NCBI GenBank assembly: GCA_963664825.1
Contig: OY761614.1
Location: forward strand, 3,328,001 to 3,392,000
Origin: an uncultured Holophaga sp.
GTDB lineage: Bacteria; Acidobacteriota; Holophagae; Holophagales; Holophagaceae
Reading direction: 5' to 3'
DNA length: 64,000 nucleotides
The translations under genes and the position numbers were made by a program. Below, in pieces: positions 1 through 64,000 of the stretch. A model generated the notes under the pieces. The model saw only the letters and a program-made list of their open reading frames with translations. It was not told where the DNA came from and made no database searches. Positions within the stretch are counted from its first letter, which is position 1. Each line of letters opens with the position of its first letter.

Positions 1-2
1 TG

Positions 3-563
3 CGCTTCGGCAATGTGCTGGCCAGCCGGGGCAGCGTTGTCCCCATCTTTCAGGCCCAGATCGAATCCGGCGGTCCCGTCACGGTCACCCACCCCGATAT
101 GCACAGGTATTTCATGACCATCCCCGAGGCAAGCCAACTCGTGCTCCAGGCCGGTCTCATGGGCGAGAACGGCAAGGTCTATGTCATGGACATGGGCGCG
201 CCGGTAAAGATCGTGGATCTGGCCACGGACATGATCCGTCTGGCCGGGCTGGAACCTGGTCGGGATATCAAGATTCGCTTCACCGGCATCCGCCCAGGCG
301 AAAAGCTCTATGAAGAAGTATTCAACGGCCAAGAGATCGAGTGCCCCGGGATTCATCCCCATCTCAGGGAGGCGCTCCTGAAACCCCTTGATTGCGAAAG
401 CCTCCAAGCCGCCCTCGAACTCCTGCGGTCGGCTGGAAATGCCCGCGTGAACACACGGCGCAAGACCTTCCTCAGCACCTTCATCAGCCTCATCCCCGGC
501 TACCACCCCTCCAAGGATGGCCTTGGGCGCTATGCAGATATCCCAGAAAGGACATACGTATGA
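3..563 (+). CDS. Polysaccharide biosynthesis UDP-sugar 4,6-dehydratase (CapD/PglF/WbpM family), C-terminal part; 5' end outside window
   Basis: [32 protein letters not shown] and [11 protein letters not shown] motifs typical of CapD/PglF; stop overlaps next ATG (ATGA). Confidence 0.92.
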
Positions 564-1756
564 CGTTGGCATTTCCCGCGTTTGCCCCCTGGCCTGCCTA
601 CACCGAAGATGAAGTCGCGGCCGTGGCCCGGGTCATGCGCAGCGGGAAGGTGAACTATTGGACCGGTGAGGAGGCCCGAGCCTTCGAGAGTGAATACGCC
701 GAGGCCGCCGGGTGCCGATACGCCGTGGCCCTCATGAACGGGACGGTCGCCCTGGAACTGGCCCTCCATGCCCTGGAGATCCCTGCAGGATCCGAGGTCA
801 TCACCACCCCCCGCACCTTCATCGCCAGTGCCAGCGCCATCGTCGCCCGGGGCTGCATCCCCGTCCTGGCGGACGTGGACCCCAATAGCGGCAACATTAC
901 CGCGGAATCCATTCAGGAAGTTCTTAGGCCACGCACCAAGGCCATCATCGCCGTACACCTGGCCGGGTGGCCATGCGATATGGATTCCATCCTGGCACTG
1001 GCCGATCAGAAAGGCATCAAGGTCATCGAGGATTGTGCCCAAGCCAGCGGCGCCAGCTACAAGGGCCGTCCGGTGGGTGGGCTGGGCCACGCCGGGTGTT
1101 TCTCCTTCTGCCAGGACAAGATCATCACGACCGGCGGTGAGGGAGGGATGCTCACCACGAACGATGAACGCGTTTGGCGCCGGGCCTGGGAGTACAAAGA
1201 CCACGGCAAGAATTGGGAAGCCGTCTACGCGCGCTCGCACGTTCCGGGCTTCCGCTGGTTCCACGAGAGCTTCGGCAGCAACTTCCGGATGACCGAACTT
1301 CAAGCCGCCATCGGCCGAATTCAGCTCCGCAAGCTTCCCCAGTGGACCCGCCAGCGCAATAGAACCATGAATCGGCTCTTCGATGCCCTGGAGGCCAGTC
1401 CATCCCTTCGCGTTCCAAGGCCAGGGCCCGCCTTTGGCCACGCCGCCTACAAGGCCTACGTCTACCTCCGCCCCGAAACCCTGGAGGATGGCTGGACACG
1501 GGACCGCATCATGACAACCCTAGCGAACCAAGGCATCCCTTGTTTCAGCGGAAGTTGCAGCGAAATCTATCGAGAGAAGGCCTTCATTTCCACCGGCCTG
1601 GGCCCCAAGTCCCCTTTGCCCATCGCGAAGGAACTGGGGGAGACCAGCCTCATGTTCGTGGTACACCCAGGACTGGGAGAGGACTACCTCCAGGCCCTTA
1701 TTCCTGCGCTCCGGGACGCCTTGGCCCAGGCCACCTGCCCCCGGCTGACCGCATGA
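560..1756 (+). CDS. DegT/DnrJ/EryC1/StrS family sugar aminotransferase (PglE-like)
   Basis: [17 protein letters not shown] and [16 protein letters not shown] (PLP lysine) motifs; start taken at ATG 560, coupled to the upstream stop. Confidence 0.92.
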
Positions 1757-2763
1757 CCACCCTCCGCAGGATCAGCATCATCGTTCCCTGCCGGAACGAG
1801 GAAACCCATATCGACGGGGCTGTTTCCAGCATCCTGGCAGGCCTGGGGGAACTTCCCGCAGAAGTCCTCGTCTGTGATGGCGCAAGCACCGACGGAACCG
1901 CAGGCAGGATCAGGGCCATGGCTGCCCAGGACGCAAGGGTCCGCCTCGTGGAAAATCCCGCTCGCGATACCCCCCACGGCATGAATGCTGGCCTTGCCGT
2001 GGCCACGGGCGACCCCATTTTCATTGTATCGGCCCATGCATCCTACCCATCCGGGTATTTCCAGCGCCTTTCAGAGGCCCTGGAACGCCTAGGGGCAGCC
2101 TGCGTGGGAGGCGTCCTGCGCACCGAGGTCAAGACAGAGACCACGGTCGCACGTTCCATCCGTGCCGTGCTCGGAGATTTTTTCGGCGTCGGTAACGCCC
2201 ACTATCGCACCGGTACCAGCAAAGAACGGAAGGTCGACACCGTGGCCTTCGGCTGCTATCCCCGGTGGGCCTTCGAACGTTTCGGCACCTATAACGAGCG
2301 ATTGGTTCGCAACCAAGATATCGAACTGAACAAGCGAATCTTGGCAGGAGGCGGCACCATCTGGCTGGTACCTGAAATCGAGGCCGTGTACTACGCCCGG
2401 CCCCACCTGGGGGCCTTCCTTGCCAACCAGTTTCAGAACGGGCGTTGGAACCTGCTCACCATCGCACTCACGGGGTCCAGGGCCTCCATCAGCCTGCGCC
2501 ATCTCGTGCCCGCAGCCTTCGTGCTTGTCATCCTCCTCTCGTCGGTATTAGGGGCCTGGCACCCATTCTTAGGGCTCCCTGCCCTGGCCACTCTGACCGC
2601 CTATCTGTCCATCGCTGCCTGGCGAGCCCTCCGCCTGCGCAAAGAAGGTGCCCGACCTGGAATAACCATGGTGGTCTTCTTCCTCCTCCATGTGACCTAC
2701 GGCCTGGGCAGCCTAGTCGGCATCCTCGAGGCCCCCTTCTATCGCCGGAGGCAGGCCATATGA
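1753..2763 (+). CDS. Glycosyltransferase family 2 (ExoA-like) with C-terminal membrane helices
   Basis: SIIVPCRNEE, DGASTDGT and RNQDIELNKR motifs; ATGA overlap with upstream gene. Confidence 0.9.
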   Translation: MTTLRRISIIVPCRNEETHIDGAVSSILAGLGELPAEVLVCDGASTDGTAGRIRAMAAQDARVRLVENPARDTPHGMNAGLAVATGDPIFIVSAHASYPSGYFQRLSEALERLGAACVGGVLRTEVKTETTVARSIRAVLGDFFGVGNAHYRTGTSKERKVDTVAFGCYPRWAFERFGTYNERLVRNQDIELNKRILAGGGTIWLVPEIEAVYYARPHLGAFLANQFQNGRWNLLTIALTGSRASISLRHLVPAAFVLVILLSSVLGAWHPFLGLPALATLTAYLSIAAWRALRLRKEGARPGITMVVFFLLHVTYGLGSLVGILEAPFYRRRQAI

Positions 2764-3407
2764 ACCATGTACTCACACTCCGACAGCGATTCGCGAAAAG
2801 GGCCTTCGACCTCACCCTTTCCATGGTCCTGCTGGCCCTATGTGGATGGCTGATCCTGCTGGCCTGGATCGCAGCTTCGATCGATACCCGCAGCAACGGG
2901 ATGTTCTGCCAGTCCCGCATCGGGAGATGGGGCAAGCCTTTCACCATATACAAAATCAAGACCATGCGGCCCGTGGCAGGCATCAACACCACCGTAACGG
3001 TGAAAAATGACCTCCGCATCACGGCCCTGGGCCGGTGGCTGCGCAGCGCCAAACTCGATGAGCTGCCTCAATTGTTCAATGTTCTGATTGGCGACATGAG
3101 CTTTGTGGGTCCCCGCCCCGATGTGCCGGGATTCGCCGATCAACTCGAGGGAGAGGCATCATGTCTGCTCAGCCTGAGACCCGGCATCACGGGGCCGGCC
3201 ACCTTGGCGTTTCGAAACGAAGAGGAGATCCTGACGCGCATGCAGGACCCTGACGTCTACAATAAATATATTATTTACCCAACCAAGACCCTTTTAAACA
3301 TGCACTACATAAATAATTATGCATTCACGACCGACTTGCGCTTAATTTTGGCCACGGCAACGGGACGAGGCTTTACTGCCAGTGAAGGACATCTTCCCGC
3401 GGCCTGA
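2760..3407 (+). CDS. Initiating polyprenol-phosphate phosphoglycosyl transferase (bacterial sugar transferase, PglC-like)
   Basis: KRAFDL, KLDELPQLFNVLIGDMSFVGPRP and PGITG motifs; ATGA overlap. Confidence 0.93.
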   Translation: MNHVLTLRQRFAKRAFDLTLSMVLLALCGWLILLAWIAASIDTRSNGMFCQSRIGRWGKPFTIYKIKTMRPVAGINTTVTVKNDLRITALGRWLRSAKLDELPQLFNVLIGDMSFVGPRPDVPGFADQLEGEASCLLSLRPGITGPATLAFRNEEEILTRMQDPDVYNKYIIYPTKTLLNMHYINNYAFTTDLRLILATATGRGFTASEGHLPAA

Positions 3408-3430
3408 AAATCACTCATGGCAGGTGTGTC

Positions 3431-4462
3431 ATGTTCCGATTCCAAGTGTTAGACCAAGAGGCCATCCCATGGAAGCAACTGGATTCATTCCAGGACCGAA
3501 CCATCCACCAGACCCAGGCCTGGCTGGAATTCCTGAAGGCAAGCCAGGGAGTGAAACCCTTAGTCATCGAGATCAAACAGGGTGGTCAGGTGGTTGGCTA
3601 TTTCACGGGCGGTCTCTTTAAGACGTTCGGCATCCGTATCCTAGGTAGCTCCTTCCCTGGCTGGATGACTCCCCATATGGGATTCAACCTACTTCCTGAT
3701 ATTTCGCGAAGCTTGGTGGCTCAGGAACTGATCAAATTTGCCTTCACAACGCTTAAGTGCTGGCATATAGAAATATATGACAAGTACTTGCGGTTTGAGG
3801 ATATTCAGGAGGCATTCCCCCAGGCTCGATACTGGGCAGCACCGGGGTGGGTGGTGGATATGAGTGGCAGTGAAAAAACCGTATTCAATCAAATGAACAA
3901 GGCTCGACGCAGATATATCAAAGCAGCTACTCAACAAGGTCTGCTGGTGGAACAGGCCTTCGAAGAATCATTTGTGGATGATTATTATGCTCAACTCGAA
4001 GATGTATTCAAGCATCGCGGGTTGGCACCCACCTATTCGAAGGAGAGGGTACGCCTGATGATCCGCATCCTCAATCCGACCGGCCGACTCCTTTTGGTTC
4101 GGGTACGCGAACCCGAAACAGGACTGTGCATCGGGTCGGGTCTATTCTTGGGCTTCAACGGCACCATGCATGCCTGGGGGGCAGCCGCCTTCCGGGCGAA
4201 ACAGCACTACCACCCGAATGAGAGTCTGCACTGGTTCGCCATGCGCTATTGGCATGAACGGGGAATGAAAAATTATGACATGGTGGGCGGTGGGAATTAT
4301 AAGCGGCAGTACGGTGCCAAATATATTGAGACCCATTGGATCAGGATATCGCGACTGGGTGTGTTAATGACTCTCCGCGATCAGGCTCAGGGTCTGATAG
4401 GCCTCATTCAGAAACTTCGAGGGAAATTCGCCAAATACCCTTCCGAGTTTGAGGGGGTATGA
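3431..4462 (+). CDS. GNAT/FemAB-like acyl- or aminoacyltransferase
   Basis: TIHQTQAWLEF N-terminus, RRRYIKAA and YDMVGGGNYKRQYGA pattern of polysaccharide-locus FemAB-like GNATs. Confidence 0.7.
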   Translation: MFRFQVLDQEAIPWKQLDSFQDRTIHQTQAWLEFLKASQGVKPLVIEIKQGGQVVGYFTGGLFKTFGIRILGSSFPGWMTPHMGFNLLPDISRSLVAQELIKFAFTTLKCWHIEIYDKYLRFEDIQEAFPQARYWAAPGWVVDMSGSEKTVFNQMNKARRRYIKAATQQGLLVEQAFEESFVDDYYAQLEDVFKHRGLAPTYSKERVRLMIRILNPTGRLLLVRVREPETGLCIGSGLFLGFNGTMHAWGAAAFRAKQHYHPNESLHWFAMRYWHERGMKNYDMVGGGNYKRQYGAKYIETHWIRISRLGVLMTLRDQAQGLIGLIQKLRGKFAKYPSEFEGV

Positions 4463-5397
4463 TGCGATGGCCTGAGGGGAAGCGTTTTGCTTTTTCAATT
4501 TTTGATGACACAGATAATGCGACAGTCCAGAATGTAAAGCCAGTTTATGATTTTATTAAACAACTTGGGTTTAGAACAACCAAATCCGTGTGGGTCTACC
4601 CACCTAGAGGTAGGTTCAAAGGCTCATGTTTGCAGGATCACGATTATTTGGACTGGATTTTGAAACTTCAATCGAATGGATTCGAAATTGCCTTACACAA
4701 TGTTGGTGATGGGTTTTTCTCTAAAAGAGAAATAATAGAAGGGTTGGATTCATTCCGCGACTTGGTAGGTCAATATCCAATCTGCCATACTAACCACGTT
4801 AGTAATCCAGACAACATTTATTGGCTCAAGGATCGTTTCGAGTGGCCTTTTAGCCTAGTATACGGCCTATTTTTTCGATTACGATACGGGCGATCTCCTA
4901 TTTCGGAAGGTAATGACGAAAATTCTCGTTGTTTCTGGGGTAATGTAGCCAAACGTAACATCAACTACATAAGAAATTACACATTTACCGGGATCAACAC
5001 CTTGCATTTTGACCCCAAGATGCCGTACAGGGTAAACCGCAAGGGGAAATACTCTAATCTGTGGTTTAGCTCCTCTGATGGTCACACTGTCATAGAAATG
5101 AATGATCTGCTGCGACCCGAGAGGGTAGACCAACTGGAACAAGAGGCTGGCGCTTGCATTGTATACACTCACTTCGCTTCGGGCTTCGTCGATGCCAAGG
5201 GGAAGCTGAACTCAACATTCATGCGACAGATGGAATACTTGGCATCAAAGGATGCATGGCTCACCCCGGTCACTCCACTTTTGGATCATCTGCTTAGCAG
5301 AGGTACAGATAGAGACCCTGGATATCTCTATCGTGCGGGAAGGGATTGCGTTTGGCTGATGGAGCGTATCCAGAAGCGCGTGAGACATGGTCGATGA
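4459..5397 (+). CDS. Polysaccharide deacetylase-like (NodB/CE4-like) protein
   Basis: FAFSIFDDTD, GFEIALH and CIVYTHF motifs; ATGA-coupled to upstream gene. Confidence 0.6.
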   Translation: MMRWPEGKRFAFSIFDDTDNATVQNVKPVYDFIKQLGFRTTKSVWVYPPRGRFKGSCLQDHDYLDWILKLQSNGFEIALHNVGDGFFSKREIIEGLDSFRDLVGQYPICHTNHVSNPDNIYWLKDRFEWPFSLVYGLFFRLRYGRSPISEGNDENSRCFWGNVAKRNINYIRNYTFTGINTLHFDPKMPYRVNRKGKYSNLWFSSSDGHTVIEMNDLLRPERVDQLEQEAGACIVYTHFASGFVDAKGKLNSTFMRQMEYLASKDAWLTPVTPLLDHLLSRGTDRDPGYLYRAGRDCVWLMERIQKRVRHGR

Positions 5398-5481
5398 CTT
5401 GAAAGCCGCATTTTTTTGATTTGGAAGATAGCAATATTAAACCCATAAATATATACCTATAATGGATATGAAGGGAGACCC

Positions 5482-6708
5482 ATGGCCCCCACGAAAATAA
5501 ATGCCCAAGACAATTCATTTGATAATTCAATTTCAGTCGAGACCCATCACGAGCCAAACACATTTATTGTGCACCCAGGAAACGCCATAGATCAATATAC
5601 TTCATCAGAACAATCGTCTCTCGTAAAACAAGAATCAGTTAAAAAGATCTACATCGAGTGGTGTCGAGAGTGGTCTTCCGCCGTGTCTGAGGCATTCGCA
5701 TCCATGCCATACGACCCGCTGATGGATTCCACATTGGTCCGCACGCTTTGGGAAGACAGCGCTAGGCAATATCCTCAGAAGATTGCACTCCTAAAAACCA
5801 ACAGCGGCTATATCATCGGGGTGATTCCGTTGCAAAAACGCGACCGGTTGGGTTGGCAATTTCTGGCCGACTATTTTATGCCTTATTCACGTTTCTTCGT
5901 CAGGCCTGAATATACAGACGCAGCACTGCATGCCTTGCGGGGAGTGATTGATTGCCACCGAGTCGTGTTCTATTGCCTTCCAATTGATACCCGTATGCTC
6001 CGGCCCGAGGAATCATGGGAGGTCCGCCTAACACCCACATTTGCCGAACTCATGAAGCAGACTAATTACGAGAAAAAAGCCAAACACATTCATCGAAAGG
6101 CGGAAAACCTGACCCTGCGCGAGGATGATTTTACATTGCTGCCCGAGGCCTTGGACTGCTGGCAGGCCAAGTGGATGCCGAGAAGCCCATCCACGGCGAG
6201 GCGTAAAGACAAACTGTTGCTAGGTTATCAGTGTTTAGCTAAAATGGGGCGCTTAAAAACATTCTCGCTCCATGACGGCGATCGCATGGCTACCATTGAA
6301 ATCCTCATTCTTGAGGACGCATCCATTTATGGCATGACAACAGTTACACGCGACGAATACCGACAACAATATGCAGGTGTCGCATGCAGACTAGCTACCA
6401 TGGAATGGGCCTGTGCCAATGGCTACGCAAGAATTGATTATGGCCCAGGTACGGACCATTTCAAGAAACAATGGGCCGTATCAAAGCCTACAAGCTACCG
6501 CCTACTCTGGTCACCCTTTGGCTCTGCCGCGCTGGGTTCTGCACTACACAATGCAAAGCCTATCTTCTGGAAAGTGGTAGGATTTTTATCAAAATGTCGC
6601 CATAAATGCATAACTGCGACGATCTATCAAAAGATGTTTCGCGGGGGAGGACCCGCCACAAAACGTTCTGGAATAGGAAATTCTTCAGAATCTCTATGGG
6701 AGGGATGA
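5482..6708 (+). CDS. GNAT family (CelD/BcsL-like) acetyltransferase
   Basis: C-terminal EWACANGYARIDYGPGTDHFKKQWA motif; GGGAG ribosome-binding site upstream. Confidence 0.65.
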   Translation: MAPTKINAQDNSFDNSISVETHHEPNTFIVHPGNAIDQYTSSEQSSLVKQESVKKIYIEWCREWSSAVSEAFASMPYDPLMDSTLVRTLWEDSARQYPQKIALLKTNSGYIIGVIPLQKRDRLGWQFLADYFMPYSRFFVRPEYTDAALHALRGVIDCHRVVFYCLPIDTRMLRPEESWEVRLTPTFAELMKQTNYEKKAKHIHRKAENLTLREDDFTLLPEALDCWQAKWMPRSPSTARRKDKLLLGYQCLAKMGRLKTFSLHDGDRMATIEILILEDASIYGMTTVTRDEYRQQYAGVACRLATMEWACANGYARIDYGPGTDHFKKQWAVSKPTSYRLLWSPFGSAALGSALHNAKPIFWKVVGFLSKCRHKCITATIYQKMFRGGGPATKRSGIGNSSESLWEG

Positions 6709-7018
6709 GGAAGGAAATGGAATGACCCGCACCTAGGGCGACTGGCTGTGGAAGACCATCTTCTCCCTAGCATCCGCCAGATACACCTTTTGCTTACGTT
6801 CCATACATTCCAGATCCCAGACCATCGTTTGAAGACTGTCCCTATCACAACTCCGACCACAGTAATTGTCACCATGCAGAAGAAGATGACCCCGGTCGCC
6901 CAGAATCTAAGTTTAAAGCATCACCCCATCACAAAGCACTTACGCACTGTGGCATAGCAAGGCAAGCTCGCGGGGGCCCACATATGCGAATTTTATTAAC
7001 TTCCTTACGAGTCGCATC

Positions 7019-7999
7019 ATGGGACGCACCTTTTATCTTAGTCGCTACCTAATCATTCGCTTCCCCTGGGTCTATCGGGTGGGTCGCCTGCTGTTCAGAA
7101 ATTTTCACAACTATATCACCTCCGCCACACACGCAATTCAACATAGGAGGCCTAATCATGAACCGAATAACTCCGCAACAGGACTATTTTCAGCAGAAGA
7201 CCTGAAAGGCGAATTAATTGACTGGGGCATCAGTCGAGGTGAAATTTTAATGGTACACAGCAGTATGAACGACTTGAGATCATACTCAGGCACAGTTCCC
7301 GAGATGATCGAAATGCTGCTGTCGTTGATCGGGCCCGAGGGGACCCTCTGCATGCCCGCCTTTCCAAGGTTTATGGAAAAGGACAAGGAGGGTGTACCCA
7401 TCTTTGATATCTGCAAGACGCCCTCCTTGACAGGTCTTCTCCCCGAAATTTTCAGGAGACGAAAAGGGGTTCTGCGTAGCCATCAGAAACGGTCCGTCGC
7501 TGCCCTGGGACCGCTTGCTGCAGCCATCACAGGCACTCACCACCTCGACCCTTTCCCGTGCGGTCCATGTTCACCATACGTCAAATTCGCAGAATTTAGG
7601 GCAAAACTCCTTTTCCTTGGTGTCTCTCCGTACGGAACCAACACTATGTTCCATTGCGGGGAAGATCTGCTCACCGAAGGGCTTCCGTTCCGTCCTCATG
7701 ATTCTAGACCTCGCCCACTCAAGATAAGAGACGAAAATGGGGTCCTTTCCACAACGACGTATTATCAACTCCGCCCAGAGATAACATTCTTAACTTCCCC
7801 AGAGTTAATGATCCAATATTTCACGCATGACGAAGTTGATTACAAGCAATTCCGGAACACGGATTTATGGCTCGTGGACGCAGAACGATTTCTGGCCAAG
7901 CTGCTGCGACTCGCACAACATGGAATCACCTACTTTGGATACCGATTTCCCAAGCCGCAAATACTATCCATTGGAGACACCTCTTGCATTCAAAAATAA
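7019..7999 (+). CDS. AAC(3)/YokD family N-acetyltransferase
   Basis: LMVHSS, GPEGTLCMPAF, TPSLTGLLPEIFR, RSH..SVAALG and NTMFH motifs. Confidence 0.85.
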   Translation: MGRTFYLSRYLIIRFPWVYRVGRLLFRNFHNYITSATHAIQHRRPNHEPNNSATGLFSAEDLKGELIDWGISRGEILMVHSSMNDLRSYSGTVPEMIEMLLSLIGPEGTLCMPAFPRFMEKDKEGVPIFDICKTPSLTGLLPEIFRRRKGVLRSHQKRSVAALGPLAAAITGTHHLDPFPCGPCSPYVKFAEFRAKLLFLGVSPYGTNTMFHCGEDLLTEGLPFRPHDSRPRPLKIRDENGVLSTTTYYQLRPEITFLTSPELMIQYFTHDEVDYKQFRNTDLWLVDAERFLAKLLRLAQHGITYFGYRFPKPQILSIGDTSCIQK

Positions 8000-8007
8000 T
8001 CCTAAAT

Positions 8008-8604
8008 ATGTCATGTGTTTTCATGAGATTTTCCAATTTTATTAAAATTTTTAGCATTAGAAGCCACGTATTCGGCTGCGAGGTCAATGCATTCTCACCA
8101 TCTCCAAAAAAACATATTGATAAATTGGAAATTTCGTTTCCCATTTCTATTGACTTTTTAACAGAAGAAGATTTTTCAAATATTTGTACAACAAAGGATG
8201 TCTTGATGCCTTTTCTCATGGAAGGACATATGTTGGCTGTTGCACGCATTGGAGGAACATGCGTCCATATGACTCTGGTTCGGACCTCGGGCGATGTCGC
8301 AGCCGGAGGTGAATCGCGGCTGTTTCGACTATCATATGATGAATTATACATCCATGGGTGTTACACAAATTCCCAATTCAGGGGGATGAACATCTTTCCG
8401 CACGTTCTTGAACAAGTGATAAACCATTTCAAACATGCCGGATTGGTCCAAAGGATTTTTATCTCCTCCCGCGTTGAAAATATTCCGTCAATCAAGGGAA
8501 TCAGGAAGGCTGGTTTTCATTATTTATTTAGCGTGCATACCATTAGAACTTTCAATGGCAGACTTCGACGATGCATGCGCTACCAAGACATTCCGTCCGA
8601 ATGA
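8008..8604 (+). CDS. GNAT family N-acetyltransferase
   Basis: YIHGCYT..FRGMNIF and ENIPSIKGIRKAGF GNAT motifs; start codon uncertain. Confidence 0.7.
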   Translation: MSCVFMRFSNFIKIFSIRSHVFGCEVNAFSPSPKKHIDKLEISFPISIDFLTEEDFSNICTTKDVLMPFLMEGHMLAVARIGGTCVHMTLVRTSGDVAAGGESRLFRLSYDELYIHGCYTNSQFRGMNIFPHVLEQVINHFKHAGLVQRIFISSRVENIPSIKGIRKAGFHYLFSVHTIRTFNGRLRRCMRYQDIPSE

Positions 8605-8663
8605 TTCTTTACAATAACTCTTGTTCAATATTTACTTTTTACTCCCCCTGGCCGATCCACGAA

Positions 8664-11123
8664 CTAAGGAGCGACCGCACCAGCATATGTGCCATCAGTC
8701 GATTTGGCCGACGAGAGACTGCTTGGACGGAACCTTTTGCTCAGATCGCTTGTCGGCACCAGCACCTCCGGGTTGTATTTACGAAGCGGAACAGTCGTGG
8801 TGCTCACCTGGGGATTGGCGGCCAGGTTTCCTGTCCCAGGCAGTGCACTGCTCGGGTAGAAGATTGAATTCGTCACGGTCCCGGCCCCGCTCAGGTTGGT
8901 GACATTGTTGAGGAAGATGGTCCGATCAATGGTCAGGGTTCCGAGCATCCCGAAGTTCGAAACGGCATGTGACGAATTGGCATACGTGTCGTTAGTAATC
9001 ACGACGTTCATCAGCACTCCCGAATCCATGGATATCGCGTTCCACCTGCCGACGAGACGCGTCTTGGCGGTGGCTGACACCATGGTGCCGTCATCCCAGA
9101 TGTTGCCGTTCACGATGTTGTGGTCGGCGAACAGAGTTCCCGTTGGGCCTCCGGCTACGCCGTTCATGCCCATCTCGACACTCAGGCCGCTGATGGCCGC
9201 CTCGATGGTGTTGCCTCTCACGTAGACGATCGCCTGATTCAGGTGGCCCATGCGGATGGCTGCGTTGGCGCGGTATTCGGCCAAGTGACCATCCTGCAGG
9301 CCTACGACCGGACGGAAGATGTTTCCCTCGATGTGGAGCGTTCCGGTGTCAACCGATATGGGCTGCCCCGAGTAGGTGAAGGGTCCGTAGTTCCCGATAT
9401 TCTGGCCGCAGAGGACCCCGGAACCGGTAAAGCCTTCGAAGGTGTTGTCGCTGACCGTGTAGTCCCGGTTGGCTTCCTTAAAGGAGACCGCCTGGTTGAA
9501 CTGGCCGTGGAAGTAGTTCTGCAAAACCTGGGTGCGGACCGTCCCGTAGGCCTGGACCCCGTAGTCCATCAGTACCAGGCTGTTGTTCGCCGTCCAGTTC
9601 GTGTTTGAGGAGTCGTCCACTAGGGTCGGCAACATGCCGGAGAGGTAGGGATCGAGAATGCGATTCCCGTAGATGACCACATTGGCCGTATCCCAGAGGA
9701 AAATCCCCTGATCGCCGCAACTCTCGATGTGACATCCACTGATGACGACGCTGCCGCTGTGCATGACACCGATGCCATGGGAGCCGTACCAGCTTACGTC
9801 GAGATCCTGAATGAACGTCCCGGCCGCGGCGCCTCCCGAGATGGCGATGCCGTTGTCCGTGCCTGCCGTGGGTTGGACGTATCCCTGGAGCCTCGCCCCA
9901 AGGGGATTCAGGGACTTGAGTCTGACCATCTTGGTGATGGTCAGATGCACGCCCGTCCAAGTTCCGTCGGCGAGTTCGATGGTATCCCCAGCACTTGCGC
10001 TGTTAAGGATTGCCTGAATATCCTCGCCCGGGTAGACCGTACGGGTGCTCCCGGTTCCGGTCCAGGCCGGCAAAATCGGAGACAAAGAACCTGAAACTGT
10101 GATGTTGGAGGAGACGGCCTTGGTCGTGTCCTGTACGCTGGTAGCCGTTACGACATCGCTGCCGCCCGTGGCGGGCGCCGTGTAGAGGCCCGCACTGGTG
10201 ATGCTGCCGCGCTGTGCGGACCAGGTGACCCCGGAACTGAAACTGCCCGTGCCCGTCACCGTTACGGTGAACTGCTCCTGGGCACTGGCGTCCAGGACCA
10301 AAGAGGCCGGGCTCACCGAGAGATCCTTGATGGTAAAGGTAGCCGATTTTCCGCCCGTTCCGCTGCAAGCGACGGTCGAACAAAGAGCCCCAGCCGCAAG
10401 CCACCCCAGCATCCGGAATCGGATGGTCGCGACGCCTGGGAGCTTCCTCGATCGAGGTAGAGGAGTAACCGTCTCCTCTTGCTTGTTATTATGACCTCCG
10501 ATCCCATGTTTCATCAGGTACTTAAATACGGTCAAATCTATTAGGGGCTGGAGAATCGCCAGCCAAATTAAAGCGTAGCCGAAGGAAAGGAGAATCTTCA
10601 GCCAGTTCGGCGCGGGCGCAATGATCCCATGCAGCATCCAAACTGATAAAATAGAAAGTGGAATGCATGTGCAGAAGGTTGTCAGAAAAACAGTCCTGAA
10701 GGTGTCGCCACTCACGCCAAACAGGGATTCGCTCTCGGATTTGTTTTCACTCTCGCTTACCCTAAAATAATCGATATAGGGTTTGACCATGGAATGGCCA
10801 GTCCTCTGGGGCAAGGGATGCGCGAAGGTCTTGTATTCCCGGTCATCCAGGGGCTCCTCAAACCTAATGGCAGTGCCCTGGTCGTCGCTGCGGACGACTG
10901 TGCCCCTTGCCACGATCTGCCTGAGCCCAAGGTTCTCAGAAAGGGCAACGACCACTTCACAGGGACATCCCACCGGCATGAGTGGGGTGGCGCCAAGCAA
11001 AAGGCCCCCCATGCTGATGTTCAGGGTTAAAGCGCAAAAGGCCATGCGGCCCGCGGGTTGCAATTGGACGTTACTCTTGATAGGTATCCGTTCTGAAGCG
11101 CGAAGGTCCATGTGAGTGTCCAT
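8664..11123 (-). CDS. Fusion protein: PilZ domain - 2 TM - internal lipoprotein-type signal - Ig-like domain - right-handed beta-helix (pectate-lyase-like fold)
   Basis: RASER and NISMGG PilZ motifs; two hydrophobic helices; MLGWLAAGALCSTVAC; one Ig-like repeat; IQAILNSASAGDTIELADG and repeated N-ladder beta-helix coils; no internal stop. Confidence 0.75.
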   Translation of the reverse strand: MDTHMDLRASERIPIKSNVQLQPAGRMAFCALTLNISMGGLLLGATPLMPVGCPCEVVVALSENLGLRQIVARGTVVRSDDQGTAIRFEEPLDDREYKTFAHPLPQRTGHSMVKPYIDYFRVSESENKSESESLFGVSGDTFRTVFLTTFCTCIPLSILSVWMLHGIIAPAPNWLKILLSFGYALIWLAILQPLIDLTVFKYLMKHGIGGHNNKQEETVTPLPRSRKLPGVATIRFRMLGWLAAGALCSTVACSGTGGKSATFTIKDLSVSPASLVLDASAQEQFTVTVTGTGSFSSGVTWSAQRGSITSAGLYTAPATGGSDVVTATSVQDTTKAVSSNITVSGSLSPILPAWTGTGSTRTVYPGEDIQAILNSASAGDTIELADGTWTGVHLTITKMVRLKSLNPLGARLQGYVQPTAGTDNGIAISGGAAAGTFIQDLDVSWYGSHGIGVMHSGSVVISGCHIESCGDQGIFLWDTANVVIYGNRILDPYLSGMLPTLVDDSSNTNWTANNSLVLMDYGVQAYGTVRTQVLQNYFHGQFNQAVSFKEANRDYTVSDNTFEGFTGSGVLCGQNIGNYGPFTYSGQPISVDTGTLHIEGNIFRPVVGLQDGHLAEYRANAAIRMGHLNQAIVYVRGNTIEAAISGLSVEMGMNGVAGGPTGTLFADHNIVNGNIWDDGTMVSATAKTRLVGRWNAISMDSGVLMNVVITNDTYANSSHAVSNFGMLGTLTIDRTIFLNNVTNLSGAGTVTNSIFYPSSALPGTGNLAANPQVSTTTVPLRKYNPEVLVPTSDLSKRFRPSSLSSAKSTDGTYAGAVAP
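8666..10316. repeat. Left arm of a 1,651-bp inverted repeat (partner 14098-15748)
   Basis: Reverse complement matched wherever sampled; main and shadow ORF translations are identical in both arms. Confidence 0.93.
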
Positions 11124-11499
11124 TATTCTCCCGCACGCCAGTCTCTGGCACCTTCTTACCACCCAGCTTACCGGTATCCGTACAACTTTTCGATTGCCTT
11201 TCAGATGTCCACCGACTGAGTTTGCTAGGGCATAAATCGAGATTCCGACCCTCGCATACCGGAACCCTCCGCTGACCGGATGCCATATTTAATACTTAAT
11301 TTATAATAAACTAGCCCCATGAGAATTCTGGCCAGACAGAGACGAGCTTACAGGGCGAGCAGGCGGTCGAATCCGCTACTCCACTTCTGGAACTGACGGA
11401 CACGGTAGATGGGGGGCGGCGCCCTGGTGCCCACCGACACACAGCTGCCTACTGGCAAAGGGCCAATATTGGCGTACCCTCCACCATGTGTGGAGGTTC

Positions 11500-12132
11500 A
11501 TGATGGATGTTCGAAATGATCTGCGCACCTCCAAGCGGGTTCCCATTGGGAACAAGGTCCAAGTGAAAATAAAAGGACGGATGGCCTCCTATGCCTTGGC
11601 CATTAACATCAGCGCGGGAGGTCTTCTCCTCAGTGCGGCCCCCGCCCTGCCGGTGGGGACTCCGTGTGAACTCGCAATTCCCCTCTCTATCCGAGCCGAA
11701 GGGAAAAGCCTCCTAACTGAGGGGACGGTGATCCGCAACGATGACATGGGAACCGCAATTCAATTTACCAATGAATTAGAGGAGAGTGTATATAAAAAAT
11801 TTGTTACCAAAGAAAATGCATTTGCCAACAACTCGGTTTTGAATTCCTACATAAATTATTTCAAAGTCAGCCAGAGTCATGACCCGGCTGACTGCGAAAA
11901 ACTGATTGGCATAAGCCGAAAGATTTTTAATAATGTTTTTTTGACGACCTTCTGCACATGCATTCCGCTGGCTATCCTTCCTGTACTAATTTTTCAAAGT
12001 AGCATTCCAATCATACCTATATGGGCAAAACTAACGTACTCATTCGGATATGGATTGATATGGATTGGAATCATCCAGCCTTCCATTGATTTAATTGTTT
12101 TTAAAGTCATTAAAAACAGAGCCGTTGTATAG
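11500..12132 (+). CDS. PilZ-domain protein with two C-terminal TM helices
   Basis: RTSKR and NISAGG motifs; GGAGG ribosome-binding site; paralog of the N-terminal part of 8664-11123. Confidence 0.8.
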   Translation: MMDVRNDLRTSKRVPIGNKVQVKIKGRMASYALAINISAGGLLLSAAPALPVGTPCELAIPLSIRAEGKSLLTEGTVIRNDDMGTAIQFTNELEESVYKKFVTKENAFANNSVLNSYINYFKVSQSHDPADCEKLIGISRKIFNNVFLTTFCTCIPLAILPVLIFQSSIPIIPIWAKLTYSFGYGLIWIGIIQPSIDLIVFKVIKNRAVV

Positions 12133-12189
12133 CTAGTTAATACTACTATTTGCTAGCACCGCTGTTGATAGGCCAAATTGGAGGATCCC

Positions 12190-15100
12190 ATGCGTATAGG
12201 GAGTATCCAGTTCCGTTTGCTAGGAATATTTATAATTGGCGCCATTTGTTCATGGATAGCAACAGCTGCGACCTACTTTGTGATGACCCTAAGCCCTGGT
12301 TCCGCCAACATAACTACATACGCGACTTTGTCATTAACTGCAGCGGTTTCAGGCTCTTCGCATACTGCATTCAGTTGGACTGTGGATGGCATTCGTGATG
12401 GTAACAGCACAGTGGGCATAGTCACGGGTGGAGGAAGCAGCGTTCTATACACGGCTCCTGCCAATGCTGGAGTTCATACCTTGAAAGCCTCGGGCCTAAC
12501 CTATACCTATGGAAACAGACCCCGATTACTCACCGCCACTGCCAGAGTCACAGTGGTCGCCCCCTCTGCGATCAGTTCTTTGACGCTGAGTCCATTCATT
12601 TTGACCTTGAACGCCAGCACCCAAAATCAGTTCACCGCGACGGTGACGGGCACGGGCAGCTACAGTTCCGGGGTCATCTGGTCCGCACAGAAGGGGACCA
12701 TCACCAGTACCGGCCTCTACACGGCGCCCGTCACGGGCGGGAGCGATGTGGTGACTGCCACGAGTGCCCAGGATGCCAACAGGACGGCCACGGCAAACAT
12801 CACGGTGACCGTGCCTGCCACCATCACCTCCGTGGTTGTGAGTCCGGCCTCCCTGACCCTGAACGCCAGTGCCCAGAATCAGTTCACCGCGACGGTGACG
12901 GGCACGGGCGGCTACAGTTCCGGGGTCACCTGGTCCGCCCAGAAGGGGACCATCACCAGCACCGGTCTCTACACGGCGCCCGCCACGAGCGGTAGCGACG
13001 TGGTGACTGCCACGAGTGCCCAGAATGCCAGCAGGACGGCCACGGCAAACATCACGGTGACCGTGCCTGCCACCATCACCTCCGTGGTTGTGAGTCCGGC
13101 CTCCCTGACCCTGAACGCCAGTGCTCAGAATCAGTTCACCGCGACGGTGACGGGCACGGGCGGCTACAGTTCCAGGGTCATCTGGTCAGCACAGAAGGGG
13201 ACCATCACCAGCACCGGTCTCTACACGGCGCCCGCCACGGGCGGGAGCGACGTGGTGACTGCCACGAGTGCCCAGAATGCCAGCAGGACGGCCATGGCAA
13301 ACATCACGGTGACCGTGCCTGCCACCATCACCTCCGTTGTTGTGAGTCCAGCCTCCCTGACCCTGAACGCCAGTGCCCAGAATCAGTTCACCGCGACAGT
13401 GACGGGTACGGGCAGCTACAGTTCCGGGGTCACCTGGTCCGCGCAGAAGGGGGCCATTACCAGTACCGGCCTCTACACGGCACCCGCCACGGGCGGGAGC
13501 GACGTGGTGACTGCCACGAGTGCCCAGGATGCCAGCAGGACGGCCACGGCAAACATCACGGTGACCGTGCCTGCCACCATCACCTCCGTGGTTGTGAGTC
13601 CGGCCTCCCTGACCCTGAACGCCAGTGCTCAGAATCAGTTCACCGCGACGGTGACGGGCACGGGCAGCTACAGTCCCGGGGTCACCTGGTCCGCCCAGAA
13701 GGGGACCATCACCAGTACCGGCCTCTACACGGCGCCCACTACGAGCGGTAGCGACGTGGTGACTGCCACGAGTGCCCAGAATGCCAGCAGGACGGCCACG
13801 GCAAACATCACGGTAACCGTGCCTGCCACCATCACCTCCGTGGTTGTGAGTCCAGCCTCCCTGACCCTGAACGTCAGTGCCCAGAATCAGTTCACCGCGA
13901 CGGTGGTGGGCACGGGCAGCTACAGTTCCGGGGTCACCTGGTCCGCGCAGAAGGGGGCCATTACCAGTACCGGCCTCTACACGGCGCTCACCACGGGCGG
14001 GAGCGACGTGGTGACTGCCACGAGTGCCCAGGATGTCAGCAGGACGGCCACGGCAAACATCACGGTGACCGTGCCTGCCACCATCACCTCCGTGGTTGTG
14101 AGCCCGGCCTCTTTGGTCCTGGACGCCAGTGCCCAGGAGCAGTTCACCGTAACGGTGACGGGCACGGGCAGTTTCAGTTCCGGGGTCACCTGGTCCGCAC
14201 AGCGCGGCAGCATCACCAGTGCGGGCCTCTACACGGCGCCCGCCACGGGCGGCAGCGATGTCGTAACGGCTACCAGCGTACAGGACACGACCAAGGCCGT
14301 CTCCTCCAACATCACAGTTTCAGGTTCTTTGTCTCCGATTTTGCCGGCCTGGACCGGAACCGGGAGCACCCGTACGGTCTACCCGGGCGAGGATATTCAG
14401 GCAATCCTTAACAGCGCAAGTGCTGGGGATACCATCGAACTCGCCGACGGAACTTGGACGGGCGTGCATCTGACCATCACCAAGATGGTCAGACTCAAGT
14501 CCCTGAATCCCCTTGGGGCGAGGCTCCAGGGATACGTCCAACCCACGGCAGGCACGGACAACGGCATCGCCATCTCGGGAGGCGCCGCGGCCGGGACGTT
14601 CATTCAGGATCTCGACGTAAGCTGGTACGGCTCCCATGGCATCGGTGTCATGCACAGCGGCAGCGTCGTCATCAGTGGATGTCACATCGAGAGTTGCGGC
14701 GATCAGGGGATTTTCCTCTGGGATACGGCCAATGTGGTCATCTACGGGAATCGCATTCTCGATCCCTACCTCTCCGGCATGTTGCCGACCCTAGTGGACG
14801 ACTCCTCAAACACGAACTGGACGGCGAACAACAGCCTGGTACTGATGGACTACGGGGTCCAGGCCTACGGGACGGTCCGCACCCAGGTTTTGCAGAACTA
14901 CTTCCACGGCCAGTTCAACCAGGCGGTCTCCTTTAAGGAAGCCAACCGGGACTACACGGTCAGCGACAACACCTTCGAAGGCTTTACCGGTTCCGGGGTC
15001 CTCTGCGGCCAGAATATCGGGAACTACGGACCCTTCACCTACTCGGGGCAGCCCATATCGGTTGACACCGGAACGCTCCACATCGAGGGAAACATCTTCC

Positions 15101-15750
15101 GTCCGGTCGTAGGCCTGCAGGATGGTCACTTGGCCGAATACCGCGCCAACGCAGCCATCCGCATGGGCCACCTGAATCAGGCGATCGTCTACGTGAGAGG
15201 CAACACCATCGAGGCGGCCATCAGCGGCCTGAGTGTCGAGATGGGCATGAACGGCGTAGCCGGAGGCCCAACGGGAACTCTGTTCGCCGACCACAACATC
15301 GTGAACGGCAACATCTGGGATGACGGCACCATGGTGTCAGCCACCGCCAAGACGCGTCTCGTCGGCAGGTGGAACGCGATATCCATGGATTCGGGAGTGC
15401 TGATGAACGTCGTGATTACTAACGACACGTATGCCAATTCGTCACATGCCGTTTCGAACTTCGGGATGCTCGGAACCCTGACCATTGATCGGACCATCTT
15501 CCTCAACAATGTCACCAACCTGAGCGGGGCCGGGACCGTGACGAATTCAATCTTCTACCCGAGCAGTGCACTGCCTGGGACAGGAAACCTGGCCGCCAAT
15601 CCCCAGGTGAGCACCACGACTGTTCCGCTTCGTAAATACAACCCGGAGGTGCTGGTGCCGACAAGCGATCTGAGCAAAAGGTTCCGTCCAAGCAGTCTCT
15701 CGTCGGCCAAATCGACTGATGGCACATATGCTGGTGCGGTCGCTCCTTGA
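12190..15750 (+). CDS. Exported protein: about 8 Ig-like repeats + right-handed beta-helix domain
   Basis: GGAGG ribosome-binding site; signal peptide; 84-aa repeats (SPAS..QFTATVTGTG..VTWS..GTITSTGLYTAP); C-terminal 550 aa identical to 8664-11123. Confidence 0.85.
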   Translation: MRIGSIQFRLLGIFIIGAICSWIATAATYFVMTLSPGSANITTYATLSLTAAVSGSSHTAFSWTVDGIRDGNSTVGIVTGGGSSVLYTAPANAGVHTLKASGLTYTYGNRPRLLTATARVTVVAPSAISSLTLSPFILTLNASTQNQFTATVTGTGSYSSGVIWSAQKGTITSTGLYTAPVTGGSDVVTATSAQDANRTATANITVTVPATITSVVVSPASLTLNASAQNQFTATVTGTGGYSSGVTWSAQKGTITSTGLYTAPATSGSDVVTATSAQNASRTATANITVTVPATITSVVVSPASLTLNASAQNQFTATVTGTGGYSSRVIWSAQKGTITSTGLYTAPATGGSDVVTATSAQNASRTAMANITVTVPATITSVVVSPASLTLNASAQNQFTATVTGTGSYSSGVTWSAQKGAITSTGLYTAPATGGSDVVTATSAQDASRTATANITVTVPATITSVVVSPASLTLNASAQNQFTATVTGTGSYSPGVTWSAQKGTITSTGLYTAPTTSGSDVVTATSAQNASRTATANITVTVPATITSVVVSPASLTLNVSAQNQFTATVVGTGSYSSGVTWSAQKGAITSTGLYTALTTGGSDVVTATSAQDVSRTATANITVTVPATITSVVVSPASLVLDASAQEQFTVTVTGTGSFSSGVTWSAQRGSITSAGLYTAPATGGSDVVTATSVQDTTKAVSSNITVSGSLSPILPAWTGTGSTRTVYPGEDIQAILNSASAGDTIELADGTWTGVHLTITKMVRLKSLNPLGARLQGYVQPTAGTDNGIAISGGAAAGTFIQDLDVSWYGSHGIGVMHSGSVVISGCHIESCGDQGIFLWDTANVVIYGNRILDPYLSGMLPTLVDDSSNTNWTANNSLVLMDYGVQAYGTVRTQVLQNYFHGQFNQAVSFKEANRDYTVSDNTFEGFTGSGVLCGQNIGNYGPFTYSGQPISVDTGTLHIEGNIFRPVVGLQDGHLAEYRANAAIRMGHLNQAIVYVRGNTIEAAISGLSVEMGMNGVAGGPTGTLFADHNIVNGNIWDDGTMVSATAKTRLVGRWNAISMDSGVLMNVVITNDTYANSSHAVSNFGMLGTLTIDRTIFLNNVTNLSGAGTVTNSIFYPSSALPGTGNLAANPQVSTTTVPLRKYNPEVLVPTSDLSKRFRPSSLSSAKSTDGTYAGAVAP
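12559..14322 (+). repeat. Intragenic tandem array of 7 x 252 bp (84-aa Ig-like domains)
   Basis: GTGCCTGCCACCATCACCTCC recurs at 12811, 13063, 13315, 13567, 13819 and 14071; first unit has a diverged start. Confidence 0.95.
14098..15748. repeat. Right arm of the 1,651-bp inverted repeat (partner 8666-10316)
   Basis: Identity starts at GTGAGCCCGGCC and ends at the first base of the stop codon (TGA here, TAG in the left arm). Confidence 0.93.
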
Positions 15751-15767
15751 AGGAAAGAAGACCTAGG

Positions 15768-17395
15768 GTATCGATTCACCCCCCCTGCAGGTTCAACTCG
15801 TGATTGAGGGGGGGGGGATCACTGCAAGTGAATAATTTGCTTGTACTTCGGTCTCAAACCAGTCAGATTCTAAAGGATGGAGCTTGATCCCGTTCTGACC
15901 GATCCGCGTTATCTGGCGCTGGCCGCCGAGAACGGGGAACTGCGTGCGGAAATGACTCGCCTGCGGGAGACGATGGAGCGCCTGGAGAAGCTGCTGGAGT
16001 CCCTCCAGGAGCGGCTCGGGAAGGACAGCCGCAACAGCAGCAAGCCCCCCAGTTCGGACGGACCCGCGGCGCCGCCCAAGCCACCGACGCCGCCCACGGG
16101 GCGCAAGCGCGGCGGCCAACCGGGACGAAAGGGGTCCGCTCGGGTGATGTTGCCGGAGGGCAGCGAGGATCGGACGGTGGCGGTGGCGCTTGGATGCTGC
16201 CCCCACTGCCGCGGCGAGGTTCCTTCAGGGGCCATCACCGGGACGCGCCTGCACCGGGTGGTGGATCTGGCTCAGCGCCTCACAGAAGTCATCGCCTACG
16301 CGCTGGAGGAGGGCATCTGCCCGCATTGCCAGCGAAAAGTCCGGGCTTCGCTGCCACCGGAGGCCGCGCCCGGCGGGATCGGCCCGCGCCTTCAGGCTGC
16401 GGCGGCCTATCTGCGCACAGAGGGCCGCATGAGCCTGACGCCGCTCCAGCGTTTCCTCTCGGAGGTGACGGGCGTAGCGGTCTCACGCGGTTGGCTGCAT
16501 GAGAGCGGTGTGGCGCTGGGGAGCCACCTACTCCCCGCCTGGGAGGACCTCTCCCAGCAGATCCGCACGGCGGACGTGCTCAACCTCGACGAGACCGGTT
16601 TCGGGCGGAAGGATCGGGACTGGATCTGGGTGGCCCTTTCCGCCCGCACGGCCCTCTTCCACTTCAGCGACACCCGTGGGGCGAGGGCCCTGACCGCGAT
16701 GCTTCCCGAGGATTTCAGTGGCATCATCGGAACGGACCGATACGGCGCCTACAACGCCTTGAAATCTGCCGTTCGCCAGTTCTGCTGGGCCCATTTGCGC
16801 AGGGAGTTCATCGCCCTCAGCGAATCCGCGAAGCCCGAGGTGGCCGCACTGGGAAAGCGTCTGCTCGCCGAGCAGGAGGAGATCTTTGCGCTGTGGCACG
16901 CCTTCCGAAGTGGCGAGATCACCCGCAAGGTTCTGCGCGCCTGCACGGCCATCAACCTGGCGCGGCTCAAGCGGGGCCTGATCCAGGCCAGCACGATGGA
17001 TCACAAGGCCGCCCGAAACCTCGGGAAGGACCTCCTCCGGAAATGGGACAAGCTCTGGGTGTTCCTGAAGGTCGAGGGCGTGGAGCCGACGAACAATGCG
17101 GCCGAGCGGGCCCTGCGCCCCCTCGTGATCCTCAAGCGGATCTTCCAGCGACTGCCCAGCGCGGACGGAAAGCGATTCTTCGAACGCCTCCTGAGCTTGG
17201 GCACCACCGCCTGCATCCGCGGCGTGCCCTACTTCGACTGGCTGCTCAGGGCCCTCCACTCCGCCCGATCCAATCAGCCCCTACCGGCACTGGAACCGGC
17301 CTGAGGCTGCCAGGGCAAGCGGGACATCACCAGCCCATCACGGCTGGCTGCCACCGGCTTACGCGGTCACAGGGACAAGCGGGGTGAATCGATAC
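15768..17395 (+). mobile_element. IS66-family insertion sequence, single-ORF type, 1,628 bp, intact ends
   Basis: 15-bp perfect terminal inverted repeats GTATCGATTCACCCC / GGGGTGAATCGATAC; 8-bp target duplication GACCTAGG at 15760-15767 and 17396-17403. Confidence 0.95.
15877..17304 (+). CDS. IS66 family transposase
   Basis: Coiled coil + NSSKPPSSD, CPHC zinc motifs, LDETG, TDRYGAY, QFCWAHLRR and PTNNAAERALR. Confidence 0.95.
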   Translation: MELDPVLTDPRYLALAAENGELRAEMTRLRETMERLEKLLESLQERLGKDSRNSSKPPSSDGPAAPPKPPTPPTGRKRGGQPGRKGSARVMLPEGSEDRTVAVALGCCPHCRGEVPSGAITGTRLHRVVDLAQRLTEVIAYALEEGICPHCQRKVRASLPPEAAPGGIGPRLQAAAAYLRTEGRMSLTPLQRFLSEVTGVAVSRGWLHESGVALGSHLLPAWEDLSQQIRTADVLNLDETGFGRKDRDWIWVALSARTALFHFSDTRGARALTAMLPEDFSGIIGTDRYGAYNALKSAVRQFCWAHLRREFIALSESAKPEVAALGKRLLAEQEEIFALWHAFRSGEITRKVLRACTAINLARLKRGLIQASTMDHKAARNLGKDLLRKWDKLWVFLKVEGVEPTNNAAERALRPLVILKRIFQRLPSADGKRFFERLLSLGTTACIRGVPYFDWLLRALHSARSNQPLPALEPA

Positions 17396-17398
17396 GAC

Positions 17399-18424
17399 CT
17401 AGGAGCAGGAGAACTTGGCGAAGGACTGCCGCATTGTTCCCGCAGCCCTCATGTCAGACCACGCCTTGAGCATGAACAGAGGCTTCGAGGTGATCCGTTC
17501 CATGGTGATGATGGCGTGCAGCTGGCCGCCCCAGCTGCGAACGAATCTTTCTACGCGGGGTATGGTGGAACCTTCAAAATCAAAGGTGTGCCCTCGCTTT
17601 ACACATTCCTGGATCCCGTACCAGATGACAAGGGGATCCGCTCCGACATCTTGTCGAGAATGGTCCCTTCCTCCGATCAGATTATAGGTTGTATGTGAAT
17701 CCCAAACATTCATGTGGGCAGCTACGGGTTGACCGTTAGCATCCTTGGCGACGTAGATGGCACCTTGTCCCATCGACTGAATAGCACCCCACAATCGTCT
17801 AATATAATTAGAATTGTTATAGGGAAGACCTTGCCGAGAGAAGACCATTTTATCAAAATTCAGCAAGACTTCGATGTCCTCAGTCGTGGAAACAGTGATC
17901 CCGTCTCGAATGGCTTTACGGATTCGATTGCGCCGATTTGGTTCCATCTGGTCCCAAATCGCTTCGAGACTCTGCCCTTGGGTAAGGCGATATGTATAAA
18001 TAATGTTAGTTTTAAATCCAAACCAATGAAAAGGTTGCGTGTCGGTAATGTCATAATCCAGTGCGAAGTAGAGCCAATCCGCTGTTGGGAGGGCCTGGAG
18101 CAACGTCACCAACCGCAGTTTGTTCTCTGTGTTGTTAGTAAATGTTTTGTTTGTATGCGAAGACTTTACCAAGACTCCCACATAGGGTGTATAGAGCGGG
18201 GACGAATACCGTTTATACCAAGCGATAGGTCGTTCAATGAGTGGCAAACCCGCTACGATCTCATTTGTCTTATCGCGGCAAACTAGATATGAAATAGGAT
18301 GGGCTGTGGCAGCAAGCCATTCATGGCGATGAAAGATGGTCCCCCGTGGATGGCTTAGAACAAAGCGATCCCATTCAGCACTGTTCCCTGCTGCAAGCAT
18401 CTCGGCCTTGTAGTTGTTTGTCAT
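17399..18424 (-). CDS. GNAT/FemAB-like acyltransferase
   Basis: WDRFV..HPRGTIFH..EWL, RRNRIRKA and FDFEGSTIPRVERFVRSWGG motifs; GGAG ribosome-binding site before ATG 18424. Confidence 0.75.
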   Translation of the reverse strand: MTNNYKAEMLAAGNSAEWDRFVLSHPRGTIFHRHEWLAATAHPISYLVCRDKTNEIVAGLPLIERPIAWYKRYSSPLYTPYVGVLVKSSHTNKTFTNNTENKLRLVTLLQALPTADWLYFALDYDITDTQPFHWFGFKTNIIYTYRLTQGQSLEAIWDQMEPNRRNRIRKAIRDGITVSTTEDIEVLLNFDKMVFSRQGLPYNNSNYIRRLWGAIQSMGQGAIYVAKDANGQPVAAHMNVWDSHTTYNLIGGRDHSRQDVGADPLVIWYGIQECVKRGHTFDFEGSTIPRVERFVRSWGGQLHAIITMERITSKPLFMLKAWSDMRAAGTMRQSFAKFSCS

Positions 18425-18538
18425 CGCATACTCCATTGTTGCGATCAAAACAATAATCAGACATCAACACCAAGCATCCTGACCATGTAATATACAAATT
18501 CACATTACAAGAACTCGCACACGAAATTGTAAATAAAT

Positions 18539-19072
18539 TCATGTGCCGTTACTGTCAATACGAATACTGCCATTCTGATTCTTAAAACCACCAATCACTT
18601 TGGCGGGAATTCCCACGGCTGTGCACCCATCCGGAATGGATCGCGTAACCAGTGCCACCGCACCGATGGTGGTTCCTCGTCCTATACTCACGCCGTGTTT
18701 TCCACCCAGGATAACTGCCCTTAGGCCAATGTATGCATGATCTCTAATAACAATATAGGTGCGATGCTGCCCCTTCCCATGAACAGAGAAATAGCAACCA
18801 TAAGAAATCGTTACATTATGACCGATGATGGTTCGTTGAGGTTCCAAATCATCCATATAGCATCTCATCCCAATGAAGACATTTCTTCCAATTTTGAATC
18901 CAATCCACCGATATAAAACAATGCGGACAGTGTTGAATGGAATGACCGGAATGATGACGACATTGATAAATTTCCGAATAGGTCTCCAAATTATTTCAAT
19001 TATACCATAATTGGCATAATATGGAATCGGACGAGAGCGTATTTTGTAATACCATGCAAATGCCATAATCAT
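18539..19072 (-). CDS. Hexapeptide-repeat (left-handed beta-helix) acyltransferase
   Basis: IGRNVFIG, IGHNVTI and IGAVALVTRSIP..AVGIPAKVI. Confidence 0.85.
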   Translation of the reverse strand: MIMAFAWYYKIRSRPIPYYANYGIIEIIWRPIRKFINVVIIPVIPFNTVRIVLYRWIGFKIGRNVFIGMRCYMDDLEPQRTIIGHNVTISYGCYFSVHGKGQHRTYIVIRDHAYIGLRAVILGGKHGVSIGRGTTIGAVALVTRSIPDGCTAVGIPAKVIGGFKNQNGSIRIDSNGT

Positions 19073-20463
19073 TTACGCCTTATGCCATCAAGTTCATTCA
19101 AGAAGAGATGCTTTTCCATGAGGGTTGATAGTGCATTGTTATGCCAAAGAATTGAGAAATTTCCTCCAAACCTTCTCACAGCATTACGCATGATGTTGAT
19201 ATCGTTTTCCGTTTCAGGATAAAGACCATGACATTCCTGAGACTGAACATAGTTATTCATAACATGAAGGGGTTCGACGATCAGCGGTAAGGTCGCCCGC
19301 CGATGCAGATCGAAAGCTTGATAGGACCTGCCCGTACCACTCCTAAATCCGACGCGATCACTGAAGCCAAGGCTTGCATCCCGGGAGATTCCCGCATGGC
19401 AGTAGCTGGACCAGGTTTCGGGTCGCCACCGGAGGTAGTGCTGCCGCCCGAGCAAAGGAATTTCTGGTTTGCCAAGCCTATGCAGGATGCTGCGAAACAT
19501 TTCAACTTGTCGACCAAGCAGATCCAGGTTCTTGAATGAGGCGTAACCTGGGTGGATTCCCACCAAATGCCCTGCCTCCAACGTCCGTTGCAACATGCGG
19601 AAGGCAGGTCCACTGGCCAAGGAATAACCGCCATCCAGGGGAACTGCGCCCTCGGGCACCATCCAGTAGAAACTGGCACGGAGGCTCAACGCTTTTGCTA
19701 CCTTCAATAAATAGGAGAGTCCAGCACCCGGATCCAATCGTTCGGAACCAGGAAAGCCCAGGCCTGAACATAGGCGCCGAAAAGCCACCAGAGGCGCCTT
19801 CCGTTGGAAGACATCCTTGCCTAATTGGCGGGTGAATCCGCTTAAGCCCAGGGAGGCTGAGGTGGGATGATCCATGTCATGGGACAGCGTCAGTTGGAAC
19901 GCTGGTGCCTGTATACGAATGCCTGGCCAAAGCCTGGACAAGCATGAATTCAAAATTGAGCGATATTCATCGACAAGAGGACGGAGTAAGAGGCCTGATT
20001 CGGTGAGCCACATCCGCGATGGCGGAAACCGGCCATGGGCGTCTGTGTGTTCCTCATTCAATTCCTCCACACGGGCCAACATCCAGAAGGCGCCACCCAA
20101 GAGATCAGCCGAAATTTCAATTTCTTGGGAGGAAACGAAACGGATTGGCGGAATTTCTGTATTCCCGAAGAGCACTGGAAGGTCTGGGTGGCCTGTGGCC
20201 TTCTCCAATTCCAGATTATGAATGGCAACCCGTGCAACAGGCTGCGCTGGGCGAGGGCAGCGGCTCCAGGGATCTGCCGGTGCGCCGGAGAACAATCCAT
20301 CCACCAAGACGACTCTACGTCCATCCGAATCCCTTATCTCAGAAGGGTGATAGGAGTCGATTTCTTCTACCCAATCGACCCCTTGAACATCGGCAAGCAA
20401 TTCCCTTAGAACGTAGCGGCGCTCGGCCAGGAAGTTCGATGGAATTCGGAGGATCAGGTGCAT
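19069..20463 (-). CDS. Polysaccharide deacetylase family protein
   Basis: DAHGRF, RPLVDEY, LSHDMD, VGIHPGY, GRQHYLRW, GFRSGT and ILWHN motifs. Confidence 0.8.
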   Translation of the reverse strand: MHLILRIPSNFLAERRYVLRELLADVQGVDWVEEIDSYHPSEIRDSDGRRVVLVDGLFSGAPADPWSRCPRPAQPVARVAIHNLELEKATGHPDLPVLFGNTEIPPIRFVSSQEIEISADLLGGAFWMLARVEELNEEHTDAHGRFPPSRMWLTESGLLLRPLVDEYRSILNSCLSRLWPGIRIQAPAFQLTLSHDMDHPTSASLGLSGFTRQLGKDVFQRKAPLVAFRRLCSGLGFPGSERLDPGAGLSYLLKVAKALSLRASFYWMVPEGAVPLDGGYSLASGPAFRMLQRTLEAGHLVGIHPGYASFKNLDLLGRQVEMFRSILHRLGKPEIPLLGRQHYLRWRPETWSSYCHAGISRDASLGFSDRVGFRSGTGRSYQAFDLHRRATLPLIVEPLHVMNNYVQSQECHGLYPETENDINIMRNAVRRFGGNFSILWHNNALSTLMEKHLFLNELDGIRRK

Positions 20464-20543
20464 GACGGATCAGCCCATGAAAGTCGGAAGAACTTGTCGA
20501 GAAACAATCTACCCTCGTGGATGCTTGAATAAATTTAGTTCCT

Positions 20544-21644
20544 TTAAATCCCGAAGGAATTAACAAGATCTATGAGCGACTTACTTTGAGAAGTCCATTG
20601 GTATTTTGCCAGAACCGCGGAACGCCCCCTTGCCCCCATGGCCTTTGCTTCGTCCTGGTGAGATAGAAGGTATCTAATGGCTTTCTGGAGGTCCATGGGA
20701 TCCGCCGGATCGACCAGGAGGCCACAACCGGCAGATTCCACGATCTCGCGCCAGAGTGGAAAATTGGACGCAATCACGGGCATCCCAGCAGCCATGTATT
20801 CGAATAGCTTGACGGGTAGGGCCTCGATGTAATTCGCCACCGGAAGCAGAGTCACCATACCTATCTTGCATCGGTCCATGAGCCCGGCGGCCTCACTCCA
20901 GCCCAACACTCCCCACTCCCTCACCGCCGTCCAGCCGGGAGAGGATTGGAGTAATTCACGTAGACCGGGCTCATTCCAAAATCCGGCCAAATTCAGTGGC
21001 ACACCAATACCTTCCATTGCGGTCACCAAGGGGACCAAGCCCCGGGCGCGGCTTAACGCTCCGACATAGCAAATTTCATCTTTGCGAGCATCCCATGGGC
21101 CCGGTTCGTGGAAGCGCTCCGGAATGGGATAATTGCGGACTTCAGCCACGCGGATCCCTTGGGCTTCGAAGCGCTGGCGGATGCAGGCGGTTGGCACCAC
21201 CACGGCATCTAGCCGCATGGAGATACTGTTTTCGAAGCATTCAACACTCCGGGATACCCATGGACGCAGCCAAGCCGGGATCCATGGCTTGCTGAGGATC
21301 TGACGCGGCAGGTCCTCGTGGGCGTCATACACCGTCCGAGCCCCCTGGAAGCGCATGGCAAGTAATACAGGCAGTAGTTCCGGATCATGGATGTGGACCA
21401 AATCAGGATGCAATTTCGCGGCCCTCCTCCAGATCCGCCAAGTGGCGCCAAGCATTCGGGAAGCCCTGTTTCTGGCAGGGCGCCCCACATCGTGGATGTG
21501 TACACCTCTCGCTTCGCTGTCGCCCAACCCATCGGCCACGAGCAGGTGGACTTCATGCCCGGCCTTGACCAGGGAACAACATTCCTTGTAAAAAATGCGC
21601 GCATCGCTTCTGGGATGGGCCGAGGTCAATTGGAGAATTCGCAT
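20544..21644 (-). CDS. Glycosyltransferase family 4
   Basis: TSAHPRSDARIFYKE, HIHDPELL, YDAHED and PVKLFEYMAAGMPVIAS. Confidence 0.92.
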   Translation of the reverse strand: MRILQLTSAHPRSDARIFYKECCSLVKAGHEVHLLVADGLGDSEARGVHIHDVGRPARNRASRMLGATWRIWRRAAKLHPDLVHIHDPELLPVLLAMRFQGARTVYDAHEDLPRQILSKPWIPAWLRPWVSRSVECFENSISMRLDAVVVPTACIRQRFEAQGIRVAEVRNYPIPERFHEPGPWDARKDEICYVGALSRARGLVPLVTAMEGIGVPLNLAGFWNEPGLRELLQSSPGWTAVREWGVLGWSEAAGLMDRCKIGMVTLLPVANYIEALPVKLFEYMAAGMPVIASNFPLWREIVESAGCGLLVDPADPMDLQKAIRYLLSHQDEAKAMGARGRSAVLAKYQWTSQSKSLIDLVNSFGI

Positions 21645-22879
21645 GGACCTCTCCGCTGGGAAAACGAGTGCCCAGGCTGGGAACCATTGTCCATCGCCTC
21701 GATCCAGGGGCGCCGAGCATAGCGGCCTAGACCGAAACCTAATAGCGCAAACAACAGGCGGTTGTCATTGATATCCCCGCTCACCAAAGCACTGAAAAAT
21801 GTGAAGATGGCGAGCCCGATCCAAAGCAACTGTTCATCACAATCCGCGTGTTGGCGAATCAGGAACCGGCTTCTCCTGGCCATGAGCAGGAACCCAACCC
21901 CCGTAATCCAGCCTCCTTCCATCCAAAGTTCCACCAATAAATTGTGGACATACTGTCGCCCGGTCATATCCCACCGGGACACCACCCCCACAAACCCGCC
22001 CCACCCAATCCCAAACGGATGGGAAGCCAAGAGCGGAAGGGCCTTTCTGAGTGCAAGCAGGCGATACGTTTCGGAATCCCCAAAGTCCCCGGCGAAGAAA
22101 CTCGATAGACGTCCCAAGGATCCGGTCGGCATGAATGACCAGGAGAAAACCAGGCCAATCGCGGTCAGCCCCCCCAGGGTGAGGAACCTGCCGAGTGCAT
22201 CTTTCCGGCCCGAAGCCAGGAGCATGACCATAATGGCCACCAGGGCGGCAATGAGGGGCCCCTTGGAGCCTGAAAACAGCAGGGCCGTGGCAGCCATCAT
22301 CGCCAGAACCAAACTCAGGATCTGTCTGGGCAGGCTTGCCTTCCAAAGCAGATACCGCGTTCCTTCCATCAGGAAGACCAGACCTGCTGACGCCCCAAGG
22401 GCTATGGTCGTTCCACCGAACCCAGAAGCACGCAGAGCGGCGCCTCCGGAAGTGAACGCATTCACGAGGGCGTCGCTCGAGATCAGGAGGCCGAACATGA
22501 CTAGCCAAGCAGCTAACCGCTTCAGGCCATCAGGCCGTTGAGCGACCTCTGTACCGGCGATGAAGGCTAGGGGAGTGAGGGTTGCCACGAATAGGGATTT
22601 GCTGGCAGCGTAATCATTTCCTGGAGCCAGCAAAATGCCTGGCAGCACCAAGCCGATAAACAGCATGGCCCAGAGGATCTGGCTGCCTGCCACGCGGTGC
22701 TCATCCCTGAATAGCGAGCCCAGGATGATGGCTGCCAGAATAATTGCGAAGAAGAGGGTCAAATCTACTGGCACCCAGGCCATGCGCAGATCTGCCTTGA
22801 GGTTGCCGGAATTCAGGAAGGCGGCGAAGACGCCACAGAAGAGGTGCTCCCGGCCGAGTTTCAGGTATGGGCGAGTCAC
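21626..22879 (-). CDS. Wzy-like O-antigen polymerase/ligase family membrane protein
   Basis: Many TM helices; SGSKGP, HPFGIGWGGF and YVHNLLVE motifs; GTG start behind GGAGG, overlapping the wzx stop. Confidence 0.8.
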   Translation of the reverse strand: MTRPYLKLGREHLFCGVFAAFLNSGNLKADLRMAWVPVDLTLFFAIILAAIILGSLFRDEHRVAGSQILWAMLFIGLVLPGILLAPGNDYAASKSLFVATLTPLAFIAGTEVAQRPDGLKRLAAWLVMFGLLISSDALVNAFTSGGAALRASGFGGTTIALGASAGLVFLMEGTRYLLWKASLPRQILSLVLAMMAATALLFSGSKGPLIAALVAIMVMLLASGRKDALGRFLTLGGLTAIGLVFSWSFMPTGSLGRLSSFFAGDFGDSETYRLLALRKALPLLASHPFGIGWGGFVGVVSRWDMTGRQYVHNLLVELWMEGGWITGVGFLLMARRSRFLIRQHADCDEQLLWIGLAIFTFFSALVSGDINDNRLLFALLGFGLGRYARRPWIEAMDNGSQPGHSFSQRRGPCEFSN

Positions 22880-24195
22880 ACACTCACCTCCTTCATACCC
22901 GCGATCGGTTTTGGCTTGACCTGGACCATCATGACCAGTAGCACGATGTAAGAGATGGTCAACGCTGCGCTGTACCAGGCGGTGGTCGCCAGGAGGCCCG
23001 CCCCCCATCTCCTGGGTGCCCAGATGGAGATGCTCACCAGGAGCAGCCTGCCAGCGTCCCAGGCCAACGAGAGATCGAGTCGGCCAAGGAGGATGATGCA
23101 TCCAGAGAGTGGGCTTGCAACGAACTGGGCCCAGGCGGCCGGAGCCAGGATGGCAATAAGGAAGCCCGCATCACGCCATCGTTCTCCAAAGATGGGGGCG
23201 ACTGCCAGCGGGGGGACCACGACCAGAACAAGCGCGAGAAGGGCGCCATACAGGCTCAGTTTTCGCACCATCAACCGAAAAACACCTCGGAAGGCACCAG
23301 GCCTTTCCCTGATCACCTGGGAGATCTCCCCAACGAAGACTTGGGAGGCGGCGCGCGTGATGAGCGTGATGGGAAGCCCGATCATGCGATCTGCGAAGAC
23401 GAAGAGGCCGGTCTGCCAGGGGTCGAAGAGAAAGGCAACCACCAAAACGGTCCCCTGCGCTCCGGCGGTATTCAACAGGCTCGAGCCCAAGCCGAAAAGT
23501 GGGAAGCGGCGGTACATCAGGGCCGTCCTCACGTGGTGGCGAAAATTTCTAGGCGCCGCCAGGAAATCCCGATCCACACGCCCAAGGCGAATCAGGGCGC
23601 TGAATCCCAGGAGCCGCCCAAGCGCGTCCCCAAACAGGAGATTCAAGGGCCCCCATTTAAGGAGCCCCAGCAATGTCTGGAAGATTGCGGATCCAGCACC
23701 CTGGGCGAACTTGGCCCGCGCCATAACCGAATAGGCATGTTCCCTCACCCCCCACGCCGAGAGTGCCTGGTGGAAGCCGAGCCCGACGAGCCCGATGGGG
23801 AACACCCAAAAATAGGGTCGGAGACGATGGAGGGTTTGGAGGCTCGCTGGGATTTCCGGGTGCAGCACCCCGACAAGAAGAACCAGGAGTGTGGTCGCGA
23901 GGACTGAAACCAGGGAAATCACAAGGAGGGACCTCGCGTCCTCATCGCTCGGCGCAACAGGAATGGCTTTCTCGTAACAGAAGGTCGAGATCGTGGAGGT
24001 AATGCCCATGATGGACAGATAGAACCCAAGAAGTCCAAAGTCCCCAGGCGAGTAAAGACGCGTCAGCAGGGGAGAGACAAGGAGCGCAACGGCCTGCCCT
24101 AAGGCGGTCCCGGAGGCGACGGTAGCCACCTTCCGACTGAAGCCTCCTCTGGGAAAGGCATCTCTCAACCACTCGACCAAATGAGAACTCATCAC
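22876..24195 (-). CDS. wzx: Oligosaccharide flippase (Wzx)
   Basis: GTALGQ..SPLLTRLYSPGDFG N-terminus, about 12 TM helices, position in locus. Confidence 0.85.
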   Translation of the reverse strand: MMSSHLVEWLRDAFPRGGFSRKVATVASGTALGQAVALLVSPLLTRLYSPGDFGLLGFYLSIMGITSTISTFCYEKAIPVAPSDEDARSLLVISLVSVLATTLLVLLVGVLHPEIPASLQTLHRLRPYFWVFPIGLVGLGFHQALSAWGVREHAYSVMARAKFAQGAGSAIFQTLLGLLKWGPLNLLFGDALGRLLGFSALIRLGRVDRDFLAAPRNFRHHVRTALMYRRFPLFGLGSSLLNTAGAQGTVLVVAFLFDPWQTGLFVFADRMIGLPITLITRAASQVFVGEISQVIRERPGAFRGVFRLMVRKLSLYGALLALVLVVVPPLAVAPIFGERWRDAGFLIAILAPAAWAQFVASPLSGCIILLGRLDLSLAWDAGRLLLVSISIWAPRRWGAGLLATTAWYSAALTISYIVLLVMMVQVKPKPIAGMKEVSV

Positions 24196-25301
24196 ATGGA
24201 GATCCCGGCCCCGACAAAGCGCTCCGCCGCTTGAGCGGGATTCAGCTCGGGCCAGATGGGAAGACTGAGCACCTCAGTCGCTGCCAACTCCGCCACCGGG
24301 CATGAAGTCTCCGCATGACTTTCCAGGTAGATCTGGAGGCGATGCACAGGCACGGGGTAATAGATCATGGTCTGGATTCCGGCCTCGGCGAGTTCGGCCT
24401 GGAATGGGTCCCGACGCCCCCCTTGCACGCGGATAGTGAACTGGTGGAAGACATGTCCATCCACGATGCTAGGCAGCACCAGGCCCGCTTTTTCGCCCAG
24501 GGCTTCGTGGTAACCGACGGCCACCCCCCGTCGCAGGGCGTTCCAGCTATCAATGTGAGGCAGTTTCACCCGCAGCATCGCGGCGTGGAGTTCGTCCAGG
24601 CGCGAATTGTAACCCACGACCTCGTTGTAATACTTCTTCCGACTGCCATGAGCGCGGAGCATGCGGGCCTCCGCGGCCAGGACGTCGTCGTTGGTGGTGA
24701 GCATCCCACCATCGCCAAAGGCACTCAGGTTCTTGGTGGGGAAGAAGCTGTAGCAGCCAAAAGCCCCGTACGTGCCCACTTTCTGGCCCTTCCAGGTGGC
24801 TCCGAAGGCCTGGGCGCAGTCCTCCACGACCTTCAATCCATGGCCCTTCGCCAACGCCATCAGCCGGTCCATATTGCAGGGACGGCCAAAGAGATGCACG
24901 GGCAGGATGGCCTTGGTCCGGGACGTGATCGCCCGCTCCACGAAGTCCAGATCCAGATTGAAGCTGGCCGCCTCGATATCCACGAAGACCGGCGTGGCGC
25001 CCACGTGGCTGATGGCCTCCGCCGTGGCGAAGAAGGTAAAGGGCGTGGTGATCACCTCGTCTCCAGGGCCAATGCCCAGGGCCTTTAGGGCAATGAAGAG
25101 GGCGTCGGTCCCGGAGTTGAGCCCAATGGCGTGTTTGGCGCCCAGATAGGCGGCGGCCTCCTTTTCGAAAGCCTGTTCCTCGGGGCCCAGGATGAAGTGC
25201 CCGCTTCGCAGCACCCTCTGGAAGGCCGCATTGAACTCGTCCCAATGGGCCTCGATCTGGGGCTGAAGATCGAGGATCGGGATCTGCGTCACCGTATTCA
25301 C
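24192..25301 (-). CDS. wbpE: DegT family aminotransferase (WbpE/WlbC-like)
   Basis: [24 protein letters not shown] and GYNSRLDE; adjacent to wbpD, wbpA and wbpB. Confidence 0.8.
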
Positions 25302-25885
25302 ATGTGCTCCTTGCGCACCAAGCCACCGGCGCCCTTCACATAGCGCTGGCCATAGCTGGTGACGGCCACCCCCTCGGCGTCGAAGAACAGGCGTTCGCCC
25401 TGCTCACACATATGCCCGATGAGACGGGCCGGGACCCCCGCCACCATGGCATAGGGAGGCACATCCTTCGTCACCACCGCTCCCGCCGCCACGAAAGCGC
25501 ATTCATGCAAGGTGACGCCACACACGATCGTTGCGTTGGCGCCGATGGAAGCGCCCCGCTTGACCCGAGTGGAGGCATAGTCCTCGCTGGTGCAGCGGGG
25601 AAACAGGCAGCGTGGCGTGGTCACATTGGTGAAGACCATGCTGGGCCCGCAGAAAACGTAGTCTTCCAGGATCACACCTTCGTATAGGCTGACGTTGTTC
25701 TGGATCTTGCAGAAGTCGCCAATGGTGACGCCGTTGGCCACCATCACGTTCTGGCCCAGGATCGTGTTCCGCCCGATCACGGCCTTGGGATAGACATGGC
25801 AGAAGTGCCAGACCTTGGTGTTCTCGCCCAACTGGGCGCCGTCATCCACCACGGCGGTGGGGTGGACGAATACGGGCTTGTTCAT
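25298..25885 (-). CDS. wbpD: UDP-GlcNAc3NA N-acetyltransferase (WbpD/WlbB)
   Basis: [28 protein letters not shown] and [11 protein letters not shown]. Confidence 0.9.
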
Positions 25886-25893
25886 GTGATCTC

Positions 25894-27231
25894 CTAGAGC
25901 AGAACCACGTTCGGTTTTTCCCCCGGCACGCGCCTAGTCGCGTTGCGCGTATCCAACATCTGGACCGCCTCGCGCACCACCATCTCGTAGTCCACCGCCG
26001 TGTGATCCGTGAGCAGCAGCACCATGTCGGCCTTTCGAACCTCCTCCACCGTCAGGGGCACGGTGTGCAGATCCAGGCCGAACTCGGTGAAATGGGACAC
26101 GTAGGGATCGTGGTAGACCACTGTCGCGTGGCGTTCCTCCAGGAGCCTGATCACTTCGCCCGCCGGGCTCTCTCGCGGATCGTCGATATCTCTCTTGTAC
26201 GCCACACCCAGCGCCAGGATCCGGCTCCCCTTCAGGCCCCTGCCCCGGTCGCTCAGCAGCCGCAGGGTCTTCTCCACCACGAATTCGGGCATGTGCCGGT
26301 TGATCTCGCCGGCTAGACCGATGAAGCGGGTGTTGAAGTTGAATTCCCGCGCCTTCCACTCCAGGTAGTGGGGGTCCAAGGGAATGCAGTGCCCCCCCAC
26401 ACCGGGACCAGGATAGAAGGGCATGATGCCGAAGGGCTTGGTGAAGGCGGCGTCCAGCACCTCCCACACGTTCAACCTCATTCGATCGCAGAGGAGCGTC
26501 AATTCGTTCACCAAGGCGATATTCACGGCCCGGAAGGTGTTCTCAAAGACCTTGGTGAGCTCGGCGGCCCCAGCGCTGGAGACTTCCACGATATTGAGGA
26601 TGGTTTTGCGGTAGAAGGCTACGGCCACCTGTCGGCTGGCCGCATCGCTGGCCCCCACCACCTTGGTCGTGTTCTTGGTGGTGTAGCGCGCATTGCCGGG
26701 ATCCACGCGCTCGGGACTGTGGGCCAGGAAGAAGTCGACCCCAGCCTTCAGGCCCGTGGCCTCCAAGATCGGCTTCATGATCTCTTCCGTCGTGCCCGGG
26801 TAGGTGGTGCTCTCCAGGCTGATCAGCTGGCCCTGGCGCAGTCGTTTGGCGATCTCGCGCGTCACATGTTCCACATACTGGAGATCGGGATTCAGGTTCT
26901 TGTTCAAGGGTGTCGGCACCGCGATCACGATGGCGTCCATGGCCGCCAAACGATCCACGTCCGTGGTGGCTTGCAGGAAGCCATCGGCCACCAAGACCCG
27001 CAAGTCCTCCTCCTTCACATCCCCGATGAAGTTCTTCCCCCGGTTCACCATCTCCACCCGGTTCACGTTGCGGTCGAAGCCCAGAACATGGAACCCCACC
27101 TTGCCCTTCTCCACGGCAAAGGGAAGGCCCACATAGCCCAGCCCCACGACACCGACCTTCGCAGTCGTGTGTTCGATCTTGTACAGCAGATCCTCCACGA
27201 GGTTCTGCGTGGTTTCAGTGGCGATTGGCAT
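25894..27231 (-). CDS. wbpA: UDP-N-acetylglucosamine 6-dehydrogenase (WbpA-like)
   Basis: [26 protein letters not shown] and [17 protein letters not shown] ribosome-binding site. Confidence 0.88.
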
Positions 27232-27257
27232 GATTGACTCCAGGCAGAAGTGGGCCG

Positions 27258-28304
27258 TCAGCGGCCAAGGGGGACGCCTTCGGGCACGTAGTGGACGTGC
27301 ACCTCTCGTCCCGTGAAGGCGGATTCGTAAAGGGCGTTGATGATCTCCACGGATTTGCGACCCTCCAGGCCCGCCAGCATCGAGTTGCACCCGCTATCGA
27401 GGGATTCCAACACATGCTGGTAGTAGGGCAGATGCCCAAAGCCATAGACATTCGGAGGATTGGTAATGAGGTTATGGATCTCGTCATCCTCGGGTCGGGG
27501 TTCCGCAAAATTCCATGTGATGGGCTTGTTCACCGAGAAGCCGCCGATCACCACGGAGGCCTTCTCACCCAGCACGGAGATGCTGCCCTCCAGGTCCTTG
27601 GGGCGGGTCGCGGTGGTGGCCTCCACCACACCCAGGGCCCCAGACTTGAACTTCAACACCGCCACGCCGGTATCATCGGCTTCGATGTCCACCAGTCGCG
27701 TGGCCACGTAGGCCTTCACACTATCGACGGGACCCATGAGCCACTGCAGCAGATCGATGTGATGGCTAGCCTGATTGGTGAGCACACCGCCATCCATCTT
27801 CCAGGTACCACGCCAGGCGTCCTGGTCGTAGTAGGCCTGTTGACGAGCCCACCGGATGCGCACCGTGCCCAGGACCATCCTGCCGAAGCGCCCTTCCTCC
27901 ACGGCCTTCTTGAGGGCCACGATGGGGGGATTGAAGCGGTTCTGCTTCACCACGAATAGCTTGGTGCCATGAACCTCGCAGACCTCGATGAGGCGATCGG
28001 CGTCCCCCAGAGTGAGGGCCATGGGCTTTTCAACAATGAGCACGGGCACATGGGGAGCCAACAGGCAGCCCAGAACGGGGTGCAGCCCTGAATCGGTGAG
28101 GATGGAGACAATATCAGGTTTGAGGGCCTTCACCATCTCCAAGGCATCGGTGTAGGCCGGAGCTCCATAGGCCTCTGCCGCAGGGCGTACACGGTCTTCC
28201 TGGCAATCGCAAACGCCCACAAGCTTCAATTCAGGAATCAGGGCGATCACCTTCAGGTGGCGATCGGAGATTCGACCACATCCCACTAGGGCAATGGTTC
28301 TCAT
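27258..28304 (-). CDS. wbpB: Gfo/Idh/MocA oxidoreductase (WbpB/WlbA-like UDP-GlcNAcA 3-dehydrogenase)
   Basis: GCGRIS, VEKPMAL, VVKQNRFN and WRGTWKMDGGVLTNQASHHID. Confidence 0.85.
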   Translation of the reverse strand: MRTIALVGCGRISDRHLKVIALIPELKLVGVCDCQEDRVRPAAEAYGAPAYTDALEMVKALKPDIVSILTDSGLHPVLGCLLAPHVPVLIVEKPMALTLGDADRLIEVCEVHGTKLFVVKQNRFNPPIVALKKAVEEGRFGRMVLGTVRIRWARQQAYYDQDAWRGTWKMDGGVLTNQASHHIDLLQWLMGPVDSVKAYVATRLVDIEADDTGVAVLKFKSGALGVVEATTATRPKDLEGSISVLGEKASVVIGGFSVNKPITWNFAEPRPEDDEIHNLITNPPNVYGFGHLPYYQHVLESLDSGCNSMLAGLEGRKSVEIINALYESAFTGREVHVHYVPEGVPLGR

Positions 28305-28343
28305 ACAGGTCCTCCAAACAAGGAGTCGAAGACAGGAAGACGA

Positions 28344-30518
28344 CTAGGGCTGATAGCCGTAGTAATACGCATATCGGTGATACCCGAACCGGGCACTCTG
28401 CGGGTTCACGTCGTTGAAAATGAAGCCCTTGGCATGGGCACCCGCGATTTCGAGCCCCTTCAAGGTGGCCTGGATTTCACCCAAGGGGTGCTGCCCGTCC
28501 TTGACCAGCAATAGCACGGCTCCCACCTGGGCCCCGATGATGGCCGCATCCGTGACCGCCAGAACCGGAGGAGCGTCCAGAATCACATAATCATAGGCCT
28601 CACAGACCTCCCCCAGGAAGGCGCCGAAGCGCTTCCCGGATAGGAGTTCCGAAGGATTGGGGGGCAGAGTCCCCGTGCTGATCATGTCCAACCCGTGGCC
28701 ATGGTGCAGCACGTCGCGCCAGGCCAAACGGCCCACCAAAATTTCGGAGAGCCCCCCCTTCCGTTCCAGGGCCCCAAAGTGGCGGTGGAGCTTTCCCTTG
28801 CGCATATCCGCATCCACCAGGAGCACCCGGGCGCCTAACTGGGCCAGCACCACCGCAAAATTCACACTCACGAAGGACTTGCCGATCTCCGGTGAGGACC
28901 CAGCGATGAGGATGGCCCGATTGGGGGCGTCCACTAGGCTGAATTGAAGGCTGGTGCGCAGGCTTCGAAGGCTTTCCACAACCATATCCTCTGGATGAGC
29001 CGTGGAGAGCAGGGTGAGCGGTCCAACCGCTTTCCGGGATTTTCGGGTGAGGTCCATCTGATTGAGACTGTGGGGAATGGTGACCATAACCGGAAGGCCG
29101 AACTGGGCCTCCAGGATCTGGGGATCCTCCACCCCGCTATGCAGGGCACGGCGCAGCATGACTAGGCCGACCCCCACCAGAGCCCCCATTAGCGTCCCCA
29201 GGGTGATCACCAGGGCCTTCTGAGGTTTCACAGGATCCAGGCTGGCCACCGCGCGATCGACGATACGCGCATTCCCAATTTCGCCGGCCCGGGCCATCTG
29301 GAGCTGTTGATTACTGACGGATTCCAAGTTCATGAGCGAACTATACAGCTCTTGATTCACCTGGACATCCCGCATGAGGCGCATGACTTCCTGCTGGGTG
29401 CGGGGCAGGCTCTTCACCTGGGCCTCGAGACGCCGTCCTTCAGTCTGAAGCTTGGCGATTTGCTGGTCGAGGGTGGCCACCACATCCGAACGTTCCTGGT
29501 AGGTGCGGAGCAGCTCCTCCCGCTTCTGACGCAGGGCGAGCAACTGGGATTCCAGGTCCACGCTCTGCTTGACCACGAGCTTAGCTTCCTCATTGATATC
29601 GGCGGTACGCGCGCCAGCCCGGAACTGATTGAGGAGTTGCTCTGAGCCCTTCAGCTTGCCGCGCAGATGGGACGCCTGTTCTTGGAGGAAGGTCTGGGCC
29701 CTGGAAGCTTCCTCGGCCTTCCGTTCCACATTTTGGCGGACGTACTGGTCCAGGACGGCGTTGAGGATTTCGGTTCCCCGATCAGGCAGAGGGTGCTGGA
29801 ACGTGAGGGACAGGATATTGGTCTCCTTCCCTTTCTCCGCAACGGTCAGGTTCTTCCGAATGTCCTGGATGGGTTCCTGGAGGTGCTGACGCTGGAGGAT
29901 GAAGCACTGACCGGCCTTGCCGACTAGGTTGCGCACCTTCAGCATCATGGGTTGTCCCTGCCAAGTGGCCTGGGTCTCCTCCCCCACCTTGCCCTGAGCC
30001 AGAATCTGGCCCTGGGGATCCATCCAAACAAAGACCCCATTCCCCTGTGCCATCAGGGTAAACCTCTGGCCTCGCGCCCCCTCAGGCAGTTCGCAGGTTT
30101 CCACCTCAAGCCGAGGAGCCTCTTTCTTCCCGCGAAAAAAGGCGGAGTCGGAGAGCCGGTTCAAGATTGGAAGGGTGATCAGATCCAGGTGGAGCGCCTC
30201 CGCGGCCCGACCCAGCACTCGATTGCTCTGCAGGATCTCCACTTCAGCCCGAGCCTGGGCATTCACCTCGAAGAGCCCTTCGGTCCTGACCGCCAGGGCC
30301 GGGGCCCCCTTGCTGTCCTGCTTGGCCTCCACTTGAAGCAGGGCCTCGATCTGGTAGATCGGGGTGGCGAACAGAATATAGAAACCACCCAGAAGAAGGG
30401 CCAGGAGGGTGCAGCTTAGGACAATCCAGCGCCCCCCCCAAAGAAGTGTCAGCAATTCGCCCAGGGACAGTTCATCGGCCTTGGAGGAAGTAGAAGATAC
30501 GTTCGGGATGCTTTTCAT
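28344..30518 (-). CDS. wzc: Polysaccharide co-polymerase / tyrosine autokinase
   Basis: Two TM helices, ESLRSLRTSL, Walker A GKS, DADMRKG and a C-terminal tyrosine cluster YHRYAYYYGY. Confidence 0.93.
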   Translation of the reverse strand: MKSIPNVSSTSSKADELSLGELLTLLWGGRWIVLSCTLLALLLGGFYILFATPIYQIEALLQVEAKQDSKGAPALAVRTEGLFEVNAQARAEVEILQSNRVLGRAAEALHLDLITLPILNRLSDSAFFRGKKEAPRLEVETCELPEGARGQRFTLMAQGNGVFVWMDPQGQILAQGKVGEETQATWQGQPMMLKVRNLVGKAGQCFILQRQHLQEPIQDIRKNLTVAEKGKETNILSLTFQHPLPDRGTEILNAVLDQYVRQNVERKAEEASRAQTFLQEQASHLRGKLKGSEQLLNQFRAGARTADINEEAKLVVKQSVDLESQLLALRQKREELLRTYQERSDVVATLDQQIAKLQTEGRRLEAQVKSLPRTQQEVMRLMRDVQVNQELYSSLMNLESVSNQQLQMARAGEIGNARIVDRAVASLDPVKPQKALVITLGTLMGALVGVGLVMLRRALHSGVEDPQILEAQFGLPVMVTIPHSLNQMDLTRKSRKAVGPLTLLSTAHPEDMVVESLRSLRTSLQFSLVDAPNRAILIAGSSPEIGKSFVSVNFAVVLAQLGARVLLVDADMRKGKLHRHFGALERKGGLSEILVGRLAWRDVLHHGHGLDMISTGTLPPNPSELLSGKRFGAFLGEVCEAYDYVILDAPPVLAVTDAAIIGAQVGAVLLLVKDGQHPLGEIQATLKGLEIAGAHAKGFIFNDVNPQSARFGYHRYAYYYGYQP

Positions 30519-30630
30519 AGCGTCATGACCTGGATTGGGACAGCCCCGATGGGATTCAATTTTATTGAAAATAAAATAAACATACACTCTCACCCGCGGG
30601 GTAATTTTTTTTAATACGCCAATAAGATGA

Positions 30631-31725
30631 TTAGTCCTTCAGATAGTGAATTTCCGCAGCTGTCAACCCGATGGACGTGACCGCCGAAACCGTCGGGAGC
30701 AACATGCTCATGACCCGGTTGAAGCGCACGAGGGTGCCGGCATCGACATAGACGATGTCCCGAGGGTTGAGGGGAAAGTGGTCGGCCAATACCATGGCCG
30801 TGGGATTACGGGCGTCCAGGTGGTAAACGTCGACCGCATTGGCAGCAACTCCCTGGCGGATGACATAGATGGAACGGGCATCCGCCGAGAGGGGTTGGAT
30901 GCCGCCTGCCTCGGCGAGAGCTTGGGCCAGCGAAAGGCTTCCATGGACGAGGGGCATCGTTCCGGGCTTTACCACCTCCCCCAGCATGTATACGGGTTCT
31001 TCCTTGGCGTTGGGAACATGCAGGGAATCTCCGTTTTTAAGGGTGATCTGCCCGATGCGATTGCCTGCGGTCATCAAGGCCTGGAAATCCAGCCTCCAGG
31101 TTTTCTCCCCCCGGGTGAGGATCAAGCGGCTGTCGTCGGCGGTGGGGAGGAAACCGCCCGCGCGGTTCACGGCTTCGGCCAAGGTGAAGGGCACATCCGT
31201 GATGGTGTAGACGGCGGGCGTCTTGACCTCGCCCCCTACATACACTTTCTGGGACCGGTAGGCGACGACCTTGACATCGACCTGAGGCTTTTGAAGCACC
31301 TTCCCGAGCATGGAAGTGAGCTTGTCGCGCACTTGAGATGGCGTCAGCCCACCCACGGCGACCTTGCCGATATAGGGGAAATAGAGAGAGCCTTCCTCAT
31401 CGATCACCATGCCCGTGGCCGTATCGGTGCGGTATTGGCCCAAAGGCAACGTGATCTCGGGGTGATCCCACACGGTCACCAGCAGGACATCCTGGGGGCC
31501 GACACGGTAAGGGACCTGTTTCTCGTGAAGAAGTTCACCGAGGGGACCCGGGTCCAGGGTGCGAGACTCTGGGCCCTTCAACACGTGATGATCGAGGGAA
31601 CGAAGGGTTACGTTGAGCCCATCCATTCGGGTGGTGGTCACGTGGGCACCGGGTTTCACATTCAATTTCATCCCTGGAGCGGTGCAGGCATTCATCAGCA
31701 CCAGGGTGCCCAGGGCAATCCCCAT
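30631..31725 (-). CDS. wza: Polysaccharide export outer-membrane lipoprotein
   Basis: Lipobox MNAC, YRVGPQDVL.VTVWDHPE, SLBB repeats and C-terminal RFNRVMSMLLPT; start uncertain. Confidence 0.92.
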   Translation of the reverse strand: MGIALGTLVLMNACTAPGMKLNVKPGAHVTTTRMDGLNVTLRSLDHHVLKGPESRTLDPGPLGELLHEKQVPYRVGPQDVLLVTVWDHPEITLPLGQYRTDTATGMVIDEEGSLYFPYIGKVAVGGLTPSQVRDKLTSMLGKVLQKPQVDVKVVAYRSQKVYVGGEVKTPAVYTITDVPFTLAEAVNRAGGFLPTADDSRLILTRGEKTWRLDFQALMTAGNRIGQITLKNGDSLHVPNAKEEPVYMLGEVVKPGTMPLVHGSLSLAQALAEAGGIQPLSADARSIYVIRQGVAANAVDVYHLDARNPTAMVLADHFPLNPRDIVYVDAGTLVRFNRVMSMLLPTVSAVTSIGLTAAEIHYLKD

Positions 31726-32016
31726 GTCCCACCGGAGGCCTTCACCTCCCAGGTTGCGCCCAGGACAGACAGACTGAACATCGGCGAAGTTGGCCGCGGA
31801 ATGGGGTTTGGGGCGGGAAAATGGGTGCACGACCACCTCCGACAGGGGAGCGCATGACAACCTTCATTTAGGGGGATAGCCCGCACAATATCGTAGCTTC
31901 TAGAGATATTGCAAGAGAATTCCCAATCCAGCTCGTGAGGGAATATTGATATTTTTGGGTACAGGAAATCCGAGCCCCCCTCGATTCACAGGGCCCTTAT
32001 CGTCCGAAGGCTAGCC

Positions 32017-33321
32017 TCACCAGGGATCCTGGACGCCGCGCCGAGCCTCAGCATGCCGCAGCGCCCGCAATCCGATATCCCTTCTGAACTGCATGTGCGG
32101 CCAAACCACTTCGTCGAGATCCGCTGCCACCCTTTCCCGAGCCGCAGCCAGATCAGGTGCCAGGGCTGTGAGATTAAGCACACGCCCCCCGTTCGTGGTC
32201 CAGCCCCCTTGCACCTTCCGGGTGCCGGCATGGATGACCGTACCGTGCGGGGCGCGAATCTCAATGGGCACGCCTTTCTTAGCGCCCTCGGGATAGTCCT
32301 CCGCCGCCAGGACCACCGTGATGGCGCAGCCCTCCTGGATGCGCAGCGAGGTGTGCGAGAGCCGCCCCTCGGCCACTTCCAGCAGCAGCAGGGCCAGATC
32401 CTCGTCCAGCAACTGCAGGAGCACTTGGGTCTCGGGATCGCCAAAGCGCACGTTGTATTCCAGGAGTTTGGGACCGGAAGCGGTCCACATCACACCCAGG
32501 AAGAAGACACCCCTGGCGCTGAGCCCCTCCTGCTGGCAGCCCCGCAGGGTGGGTTCCACCAACTCCAGTCGGAGACGTTCCAGATCCTCGGCCCGCAGGA
32601 AGGGGATGGGACCGAAGGCACCCATGCCACCGGTATTGGGGCCCTGGTCGCCTTCGAAGATGCGCTTGTGGTCCTGACAGGGCGGCAGGATCGCATAGCG
32701 GAGGTGATCGGCCTCCACATCCACCAGCACATGCAGACTGAGTTCCATACCAACGAGGGGTTCCTCCAAGACCACCGTCTGGGAAGCCTCGCCGAAGGCC
32801 CCGGCCAGGAAGGAACCCAGCGTCTCCAGGGCCTCGGCCTCGCTATGGGCGAGCACAACGCCCTTGCCTGCCGCCAGGCCATCGGCCTTGAGCACGATGG
32901 GGTAGCCCAGATTCCAGGTGCGGATGGCGGCTTCGGCCGCGTCGAGGTCCGTATAGGTGCCGCTGGCCGCGCAGGGAATCCCGTGGCGATGCATGAAGTC
33001 CTTGGCGAAGGCCTTGGAACCCTCCAGGCGCGCCGTGGCCGCGCCATGGCCGAAGACGGGAATGCCCAGGGCGCCGATGCGATCGGCGAGGCCCAGCACC
33101 AAGGGGACCTCCGGGCCAATCACCACCAGATCCGGGCGGGCGCTCGCACACCAATCCCCGATCCCGGCCACATCCTCGCTCCCGAGGGGGAGGCAGATCC
33201 CCACTTCGCCGATGGCATCACTGCCGGGAGCGGCGAAGAGTTCGACAGGCGTTCGCCCTGTCTTGAGCTTCAGGGCCAGGGCGTGTTCCCGACCCCCGGA
33301 ACCCACGAGCAGGATCTTCAT
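32017..33321 (-). CDS. purD: Phosphoribosylamine-glycine ligase
   Basis: GSGGREHAL, LEGSKAFAK, KADGLAAGKGV, QDHKRIFEGDQGPNTGGMG and RFGDPE. Confidence 0.97.
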   Translation of the reverse strand: MKILLVGSGGREHALALKLKTGRTPVELFAAPGSDAIGEVGICLPLGSEDVAGIGDWCASARPDLVVIGPEVPLVLGLADRIGALGIPVFGHGAATARLEGSKAFAKDFMHRHGIPCAASGTYTDLDAAEAAIRTWNLGYPIVLKADGLAAGKGVVLAHSEAEALETLGSFLAGAFGEASQTVVLEEPLVGMELSLHVLVDVEADHLRYAILPPCQDHKRIFEGDQGPNTGGMGAFGPIPFLRAEDLERLRLELVEPTLRGCQQEGLSARGVFFLGVMWTASGPKLLEYNVRFGDPETQVLLQLLDEDLALLLLEVAEGRLSHTSLRIQEGCAITVVLAAEDYPEGAKKGVPIEIRAPHGTVIHAGTRKVQGGWTTNGGRVLNLTALAPDLAAARERVAADLDEVVWPHMQFRRDIGLRALRHAEARRGVQDPW

Positions 33322-33573
33322 GTGGAACCTCCAGTCTCAAGTATCCACGAGGAGGGCCTTGGCAGGGGTCTCTTCCGCCCTGCCCCATCCCCCCGGCCCC
33401 TGCCCCCGGTTCGGGTTCGGCTCGCCCCCCTTCCCTGGCCCGATGGCCCTGAATCCCCATCCTTCCTCCGTCATCCCGGGCGATCCTCCCATATGGGCCC
33501 ACCGATCTCCGGGATTGCTTTCCCCTACGGCCGGGCCTTCAGGGCCTTTCCGGATCTTTCAGAAGGAGGCCAT

Positions 33574-34143
33574 ATGTTCACCCTCTCCCAGACCCTCGGC
33601 GCGGTGGCGCTGGCCCTCACGGGCCTCGGCCTCCAGGCCGAAGACTTCTCCTCCCTGATGCAGGTGACCGGTACCACCTGGCCGGAGAAGACCCATCTCG
33701 GCGTCATCTGTGACTACGCCAATAGTCGGGCCCAGGTGGAAGACCTCGCCCGAGCCGCCGGCGGAGCTTCGAGGATCACGGTGGTCGATATCCGCCAATC
33801 CGAAAAGGCCTCCCTCGGCGCCCAGATCCTGGCCAATCACCGGGCCGATTTCCTCGTGTTGCTGCCCAAGGACCGGTTCTGCTACGACGGTTCCTTCTGC
33901 GCCACCCTGGCGATCTCCCGTCTATCCATGCGGGGCATTCCAGCAATCGGCACAACGCCCAAAGCCCTGAACCAGGGCGCCGTATTCAGCCTGGGTGATG
34001 GCACGAAGGGGGAACTCCTCGTGACGAACCGTCTCCACGGCACGCTGGATGTCATCCTGCCCGTCGGGATCAGCTACAGCCGGAAGGCCAGCCTGCCTCT
34101 CTCGGGAGGCATGGCCACGATCACACTGTTCAGCGCGAAATGA
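33574..34143 (+). CDS. Exported hypothetical protein
   Basis: AAGGAGG ribosome-binding site, signal peptide ending GLQA, terminator downstream. Confidence 0.75.
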   Translation: MFTLSQTLGAVALALTGLGLQAEDFSSLMQVTGTTWPEKTHLGVICDYANSRAQVEDLARAAGGASRITVVDIRQSEKASLGAQILANHRADFLVLLPKDRFCYDGSFCATLAISRLSMRGIPAIGTTPKALNQGAVFSLGDGTKGELLVTNRLHGTLDVILPVGISYSRKASLPLSGGMATITLFSAK

Positions 34144-34160
34144 CAGCGGCTGTCACCGCT

Positions 34161-34188
34161 AAGAGCCCCCAGGAAACCGGGGGCTCTT
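34161..34188. terminator. Probable bidirectional terminator hairpin between convergent genes
   Basis: AAGAGCCCCC-N8-GGGGGCTCTT 10-bp stem. Confidence 0.7.
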
Positions 34189-34194
34189 CTGCTG

Positions 34195-34953
34195 CTATAG
34201 CCATTCCCCGAATTGCTCCCGGTAGGTGCGACTCAGGGTCAGCTTGGTGCCATCCCTCATGATCACGAGGTGATCGCCGCTGGTCCAAGGCTGGAGTTCC
34301 TTGATGCAGTCCAAGTTCACGATGGCCGAGCGATGGATGCGACGGAACTGATGGGGGTCCAGCCTAGCCAGCAGGGCGGCCATGGTCTGCCTCAGCAGGA
34401 AGGAGGTGCCCTCCACGTGCAGCCGGACGTAGTTATCCTCGGCCTCGACCCACTGAAGGGCCGTGGTGCGGACCAGGAAATGCCGGTCCCCCTGGCGCAC
34501 GAGGAGGCGGTCCAACCAGGGGCGTTCCTGGCGAATCCCCGACAGGAGAGCATCCAGGTTCTGTTTGGAAGCGCCGTTGGCGGCGGCCATGGCGCACCAG
34601 CGGCGCGCCCGATCCAAGGCCTGCTGAAAACGCTCGGGATCGAAGGGCTTGAGCAGGTAGTCCAGGGCATGCACTTCGAAGGCCTTCAGGGCGTGCTGGT
34701 CGAAGGCCGTCACGAAGAGCGTGGTGGGCATCCGGTCAATGCCCACGGCCTCGATTACGCCAAAACCGTCCAGTTCGGGCATCTGGATATCCAGGAACAC
34801 CAGATCGGGTTTCAGTTCCTCGATGGCCTTCACGGCCTCGAGGCCGTCGCCGCATTCGCCTACCACGTTGAAATCCGCCTCCTTCTCCAGGAGATGGAGG
34901 ATCCGCTGCCTCGCCAAGGACTCGTCATCGACCACCAGGGCCTTGAATGTCAT
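34195..34953 (-). CDS. LytTR family response regulator
   Basis: REC domain (VDDE, LDIQMP, DYLLKP) + LytTR domain (FRRIHRSAIVN, LSRTY). Confidence 0.95.
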   Translation of the reverse strand: MTFKALVVDDESLARQRILHLLEKEADFNVVGECGDGLEAVKAIEELKPDLVFLDIQMPELDGFGVIEAVGIDRMPTTLFVTAFDQHALKAFEVHALDYLLKPFDPERFQQALDRARRWCAMAAANGASKQNLDALLSGIRQERPWLDRLLVRQGDRHFLVRTTALQWVEAEDNYVRLHVEGTSFLLRQTMAALLARLDPHQFRRIHRSAIVNLDCIKELQPWTSGDHLVIMRDGTKLTLSRTYREQFGEWL

Positions 34954-36038
34954 GAGACCTCCAGGTTTTCCAGCGTATCGATGGGGAAGCGAAGCACCAC
35001 CAGGGTGCCCTTCCCCGAGGCCCCCAGGATATCGATGCGCTGCTGGCCCTTGTAGAGGAGGCTCAGGCGGGCCCGGACATTGGAGAGGCCCACGCCCTCC
35101 CGCCCGGCCACAAAGCCCTCGCCATCGTCCTGGACTTCGAGCACCAGGAATTCAGAATCCCTCCGGGCCCGAACGATGAGGGTGCCCCCCTGGGAACGGC
35201 CCGAGAGGCCATGCTTCAGGGCATTCTCCACCAGGGGTTGCAGGATGAAACTCGGCACCCTGGCGCCCATCAGTTCCAGCGGGATCTCCACCCGCACCTG
35301 TAGGCGATCCTGGAAGCGCACCCGCTCGATGGCCAGGTAGGCTTCGATGAAGGCCAGTTCCTTGCGAAGGGGCACGAGCTGGTCCGGTGAAGCCTCCAGC
35401 GTCATCCGGAGGAAATCCCCCAGGCGCCCGATCATGCGATCGGCCCCCTCGGGATCCGAATGGATGAGGGCCGAAACGGAATTCAGGGTATTGAAGAGAA
35501 AGTGGGGTCGCAGCTGCATGCGCAGGGCCAGGTTTTGCGCCTCGGCGAAGCGGGCCTCCAGGCGGGCGGCCTCCACCTCCCGGGCCCGGAACTTGCGATA
35601 GATGCGGTGTCCGTGCAGCGAACCCAGCAGCGCCCACATGAAGATCAGATTGATGTGGAAGTAGTTGCGGTAGAAGTAGGGCATCCGCGCGAAGTAGCCC
35701 AGGGCGTGCCCCTCCTTATCCCATCCCCCTCCGAGGAAGGTCTGGCTGATCAGGTAGGCGAAAAAGAGCCCCAGCGCCGCAACCGCCACGCTGGCTCCCA
35801 GGTGCAGCCCCCAGGTGGGCCATTCCCGCAGCGAGAAGGACTCGATGGGCCGATGATCCGAGAGCTTCACCAGGACGAGTCCGAGCAGGCCCCACACCAG
35901 ATTCTGGAGGGCGTTCAGGACCAGCAGGCGCAGCACCTCCGGGTGCTCGGCCATGGCGATATCCCAGGAGGCCATGTAGAGCGCCAGGAGCGCCCAGGCG
36001 CCCCAGTACCAGATCCATTTCCGATCGCGCTTCGCCAT
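34950..36038 (-). CDS. LytS/YehU family sensor histidine kinase
   Basis: 4 TM helices, QLRPHFLFNTLN, LQPLVENALKHG and GVGLSNVRARL. Confidence 0.93.
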   Translation of the reverse strand: MAKRDRKWIWYWGAWALLALYMASWDIAMAEHPEVLRLLVLNALQNLVWGLLGLVLVKLSDHRPIESFSLREWPTWGLHLGASVAVAALGLFFAYLISQTFLGGGWDKEGHALGYFARMPYFYRNYFHINLIFMWALLGSLHGHRIYRKFRAREVEAARLEARFAEAQNLALRMQLRPHFLFNTLNSVSALIHSDPEGADRMIGRLGDFLRMTLEASPDQLVPLRKELAFIEAYLAIERVRFQDRLQVRVEIPLELMGARVPSFILQPLVENALKHGLSGRSQGGTLIVRARRDSEFLVLEVQDDGEGFVAGREGVGLSNVRARLSLLYKGQQRIDILGASGKGTLVVLRFPIDTLENLEVS

Positions 36039-36058
36039 ATTCCCAGGCTAGTGATAAA

Positions 36059-36083
36059 CCCGGGGCCCATCCAGGGCCCCGGG
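36059..36083 (-). terminator. Hairpin between the FN3 gene and lytS; possible weak terminator
   Basis: CCCGGGGCCC-N5-GGGCCCCGGG stem followed on the minus strand by a short TTTAT tract. Confidence 0.5.
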
Positions 36084-36112
36084 GTGAATCGACGGGCGAT
36101 TGGGGCGAAATC

Positions 36113-38086
36113 CTAGCGGATCTCCAGTTCCGCAGCAGCCCCCGAACGGCCGACGAGGCCCTTGGCATCCTCCAGGTGGATGCGGTAATGGACGCGGCCG
36201 CTGACGGGTCGGGGGTCCACCACTTCCAGCTCCTGGAAGGGCCCCTGGACCTCGGTCCAGAGGCGTTCGCCCGGGGCCTTGCGATGCAGGAAGGCGCGGA
36301 AGCCCTCGGGGAGGGCCGTCAGCTTCACCTGTACGTGGCGGAAGGGCGTCTCCACCAAACGGAGCATGGGCACAGGAGGTTCGGGTACAGGCGGCGGGCT
36401 CACGCGGGTCTCGGCGCCCGGGGAGAAGGCGCTGCGCACCCCCTCGGGAGAGACCGACACCAGGCGGTAGCGGTAGGTCTCCCCGGGGTCCACCCAGATA
36501 TCCGTGAATTCCCGGGCAATGGCTGGGAGGGGATCGCCGATCACCAGTTCGAGGCCATAGGAGGCCCTCTCCTTATCCTCGGAGCGCCTCATGGAGCGCA
36601 GCACCAGGAACTGGGCCGTGCGTTCTTCCGGCGCCGAAGGACGGAACCGAAGCAGCACCTTCCCATCGGCCCCCTCCAAACCCTGGAGGATGGGCGGCTG
36701 GGGCGCGCTCTGGTCTTCCCGCACGACACTTACGGCTGCGCAGGGATCACTGGCCAGATTATCGAAGGTGATGGCCGATACGCGGTAGCTGAGGGTGCCG
36801 CTCACGTCATCGGTCAGCAGATCCTCCAGTTTTCCCCCCTGGGCCAGATCCTTGCCCAGGCGCGTCCAGACGCCCTCCCCCTGGCGCCGCTCCACCAGGA
36901 AACCCGCCAGGGGCGTTTCCGGCAATTGCCAGGTGAGGACGTTCCCCAGGGGACTGGCCTTCACCTCGAGCCCCTTAGGCGCTCCGGGACGTTCCTTGGA
37001 GCGCGCGATCACATAGGCACGGGCCCCGGGATCGCCCACATTGCCGTCCGCATCCACCACGCGGAGCCGGTAGTAGTAGGTGGCCCCTCCCCCCACGGAG
37101 CCGTCTCGAAAATTCGTGGTCGCCGGGACCAGGGGCTTGGAGGTGATGAGTTCGAAGGGACCGCTGGGGGTGAGCGAGCGCTCCACCAGGATGCCCGCGC
37201 TGCGAGGCGTCGGACTGGGCTTGAATTCCAGCAGATTGACTCCGGCCTCGGAGCGCACGGAGAGTTCCGTGGGGGGCCGCAGGGTGGCGGGATCCGGGAA
37301 GAATACGCCCACGGCAGCGTCGGGTCCCCGGCGCCCGAATACATCCACGGCCCAGACCCGGTATTCGCTGGCCCGATCGCCGGGAGCCTCGCGGTCCTCG
37401 AAGGCTGGCGTCGCGGGGTTCCAGATCCCCAGGATATTGGGGCGCTGGGTGAGCACCTGATCCCCCCGCTGGATGCGGTAGTCCACGATGGGAATCTCGC
37501 CCCCATCCACAGGAGCCCAGAAGAGTTTCACGGATTCCTTGGCCGCCTCGGCCCGCAGACCGGTGGGCACCTGCGGGAGGGGCGAGATCAGCCCCCCATC
37601 CACCTCCGCGCTCACCAGGCGCGGTCCCACGGCTTTACCTGCACCGTCGAGCCCCACCACCGTATAGGCGCGACGGCCCAAGGGCAGGCCCGCAAGTGCG
37701 CAGCCCAAACCCAGGGCCCGTCCCAGGGCGGGACGGTTCCCCGCCTCCACCAGCGCGTTCAGGGCGAGCATGCGGCGCTTGCCCTCGTCCTTTTCCGCCA
37801 GCATCTCGCCATACAGCTTCCCGGCTTCCAGGGCCTCCTCCGGGGGCAGGGCCTTCAGGGCCTCCGGGTCTCCGGCCTTCAGGGCGGGCACCCACACCTG
37901 GCCCCCCGCATCCAGCACGCGCCAGCCTCCCGCGGGCAACGGCACCTTCATGGGCGGCCAGATCAGCAGGCGCACCCTCCCTTCTCCTTCCGAGACCGCC
38001 AAGAGGGCCCCGTCCGGGGCGACCTTCCGGGAAGGCGCCTGGGCGGCAAGGGCGACACTCAGACCCATCAGTAGCAGTGCGCGCAT
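36113..38086 (-). CDS. Exported multi-fibronectin type III domain protein
   Basis: Signal peptide; repeated P..P..L..W..Y.I.R ... YRV.AVD FN3 pattern (about 5 copies). Confidence 0.8.
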   Translation of the reverse strand: MRALLLMGLSVALAAQAPSRKVAPDGALLAVSEGEGRVRLLIWPPMKVPLPAGGWRVLDAGGQVWVPALKAGDPEALKALPPEEALEAGKLYGEMLAEKDEGKRRMLALNALVEAGNRPALGRALGLGCALAGLPLGRRAYTVVGLDGAGKAVGPRLVSAEVDGGLISPLPQVPTGLRAEAAKESVKLFWAPVDGGEIPIVDYRIQRGDQVLTQRPNILGIWNPATPAFEDREAPGDRASEYRVWAVDVFGRRGPDAAVGVFFPDPATLRPPTELSVRSEAGVNLLEFKPSPTPRSAGILVERSLTPSGPFELITSKPLVPATTNFRDGSVGGGATYYYRLRVVDADGNVGDPGARAYVIARSKERPGAPKGLEVKASPLGNVLTWQLPETPLAGFLVERRQGEGVWTRLGKDLAQGGKLEDLLTDDVSGTLSYRVSAITFDNLASDPCAAVSVVREDQSAPQPPILQGLEGADGKVLLRFRPSAPEERTAQFLVLRSMRRSEDKERASYGLELVIGDPLPAIAREFTDIWVDPGETYRYRLVSVSPEGVRSAFSPGAETRVSPPPVPEPPVPMLRLVETPFRHVQVKLTALPEGFRAFLHRKAPGERLWTEVQGPFQELEVVDPRPVSGRVHYRIHLEDAKGLVGRSGAAAELEIR

Positions 38087-38093
38087 CACGACC

Positions 38094-41000
38094 TCACATC
38101 TTCACGGTGAAACAGATATCGCTCAAGGGCCACGGCAGATCCACGCAGCAGGAGGCCGAAAGGGAGATCGGCAGCGCCTCGGCGTGGATATTGGCACCCA
38201 CCCCCGCGCTCACGCAATGCCCGAAGGCGCATACTCCCGCCTCCAGCCCCGCGCCGAAATCGCCGATGATCTTAGGCTGGCGGGTGATCTGGAGCCCCAT
38301 ATCCATCCAGCCCTTGGCGTAGGCCTTCACCCCCACACCGGCTCCCATGTACCAGGTGGAACCGCCCCCCACGGCCAGGCCGACCTCGTTGCCTAGCATC
38401 AGGTAGGCGTTGGAAGAATTGCCCATCAGCCGGCCCACGATGCGCTGGCCATCGCGGTTGCCGGCGTAGATGTGCCAGTTGCCCCCGCCGAAGTGCAGGC
38501 TGCAGGCGGCTGCCTGTTCGCTCTGGCCCAGATCCAGGGCCACCACATCGCCCATGAAACTGAAACCGCCCCAGATGCGCCCATCGAAATTGCCACCGCT
38601 GTATTCCAGACAGCCCCTCAACGGAGCATTGCCCGAAGGGTTGGGCGTCAGCAGCCAGGCGCCGAAATCCATGCGGGCGGCCCCGGAGCTCTTCACCACC
38701 AGTTGACCATCCAGGGTGTAGATGAAGCCATCCGAGGAGCCCAGACGGGCGCCTGCCAGGAAGAGCGTATCGCCCTTGAAGTCGGGTTTGGCGTTGACGA
38801 TGGAGCCGCCATCCTTGAATACATCCAGGCCGAAGTTGTAGGCGAAGCCGCCGCTCAGCCTGAACAGGGAGACGACCTCCGGGTAGATCACGATTCCGCT
38901 GGGCCCCAGGGGCACGTCCACGCGAGTGGCGAAGTAGTCCTTGCCATTTGCGTAGCCCAGCACGAACTGGGCCTTCACCGGCGAGCCGCCGAACATGCTC
39001 AGATCGACCTCGCCGCTGAAGCGGTTGCTGGCCATGGCCGGCGCGCCGCCCGCGGTGGCGCCGGGCTGATAGTTCGTGTTGATCTTGGCCTTCAGGGAAG
39101 GCGATCCCAGAGGGAAGGCCACCTCCGTATTGAAGGGATCCACCTTCACATCCGAGGCCGTGAAGGCGCCGGGCGCACCGGCAGCCTTCAAACCGAAGTT
39201 CATCGTCACCGGCGTGCCCGGAATGACGGGGTTCTCGGAGAGGCGCAGCTTGGCGTTGACCTTCAGGCTGAGGGGGTTTTCCGGGGTGGCGCCGCCCGTG
39301 AGCACGACATTCTGCAGGTCGGCGGGCGTCGGCCCCAGGTAGCTGGCGCGGTTGAGGGTCACGGTGGTGCTTCTGGCCCCGTCATCCCCGAAATACATCA
39401 GACCGTCCAGGCCAAAGCCCACGCGATCCGCATCGAAGATGGCCAGAGGCTTGCCCTCGGCTTTGAGGGAAATGCGCGCCCGGCCCTGCATGACCCAACC
39501 GCCATCCTTGATGGGGATGACCTGAAGGTTCAGCGCGTCCAGAGCCATGGGGCCGCCGGCCAGGGTGGGCCGGGAGGCCGCGTGCAGCTCGTCCAGATCC
39601 AACTTGTAGCCATCGGTGGCCACCAGGGAGGCATTGCCCTTGATGGGATCCTTGAACCAGGGGGAGCGGATCTCGACGTCCTTGTATTTGACGGTGTAGT
39701 TGCCGGTCTGGCCCGTGCCCTCGAAGTGGATCTTGCCCACAGCCATGTGGCCTAGGACGCGGTAATCCGTCTGCCAGGGCCCCACATCCACGGAGCCCTT
39801 CACGCCCAGGCCTTCCAGAGTCCAGTCGGTGGGATGGGGCAAGGGCTTGACCCATTCCCCGCCCTGCTGGATCACGATGGGATTCAGCGTCACCGTGCCC
39901 AGACTCACGCCCACCCACTCGGAAGACTTGCCCCCCTTGGGGTCCACGCCCTCCGTGCCGGAGAGGTCGATGACGATGTTCTCGGCCGAGAAGGCCCAGG
40001 GCGTTGGCCCGAGGCGAGTCGTTTCCAGCTTGAGCCCCTTGGCGATCCAATCGCCTTGGGTCGTGACGGGCGCTTCGGCAACCCATACGGGCTGAGGGCT
40101 TCCCATGGTCATGAGCACCATGCTGGTATCGATGGGGCTCAGGCTGAGGGTGGCCATCAGATCCTGGGGAGCATTCTTGTCGGCAATGGCGCCCCGAACC
40201 CTCTTAAGGGTGCCGAGGACGCCGGGGCCCTTGTAGGCCTGATTGGGCTGGATATCCATGGCCCCCTTGGCCACCGTGACGCCATCCACCTGCCAATCGC
40301 TGAATTTGAGGTCGATCGGAAAGGGCACCAGGGCATCGGAAGCTGTGCCCGCCCGCAGATTGAAGACCAGCAGGCCCTTGCCGCTGGCCCGCTGCATGGG
40401 GCCATCGGGGGTGAGCGTCAGGTTCTTGCCCAGATTGGTGACGGGGAAGATGCCGCCCTTGGTGGGGAAGAAGAGATTGCAGATCACGCCATCCTTGGCA
40501 GCCTTGACCTCATACACCCCCCGGGTCTCCACCCGGTAGGGGGGCTGGAGATGGGTCGGATCCTGCAGAAGGCCGGTGGAGGCCCTTTGGAGGCCCAGAC
40601 TGGACGTCAGATTGGCCACCTGATGGAGGGGCACGTAGGCCACTTGGCCGGGAGCCTGGCTGGGATTGAGCAGGCCCAGGTGCACCTGGGGTTTCCCGGT
40701 CCCTCCCTTCCCGAGGGTATCGACCAGGGTATGGACGAGGCGCGGCGATATGGGCGTCGAAAGGGCATGGCCTGCGGCCAGATGCCCGAGGTTCGTCAGG
40801 TCCTCCGCATCGAGATCGCCGGTCTTTTCCGGAAGCACATAGGCCTCCACCGTGGCGATATGGCGCCCGAGGGAATCCACCGGCAGCGCCGGAGAATTCA
40901 TCACTTCCTCCCCCAAGAGCGGGTTCTGGCAGGTTCTCGCTTCCTCGGCATTGAGTCCGAGGCGCTGGGGGGACATCACTGTCACTTCCCGGGAGCCCAC

Positions 41001-44000
41001 CTGGCGCTCGTCCACCTTCCAGATCACTCGCACGTTGCCGCGCCCGTAGTACTTGATCCGAGTCTTGGCGGAATAGAACAGATTGCAGGTCGTGGTGCTC
41101 GGCGCGTTGGGCCCCTCCGGCACAGGCGTCACATTCACGGCATGGGCGCTGGCCGAGGAGGCCGTCAGCCCCACATGCGCCGTCTGGCTGGCGAGGCTAG
41201 GCCTGGCGCTGGCAGCCTTCTCCCGTGGCTTCCCTACAGGAGCCGTCTGGAGAGCCTTGGGACTCTGGGGCGCCCCCCCCTGCCCTTGCAGGGGCTTCGT
41301 CCCAGAGGCATCGTCCTTCGGAAAATCCAGCTGGGCGGAAACCAGATGCACCGGCAGGAGCGTGCAGGGGTCCGTCCGGTTGTAGACCATGAAGTCCTGG
41401 CAGTACACCACGTACGCCCGGGCCATGGCCTGGGCGGCGCTGGGCCGCATATCCAGGAACTCTCCCCTGTGGGTGCCGAAGGCCACAGCCACTTCAAACT
41501 TGGGTTTGGAGGGTCCAGACCGCGCCACCAGGGGAGTCAGTTTGGGAGACTTGGCAGCCTCCCCGCCACGCAGGGCGGTGAGGCCACTTGCGGAAAGCCG
41601 CGTGAAAACGCCCTGGAAGGATTGGGTGGGCGTGAGGGCCTGGGAGACCTCGCTCACGGTATCGCCGCGGACCATATCCTCGTCGGAGAGCACGAAGACC
41701 TTGACCCGATAGGTGGCGGCGCGGGCGTAGGTGTGGCGGTATTCGCCAGCTCTCACCACGTACGCACTGTAGTAGTCGCACCCGCTCGCGTACAGCGAGT
41801 CCACGGGGCTGCCATGGAAGGGCTCCAGCGTCCCGTCTCCCCAATCCAGGAACACGTTCTTGAAGGTGACCCGATCCACCGTCGAGACATCGATCCCGCC
41901 CTGCCCGCTGCTCACGGAAACAGACCCACCGGAGAGGGCACCGCTGCTGCCGACGGAGAGAGGCGTCACCGAGACCGAGGGCATGCCACTGCCACCGGAA
42001 TATCCCTTGGATTTCACCACCGCCGGAATGAGCCGGTAGGGCACCCTCGCACCGAGATCGAAGGTGCCGGAGAGCAAGACTTCATCGGAGACATAGGTGT
42101 TCAGATCCGCGCTCGTCTTGGGCTTGGCAGGAGTTCCCTCACCAGCCTTGGCGCCCACCTTGGCAGCCAGGACCCCCCTCAAGGGTTTGCTGCTGAGGGT
42201 GGTGGAGGTCAGAAGCCCCATCAAGGGCTTGCCCCCCTCATGGGCCGCCCGATTGGGCTCGATCGTCACTTTCGGATCACTCTGGCTGATGGTGCAGCCC
42301 TTGGGATTAACGCCCTGGGGCGTGACGGGCATGCGGATGGGCCAGACCTCGGAGCGGGAGACCTCGGCGGCGATGGTCTGGTAGACCTTCGGCATGTCCG
42401 CAGCCTTGGTCGGGGCCTGCCCTTGCGTGGAGATGGGCTTATCCAGGGCGGGGGAATGCCCTGCCCCCGGAAGGGTCCCGGAACCCGCGGGCTTGAATCC
42501 CAGGGGGGGTTTCCCGCTCTGGGCCTGGAGCGTCCCACTCTGGGCATTGATCGTCCCGGCCTGGGCCTTGAGTGTCCCGGGCCTGGCCTGTAGGGATTTC
42601 AAGGTCATGGCCCTGGAAGTCGGGGAGGCCGGTTCCCGGGAGGGCCCCGGTCTCAGGAGTGTGAGCGAATTTTCGGAGGGTTTTGGCTCAGGGGATGTCT
42701 TCTGGGCCTTGAGTTCCTCGGCGGAGAGGCAGGGATAGTTGCGGAAACCCACCACCTGCCAGACCACATCGGCCTTCTGGCGCATGATCGCCGGGATATC
42801 CGGGTCCGGCGTCAAGGCCGGCACGTGGGCGGTCGTGAGGGCAGCCTGCTGTTTCGAGGACGCAGCGCCTGGGGCAGGCGCCCTGAAGGCTTTCGTGGTC
42901 TTCCCGGAGGGATTGACCTGGGCCTTTGCACCGCTACTGGCCGTAGCCGGGGCCTTCCCTGCCTGGGAGGCCGCGATGACCTTCCCCCCTGAAGAGGCTA
43001 GGTTCGGGAGCGTATGCGTTCCCCGGAGGCTGCCCAGCTCCTGCACGAAGGCTGGGGTCACATCGAAGGTGTTCCGGTTCCCGGGGATGGGGACCGTCTT
43101 CAGGAGACTCCCATCCTTGGCGTTGAAAAACCTCAGTTCGAAGGATTCCGAAGTGCCTGGATTCTTCTCCTTCCAGGTGAACTGCGTCGCGTCGCGCAGC
43201 ACCGGCAGATCATCGCTCTGGAATTCCCCGCTGGTGTTGACGCCGATGAGGGAATAAGAAGGCGCGCCGAGGGTGATCTGCGAGAGATGGAGCTTCTGGC
43301 CCTCGGTGCAGGCCAGCACCTTTTCCTTGCGGCGCCCGGCCCCGGCGTCCAAGACAAAACCGAGCCTCTTGCCACCCGCGGCGGGGACGAACGTGGAGAA
43401 TCCGGAGCCGACCCTGGTGATCTTAGCCAGATCCACGGGAACAGCGCGGAACACCGCTCCCCCGAGGGGCTGTTTGCCCTTGCCATCGACCTTCGTCAGC
43501 CCCAGGGCGCCCGCGGGCTTGGGGGTGGGCGTCAGGGTCCCCTGGAATTTGGGCCCCGGCTTCCCGCCGGGGAGGCTGCCCGACATGGGCTGGGTGGGAA
43601 CCACGGGGGAGATCGAGGCGGCAAGGGCCGTCGGGGCGGAGCCAGGCCGGATCGCCAGGGTCGAGGCGGCCTTCCCCAGGGGCACGATCTGCAGATGCGC
43701 GCTGCCTGAAGGGCTCCCGCCAGCCTTCCGGGCCTGGAAGACCCGGGTTCCCGGTTGGGCGGTCGGAGCGATGAAGACCTTCACCACCGCCCGCTCGGGG
43801 GACAACACCTTGGGAGCGCCCAGCACGGCGATATCCTTGCCGAGGTTCAGGGTCATGTCAGCGCTGAAGCCGGTGCCAGTGAGGATGAGTTCCACTTCCT
43901 CTCCCGGCTTGGCATTGACCGGGCTCAGGCTCTGCACCACAGGTCCCTTGGCTTCGCCCCCCAGCTTCACGAAATAGCGAATGACGGGCACCGGAAAGGC

Positions 44001-44915
44001 CATGCGGGGCTGGAGCACCTTCAGGGTCACCTTGTGCTCCCCGGCCACATGGGTGGGGAGTTCGATCTGGAATTCCCCAGGCACCGTGCTGGCAAGCGTG
44101 TGATGCCCCTGGCGTTGAAGCGTGCGAACCGGCACGGAGAGGGGGGTAACCAGGGCCTGGCCGCTCCGAAGCGTCGTCAGCTTGGCGAAGCCCAGCTGCT
44201 GGCTCACGGCCCGCTGCACCTGGCCATCCACCACCCACTCGGCCTGCAGCTGGCCCGTACCCTCGTATTTGAGATCGGCATAGGCCACCAGGCCCGATGC
44301 CCCCTGGCTCACTGAGCGTTCGGTCGTCCCGTCCTCCCAGCGCAGCGCCAAGTAAGAGATGCCGAAGGGCGCGCCGGGCCCCTGCTGCCCCACCGGCAGA
44401 TTCAGGGTGAATTCCCGGAGGGGTTCCACCCCCGCATCCTGCACGGTGACGGTGTAATCGCCGGCCTTGAGGAAGGTGTGGGTGAGGCTCGCGCCTCCCT
44501 CCACGGGGGCCGTGCCATCCCCGAATTGCCAATGGACACGCTTGCCCAGGGCCTCCTCCAGCGTCAGGACCACGGCCTTACCGGGCAGCGGGATTGCGGG
44601 AGTCGCGAGCACCCGCCGAGGTTCCACCACCGTCACACTCTGCTGCGAGGTGGTTGTGCCCACAGTCGCCTTCACCTGGAAGGTGCCCGCGCTGCGGTAG
44701 ATGTGTGTGGCGGTACTACCCCCCACCTGGGGGGGCCTGCCGTCCCCGAAATCCCAGTTCACCCCGCCTCCAGCACCCGAGAGTTTGAAGGCCGTTTCCA
44801 GATCCACCCGGGGGCGGGCTGTACTGACCGTGAGGGTCCGCACCAGCACGAGAGGACCGTGCTGCGCCTGGGGCAGGACGGCGACAACCAAGAAGGGAAG
44901 CATCATGGAGCGCAT
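38094..44915 (-). CDS. Giant (2,273 aa) exported protein: PKD-PKD-unknown domain-IPT/TIG-like, Pro/Ala/Lys linkers, long beta-rich C-terminal region
   Basis: Single ORF with GGAG ribosome-binding site; WDFGDG, WQFGDG and DWGDG PKD motifs; signal-like N-terminus. Confidence 0.8.
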   Translation of the reverse strand: MRSMMLPFLVVAVLPQAQHGPLVLVRTLTVSTARPRVDLETAFKLSGAGGGVNWDFGDGRPPQVGGSTATHIYRSAGTFQVKATVGTTTSQQSVTVVEPRRVLATPAIPLPGKAVVLTLEEALGKRVHWQFGDGTAPVEGGASLTHTFLKAGDYTVTVQDAGVEPLREFTLNLPVGQQGPGAPFGISYLALRWEDGTTERSVSQGASGLVAYADLKYEGTGQLQAEWVVDGQVQRAVSQQLGFAKLTTLRSGQALVTPLSVPVRTLQRQGHHTLASTVPGEFQIELPTHVAGEHKVTLKVLQPRMAFPVPVIRYFVKLGGEAKGPVVQSLSPVNAKPGEEVELILTGTGFSADMTLNLGKDIAVLGAPKVLSPERAVVKVFIAPTAQPGTRVFQARKAGGSPSGSAHLQIVPLGKAASTLAIRPGSAPTALAASISPVVPTQPMSGSLPGGKPGPKFQGTLTPTPKPAGALGLTKVDGKGKQPLGGAVFRAVPVDLAKITRVGSGFSTFVPAAGGKRLGFVLDAGAGRRKEKVLACTEGQKLHLSQITLGAPSYSLIGVNTSGEFQSDDLPVLRDATQFTWKEKNPGTSESFELRFFNAKDGSLLKTVPIPGNRNTFDVTPAFVQELGSLRGTHTLPNLASSGGKVIAASQAGKAPATASSGAKAQVNPSGKTTKAFRAPAPGAASSKQQAALTTAHVPALTPDPDIPAIMRQKADVVWQVVGFRNYPCLSAEELKAQKTSPEPKPSENSLTLLRPGPSREPASPTSRAMTLKSLQARPGTLKAQAGTINAQSGTLQAQSGKPPLGFKPAGSGTLPGAGHSPALDKPISTQGQAPTKAADMPKVYQTIAAEVSRSEVWPIRMPVTPQGVNPKGCTISQSDPKVTIEPNRAAHEGGKPLMGLLTSTTLSSKPLRGVLAAKVGAKAGEGTPAKPKTSADLNTYVSDEVLLSGTFDLGARVPYRLIPAVVKSKGYSGGSGMPSVSVTPLSVGSSGALSGGSVSVSSGQGGIDVSTVDRVTFKNVFLDWGDGTLEPFHGSPVDSLYASGCDYYSAYVVRAGEYRHTYARAATYRVKVFVLSDEDMVRGDTVSEVSQALTPTQSFQGVFTRLSASGLTALRGGEAAKSPKLTPLVARSGPSKPKFEVAVAFGTHRGEFLDMRPSAAQAMARAYVVYCQDFMVYNRTDPCTLLPVHLVSAQLDFPKDDASGTKPLQGQGGAPQSPKALQTAPVGKPREKAASARPSLASQTAHVGLTASSASAHAVNVTPVPEGPNAPSTTTCNLFYSAKTRIKYYGRGNVRVIWKVDERQVGSREVTVMSPQRLGLNAEEARTCQNPLLGEEVMNSPALPVDSLGRHIATVEAYVLPEKTGDLDAEDLTNLGHLAAGHALSTPISPRLVHTLVDTLGKGGTGKPQVHLGLLNPSQAPGQVAYVPLHQVANLTSSLGLQRASTGLLQDPTHLQPPYRVETRGVYEVKAAKDGVICNLFFPTKGGIFPVTNLGKNLTLTPDGPMQRASGKGLLVFNLRAGTASDALVPFPIDLKFSDWQVDGVTVAKGAMDIQPNQAYKGPGVLGTLKRVRGAIADKNAPQDLMATLSLSPIDTSMVLMTMGSPQPVWVAEAPVTTQGDWIAKGLKLETTRLGPTPWAFSAENIVIDLSGTEGVDPKGGKSSEWVGVSLGTVTLNPIVIQQGGEWVKPLPHPTDWTLEGLGVKGSVDVGPWQTDYRVLGHMAVGKIHFEGTGQTGNYTVKYKDVEIRSPWFKDPIKGNASLVATDGYKLDLDELHAASRPTLAGGPMALDALNLQVIPIKDGGWVMQGRARISLKAEGKPLAIFDADRVGFGLDGLMYFGDDGARSTTVTLNRASYLGPTPADLQNVVLTGGATPENPLSLKVNAKLRLSENPVIPGTPVTMNFGLKAAGAPGAFTASDVKVDPFNTEVAFPLGSPSLKAKINTNYQPGATAGGAPAMASNRFSGEVDLSMFGGSPVKAQFVLGYANGKDYFATRVDVPLGPSGIVIYPEVVSLFRLSGGFAYNFGLDVFKDGGSIVNAKPDFKGDTLFLAGARLGSSDGFIYTLDGQLVVKSSGAARMDFGAWLLTPNPSGNAPLRGCLEYSGGNFDGRIWGGFSFMGDVVALDLGQSEQAAACSLHFGGGNWHIYAGNRDGQRIVGRLMGNSSNAYLMLGNEVGLAVGGGSTWYMGAGVGVKAYAKGWMDMGLQITRQPKIIGDFGAGLEAGVCAFGHCVSAGVGANIHAEALPISLSASCCVDLPWPLSDICFTVKM

Positions 44916-44958
44916 GGATCACCCGGAGCGTTAGGAACTGTGGTGCATTGCTAGACCT

Positions 44959-46167
44959 TCACTTGCGGCGGGAGCGTTTCTTCGAGAGCGGCAGGATCTC
45001 CAGGCGCGCGCTTCCCGCAGGACCGCCCTTCCCCCGGGATGTGCGCAGGATGCGGGCGCCGCACTTGGCTGTGGGCGCGACGAAGACCTGAACCAGAGCC
45101 TGTTCGGGTCCGATCAGACGAATGGGGCCCACGGGAGCCATGTCGCGGCCCAGATACAGCTCCATATCCGGCGTGAACCGGGAGCCCAAGATCTGCAGCT
45201 CCACTTCTTCGCCGGCCCGCACCCGCCGGGGCAAGACGCCCTTCAGCACGGGGCCCTCCGGATCGGCTCCGAGGCTCACGAAATAGCGAATCACGGGCAC
45301 TTCAAAGGCCAGGCCCGGCTGAAGCACCTTCAGGGTGACCTGATGTTCGCCGGGAACATTGGTGGGCAGGGAGAGCTGGGGCCCGCCCGGATTCACCTGT
45401 CCGCTCTTGAGGGTGATGCGATTGGCAAAGGTCAGTTGCTGAGAGAGGTTGCGGAAGACGACCCCATCCACCAGCCACTGGGCCTGGAAGAGGCCCGTGC
45501 CTTCGTATTTGAGATCGGCGTAGGCAGATAGGCCCGTCTCCCCCTGGTTCACCGTGCGCCGGAGGGTGCCATCCTCCCAATGCAGGGCCACGTAGGAGAT
45601 GCTGAAGGGCGCGCTGGGGCCCGTGGCCCCCACCACGACCTGAGTGCCGATGACGCGGCGTCCATTGGCAGAGGTATCCACCGCACTGACGGTGTAGACG
45701 CCCTGGCGCTGGAAGGCATGGGTGGCCGTGAGCGTATCGGTCATAGTGGGCGCAGTGCCATCGCCGAAATTCCAGGTGATGCCTCCCGTGGAGAAGAAGG
45801 CCTGGGCCTGGAGGGTGATGGGCTGGCCCGCCCCGGGGGCCGCGGGACTGTAGCGGATCCGGCGGGGTTCGGCCACGAAGACGGCCCTCTGGACCGTCGT
45901 GGTGATCCCGGTGGTGGAGCTCACCGTATAGATGGCCCGCACATTGAAGGAACCCGCCGCGGAAAAGGTGTGAGTGCTGACGGCCCCCCCGGCGCTGGTG
46001 GGAGTGCCATCGCCGAAATCCCATGTGACCGAAAAGGGCACCACGCCACTGAGGGTGAAGGAGGTCACCGCGTCCACCCGGGGTTGGGCGGGGTTGGCGC
46101 TGAGCAGGCCTTGAGCCTGAAGGGCCGGACTGACGATGAGGGCGAGCAGGAGCAGGAATGGGCGCAT
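44959..46167 (-). CDS. Exported PKD-PKD-unknown domain-IPT/TIG-like protein; paralog of the giant protein's N-terminus
   Basis: Signal peptide; WDFGDG and WNFGDG; AYADLKYEGTG shared with the giant protein. Confidence 0.8.
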   Translation of the reverse strand: MRPFLLLLALIVSPALQAQGLLSANPAQPRVDAVTSFTLSGVVPFSVTWDFGDGTPTSAGGAVSTHTFSAAGSFNVRAIYTVSSTTGITTTVQRAVFVAEPRRIRYSPAAPGAGQPITLQAQAFFSTGGITWNFGDGTAPTMTDTLTATHAFQRQGVYTVSAVDTSANGRRVIGTQVVVGATGPSAPFSISYVALHWEDGTLRRTVNQGETGLSAYADLKYEGTGLFQAQWLVDGVVFRNLSQQLTFANRITLKSGQVNPGGPQLSLPTNVPGEHQVTLKVLQPGLAFEVPVIRYFVSLGADPEGPVLKGVLPRRVRAGEEVELQILGSRFTPDMELYLGRDMAPVGPIRLIGPEQALVQVFVAPTAKCGARILRTSRGKGGPAGSARLEILPLSKKRSRRK

Positions 46168-46178
46168 AGGGTCTCCGC

Positions 46179-48098
46179 TCAAAACGAGAAGTTGAGCGTC
46201 AGGGAGGCCCGGCGGTCGGCCTCGGGAAGGGTCTGGACGCGGGTGTAGCGGAAGCGCAACGCCAGCACGGCCTGCCCCCGATGGAAGGCCTTCGCCAGGA
46301 AGGGCGTGAGGTAATACTGCAGGGCGGCATCAGCATTGGTGCTGGTCACCGCCGATAGGCCCTGGGCCTCCATGCGGTTATAGCCGCCGTTGAGGGCGAG
46401 ATTGAGCCAGGTCTTCACCAGGGTGATATCAGCGTTCAGGAAGGCGCTGGCCACCTTGGAATCGGCACCAGTCCCATCCTGGGTGCTCTTGGAATAGGAG
46501 AAGGTCGGCGCTAGGCGGATGCGGTCCGGTTCCTGGAAGGAGCCCCCCAGGATCAGGGTGGTGCTATGGCCCGTCGTCGCCGATGCGCCCGTGCCCTCGA
46601 GCTTGTCGAACTGAACGCTGAGGGCCAGGGCTCCCTTGGCCCCCATGGCCCAGTCCAGCCCCGTGAAGACGCCCTCCCGCTTGCTATTGGCGAAGGGCAC
46701 AAGAGCCCCTTGAGGCGTGCCAGCCTCCTGTTCCGCATGGCTGAGACCGGCCTTCAGTGTGATGCCCGTCGTGGGCGTCCAGTGGGCGTCCATGGTCTGG
46801 ACATCATTGCTGGCGCGGGTCTCCAGGGGATCCCCGCCGGGGTTATTGCGCTCGGAAGTGAGGCTGGCATTGAGGGACCAGGCCGGATTCAGGTTCAAGG
46901 AGAAGCCCCCGTCCAGGCCCCGACGATCGCCTTCCATCACCGGGTACCCCAGGGTGCCGAAGTCCCGCCCGATCTGCCGGTACGAGGCCTGGACACTGTA
47001 GCTCTTCTCGTTCCAGGCCCCGCCCACGCGCCAAGCCTGGTCCTGGACCTTGCCGAGGCTATCGTCCACATCCTTGTCGTAGTCGGTGCGGGCGTACTCG
47101 CCATTCAGGCTGAGACGATAATCGAAGAGGGAGGCCTCCAGGGTCAGGGCTCCCGTGCTGCCCTCCCGCCGGGTCATGTAGGAGGCCGCGCCGATATTGA
47201 CTCCCTGGGAGGGGTCATCGCGGCCCGTGAGGAGCACCAGCTTGGATTTCACCCGGCCATCCATCCAGGCGTAGCCCACCGCCCCCCCGAAGAGTTCGGT
47301 GGCCCGGCCGGGCCAGGCCAGGCCCTTGAAACCGTCCAGGGTTTGAGTGTTGACGGCAAAGACATGGGCGTAGAAGGTCCGGTCATCGTAGAGGTAGTCC
47401 ATGCCGCGCCTCCCGGCGCCCCCCACGGTGAATTCCGATTCCTGGAGGGCCATATCGCCCACCTGGGCCCGGTGATCCCGGTAGGTATAGAGGCCCCGCA
47501 ATTCCCCCACGGCCCAGTGGGATTGGCCCGCCGTGGGCTGGTCCTGGTAGGCCACCCGGGTATTGAGGCTCAGGTGATGCTCGCCGGATTCCAGCTCGTA
47601 GCCCAGCGCTACCTGTCCGCTGCTGAAGAAGGTGCGTTCGCCTTCCACCTTCTGGGAGCGATAGACCACCTGCTCCAGGCTCGCCTCCACATGGAAGGGC
47701 ACCTTCTGCTTGAGCTTGGAGGCCTGGCCAGGCGGCTCGGCGGCCACGTCCAGGCTCGCCAGGGATCCGGGGGCGTTTTCCGGGAGGTACGTGATGCCCT
47801 CTCCCCCCTTGAAGGCCAAGTAATACTGGATCTGCCGCCCACCGATTTCACCGGCCGGGAGATCGGCGACCATGCCTCCGGAATCGGCCCGCAGCGCCAG
47901 GCTGCGGAATTCCTCCTCCCCCACCGCGCGGTAGAACACCATGGCCCACACCACGCCCGGAGGCGCCTGGAACGTGAAGCGCACGGGTTCGCTGGGCTTC
48001 GAGGGCGGGAGGGCCTTGAAGGAAGGCGACTGGCCCTGGGCGCAGAGCGCGCAGGCCAGTGCCGAGGCCATGGATAGAGTCCGGAACCTCATCGGCAT
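46179..48098 (-). CDS. Probable outer-membrane beta-barrel protein with N-terminal Ig-like domain
   Basis: Signal peptide, long run of amphipathic beta-strands, C-terminal ASLTLNFSF (terminal Phe beta-signal). Confidence 0.75.
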   Translation of the reverse strand: MPMRFRTLSMASALACALCAQGQSPSFKALPPSKPSEPVRFTFQAPPGVVWAMVFYRAVGEEEFRSLALRADSGGMVADLPAGEIGGRQIQYYLAFKGGEGITYLPENAPGSLASLDVAAEPPGQASKLKQKVPFHVEASLEQVVYRSQKVEGERTFFSSGQVALGYELESGEHHLSLNTRVAYQDQPTAGQSHWAVGELRGLYTYRDHRAQVGDMALQESEFTVGGAGRRGMDYLYDDRTFYAHVFAVNTQTLDGFKGLAWPGRATELFGGAVGYAWMDGRVKSKLVLLTGRDDPSQGVNIGAASYMTRREGSTGALTLEASLFDYRLSLNGEYARTDYDKDVDDSLGKVQDQAWRVGGAWNEKSYSVQASYRQIGRDFGTLGYPVMEGDRRGLDGGFSLNLNPAWSLNASLTSERNNPGGDPLETRASNDVQTMDAHWTPTTGITLKAGLSHAEQEAGTPQGALVPFANSKREGVFTGLDWAMGAKGALALSVQFDKLEGTGASATTGHSTTLILGGSFQEPDRIRLAPTFSYSKSTQDGTGADSKVASAFLNADITLVKTWLNLALNGGYNRMEAQGLSAVTSTNADAALQYYLTPFLAKAFHRGQAVLALRFRYTRVQTLPEADRRASLTLNFSF

Positions 48099-48112
48099 GG
48101 GCACCCCTTCTT

Positions 48113-48556
48113 CTAGCGTTCGGAAAGATGCAGGGGCCCGTCCAGGCGCACCCGATAGTTGCCTGTGCCCCAGGAGGACTTGGCGGTGATCTTCAGGATC
48201 AGGACCTGGGCCTTCTTCAACTTGAGATCCTTGACGACGCGCTTGGTGGCTGAATTCCCCAGGACATCGAAGACCTTGACCAGGCTGTTCCACTTGCCGT
48301 CGAGGAGCTGCACCTCGTAGTCGATCATGGTGCCGCTATCGGTCTGCATATCCAGGGTCAGGCTCAGCACACCGGGCCCGGCATCGAACGTGTAGTATTT
48401 CTCCAGGGATTCCTTGGCCGCGATATCCTCGCCCACCTCCCGGGAAGCCAGGGGAATGGGATGGTCCTGGGGCCTGTCCCGGGCGATGGCCACGGCGGAC
48501 AGGCCGCAGCACAGGCAGACAAGGCTTGAGCGGAAAAGCGCGCGGAAGCTGGACAT
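48113..48556 (-). CDS. Small exported beta-sandwich protein (PPC-like)
   Basis: AGGAG ribosome-binding site, signal peptide, YYTFDAGPG..LTLD ... GNYRVRLDG pattern. Confidence 0.65.
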   Translation of the reverse strand: MSSFRALFRSSLVCLCCGLSAVAIARDRPQDHPIPLASREVGEDIAAKESLEKYYTFDAGPGVLSLTLDMQTDSGTMIDYEVQLLDGKWNSLVKVFDVLGNSATKRVVKDLKLKKAQVLILKITAKSSWGTGNYRVRLDGPLHLSER

Positions 48557-48719
48557 GGGGACTCCTGTAGGGTTGGCTCAGGAAGAGAGCCTCGCCGGAT
48601 GATCACGGAAATTCCCGATCAGCATACAGGCAGCGTCCGCCAAGGGTCGACCGGTGGCGACATTCTTTCCCGACCAGTTGGCAAATCAATGCACTGCAAC
48701 GTTTCTCAACGACAAGGAG

Positions 48720-51518
48720 CTACTTGGCCTCCAGCCAACTCCGGCCACTGCGCACCTCGGCGGCCAGCTTCACCCCCAGGGGGCCCAGATCGTCGGCCCC
48801 CTCCATGGCCTCCTTCAACAACTGGGAGGCCCGTTCCACTTCCTCAGGGGGGGCCTCCAGCAGGAGTTCGTCGTGGACCTGCAGCAGGAGCCGCGCCCGC
48901 AGGCCCGAGGCCTCCAGGCTGCGGTGCAGCCTCACCATGGCCCGGCGCATGAGATCGGCCGCCGTGCCCTGGACCACCGTATTGACCGCCACCCGCAGGC
49001 CCTGGGCCTGGAACTGCTTATTGGGGCTCTCCAGCTCCGGGATGCTGCGGAAGCGGCCCCAGGCCGTGCGCACCAGCCCATCCTTCAGGGCCTGTTCCTT
49101 GGTGCCTTCGATCCAGGCCGCCACCCGGGGCATGCGCTCGAAATAGCGCTCGATGAAGGCCTTGGCCTCCTTCTGACTGATGCCCAGCTGGGAGGCCAGG
49201 GCAAAGGCGCCCTGCCCATAGAGGAGGCCGAAGTTCACGGTCTTGGCCGCGCTGCGTTGATCGAGGGTGACTTCCTCCATGGGTATGCCCATCACTTCGG
49301 AGGCTGTGCGGCGGTGGATGTCCTCGTGGTTTTCGAAGGCCCCCAGCAGGATGGGATCCTGGGCCAAGGCCGCCACCACCCGCAGTTCGATCTGGCTATA
49401 GTCGGCGTCCAGCAGCATCCAGCCTTCCTCGGGCAGGAAGGCGCCCCGGATGGCCCGCCCCTCCTCGGTGCGCACCGGAATATTCTGGAGATTGGGATCG
49501 CTGGAGGCCAAGCGCCCGGAGGCCACGACCGCCTGGTGCAGCTTGGTGTGCACCCGCCCCGTGAGGGGGTTCACCATCCCCGGCAGGGCGTCCACGTAGG
49601 TGCCCAGGAGCTTGGCCAGTTCCCGGTGGCGCAAGAGCTCTCGGGCGATCTCCGCCCCGTGTTTCGAGGCGAGTTCTTGCAGGACTTCTTCATCCGTAGA
49701 GGGCGCCTTGGTCTTGCCGGTCACCTTGATGATGGGCAGTCCCAGCTTCTCGAAGAGGATCTTGCCCAACTGGACCGGGCTATTGAGGTTGAAGGGCTCT
49801 CCCGCCAACTCCAACACACGGTCCCCTGCGCGCTGGCGATCAGCCTGCATCTGGACGGAAAGCCTGGAGAGTTCCTTGAGATCCAGGCGGACGCCCGTGC
49901 GCTCCATGGCCGCCAGGATCTCCACCAGAGGCAAATCCACCTCCCGATAGAGGCGCTGGAGCCGGGGATCGGTCATCTGTTGTTCCAGGCTGTTGCAGAG
50001 CTGGAGGGCCAGATCGGCATCCTCGGCGGCATACTGCACGGCCTCTTCGAAAGGGGCCTCGTCGAAGCGCTTCTGGCCCTTGCCCTTGCCGACGAGAGTC
50101 TCGAAGGCGATGGGCCGGATATCCAGGTGGCGGGCGCTGAGATCGTCCAGGTTGTGCCGCAGGCCCGGCTCCACCAGGAAGCTCTGGACCATGGAATCGT
50201 CCTGAAGGCCCTGTACCTCGAAACCGTGCCGGGCCAGGACGATGAGGTCGTATTTCAGATTCTGTCCCACCTTGGCGACTCCGGCATCGGCCAGGAGAGG
50301 CCCCAGGATGCGCCGGGCCTCGGCGAAACTCACGTTGCCTTCGTCCAGGAAGGGCGCCAGTTCAAGCCAATAGGTCTCCGGATCGCCCTTGAGGTCCAGC
50401 AGGGAATCCGGCAGCCCAGAGCCCTCCAGGAGGCCCGGCAGCGCCCCTGCGATGTCATCTTCCAAGGGTTTGAGATGAGCCAAGGGGATGTAGAGCCCTG
50501 CGTTGGGCGCCCAGGCCAGGGAGAGCCCCACCATGTGCCCACGGGTGGCCTCCAGGTTTGTGGTTTCCGTATCCAGACCGAAGCGCCCAGCCTCACGGCA
50601 GGCCCTGACGGCCTGTTCCAGATCCTGAATGCCGGAGGCCGCCCGGTAGTGGCGTTCCACACCCGAGGTCACGGAGGCCTGGGTGAATGCCTTGGTGAGG
50701 CCCTGGAAGCCCAGCTCCTTGAAGGTGACTCGGGCCTTGGCCTCGTCCACGCCGGGATAGCGCAGTTCCCCTGCATGCAGGGGCAGCTCCAGATCCTTCA
50801 CCACCGTCACGAGGCGCTTGGTGAGCTCGAGCCAGGGCGAGGCTTCCTCCAGACCCGCGCGCTGACGGGGCTTGAGCTGCTCCTTGGCCTGAAGGATCGC
50901 CTCCAGGCTGCCGAAGGTCTCCAGCAGCTGGGCGGCGCCCTTCTCGCCGATGCCGGGCACGCCCTTCACGTTATCGGAAGCGTCTCCCACGATGGTCAGG
51001 TAGTCCACCACCTGTTCGGGCCACACGCCCATGCGCTCCCGCACGCCCGCCCGATCGTGCCAGACCTCGCCGTCCTTGGTGTTGAGCACCTGGATCTTCC
51101 GGTCATCGTCGACCAGTTGCAGCAGATCCTTATCCGGGCTCACGATCACGGCCGCAAGCCCCTGGGAGGCGGCCTCCAGGGCGAGGGTGGCCATCACGTC
51201 ATCGGCCTCGTAGCCCTGAAGCTGCACGATGGGAATGGAGAGGGCCTCCACCAGTTGGCGGATGAGCGGAATCTGAGGCCGCAGATCCTCGGGCATCTCG
51301 GAGCGGTTGGCCTTGTACTCCGGGTAGAGCTCGTGGCGGAAGGTCGGCCCCGATACATCGAACACGCAGGCCAGGTGCGTGGGCTGGTGCTTCTCGATGA
51401 GCTGCAGCACCAGGCGCGTGAAGGTCAGCGCCGCCCCATTCTTCAGCCGCGGATTGGCGAAGTAGGAGCGAAAGATGAAGGCAAAAGTGTCGATGAGATA
51501 AAGGCGATCCTCAGCCAC
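48720..51518 (-). CDS. polA: DNA polymerase I
   Basis: 5'-3' exonuclease (GYEADD, GDASDNVKGVPGIG), 3'-5' exonuclease (LDTET) and polymerase motifs (DYSQIELR, AKTVNFGLLYG, QVHDEL); GTG start behind GGAGG. Confidence 0.98.
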   Translation of the reverse strand: MAEDRLYLIDTFAFIFRSYFANPRLKNGAALTFTRLVLQLIEKHQPTHLACVFDVSGPTFRHELYPEYKANRSEMPEDLRPQIPLIRQLVEALSIPIVQLQGYEADDVMATLALEAASQGLAAVIVSPDKDLLQLVDDDRKIQVLNTKDGEVWHDRAGVRERMGVWPEQVVDYLTIVGDASDNVKGVPGIGEKGAAQLLETFGSLEAILQAKEQLKPRQRAGLEEASPWLELTKRLVTVVKDLELPLHAGELRYPGVDEAKARVTFKELGFQGLTKAFTQASVTSGVERHYRAASGIQDLEQAVRACREAGRFGLDTETTNLEATRGHMVGLSLAWAPNAGLYIPLAHLKPLEDDIAGALPGLLEGSGLPDSLLDLKGDPETYWLELAPFLDEGNVSFAEARRILGPLLADAGVAKVGQNLKYDLIVLARHGFEVQGLQDDSMVQSFLVEPGLRHNLDDLSARHLDIRPIAFETLVGKGKGQKRFDEAPFEEAVQYAAEDADLALQLCNSLEQQMTDPRLQRLYREVDLPLVEILAAMERTGVRLDLKELSRLSVQMQADRQRAGDRVLELAGEPFNLNSPVQLGKILFEKLGLPIIKVTGKTKAPSTDEEVLQELASKHGAEIARELLRHRELAKLLGTYVDALPGMVNPLTGRVHTKLHQAVVASGRLASSDPNLQNIPVRTEEGRAIRGAFLPEEGWMLLDADYSQIELRVVAALAQDPILLGAFENHEDIHRRTASEVMGIPMEEVTLDQRSAAKTVNFGLLYGQGAFALASQLGISQKEAKAFIERYFERMPRVAAWIEGTKEQALKDGLVRTAWGRFRSIPELESPNKQFQAQGLRVAVNTVVQGTAADLMRRAMVRLHRSLEASGLRARLLLQVHDELLLEAPPEEVERASQLLKEAMEGADDLGPLGVKLAAEVRSGRSWLEAK

Positions 51519-51621
51519 ACTGCACCTCCGTGTTCAACGGAAGGGTCTCGCGCATCCGCCCAGCGGATCGCGAGAGGATGAAGGCAAAAGTGTCGATGAG
51601 ATAGAGGCTATCTTCAGGCAT
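51474..51621. repeat. Direct repeat of the polA 5' end (about 45 bp, 27 bp exact), copies 103 bp apart
   Basis: GATGAAGGCAAAAGTGTCGATGAGATA at 51474-51500 and 51577-51603. Confidence 0.9.
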
Positions 51622-51685
51622 CCCCCATTCTGGCAGATCGGAGAACTCGTCCCCCGAGGAGGGCACAAAAGCACTTCATACCGCC

Positions 51686-51713
51686 TTGACACGGAGAAGA
51701 GGGGAAAGATACT
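51686..51713 (+). promoter_or_regulatory. Candidate sigma70 promoter for the TPR-yedE operon
   Basis: TTGACA-N16-GATACT about 60 bp upstream of the ORF at 51774. Confidence 0.5.
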
Positions 51714-51773
51714 GAAGGCGATCCCAGAATTAAGAAATTCGAGCATATCCAGAATCAAAATCTTTTTTTTCTC

Positions 51774-52283
51774 ATGGTCGAGTCCATGAAACCAGATAGT
51801 TTCGATGTCGCGCTCATCTCAAGCGTGGTCCTCCTTGCGGGCGGAGCCTTGTGCCTGGGAATGACTTCCCGAAACCCGGCGACGAGGCCCCTCCAAGCCA
51901 ATCACCGGGTCCTGGAGGACTTGACCGCGGCCAGGGCCCTGTTGGATTCGGAGCGCACCCAGGAAGCCGTGGAGCACCTGCATCGCCTGGCATCAGAGAA
52001 CCCGGCCGTAGCCGAGGTCCATGCGCTCCTGGGCCAAGCCTTTCTGAGCTTGCGGGACTATCCCTCCTCCCTCCGGGAATACCGAATGGCCCTTCAGTTG
52101 GATCCGGATTACGCCGACGTCAAATCCGAAAAATTCGCGGGGCGCACGATCCGGATCGCCATCCGTGAGGGACTCAGCCGTACCCGCGCCGAGCTGGCGA
52201 GGGATCCCGGGAACAGGACCGCGAAGGGCACCCTGAAGGATGCCCACGACCTCGAGAGGATGCTCGCCGGGGGCTGTGGATGA
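51774..52283 (+). CDS. Membrane-anchored tetratricopeptide-repeat protein ending in GGCG
   Basis: N-terminal hydrophobic helix; AEVHALLGQAF..YRMALQLDPDY TPR pattern; ATGA-coupled to yedE. Confidence 0.75.
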   Translation: MVESMKPDSFDVALISSVVLLAGGALCLGMTSRNPATRPLQANHRVLEDLTAARALLDSERTQEAVEHLHRLASENPAVAEVHALLGQAFLSLRDYPSSLREYRMALQLDPDYADVKSEKFAGRTIRIAIREGLSRTRAELARDPGNRTAKGTLKDAHDLERMLAGGCG

Positions 52284-53383
52284 ACGAAGCCCAGCAAATA
52301 ATCAGAAACAGCTGGATATATTCCTTCATCAAGCGACATCTCGAGCTCCTCCTCACGGTCGCCACGGGAATCGCCATCGGCGTGGGAGGAACCTGTCTTG
52401 CATGCAGGGGCAACCCCCGAAATTCGGGGATCTGCGTGTCGTGCTTCATGGAAAATCTGGCCGGCGCCATGGGGCTTCACGACAACCTGCGGATGCAATG
52501 CATCCGCCCCGAACTCCTGGGTTTCGTCCTGGGGGCCGCCCTGGCCGCCATGATCGCCCGGGAGTTCAGGACCCGCGGGGGGTCCTCTCCCATGCTGCGA
52601 TTTGCGGGGGGCGTGCTCATGATCGTGGGATGTTCCATGTTTTTGGGATGTCCCATCCGCATGGTCATCCGCCTGGGCAATGGGGATTTCACGGCCCTGG
52701 CCGGTGTGCTGGGCCTGGTCTTCGGCGTGTGGTTGGGCTTCGAATTCCTGAGACATGGCTTTCACCTGGGTGATGCCAAGCCGCTGCCCCTCGTCAATGG
52801 GCTCGTCATCCCCCTCTTCATGGCGGCCCTGCTCTTCGCATGGTTCCTGCGCCCCTCCTTCATCCACTTCAGTCAGGTGGGACCCGGAGCCAAGATCGTG
52901 AGCGGAAAGCTGGCCCTGGGTACAGGCCTCTGCATCGGGATCCTCGCGCAGCGTTCGCGCTTCTGCCTGACGGGAGGCATCGGAAATTTCATCGCTTCCA
53001 GGGACGGAAAGCTCCTCAGCGGGATCCTCTCCATGCTGGCCTTCGCCTTCCTCGCCAGCTATTCAAGGAAGCTCTTCATGCCGGGTTTTGAAGGGCAGCC
53101 GGGCTCCCATCTGGCTTACGGGTGGAGCTTCCTGGGAATGGCACTGGTGGGCCTGCTCTCCATTCTGATGGAGGGTTGCCCTTTCAGGCAGCTCATCCGA
53201 GCCGGACAGGGCGATTCCGATGCGGGCGCCGCAGTGATCGGAATGCTCGGTGGCGGCGCCCTTGTCCAGGGCTGGAGCATCACGAGCACGAACCTGGGCC
53301 CCTCCTTAAACGGGCAGATCGCGACCCTCGCGGGGCTCGCCCTGGTGATTCTCACCGGCCTCTGCCTGCGTGTGCGGGAGTGA
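52280..53383 (+). CDS. yedE: YedE/YeeE family putative selenium/sulfur transporter
   Basis: GNPRNSGICVSCF, IRPE, FLGCPIR, QRSRFC, GQP..H and GCPFRQL motifs. Confidence 0.88.
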   Translation: MNEAQQIIRNSWIYSFIKRHLELLLTVATGIAIGVGGTCLACRGNPRNSGICVSCFMENLAGAMGLHDNLRMQCIRPELLGFVLGAALAAMIAREFRTRGGSSPMLRFAGGVLMIVGCSMFLGCPIRMVIRLGNGDFTALAGVLGLVFGVWLGFEFLRHGFHLGDAKPLPLVNGLVIPLFMAALLFAWFLRPSFIHFSQVGPGAKIVSGKLALGTGLCIGILAQRSRFCLTGGIGNFIASRDGKLLSGILSMLAFAFLASYSRKLFMPGFEGQPGSHLAYGWSFLGMALVGLLSILMEGCPFRQLIRAGQGDSDAGAAVIGMLGGGALVQGWSITSTNLGPSLNGQIATLAGLALVILTGLCLRVRE

Positions 53384-53385
53384 CC

Positions 53386-54564
53386 ATGATCTACCTAAAC
53401 AACGCCGCCACGTCCCATCCCAAGCCAGATGCCGTCTATGAAGAGGTGTGCCGCGAACTCCGGAACGCCTCCGCCAATCCCAGTCGCTCGGCCCATCGCA
53501 TGGCCAGCGACTCCGGAAGGATGATCTTCGAGACCCGAGAGAAAGTGGCCAAGCTCTTCGGCATCCGTCATTCCGACAGGATCGTTTTCACCAACAACGC
53601 CACCAGTGCGCTCAATCTCGCCACCCTCGGCCTCCTGAAGGCTGGAGATCACTGCATCACCACGGGCATGGAACACAATTCCCTGACACGCCCCCTGGAA
53701 TTCCTGGCCCGCATGGGGGTGTCCGTGGACAAGGTGCCCTGTTCACCCAGGGGGGAGCTGGATGCGGCAAGAGTGGCCGCCTCGATCACGCCCCAGACGA
53801 GGCTCATCGCCCTCACCCATGCCTCCAATGTCATCGGGACGATCACACCCTTGGACACACTCGCGGAAATCGCCCATGGCCGTGGCATTCCGATCCTGGT
53901 GGATGCCGCGCAGACCGCCGGGTCCCTTCCCCTGGATGTGGAGGCGCTTTGTATCGATCTGCTCGCCTGCCCGGGGCACAAGGGCCTCCTCGGCCCCCAG
54001 GGCACGGGTTTCCTCTATGTGGCGCCCCATCTGCAACTGAGCCCCATCCTGTTCGGAGGCACCGGCAGTCACTCGGCGAACACCCGGATGCCTGATTTCC
54101 TACCGGACCGGCATGAGGCCGGAACCCTCAATTCACCGGGCATCGCCGGGCTTGGAGCCGGGGTGCAGTTTCTCCTGGACCAGGGCGTCCAGGAGATCCG
54201 GAATCACGAGACGCGGCTCTGTGGAAGGCTGATGGAGGGACTCCAGGGCATCCAGGGCCTGGAACTCTATGGCTTGGCCGAGCCCTCCCGAAAGGCCTCC
54301 GTAATCTCCTTCAACCTGAGGGACAGGGATCCCGCAGAGATCGGGAACCGTCTCGACGAGGAGTTCGATATCGCCGTGCGCGTGGGCCTCCATTGCGCCC
54401 CGGCCGCGCACAGGACCCTAGGCACCTTCCCCATGGGAGCGGTCCGATTGAGCCCCGGTTTCTTCAATACCCCCGGCGAAATGGATGCCGCCATCGAGGC
54501 CGTGGGTTGGATTGCCCGCAGCCATACCCACAAGACCCTGAGCTTCGCCGCGACAACCTCCTGA
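53386..54564 (+). CDS. Cysteine desulfurase / selenocysteine lyase-like class V aminotransferase
   Basis: IYLNNAATS.PKP, EHNS, VDAAQTAG, PGHKGLLGPQGTG and RVGLHCAP. Confidence 0.9.
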   Translation: MIYLNNAATSHPKPDAVYEEVCRELRNASANPSRSAHRMASDSGRMIFETREKVAKLFGIRHSDRIVFTNNATSALNLATLGLLKAGDHCITTGMEHNSLTRPLEFLARMGVSVDKVPCSPRGELDAARVAASITPQTRLIALTHASNVIGTITPLDTLAEIAHGRGIPILVDAAQTAGSLPLDVEALCIDLLACPGHKGLLGPQGTGFLYVAPHLQLSPILFGGTGSHSANTRMPDFLPDRHEAGTLNSPGIAGLGAGVQFLLDQGVQEIRNHETRLCGRLMEGLQGIQGLELYGLAEPSRKASVISFNLRDRDPAEIGNRLDEEFDIAVRVGLHCAPAAHRTLGTFPMGAVRLSPGFFNTPGEMDAAIEAVGWIARSHTHKTLSFAATTS

Positions 54565-54578
54565 ATGCCGGGGAAACC

Positions 54579-54797
54579 ATGCCGAACCCAGGCCCGATTC
54601 TCGTCTTCCAGAGCACCCATCTGACCTACAAGGCCGAACGCCTCCTGAAAAATTCGGCCATCCCATGCAATCTGGTGACCAAGCCCCGTCACATCAGTTC
54701 AGATTGCGGCCTAGCCATCCACCTGGAAGAGCAGGACCGGGCGCGCGGGCTCACCCTCCTGAGCGAATCGGGAGTGGAACCCCTGGGTGTCTGGTAG
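54579..54797 (+). CDS. DUF3343-like small protein
   Basis: FQSTH..KAE..L and PRHISSDCGLAI motif; usual neighbour of yedE. Confidence 0.8.
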   Translation: MPNPGPILVFQSTHLTYKAERLLKNSAIPCNLVTKPRHISSDCGLAIHLEEQDRARGLTLLSESGVEPLGVW

Positions 54798-54847
54798 GGA
54801 TGGAATACCAGGCAGGTTAGGCTGGAGCCTGGGAGCTGGAAGGGGCG

Positions 54848-56026
54848 ATGGCACATCTGGTGCGGTTAAAGCAGGGGAGGAGCCAGGACACATCCGTGAT
54901 CCCGTTGCCGCCCGAGGGGCTGACCCTCGGCAGGGACGCCACCTGCGGATGCTGCCTGGAGGATGTCACCGTCTCGCGCTGTCACGCGGAGATCCGCCGC
55001 ATCCAGGAGAACTGGGAGCTGCAGGATCTGGGGAGCCGCAACGGGACCTTCCTGAACCGGGCGCGCACCGAACGGGCCATCCTGCGCCACGGCGATTTCA
55101 TCAGCGTGGGCCGAGCCGCCTTCCACTTCGAGGATCCTCAGCCCCCGCGCATCCGCCCCCTGCCGGAACCTGAAGCCCTTTCCCCCAAGAGGCCAGGTCT
55201 CCTCGTGGCCTTGCCCCTGGTCCTTGTTCTGGCCGGAGCGATGGGCGCCTGGTGGCACTTCCACCCTTCTACACCGATGCCCGAAGCCCCCTTGGAGATG
55301 CCAGCAGCGGCGGCCATAGTCGGGCCAAAGGCCCAATCGGAGCCTCCCACCCCACCCCAGGGGCCGAAGCCCCCGCAGGCCATGGCCGCTCAGGCTACGG
55401 CCCCACCCCAGGCTGCGCCCTCCCAGATCCAGGCTCTAGCCCCGCCTGTCCAGACGCCGCCCCAGGCTGCCGCCCTGTCGGCCCAGGCGCCGCCCCAGGC
55501 TGCCGCCCTGTCGGCCCAGGCGCCGTCTGGCGTGCACTCGATGCACATCTCCCTCTCGCTCCAGGTGCAGGCTCACTTCGCGCCCCCCTACACGGGCAAC
55601 GACCAGGAATGGGACTCGGAGCAGGATCTGATGCTGGAACTGACGACCTTCCCCGTCCAGGGAACGGGGGGCTTTTACCATGGAAGGCGTGAAGGAGCCG
55701 CCTCCACCGACGACCTCAGATTCAGGGTGGAGGAAGGCCAGGTGACGAGCCTTCACTGGCGGGCCCAGCGCAGGCTGGCACGCACCTTCGAGGATGGGCG
55801 CCACGAGCCCCTGCGCGAAGACCAGTGGGAGATTGATATGCCCCGCATGAATCGCCAGCATGCCGACATGTTCCAGTGGCATCCCGGACAAGGCCCCTCC
55901 CCTAAGATGACCTATGCCGTGTCCTTCTTTCCCGGAGGGGGCCACGCCCACCTCACCCAGGCACTCTGGACAAACGCCAGCCCGGGCCACCCTGAACCCC
56001 TCGTGAAGATCCACCTTGATCGGTAA
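54848..56026 (+). CDS. FHA-domain membrane protein with Pro/Ala/Gln linker and unknown C-terminal domain
   Basis: LGR, VSRCHA and DLGSRNGT FHA motifs; one TM helix. Confidence 0.8.
   Translation: MAHLVRLKQGRSQDTSVIPLPPEGLTLGRDATCGCCLEDVTVSRCHAEIRRIQENWELQDLGSRNGTFLNRARTERAILRHGDFISVGRAAFHFEDPQPPRIRPLPEPEALSPKRPGLLVALPLVLVLAGAMGAWWHFHPSTPMPEAPLEMPAAAAIVGPKAQSEPPTPPQGPKPPQAMAAQATAPPQAAPSQIQALAPPVQTPPQAAALSAQAPPQAAALSAQAPSGVHSMHISLSLQVQAHFAPPYTGNDQEWDSEQDLMLELTTFPVQGTGGFYHGRREGAASTDDLRFRVEEGQVTSLHWRAQRRLARTFEDGRHEPLREDQWEIDMPRMNRQHADMFQWHPGQGPSPKMTYAVSFFPGGGHAHLTQALWTNASPGHPEPLVKIHLDR
55457..55522 (+). repeat. 33-bp tandem duplication (PPQAAALSAQA x2)
   Basis: Two exact copies starting at 55457 and 55490. 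Confidence 0.9.
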
Positions 56027-56030
56027 TCCC

Positions 56031-56870
56031 GTGAACCCAGCCCATCACATCCCCCTGGTCTGCCCCGTGCGCGGGTGCTCGGAACCCTTGAGCTGGGAGC
56101 CTTCCCGCGCCATCTGCGCTGCGGGTCATCTCTTCGACCGGGCCCGCAGCGGCTACTGCAATCTGCTCCAAGTGCAGGACCGGAAATCCAAGCACCCCGG
56201 GGATTCCAAGGCCGCCGTGCAGGCGCGCCGCCGCTGCCTGGAGCGGGGCTTGGGGGACGGGCTCCGGGAGGCCCTCTGCGCCCAAGTGGCCTCCTGGAAT
56301 CTCCCGCCAGGAGCCGTGGTGCTGGATGCGGGCTGCGGCGAGGGCTACTACCTGGAGGCCCTCTGCGCGCGGTTCGGCTGCGAGGGGTGGGGAGTGGATA
56401 TCTCCACCCCCGCCATCGAGGCCGCGGCCCGCACCCGGCCCCTTCCCCGCTGGCTGGTGGCCAACGCGGACCGCGCCCTGCCCTTCGCGGACGGCAGCCT
56501 GGATCTGATCACGTCCATCACGGCCCGGAAGAACCCGGAGGAATTCCATCGGATGCTGGCGCCGAAGGGTCATCTCCTGGTGGCCGTGGCCCATGAGGAT
56601 GATCAGATGGAACTCCGGGGGGCCCTCTTCGGCGAGGTCCCGGATTCGGACCGGGCCGGGGCCACCGTCACCGCCTTCGAATCCCTCTTCGAGCTGGAGG
56701 AGGAGACGGTGGTGAGCTCCCGGCTGGGGCTCGATCCTGCGGCACTGAGGGATCTCCTGCTGGGCAGTTACCGGGGCGAGCGTTTCAGCGCCCAAAAGGC
56801 CCTGGAAGGGCTCGAGGCCCTGGAGGTGACCCTGAGCTACCGGATCCTGAGTTTCAGGCCGCAGAATTAG
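56031..56870 (+). CDS. rlmA: RlmA-like 23S rRNA m1G methyltransferase
   Basis: N-terminal zinc motif CPV..C/C..GH.FD, GYCNLL, GDS and LDAGCGEGYY; start uncertain. Confidence 0.8.
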   Translation: MNPAHHIPLVCPVRGCSEPLSWEPSRAICAAGHLFDRARSGYCNLLQVQDRKSKHPGDSKAAVQARRRCLERGLGDGLREALCAQVASWNLPPGAVVLDAGCGEGYYLEALCARFGCEGWGVDISTPAIEAAARTRPLPRWLVANADRALPFADGSLDLITSITARKNPEEFHRMLAPKGHLLVAVAHEDDQMELRGALFGEVPDSDRAGATVTAFESLFELEEETVVSSRLGLDPAALRDLLLGSYRGERFSAQKALEGLEALEVTLSYRILSFRPQN

Positions 56871-56876
56871 CGGGGT

Positions 56877-57659
56877 TCATTCCTGCTTCCGATAGACGGC
56901 GGTGGCCTTTTCATGTTCCTTGCCCGGCACCCAGAAGACCTGGGTCAGGGTCTGGCCGTCCCTGGAGACCTTGAGGGTGCCCAGGTTCACCACCTTGTCG
57001 TTGTACTTGTTGACGTATTTCAGGTGCGAGGGGCCCGCCATCGTGATGGAGATGGTGTAGCCCTCCGGGGTTTCGGGGCCGACGTAGGGGAAAGGCGTTC
57101 CATCGGTGGGACCGGTGGCGATCTCCTTGTCGGCGGGGATTTCCAGACGGATCTGGCCCGGCGCGGGGACCCCGATGATGAAGGTCTCGCTGGTGGTCTG
57201 GGCCTGGATATTCTTCCAGGTGCCCAGGAGCCCTGGCCCCCCGGAGACCCGGGTATAGACGTCCTTGCCTTGAGTCTGGGTGCCATCGGGCCGGAAGCTC
57301 GTGTACTCGATGGTCAGGGTCTTCCCGTCGGCGCTGAGGCTGCGGTGGCTCTTGCCGGCGACCTTGTCTCCCAACTGCCATTCCGAATCCCAGGCATTCT
57401 CGCCCACCGGGGTCCAGGTGACGGTGTAGCCCCCCATATTGGGATAGGGCTTCCCGTCCAGGCCAAAATCGAATTCCCGGGTGCTGCCATTGGAAAAGTG
57501 CATCAGGCCCGAGGAGGTGGTGGAGTAGGTGAAGGTGTCCCCGGTGAAATGGCTCTTTTCGGTATCCAGCTTCCAGGTGCCCTGGAAGGGGCTCGGGGCG
57601 GCCATGGCGGGGCCCGCGGTGGAAACCAGCAGGACGAGGGCGAAGGCGAGGTTCTTCAT
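56877..57659 (-). CDS. Exported hypothetical protein with two tandem lipocalin-like (GTWK) domains
   Basis: GGAGG ribosome-binding site, AMA signal peptide, internal duplication GTWK..S.DG.TLT. Confidence 0.75.
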   Translation of the reverse strand: MKNLAFALVLLVSTAGPAMAAPSPFQGTWKLDTEKSHFTGDTFTYSTTSSGLMHFSNGSTREFDFGLDGKPYPNMGGYTVTWTPVGENAWDSEWQLGDKVAGKSHRSLSADGKTLTIEYTSFRPDGTQTQGKDVYTRVSGGPGLLGTWKNIQAQTTSETFIIGVPAPGQIRLEIPADKEIATGPTDGTPFPYVGPETPEGYTISITMAGPSHLKYVNKYNDKVVNLGTLKVSRDGQTLTQVFWVPGKEHEKATAVYRKQE

Positions 57660-57818
57660 GGAGACCTCCAGGAAAATAGGGTTGAAAACACCGTGATGCT
57701 TCCATGTGTTTTCTCTTTTTTATCCTTCCACAGGCAGCCTCACGGACGAGAGGGAGCTATTCCACACCTCATCACCCTCTCGAGTCAAGGGGGAACGAAG
57801 GCCTCCGACGAGGCTGGC

Positions 57819-58186
57819 TTAGAACCGCATGGGCTTGAGCCTTCCGTTGTTTTTCACCCCCAGGCAGATGGGGCGCAGGGGCACCTCCACCCGCAGGCTC
57901 ACGTAGCGCCCCCGGATGGGCAGGCTGGGATCTGCGGGCAGGGCGTGCAGCCAGAAGCGGGGCCGGGTGGCGCGATCCACCAGCAGTGGGCCGCCACGAA
58001 GAACAGGGACCCCGCGCCCACCATCAGGGCACCGAAGGCGAGGGCGAGGATCGCGGGCCAGCGCAGGCGGGCGGGAGCTCCCGCGTCCAGGGACGCCTCA
58101 AAGCGCAGGATGGCTGCGGCCTAGACTTCGTCCCGCAACCCGGCCTCCCGCCAGCGGCAGAGGTGATCGTTCAACAGGGGATTCAT
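57819..58186 (-). pseudogene. Relic of DUF2157 membrane protein (N-terminus, in-frame stop) joined to a GDYXXLXY-family fragment
   Basis: MNPLLNDHLCRWREAGLRDEV*AAAILRFE..RWPAILALAFGALMVGAGSLFFVAAH, then in another frame DRATRPRFWLHALPADPSLPIRGRYVSLRVEV. Confidence 0.7.
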
Positions 58187-58254
58187 GCGAAGAGTCTATC
58201 CCTGATTTCCTGCCCCAATGGCCTTGCCTTCAGCGCGTGGAATGCACTGGGCGT

Positions 58255-58845
58255 TCAAGGCCTCTCGCGACCCGGCCCTAGTTCGATCGAGGGCGTGCGC
58301 CACGTCTCCGGATCGACGGCAGTACCCGCCTTGTAGTTGAGAACATCCAAGCGCTCGGGCACGATCTTCACGAGGACGAGATTTTTCAGGCCCGGAAAGG
58401 CATGATCCCAGTACGCCCGCTTGCGCTTCTGGATCTCGGCCGGATCCTCGACGAGCACAGCCCGGCCCGCCAGGGCGAGGTAGCCGACCGGCTTGGAATG
58501 GTCCGCATAGTAGAGGGTGACCCGAGGATCCCTTCGGAGCTCCCGGACTTTCCGGCTGCGGGTGTTCGTGGCGAACCAGACCGTCATGTCCTCTTCGGGC
58601 GGAAAGGGACTCATGGTCCTCACCTGGGGACGCCCCGTTTCGTCCAGGGTGATCAACGCACAGTACGTCTGGCCTGCCATGATTTCCCGGGCCGCGGCGA
58701 TCGTCTTCGCACGCTGCGGGGCCGAGGGCCGCCCGCCTATGGTTTGCGCCCACATCGGCACGGCCAAGACGAGCAGCGAAAAAATCGAGGTGCAGACGAG
58801 TCTCCCGCGGGGCTCCGGCCTTCGGGTGTGCGTGTCACAGGACAT
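58255..58845 (-). CDS. Pyridoxamine 5'-phosphate oxidase-like FMN-binding protein
   Basis: [36 protein letters not shown] ribosome-binding site; N-terminal hydrophobic segment. Confidence 0.8.
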
Positions 58846-59135
58846 GGGTTCCTCCTCCGGAACAGGAGAGCACGCCGGACCCATCGAGGTGGGGAATCCG
58901 GGGTAAAACGCCCCCCTACGGGGCAGTTGGCAATCGGCAAGGGGTGGACCGCCGGATCCCTCCGGACACATTCGCTCGTTTTTTAGGGCATTCCGCGGTA
59001 TCCTGCTTTGTCGTACTTGGAAGGCACGCGCCGGTCGGTGCCTTTATCCTACGGGTTTCTCAGTTCGAATACCCTTCATGCCCTGACCGGGCCCCGTCAG
59101 CAAGCTGCTGTCGGGCGGGCCAACCAGGAGCACTA

Positions 59136-60464
59136 ATGTCCTTTGAAAACTTGGGCCTCATGCCCGAGCTGCTGCTTGCCGTACGCGAGCAGGGCTACGA
59201 AATCCCCACCCCCGTCCAGGCCCAGGCCATTCCCCTCATCCTCCAGGGTCAGGACGTGATGGCCGGCGCCCAGACAGGCACGGGCAAGACCGCGGCCTTC
59301 GTGCTGCCCATCCTCCAGATGCTGGCCCCCATGGCCAACACCAGCACCTCTCCCGCCCGCCATCCCATCCGGGTCCTCATCCTCACCCCCACCCGCGAGC
59401 TGGCCATGCAGGTGGAAGAGAGCGTGCGCACCTACGGCAAGCATCTGCCCCTGCGCTCCACCACCATCTTCGGCGGCGTCAATATCAACCCCCAGATCAA
59501 GGCCCTGCGCGCAGGCGTCGAGATCCTCGTGGCCACCCCCGGCCGCCTGCTGGATCACTACCAGCAGGGCACCCTGCACTTCGGCAGCCTCCAATTCCTG
59601 GTGCTGGACGAGGCCGATCGCATGCTCGACATGGGCTTCATCCGCGATATCAAGAAGATCCTTGCCCTCCTGCCCACCCAGCGCCAGAGCGTCCTCTGCT
59701 CGGCCACCTTCGGCGGCGAGATCCGCGGACTGGCCTCCAGCCTCTTGAAGAACCCCGTCTCCGTGGATGTGGCCCCTCGTAATACGGCCGCCAGCTTGGT
59801 GCGCCAGATGGTGCTGCCCGTGGACCGCAACCGCAAGAAGGCCCTGCTCTCCTACCTGGTCAAGACCCGGCCCATGGAGCAGGTGCTGGTCTTCACCCGC
59901 ACCAAGCATGGCGCCAACCACCTCTCCGAACAGCTGGAGCGGGACGGCATCCCCTGCTCGGCCATCCACGGCAACAAGAGCCAGCCCCAGCGCATCAAGG
60001 CCCTCGAGGACTTCAAGGCCGGCAATATCCAGGTGCTGGTCGCCACCGATATCGCCGCTCGCGGCCTGGATATCGATCAGCTGCCTCATGTGGTAAATTT
60101 CGAACTGCCTCACGTGGCCGAGGACTACATCCACCGCATCGGCCGCACGGGCCGAGCCGGAAGCGAGGGGGAGGCCCTCAGCCTAGTCTGCGTCGACGAG
60201 CTCAAGCTCCTGAAGGACATCGAAAAGCTGCTGAAGAAGGATCTCCCCAAGCAGGTGATCCCGGACTTCGAGCCCGATCCCAGCATCAAGGCCGAGCCCA
60301 TCATCACCGGTCGGGGCGGCTCCGGTGGAGGGCGTTCCCCCAGGCCCGGTGGACAGGGGGGTGGCAGGTCGGGTTCCTCGGCCGGACGCATTTCCTCCAG
60401 CCGTTCCGAGCGCAGCAGCGTCCACGCCCAGCCCCGCACGCGCACATCCCCCCGGGGGAAGTGA
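59136..60464 (+). CDS. rhlE: DEAD-box RNA helicase (RhlE-like)
   Basis: [21 protein letters not shown] and [10 protein letters not shown]; Gly/Arg-rich tail; AGGAG ribosome-binding site. Confidence 0.92.
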
Positions 60465-60485
60465 TCCTAATCCGTTCACAGGAAT

Positions 60486-60513
60486 CGGGGGCCTCAGGGC
60501 CCCCGTTCTTTTT
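60486..60513 (+). terminator. Rho-independent terminator of rhlE
   Basis: CGGGGGCC-TCAG-GGCCCCCG followed by TTCTTTTT. Confidence 0.85.
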
Positions 60514-63110
60514 CAGTTTGAAGCCTCCGCTGCCAGGGCCAGCACTTCCCGCAAGGCGGTCTCGAACTGGCGGAAGGTGAAGGGCTTCTGGAGGAAGCCC
60601 CTGGGTTCAAGGGCATCCAGGACCTCGGGGATCGCCTCCCGACTGTAGCCGCTGCACAGGACCACGGGCATCCCCGGGGCCTCGCGCCGAATCTCGGCAT
60701 AAACCTCCAGGCCTCCCCGACGGGGCATGGTGAGATCTAGCACCACGATACTGAGGGTGGAGCGATGTGCCTGGAAGAGGGTCCAGGCCTCCTCGCCATC
60801 CGCGGCTTCGATCACCTGGAAACCCAGGCGCTCAGCCATTTTCCGCGAAGTCTCGCGAATGGTGATCTCGTCTTCGGCCAGCAGGAGGGTTCCCGAGAGG
60901 CCGGCCGAACCCCGAAGGTTGGAAGCAAGGGCCTCGATCCTAGAGGACTCCATGTGAGCCACAGGGAAGTAGAGTTCGATGCAGGTGCCCTCACCGGGCT
61001 TGGAATGGATTTTGAGGCCTGCCCCGTGACTGCGGAGGATGCCCCGGGTGGCAGAGAGCCCCAGGCCGCGCCCCGTGGGCTTGGTGGTGAAGAAGGGATC
61101 AAAGATCCGGGCGAGCACCTCCGGTTCCATGCCGCAGCCCTCATCGCGCACTCTCAGGGTGACGTATTCGCCGGCTTTGAGCGGATCCCCCAGCAGCCTC
61201 CGCTCCAGCGCAGGCGCATTCAGAGTCTCGAGGCCCGTGGTCAGTTCCACCCTTCCGACCCGGTCCTCGAAGGCTTCGCTGGCGTTCATCACCAGGTTCA
61301 TCACCACCTGCTGGAGCTGGATCCGGTCTCCCAGGATCAGCGGCAGGCTCTCCCGGAGCCGAAGCTCCAGATGGACCTTCTTGGACCTGGAAACCCCCAG
61401 GAGTTCGGCCATCTCACCCACCAGGACATTCAGGTCCACAGGTTCCACCTGGAAGGTCCCCTGCCCCGAGTAGGCAAGCAGCTGCCGGGCCAGATCCGCG
61501 GCGCGCTGGATGCTGGTATCCATGCGTTCGAAGTGTTCGGAGGGATCGGTGCCATCCTCGATCATCAGGCGGGCCAAGCTCAGGTGCCCCTGGATCGCCG
61601 CCAGCAGGTTATTGAAATCATGGGCAATGCCACCCGCCAGGAGCCCGAGGCTCTCCAGCTTCTGGGTCTGCAGGAGGGCATCGGCCTGGGCGTGGCGTTC
61701 CGTCACGTCCCGAGCCACCCAGATCACGCAGGCCCGTTCATCGATATCCACATCCATGGGCGCCACCCGGGCCTCGAAATAGAGCAACCCCTTGGGGGTC
61801 TGCAGGGCATAGTCCAGGGACTGGATCTGCCGCTCCTTCAAGGCCTGGCTAATGGTCGCCCGAACGGCCTCTGCCAACTCGGGCCGGAGGATTTCATCCA
61901 CCCCGCGGCCCAGGAGCTGGGCGGGCGGAGCCGCCAGCTGTCCATCATCCGAGGTGAGCACCTCGACGTAGACCCCCTCGGCATCCAGCACCATGATGGC
62001 ATCCGGCATGACGCGGGTGATGGCGCGAAGGCGCGATTCGCTGTGGTGAAGCTCGGCCGTCATCTCCTGGGCCAGTTCGCGCGCCCGTCGGCCGGTGCGG
62101 TTGAGGGCGCGGATCCAGCCCGCGAGCAGGAGGGTCGTCTGGAGCCCCACCAACAGGATGAGCCAGGGAAACCCGACCTCCCCGGCCTGGAAGAAGGCCG
62201 GGCCAGCCTCGAAACGCATCTCCCAGCGGCGCCCGCCGATCCCCAGTTCCTCCCGACTCGAGAGCCCCCTGGGGCCGAAGCGCTGCCACCAGCGTCGAGG
62301 AAGATTTGCCACGCTCTCAAGGAAAACCAGGGGCCGCCCCGAATTGCTCACATCCGCGAGGCGCAGTCGGATTCCATCCGCATTCACGCGGGCCGCGGCC
62401 TCTGCGGTGAGCTGCTGCACCAGGAAGACCGCGTTCCCGTAGCCCACAAAGACCCGGCGCCGTTCCTCGAGTGTCGAGGGGACGCCCTGCCCCTGGTAGA
62501 CCGCCAGGCGAAGCACCAGGCCCGGGCCCGCCTCTGGAGCCTGGGCCAGCGCCATGGGGTCACTGGCCTGGACTTCCCCGCTATCTCGCGCAGCCACCAG
62601 GGAGGCGCGCTGGGCCTCGGTGCTGGCCGAATTGAAGCCCAGGGCCCGGATATTGGGCTGTTCGGGCTCTTCGAAGAGGATGATGGCATCGCCTTCGAAG
62701 CCTATGGCCGGATGGATCCGAAGCTCGCGGCCATGTTCGGCCCGCAGGCGCCTTTCCACGGCCTCCGGGCCACTGGAAGCGAGGGGGATCCCGTAGGCCA
62801 CGCCCAGGAGCCCGGGATAGTTCTTCTCGAGATTCAGAGATCTAAGGTAGGTGCGAAAGCGCGCCCGATTCATCCCACCGTCGGCCTGGGCCAGACCCCG
62901 AACCCCTCGCAGCAGATCCTCGCAGTTCCGCAGGCGATTCTCCAACCGCCCCCTGGCCTCGAGGACTGCAACCCCGAAGCGGGCCTTCGCCCGTCCATGC
63001 TGGACCGCCCAGACAAGCACGAAGCAACCCACGCTAAGCAGGAGGCCACCCAACAAGATCCCCTTGGCGAGACCGGAATCGGAGCGCACAGGGCCTGTGG
63101 GGGCGTTCAA
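60513..63110 (-). CDS. Hybrid sensor histidine kinase (CHASE-PAS-HisKA-HATPase-REC)
   Basis: Two TM helices flanking a CHASE-like region, GGIAHDFNNLL, FFTTKPTGRGLGL and a C-terminal REC domain; TTG start behind GGAGG. Confidence 0.9.
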   Translation of the reverse strand: MNAPTGPVRSDSGLAKGILLGGLLLSVGCFVLVWAVQHGRAKARFGVAVLEARGRLENRLRNCEDLLRGVRGLAQADGGMNRARFRTYLRSLNLEKNYPGLLGVAYGIPLASSGPEAVERRLRAEHGRELRIHPAIGFEGDAIILFEEPEQPNIRALGFNSASTEAQRASLVAARDSGEVQASDPMALAQAPEAGPGLVLRLAVYQGQGVPSTLEERRRVFVGYGNAVFLVQQLTAEAAARVNADGIRLRLADVSNSGRPLVFLESVANLPRRWWQRFGPRGLSSREELGIGGRRWEMRFEAGPAFFQAGEVGFPWLILLVGLQTTLLLAGWIRALNRTGRRARELAQEMTAELHHSESRLRAITRVMPDAIMVLDAEGVYVEVLTSDDGQLAAPPAQLLGRGVDEILRPELAEAVRATISQALKERQIQSLDYALQTPKGLLYFEARVAPMDVDIDERACVIWVARDVTERHAQADALLQTQKLESLGLLAGGIAHDFNNLLAAIQGHLSLARLMIEDGTDPSEHFERMDTSIQRAADLARQLLAYSGQGTFQVEPVDLNVLVGEMAELLGVSRSKKVHLELRLRESLPLILGDRIQLQQVVMNLVMNASEAFEDRVGRVELTTGLETLNAPALERRLLGDPLKAGEYVTLRVRDEGCGMEPEVLARIFDPFFTTKPTGRGLGLSATRGILRSHGAGLKIHSKPGEGTCIELYFPVAHMESSRIEALASNLRGSAGLSGTLLLAEDEITIRETSRKMAERLGFQVIEAADGEEAWTLFQAHRSTLSIVVLDLTMPRRGGLEVYAEIRREAPGMPVVLCSGYSREAIPEVLDALEPRGFLQKPFTFRQFETALREVLALAAEASN

Positions 63111-63300
63111 GGGACCTCCCAAGGGGAGCTGGATCAGAGGGCTAGCTCACAAGTTCGGGGCCGTTGCGTAATCATCAAGATTTCCCTGCTTTTTCGTTAG
63201 GGCCCATTATGTCCTGCCGCCCTCCAAACGCCATGATTATTCTGTGACAAAGGCTTAGCACCCGACTCAACCGGGGATTCAAGGTTTCCTCTGGCGCGCT

Positions 63301-63999
63301 CTAGCGCAATCCGTAGGTGCCTCTCAGGATCCATTCGAAGAGGGCCGGAGGCAGGACCCGGTGGGCCACCTGGGCCCAGTAGCTATCCTTGCCCACGATG
63401 ACTCGCCTGGGAGGACGGCGGGCACAGATGGCATTAGCGATCCGCTTCGCGCAGGCCTCGGCCTTCAACCCATGCTGGGCGGCGAAATCCTCCCGCCGGG
63501 TGGCGTAGCGGTGGATGGCCTGTTCGTACCGCGTGCCCTGAGCCCGTTCCGGGAGGTCGCCCCAGGCCCGCTTCAGGGTGGCGCGGAAGGCCGAATGGAT
63601 GGCGCCGGGTTCCACCAGGATGACCTTGATACCCGGGCTGATCTCCACCCGCAGGCTCTCGGCCAGGGCCACCACGGCGTGTTTGCTGGCGTTGTAGGCC
63701 CCGGCCATGGGAATGGAGAGGCGCCCCAGCACCGAGGCCACCTGGACGATGCGCCCCTCACCGGGCGCGGCATGGGCGGAGATGAGGGGCAGGAAGGCGT
63801 TGGTCACGGCCTGGAGGCCGATGACGTTGGTCTCGAATTGGGCCCGCAGTTCCTCCATGCGCAGCAGTTCCAGGGGGCCCATCTGGCCGTAGCCCGCGTT
63901 ATTGACAAGGGCTGTCAGGCAGAGATCCCGGCAGGCTTCAGCGGCTCGCGCGATGCTCGCACCGTCGGTCACATCCAGCTCCAGCTTGCGGAGATCTTC
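63301..63999 (-). CDS. Short-chain dehydrogenase/reductase; 5' end outside window
   Basis: LDVTD, VNNAGYG, YNASK and VEPG motifs. Confidence 0.9.
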   Translation of the reverse strand, partial: EDLRKLELDVTDGASIARAAEACRDLCLTALVNNAGYGQMGPLELLRMEELRAQFETNVIGLQAVTNAFLPLISAHAAPGEGRIVQVASVLGRLSIPMAGAYNASKHAVVALAESLRVEISPGIKVILVEPGAIHSAFRATLKRAWGDLPERAQGTRYEQAIHRYATRREDFAAQHGLKAEACAKRIANAICARRPPRRVIVGKDSYWAQVAHRVLPPALFEWILRGTYGLR

Positions 64000-64000
64000 C

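Follow-up and report, generated by a model that had tools for sequence, protein, structure and literature searches.

Gene content of the locus

A tight run of exported-looking genes with its own outer-membrane barrel raises the question of what the barrel does for its neighbours, and which of them belong with it. The run lies in a window of 64,000 nucleotides from an uncultured Holophaga sp. (contig OY761614.1, positions 3,328,001 to 3,392,000). All five genes, A to E, are co-directional on the minus strand, with intergenic gaps of 14, 11, 43 and 7 bp. Each product has a basic start followed by a hydrophobic stretch, as in signal peptides. The packing and export features described in the initial annotation were thus reproduced by the ORF coordinates and the N-termini. 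The GC3 of the five genes was 0.81–0.85, comparable to polA. Zero promoters were found by a sigma-70 scan (1.6 expected), no terminator signal exceeded chance, and no RNA holder was listed. No plasmid match was returned for the giant core or for the two barrels used as queries.

Motif searches returned no Walker A and no CxxCH in the five proteins, and a simple regular expression found no lipobox. The Walker A result agrees with the earlier statement that the operon holds no ATPase. The statement that it lacks POTRA, two-partner secretion, usher, TonB-plug and autotransporter signatures was likewise upheld by Pfam and NCBIfam, which gave no match to these families.

Gene A (48113–48556, 147 aa, exported-looking) had homologs in 0 of 40 relatives, and tblastn did not find it in five syntenic loci. 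In locus L056, a gap of 108 bp separates polA from the barrel gene, and gene A is absent. Its product had no Pfam, NCBIfam or PDB sequence match beyond chance. As no relative was found to carry this small gene, the conserved system, judged by sequence comparison, comprises four genes (B, C, D and E). The five-gene unit proposed earlier therefore stands as a packed gene run, but not as a conserved set including A.

The barrel and domain X

Gene B (46179–48098, minus strand) encodes a predicted outer-membrane protein of 639 aa with a C-terminal Phe. Its AlphaFold2 (AF2) model (pLDDT 82) has an N-terminal all-beta, Ig-like domain (residues 26–117, 47748–48023) and a barrel of 26 strands (46185–47696), in accord with the architecture first read from the sequence. 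Loops after odd strands are long (mean 10.1 residues) and those after even strands short (3.8). The barrel is continuous in the model, without an inserted plug.

No named family in Pfam or NCBIfam matched B, which places this dedicated barrel outside the named families, as had been supposed. Among 18 scanned homologs, one just reached the cut-off of the generic OMP_b-brl family (29.0 vs 28.7). The barrel profile gave only PKD/IPT or chance matches to PDB sequences, and thus no solved relative. The closest fold was MtrB (PDB 6r2q; Z 19.4, rmsd 5.7, 439 aligned residues, 11% identity), while PapC reached Z 15.5 and LptD Z 11.7 (rmsd 8.0). The usher FimD was among the top Foldseek rows (TM 0.36–0.39, rmsd 15–18 Å). 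The barrel family has 184 representatives at E ≤ 1e-30.

Gene C (44959–46167, minus strand, 402 aa) is organised as PKD-PKD-X-IPT-like. The giant D starts with the same module, as stated earlier, and the two N-termini are 46% identical. Two PKD domains scored above the Pfam cut-off in each protein, whereas the IPT-like matches, like the fn3 matches in E, stayed below it. Domain X is a module of ~120 aa that the alignment shows to be common to C (residues 178–303, 45259–45636) and the N-terminal region of D (residues 170–319, 43959–44408, with an insertion of ~30 residues). A second, degenerate X-like copy in D (residues ~1267–1368, 40812–41117) was matched by the X profile across profile positions 36–100 (E 2.5e-7). 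Domain X had no PDB sequence match at E ≤ 10, and its best Pfam E value was 0.0096.

Co-occurrence across genomes

The barrel and X were found together almost wherever both could be seen. A set of 67 loci held 50 barrels, and 48 of these had room for a neighbour or were fusions; X stood beside or was fused to the barrel in all 48. Some of the counted loci had served to train the X profile and the broad barrel profile, and related loci are not independent. X lay within 2.5 kb downstream in 42 cases, was fused to the barrel in five, and was encoded directly upstream in one. The fused relatives (L084, L086, L087, L093 and L096) have the order repeats-X-linker-barrel, as does the fusion protein P0139. 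Locus L085 (genome G154) was rejected as a fusion, since it consists of two genes in different frames, and was counted as "X upstream". Long repeat arrays precede X in L084, in L085 and in both Deinococcus psychrotolerans giants. Among relatives, the PKD/Ig repeats before X range from one copy up to 1,400–2,000 residues.

Among 401 Acidobacteriota-level genomes, a strong barrel match was present in 35, and 34 of these had a strong X match; in the remaining genome the contig ends 104 bp from the barrel. X was found in 36 genomes at E < 1e-15, and in the two further ones the barrel was weak or at a contig edge. Five weak X matches were fetched, and each lay directly behind a divergent barrel. 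Barrel-profile matches limited to the N-terminal Ig domain, a weak giant match (G172, 1e-12) and a partial FN3 match (G320) were excluded from the strong counts, and a fragmented Bergeyella locus was left out of the analysis.

The giant core was found in 19 of the 401 genomes (E < 1e-30), and about half of the X-bearing genomes have no giant. All 19 also carry gene E, which followed the giant at all 29 giant ends that had room. The giant and FN3 genes are thus, by their sequence distribution, an optional pair. A narrow barrel profile detected the barrel in five of the 19 giant-bearing genomes; the broad profile detected it in all four that were fetched from the other 14. The earlier casting of C as an adaptor or minor subunit had to be turned around: the barrel and an X-bearing protein form the core, and the giant and FN3 proteins are optional.

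Distantly homologous loci with barrel, giant and FN3 genes, in an arrangement like that of TANFOR loci, are present in Deinococcus and, in Bacteroidota, at one Persicobacter locus, so that the similar clusters mentioned in the initial annotation do exist in other phyla. At the Persicobacter locus, the barrel is a homolog of B (97.6%, E 2.6e-12), the giant matched the D core weakly (75.9%, E 2.3e-5) and the FN3 gene matched E (E 1e-38), with the gene order conserved. X was not detected within the first 400 residues of the Persicobacter giants. A giant without an N-terminal X was also seen in eight metagenome loci (L061, L064, L066, L067, L070 and L073–L075) and in all four giant-bearing fusion loci (L086, L087, L093 and L096). 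The link between giant and barrel is therefore not explained by one rule. These comparisons establish the gene order and its conservation, the placing of X beside or within the barrel gene, the giant-FN3 pairing and, as the proposed profile check had sought, co-occurrence across phyla.

Predicted complex and orientation

The barrel-partner complex suggested as a check was predicted for B with residues 100–395 of C only. It points to a physical link between the barrel and the PKD-X module. Three runs scored 0.91, 0.90 and 0.91, compared with 0.00 for the best control, on a scale where the mark was reached by 116 of 157 solved pairs and 2 of 215 mismatched pairs. At least 82% of contacts were common to the runs, and the partner pLDDT was at least 77. 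Since neither X nor the barrel part had a solved sequence relative, the model is unlikely to have passed by reproducing a close homolog. Of the 100 partner contact residues, 79 fall inside X, and 63 of the 82 barrel strand contacts are on the lumen-facing, polar parity (19 on the lipid parity). Domain X is thus predicted to sit inside the barrel lumen as a plug.

Orientation was read from the contact list and the strand numbers of the model. Residues 270–272, near the C-terminal end of X, contact barrel residues 568, 592, 594 and 636 at a depth of 0.13–0.27 from the periplasmic side. The order of the natural fusions fits a periplasmic C-terminal end of X. Together, contacts and fusions suggest that the N-terminal PKD/Ig repeats point outward and the part after X is periplasmic. 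With this orientation the body of the giant is therefore likely on the periplasmic side and not exported, against the earlier idea that the barrel exports it.

The giant and the FN3 protein

Gene D (38094–44915, minus strand) encodes 2,273 aa, and full-length homologs have 2,226–2,299 aa. The PKD-PKD-X-IPT-like head is followed by low-complexity linkers, the second X-like copy and a conserved all-beta core of ~800 aa (residues 1470–2273, 38097–40508), an amphipathic beta sheet; D has 16 Cys residues. The AF2 model of the core had a pLDDT of 81 and a pTM of 0.49. Against PDB sequences, D gave only PKD/IPT or chance matches, and fold searches with the core returned no match exceeding TM 0.17. 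Atlas features of the core resembled DUF6603 clusters (0.95), with recognition below the mark and the family present on 23% of cluster members; DUF6603 (PF20248) had no HMM match in 23 giants or five genomes. A search for longer giant homologs, which spanned 4,025–5,000 aa, returned mostly IPT-repeat proteins.

Gene E (36113–38089, minus strand) encodes 658 aa from a GTG start, with an ATG one codon further. Its product has an N-terminal domain and five evenly spaced FN3-type motifs.

Proposed mechanism and alternatives

We slightly favour a reading in which B and its X-bearing partners form a two-part outer-membrane anchor, with the barrel closed around X, the repeats outside and the rest in the periplasm. 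All parts would cross the inner membrane via Sec. BAM would then fold the barrel around X, as for RcsF/OMP complexes, and no ATPase would therefore be needed. The PKD/Ig repeats before X may build a stalk on the surface that serves adhesion or scaffolding; the domain that follows X may act as a periplasmic stopper resting on the Ig domain of B. In this genome, C and D would be alternative plugs of one barrel. D would contribute a large periplasmic module, its beta core, cooperating with the FN3 rod E, most probably as a brace for the anchor or a bridge across the envelope.

Two proteins count against the anchor, as do the giants without an N-terminal X. P0224 (4,854 aa) has X at residues 47–165, so that nearly the whole protein would be periplasmic, and the X-bearing partner in L083 carries a subtilase after X, an enzyme type that is often secreted. 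Both would suit a barrel that is a true translocon, akin to a two-partner or usher system and in line with the export idea of the initial annotation: X would target the partner, and all of it, including the C-terminal body of the giant, would cross the barrel or be mounted on the outer side. In that case the model would have captured a transit state or have the polarity wrong. The 26-strand lumen, wider than that of an usher, and the high rank of ushers by fold also speak for this, as do X genes distant from the barrel within barrel-holding genomes (L078–L081 and L095), as expected of substrates in trans. However, the C-terminal end of X lies at the periplasmic rim in the model, and in the fusions the segment following X must approach strand 1 from the periplasmic side. 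There is also no POTRA, usher or chaperone family match, and the locus has no energy source. We consider a translocon rather unlikely.

Other explanations concern the giant core. It could form a hydrophobic groove which spans the periplasm together with the FN3 rod and delivers lipid or another hydrophobic cargo to the plugged barrel, in the manner of LptA-LptDE or TamB. Strong amphipathicity marks the last 21 core strands (mean of 2.16 on the hydrophobic face and −1.3 on the polar face); six of these strands have fewer than eight residues, and their links lack the long/short alternation of a membrane barrel. The inferred periplasmic position of the core would also fit, and LptD too has 26 strands and a plug. 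Against a groove, HHalign with TamB gave 0.2% (the TamB profile had only five rows), TamB/AsmA had no Pfam match in 23 giants, and the genome has a separate TamB gene. No groove protein was among the fold rows shown, which leave room for one, and the LptD rows had TM ≤ 0.17. The inspected loci hold no inner-membrane anchor, ATPase or cargo genes, and the giant is missing from about half of the X-bearing genomes. We consider a groove improbable. The fold lists of the core were dominated by porins, and VIA aligned core residues 457–804 to porin walls with Z 12–13, as if the core were a second outer-membrane barrel and the family a TANFOR-type toxin-delivery chassis, cargo-less in this copy. The terminal strand is hydrophobic in several giants, two Deinococcus giants have Phe as their last residue, and the Persicobacter giant extends ~680 residues beyond the homologous core. 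TANFOR giants of Bacteroidetes (TIGR02542) carry C-terminal toxins (PMC7073777). Yet the porin alignments had rmsd values of 10–15 Å and the strands are short; D ends at its core, with no toxin domain behind it, no immunity-like gene downstream and E next. TIGR02542 matched 0 of 48 X-region rows at E ≤ 10 and none of the Persicobacter giants; a genome scan was also silent (0 of 21), but so were its controls, and it carries no weight. In the supplement of PMC7073777, 13 inspected rows have an unannotated exported gene of 557–581 aa followed by a giant and FN3 genes, and none of these rows lists a toxin domain for the giant. This second-barrel reading is very improbable. We give hardly any credence to the idea that the plugged barrel is a gated channel for uptake or sensing, signalling to the sensor kinase and response regulator encoded next to it. 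A His_kinase/LytTR pair does begin 74 bp past E in the same orientation, such a pair is likewise found behind E in L003, L056 and G406, and RcsF is a precedent for a threaded sensor (PMC4942254). But in G407 the pair lies directly after polA without the cassette, which is likewise missing there in G172; the pair is not beside the cassette in the distant loci inspected, and no TonB plug family matched.

Significance and comparison with known systems

The two-part anchor may represent a wider class, a reading that we hold to be evenly balanced. It would be a widespread, undescribed, Sec- and BAM-dependent surface system in which a 26-strand barrel folds around the Ig-like module of its partner. 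Split or fused, it would work as a large-pore autotransporter that serves repeat stalks and enzymes, with some partners in trans. With the giant and FN3 rod, it would be the envelope route of TANFOR-type giants in Acidobacteriota, Deinococcota, Bacteroidota and other phyla. The literature searched (TANFOR, DUF6603, uncharacterized 26-stranded barrels, and Acidobacteriota with PKD, FN3, barrel and secretion), which lacks most subscription papers, contained no description of this system or of its surface-anchoring route. If true, diderm bacteria would have a general ATPase-free way to display proteins, in which the barrel assembles around a folded client module, and the unnamed barrel family would gain a function. 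The minimal pair, a barrel and a partner of ~310–400 aa, is of a size amenable to expression and cryo-EM, and both Deinococcus psychrotolerans and Persicobacter sp. JZB09 are named hosts in culture.

MtrB/MtrA and LptD/LptE each combine a barrel of 26 strands with a second protein inside it. The same strand number and luminal partner are predicted here, and MtrB is the best fold match despite its low identity. However, the locus encodes no CxxCH protein; MtrB_PioB (PF11854) did not match B and scored 15.7 bits in one of 18 homologs (cut-off 23), and LptD/LptE had no family match. The partner here differs from those of both MtrB and LptD in being an Ig-like module with flanking repeats. Ushers (FimD, PapC) are similar in being wide barrels that accommodate Ig-like domains, but Pfam and NCBIfam found no usher, chaperone or pilin family and no pilin genes at the locus. 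TonB-dependent transporters have 22 strands, compared with 26 predicted in B, and neither their plug nor receptor families matched.

Type V barrels have 12 or 16 strands. They share Sec export, which is proposed here, and the lack of an ATPase; the fused relatives recall a passenger-linker-barrel order and the split forms a two-partner pair. In contrast, B has 26 predicted strands, and its pore is predicted to hold a folded module of ~120 aa where type V holds a helix. The autotransporter family PF03797 matched neither B, C, D nor the scanned fused relatives. ShlB, like POTRA, had no match, the N-terminal domain of the B model being all-beta, and the haemagglutinin-activity (TPS) domain had no Pfam match, C and D beginning with PKD.

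RcsF threads the lumens of OMPs, its N-terminus lying outside, and Bam carries out the assembly (PMC4942254). A luminal threaded partner with the N-terminus out and the C-terminus periplasmic, and assembly by Bam in the absence of an ATPase, are likewise proposed for the present system. RcsF, however, is a lipoprotein that passes a short segment through general porins (PMC4942254), whereas here a dedicated barrel is predicted around a folded domain of partners that gave no lipobox match.

TANFOR giants have signal peptides and are neighboured by FN3 and PKD proteins (PMC7073777), as here. D differs in lacking TIGR02542, which matched neither C nor D in NCBIfam, a C-terminal toxin and an immunity gene. 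The link to TANFOR proper is by gene arrangement, as the Persicobacter giant has no TIGR02542 match. Export of TANFOR giants by T9SS was proposed by Jana, Salomon and Bosis 2020 (PMC7073777), in a passage that names no barrel. For one group of TANFOR-type giants, the anchor proposed here would be a testable alternative to T9SS, because homologous loci occur outside Bacteroidota.

Genomic context and extent of the unit

The initial annotation described an operon of five exported genes. Five co-directional genes were indeed present on the minus strand (36113..48556), with gaps of 14, 11, 43 and 7 bp: A (small protein), B (barrel), C (PKD-PKD-X-IPT-like), D (2,273-aa giant) and E (FN3). By a hydropathy script, all five have signal-peptide-like starts. 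Their GC3 was similar to that of the adjoining polA. Records of Holophaga and Holophagaceae were the nearest named relatives, which makes a Holophagaceae (Acidobacteriota) host likely. As claimed, C and the head of D share a front module (46% identity), and no ATPase was apparent, the Walker A motif being found in none of A-E; a motif search of all five proteins revealed no heme motif. Membership of A was not borne out: a single-protein query of 40 relatives gave no match, and the gene was missing from all five syntenic loci compared. A His_kinase (PF06580) and LytTR response regulator pair (34195-36038, minus strand) begins 74 bp after E. It was ruled out as part of the cassette, with one relative, G407, having the pair directly behind polA; the pair was also seen without the cassette in same-genus genomes. 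The unit therefore comprises B, C, D and E and forms a cassette that occurs patchily next to polA.

In one relative's locus (L056), the barrel gene lies 108 bp from polA. The kinase gene was found in four of five genomes checked: the cassette is missing at the kinase site in G172, E adjoins the kinase in G406, and neither polA nor E was found within 1.5 kb of the kinase in G402. In G172, two copies of the polA 3' end, separated by ~1.1 kb, immediately precede the kinase gene (L109:1-249 and 1332-1418), as at an integration site, and the cassette in the window occupies this same polA-kinase site. Elsewhere in the window, positions 15877-31860, mostly minus strand, are likely a polysaccharide export cluster, with ORFs at 28344-31860 that we take to be Wza-like and Wzc-like. 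Stretches of lower GC lie at 4001-8000 and 18001-20000.

The barrel and its association with domain X

B was unnamed in Pfam and NCBIfam, in agreement with the proposal of a barrel of no recognised family. In its AlphaFold2 model (pLDDT 82), residues 26-117 form an all-beta domain and residues 135-638 hold 26 strands. Links average 10.1 residues after odd strands versus 3.8 after even ones, therefore strand 1 would begin on the periplasmic side. The best fold match was MtrB (Z 19.4, rmsd 5.7, 439 aligned, 11% identity), the next rows reaching at most 15.7; Foldseek placed ushers on top, at TM 0.36-0.39. The barrel profile retrieved 184 representatives at E<=1e-30, some being repeats of the Ig domain only, and two of the ten homologs looked up have named hosts, Desulfuromonas and Nitrospirota. 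The N-terminal Ig-like domain of B recurs 7-20 times in unrelated proteins of 950-4,000 aa (P0080, P0081, P0084 and others), one scanned protein with such repeats also having PKD and beta-helix domains.

X, a domain of ~120 residues placed after the PKD domains in C and D, had no match in Pfam or PDB. The 67 loci held 50 barrels, two without room, and X was tied to all other 48 (<=2.5 kb downstream in 42, fused in five, encoded directly upstream in one), a count over loci picked by matches to profiles partly trained on them, with non-independent kin included. Among 401 Acidobacteriota genomes, the barrel profile matched 44 (35 at E<=1e-12) and the X profile 61 (36 at E<1e-15), and the strong sets overlapped in 34. 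Each of five fetched weak X matches stood right behind a divergent barrel. P0139 is a further fusion, ordered PKD-X-linker-barrel. X genes also occur distant from the barrel in barrel-holding genomes (L078-L081, L095). At L059:4285-5440 the barrel gene does not head the cassette but lies behind FN3. In G043 (L040:10377-17891), ~10 small exported-looking genes (CARDB, Ig-like, beta-helix) lie directly upstream of the barrel gene, possibly extra clients.

The giant and FN3 genes

The core of D (residues 1470-2273, 804 aa) was modelled as all beta (pLDDT 81, pTM 0.49), with no convincing match among solved structures. Its last 21 strands are amphipathic and often short, without long/short loop alternation. 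Compared with a five-row TamB profile, the core showed no similarity, and a resemblance to DUF6603 was by Atlas features only. Of the 401 genomes, 20 matched the core profile, all but one at E<1e-30, which leaves 19 strong genomes. All 19 had an X match and the FN3 gene, the latter also present in one more strong genome (64% complete). A narrow barrel profile found the barrel in five of them; with a broader profile, X-barrel fusions appeared in 4/4 fetched of the other 14. At locus level, FN3 came after 29/29 giant ends with room, and a barrel was present in 17/17 cases where the upstream sequence reached 6.5 kb or more. In metagenome loci of ~28% identity the gene order was kept, from the barrel through the X gene and the giant to FN3, the giant there having no N-terminal X. 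In two assemblies (L002:12950-19857 and L093:12465-17593) the giant gene reads as split between two frames, by an error or a genuine break.

Barrel + FN3 + giant clusters in other phyla, to which the initial annotation likened the operon, were found in Deinococcus psychrotolerans and Persicobacter. Two plasmids of the former encode a Phe-ending beta protein (436 or 475 aa; a weak barrel match that may be generic), a PKD-X giant (X about E 1e-9) and an FN3 gene (E 1e-69 and 1e-77). Persicobacter sp. JZB09 has homologs of barrel, giant and FN3 in unchanged order; X was not detected in the first 400 residues of its giants, and TIGR02542 gave no match. Behind barrel-giant-FN3 in Persicobacter CP012852 (L106:18557-33329) lie an exported-looking protein of 2,119 aa, then a 353-aa gene, then another large ORF, which may form a polymorphic array; a PorP/OmpA gene lies upstream.

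Predicted B-C complex

Modelling of the barrel with its partner gave scores of 0.91, 0.90 and 0.91 for B 24-639 and C 100-395, against 0.00 for the best of three controls. The calibration mark was reached by 116/157 solved complexes and 2/215 mismatched pairs, rates that are approximate for the alignments used here. Runs had at least 82% of contacts in common, with partner pLDDT of at least 77. The prediction supports a putative B-C binding. Of 100 partner contact residues, 79 belong to X, 16 to the IPT-like domain and five to PKD2, and polar parity holds for 63/82 strand contacts; X is therefore predicted, with high confidence, to sit in the barrel lumen. B is most conserved at residues 204-420, a region that the modelled partner mostly contacts through loops only.

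Close to its C-terminal end, at residues 270-272, X contacts the barrel at a depth of 0.13-0.27 from the periplasm. Residues 192-195 and 288 of X, which would lie nearer the N-terminal end in an Ig-type fold, contact long loop 5. From these contacts we infer that the PKD end is probably outside and the C-terminal end inside. X-barrel fusions fit this N-out polarity, since in them the polypeptide that follows X has to enter strand 1 on the periplasmic side. Long repeat arrays before X (~750 aa in L084, ~1,400 aa in L085, up to ~2,000 aa in Deinococcus giants) would agree with it. P0224, with X at its very start, counts against it, as does the barrel partner at L083:640-3450 (G025), in which PKD-PKD-X precedes a subtilase prodomain and S8 protease.

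Proposed mechanism and alternatives

We slightly favour a mechanism in which B, C, D and E would cross by Sec export and BAM would fold the barrel around the X module of either C or D, in the way that it assembles RcsF/OMP complexes (available part of PMC4942254). The PKD end of the partner would be displayed, a domain after X would keep the chain from slipping out, and the D core with E would be an optional periplasmic module. A role in adhesion or scaffolding has about an even chance. Export of the whole giant is a less probable reading, at roughly one chance in five. A bridge for hydrophobic cargo is improbable, a second barrel or toxin chassis more so, and a gated sensor hardly plausible.

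Comparison with known systems

Tested for membership, the cassette fell outside types Va and Vb, the usher, Lpt, Mtr and TonB-dependent families, and the TANFOR toxins (TIGR02542-domain giants of Bacteroidetes). In the available part of PMC7073777 and its supplement, the TANFOR giant is preceded at 13 places by an unannotated exported gene of 557-581 aa and followed, 1-2 places on, by FN3 genes; T9SS export is proposed for the giants and no barrel is named. The portions of the literature searched on TANFOR, DUF6603, 26-strand barrels and Acidobacteriota PKD/FN3 secretion yielded no description of a comparable system. The B-C-D-E cassette is real, undescribed in that literature, and of predicted function: it would work like a split large-pore autotransporter, or like a plugged barrel of the MtrAB/LptDE type.
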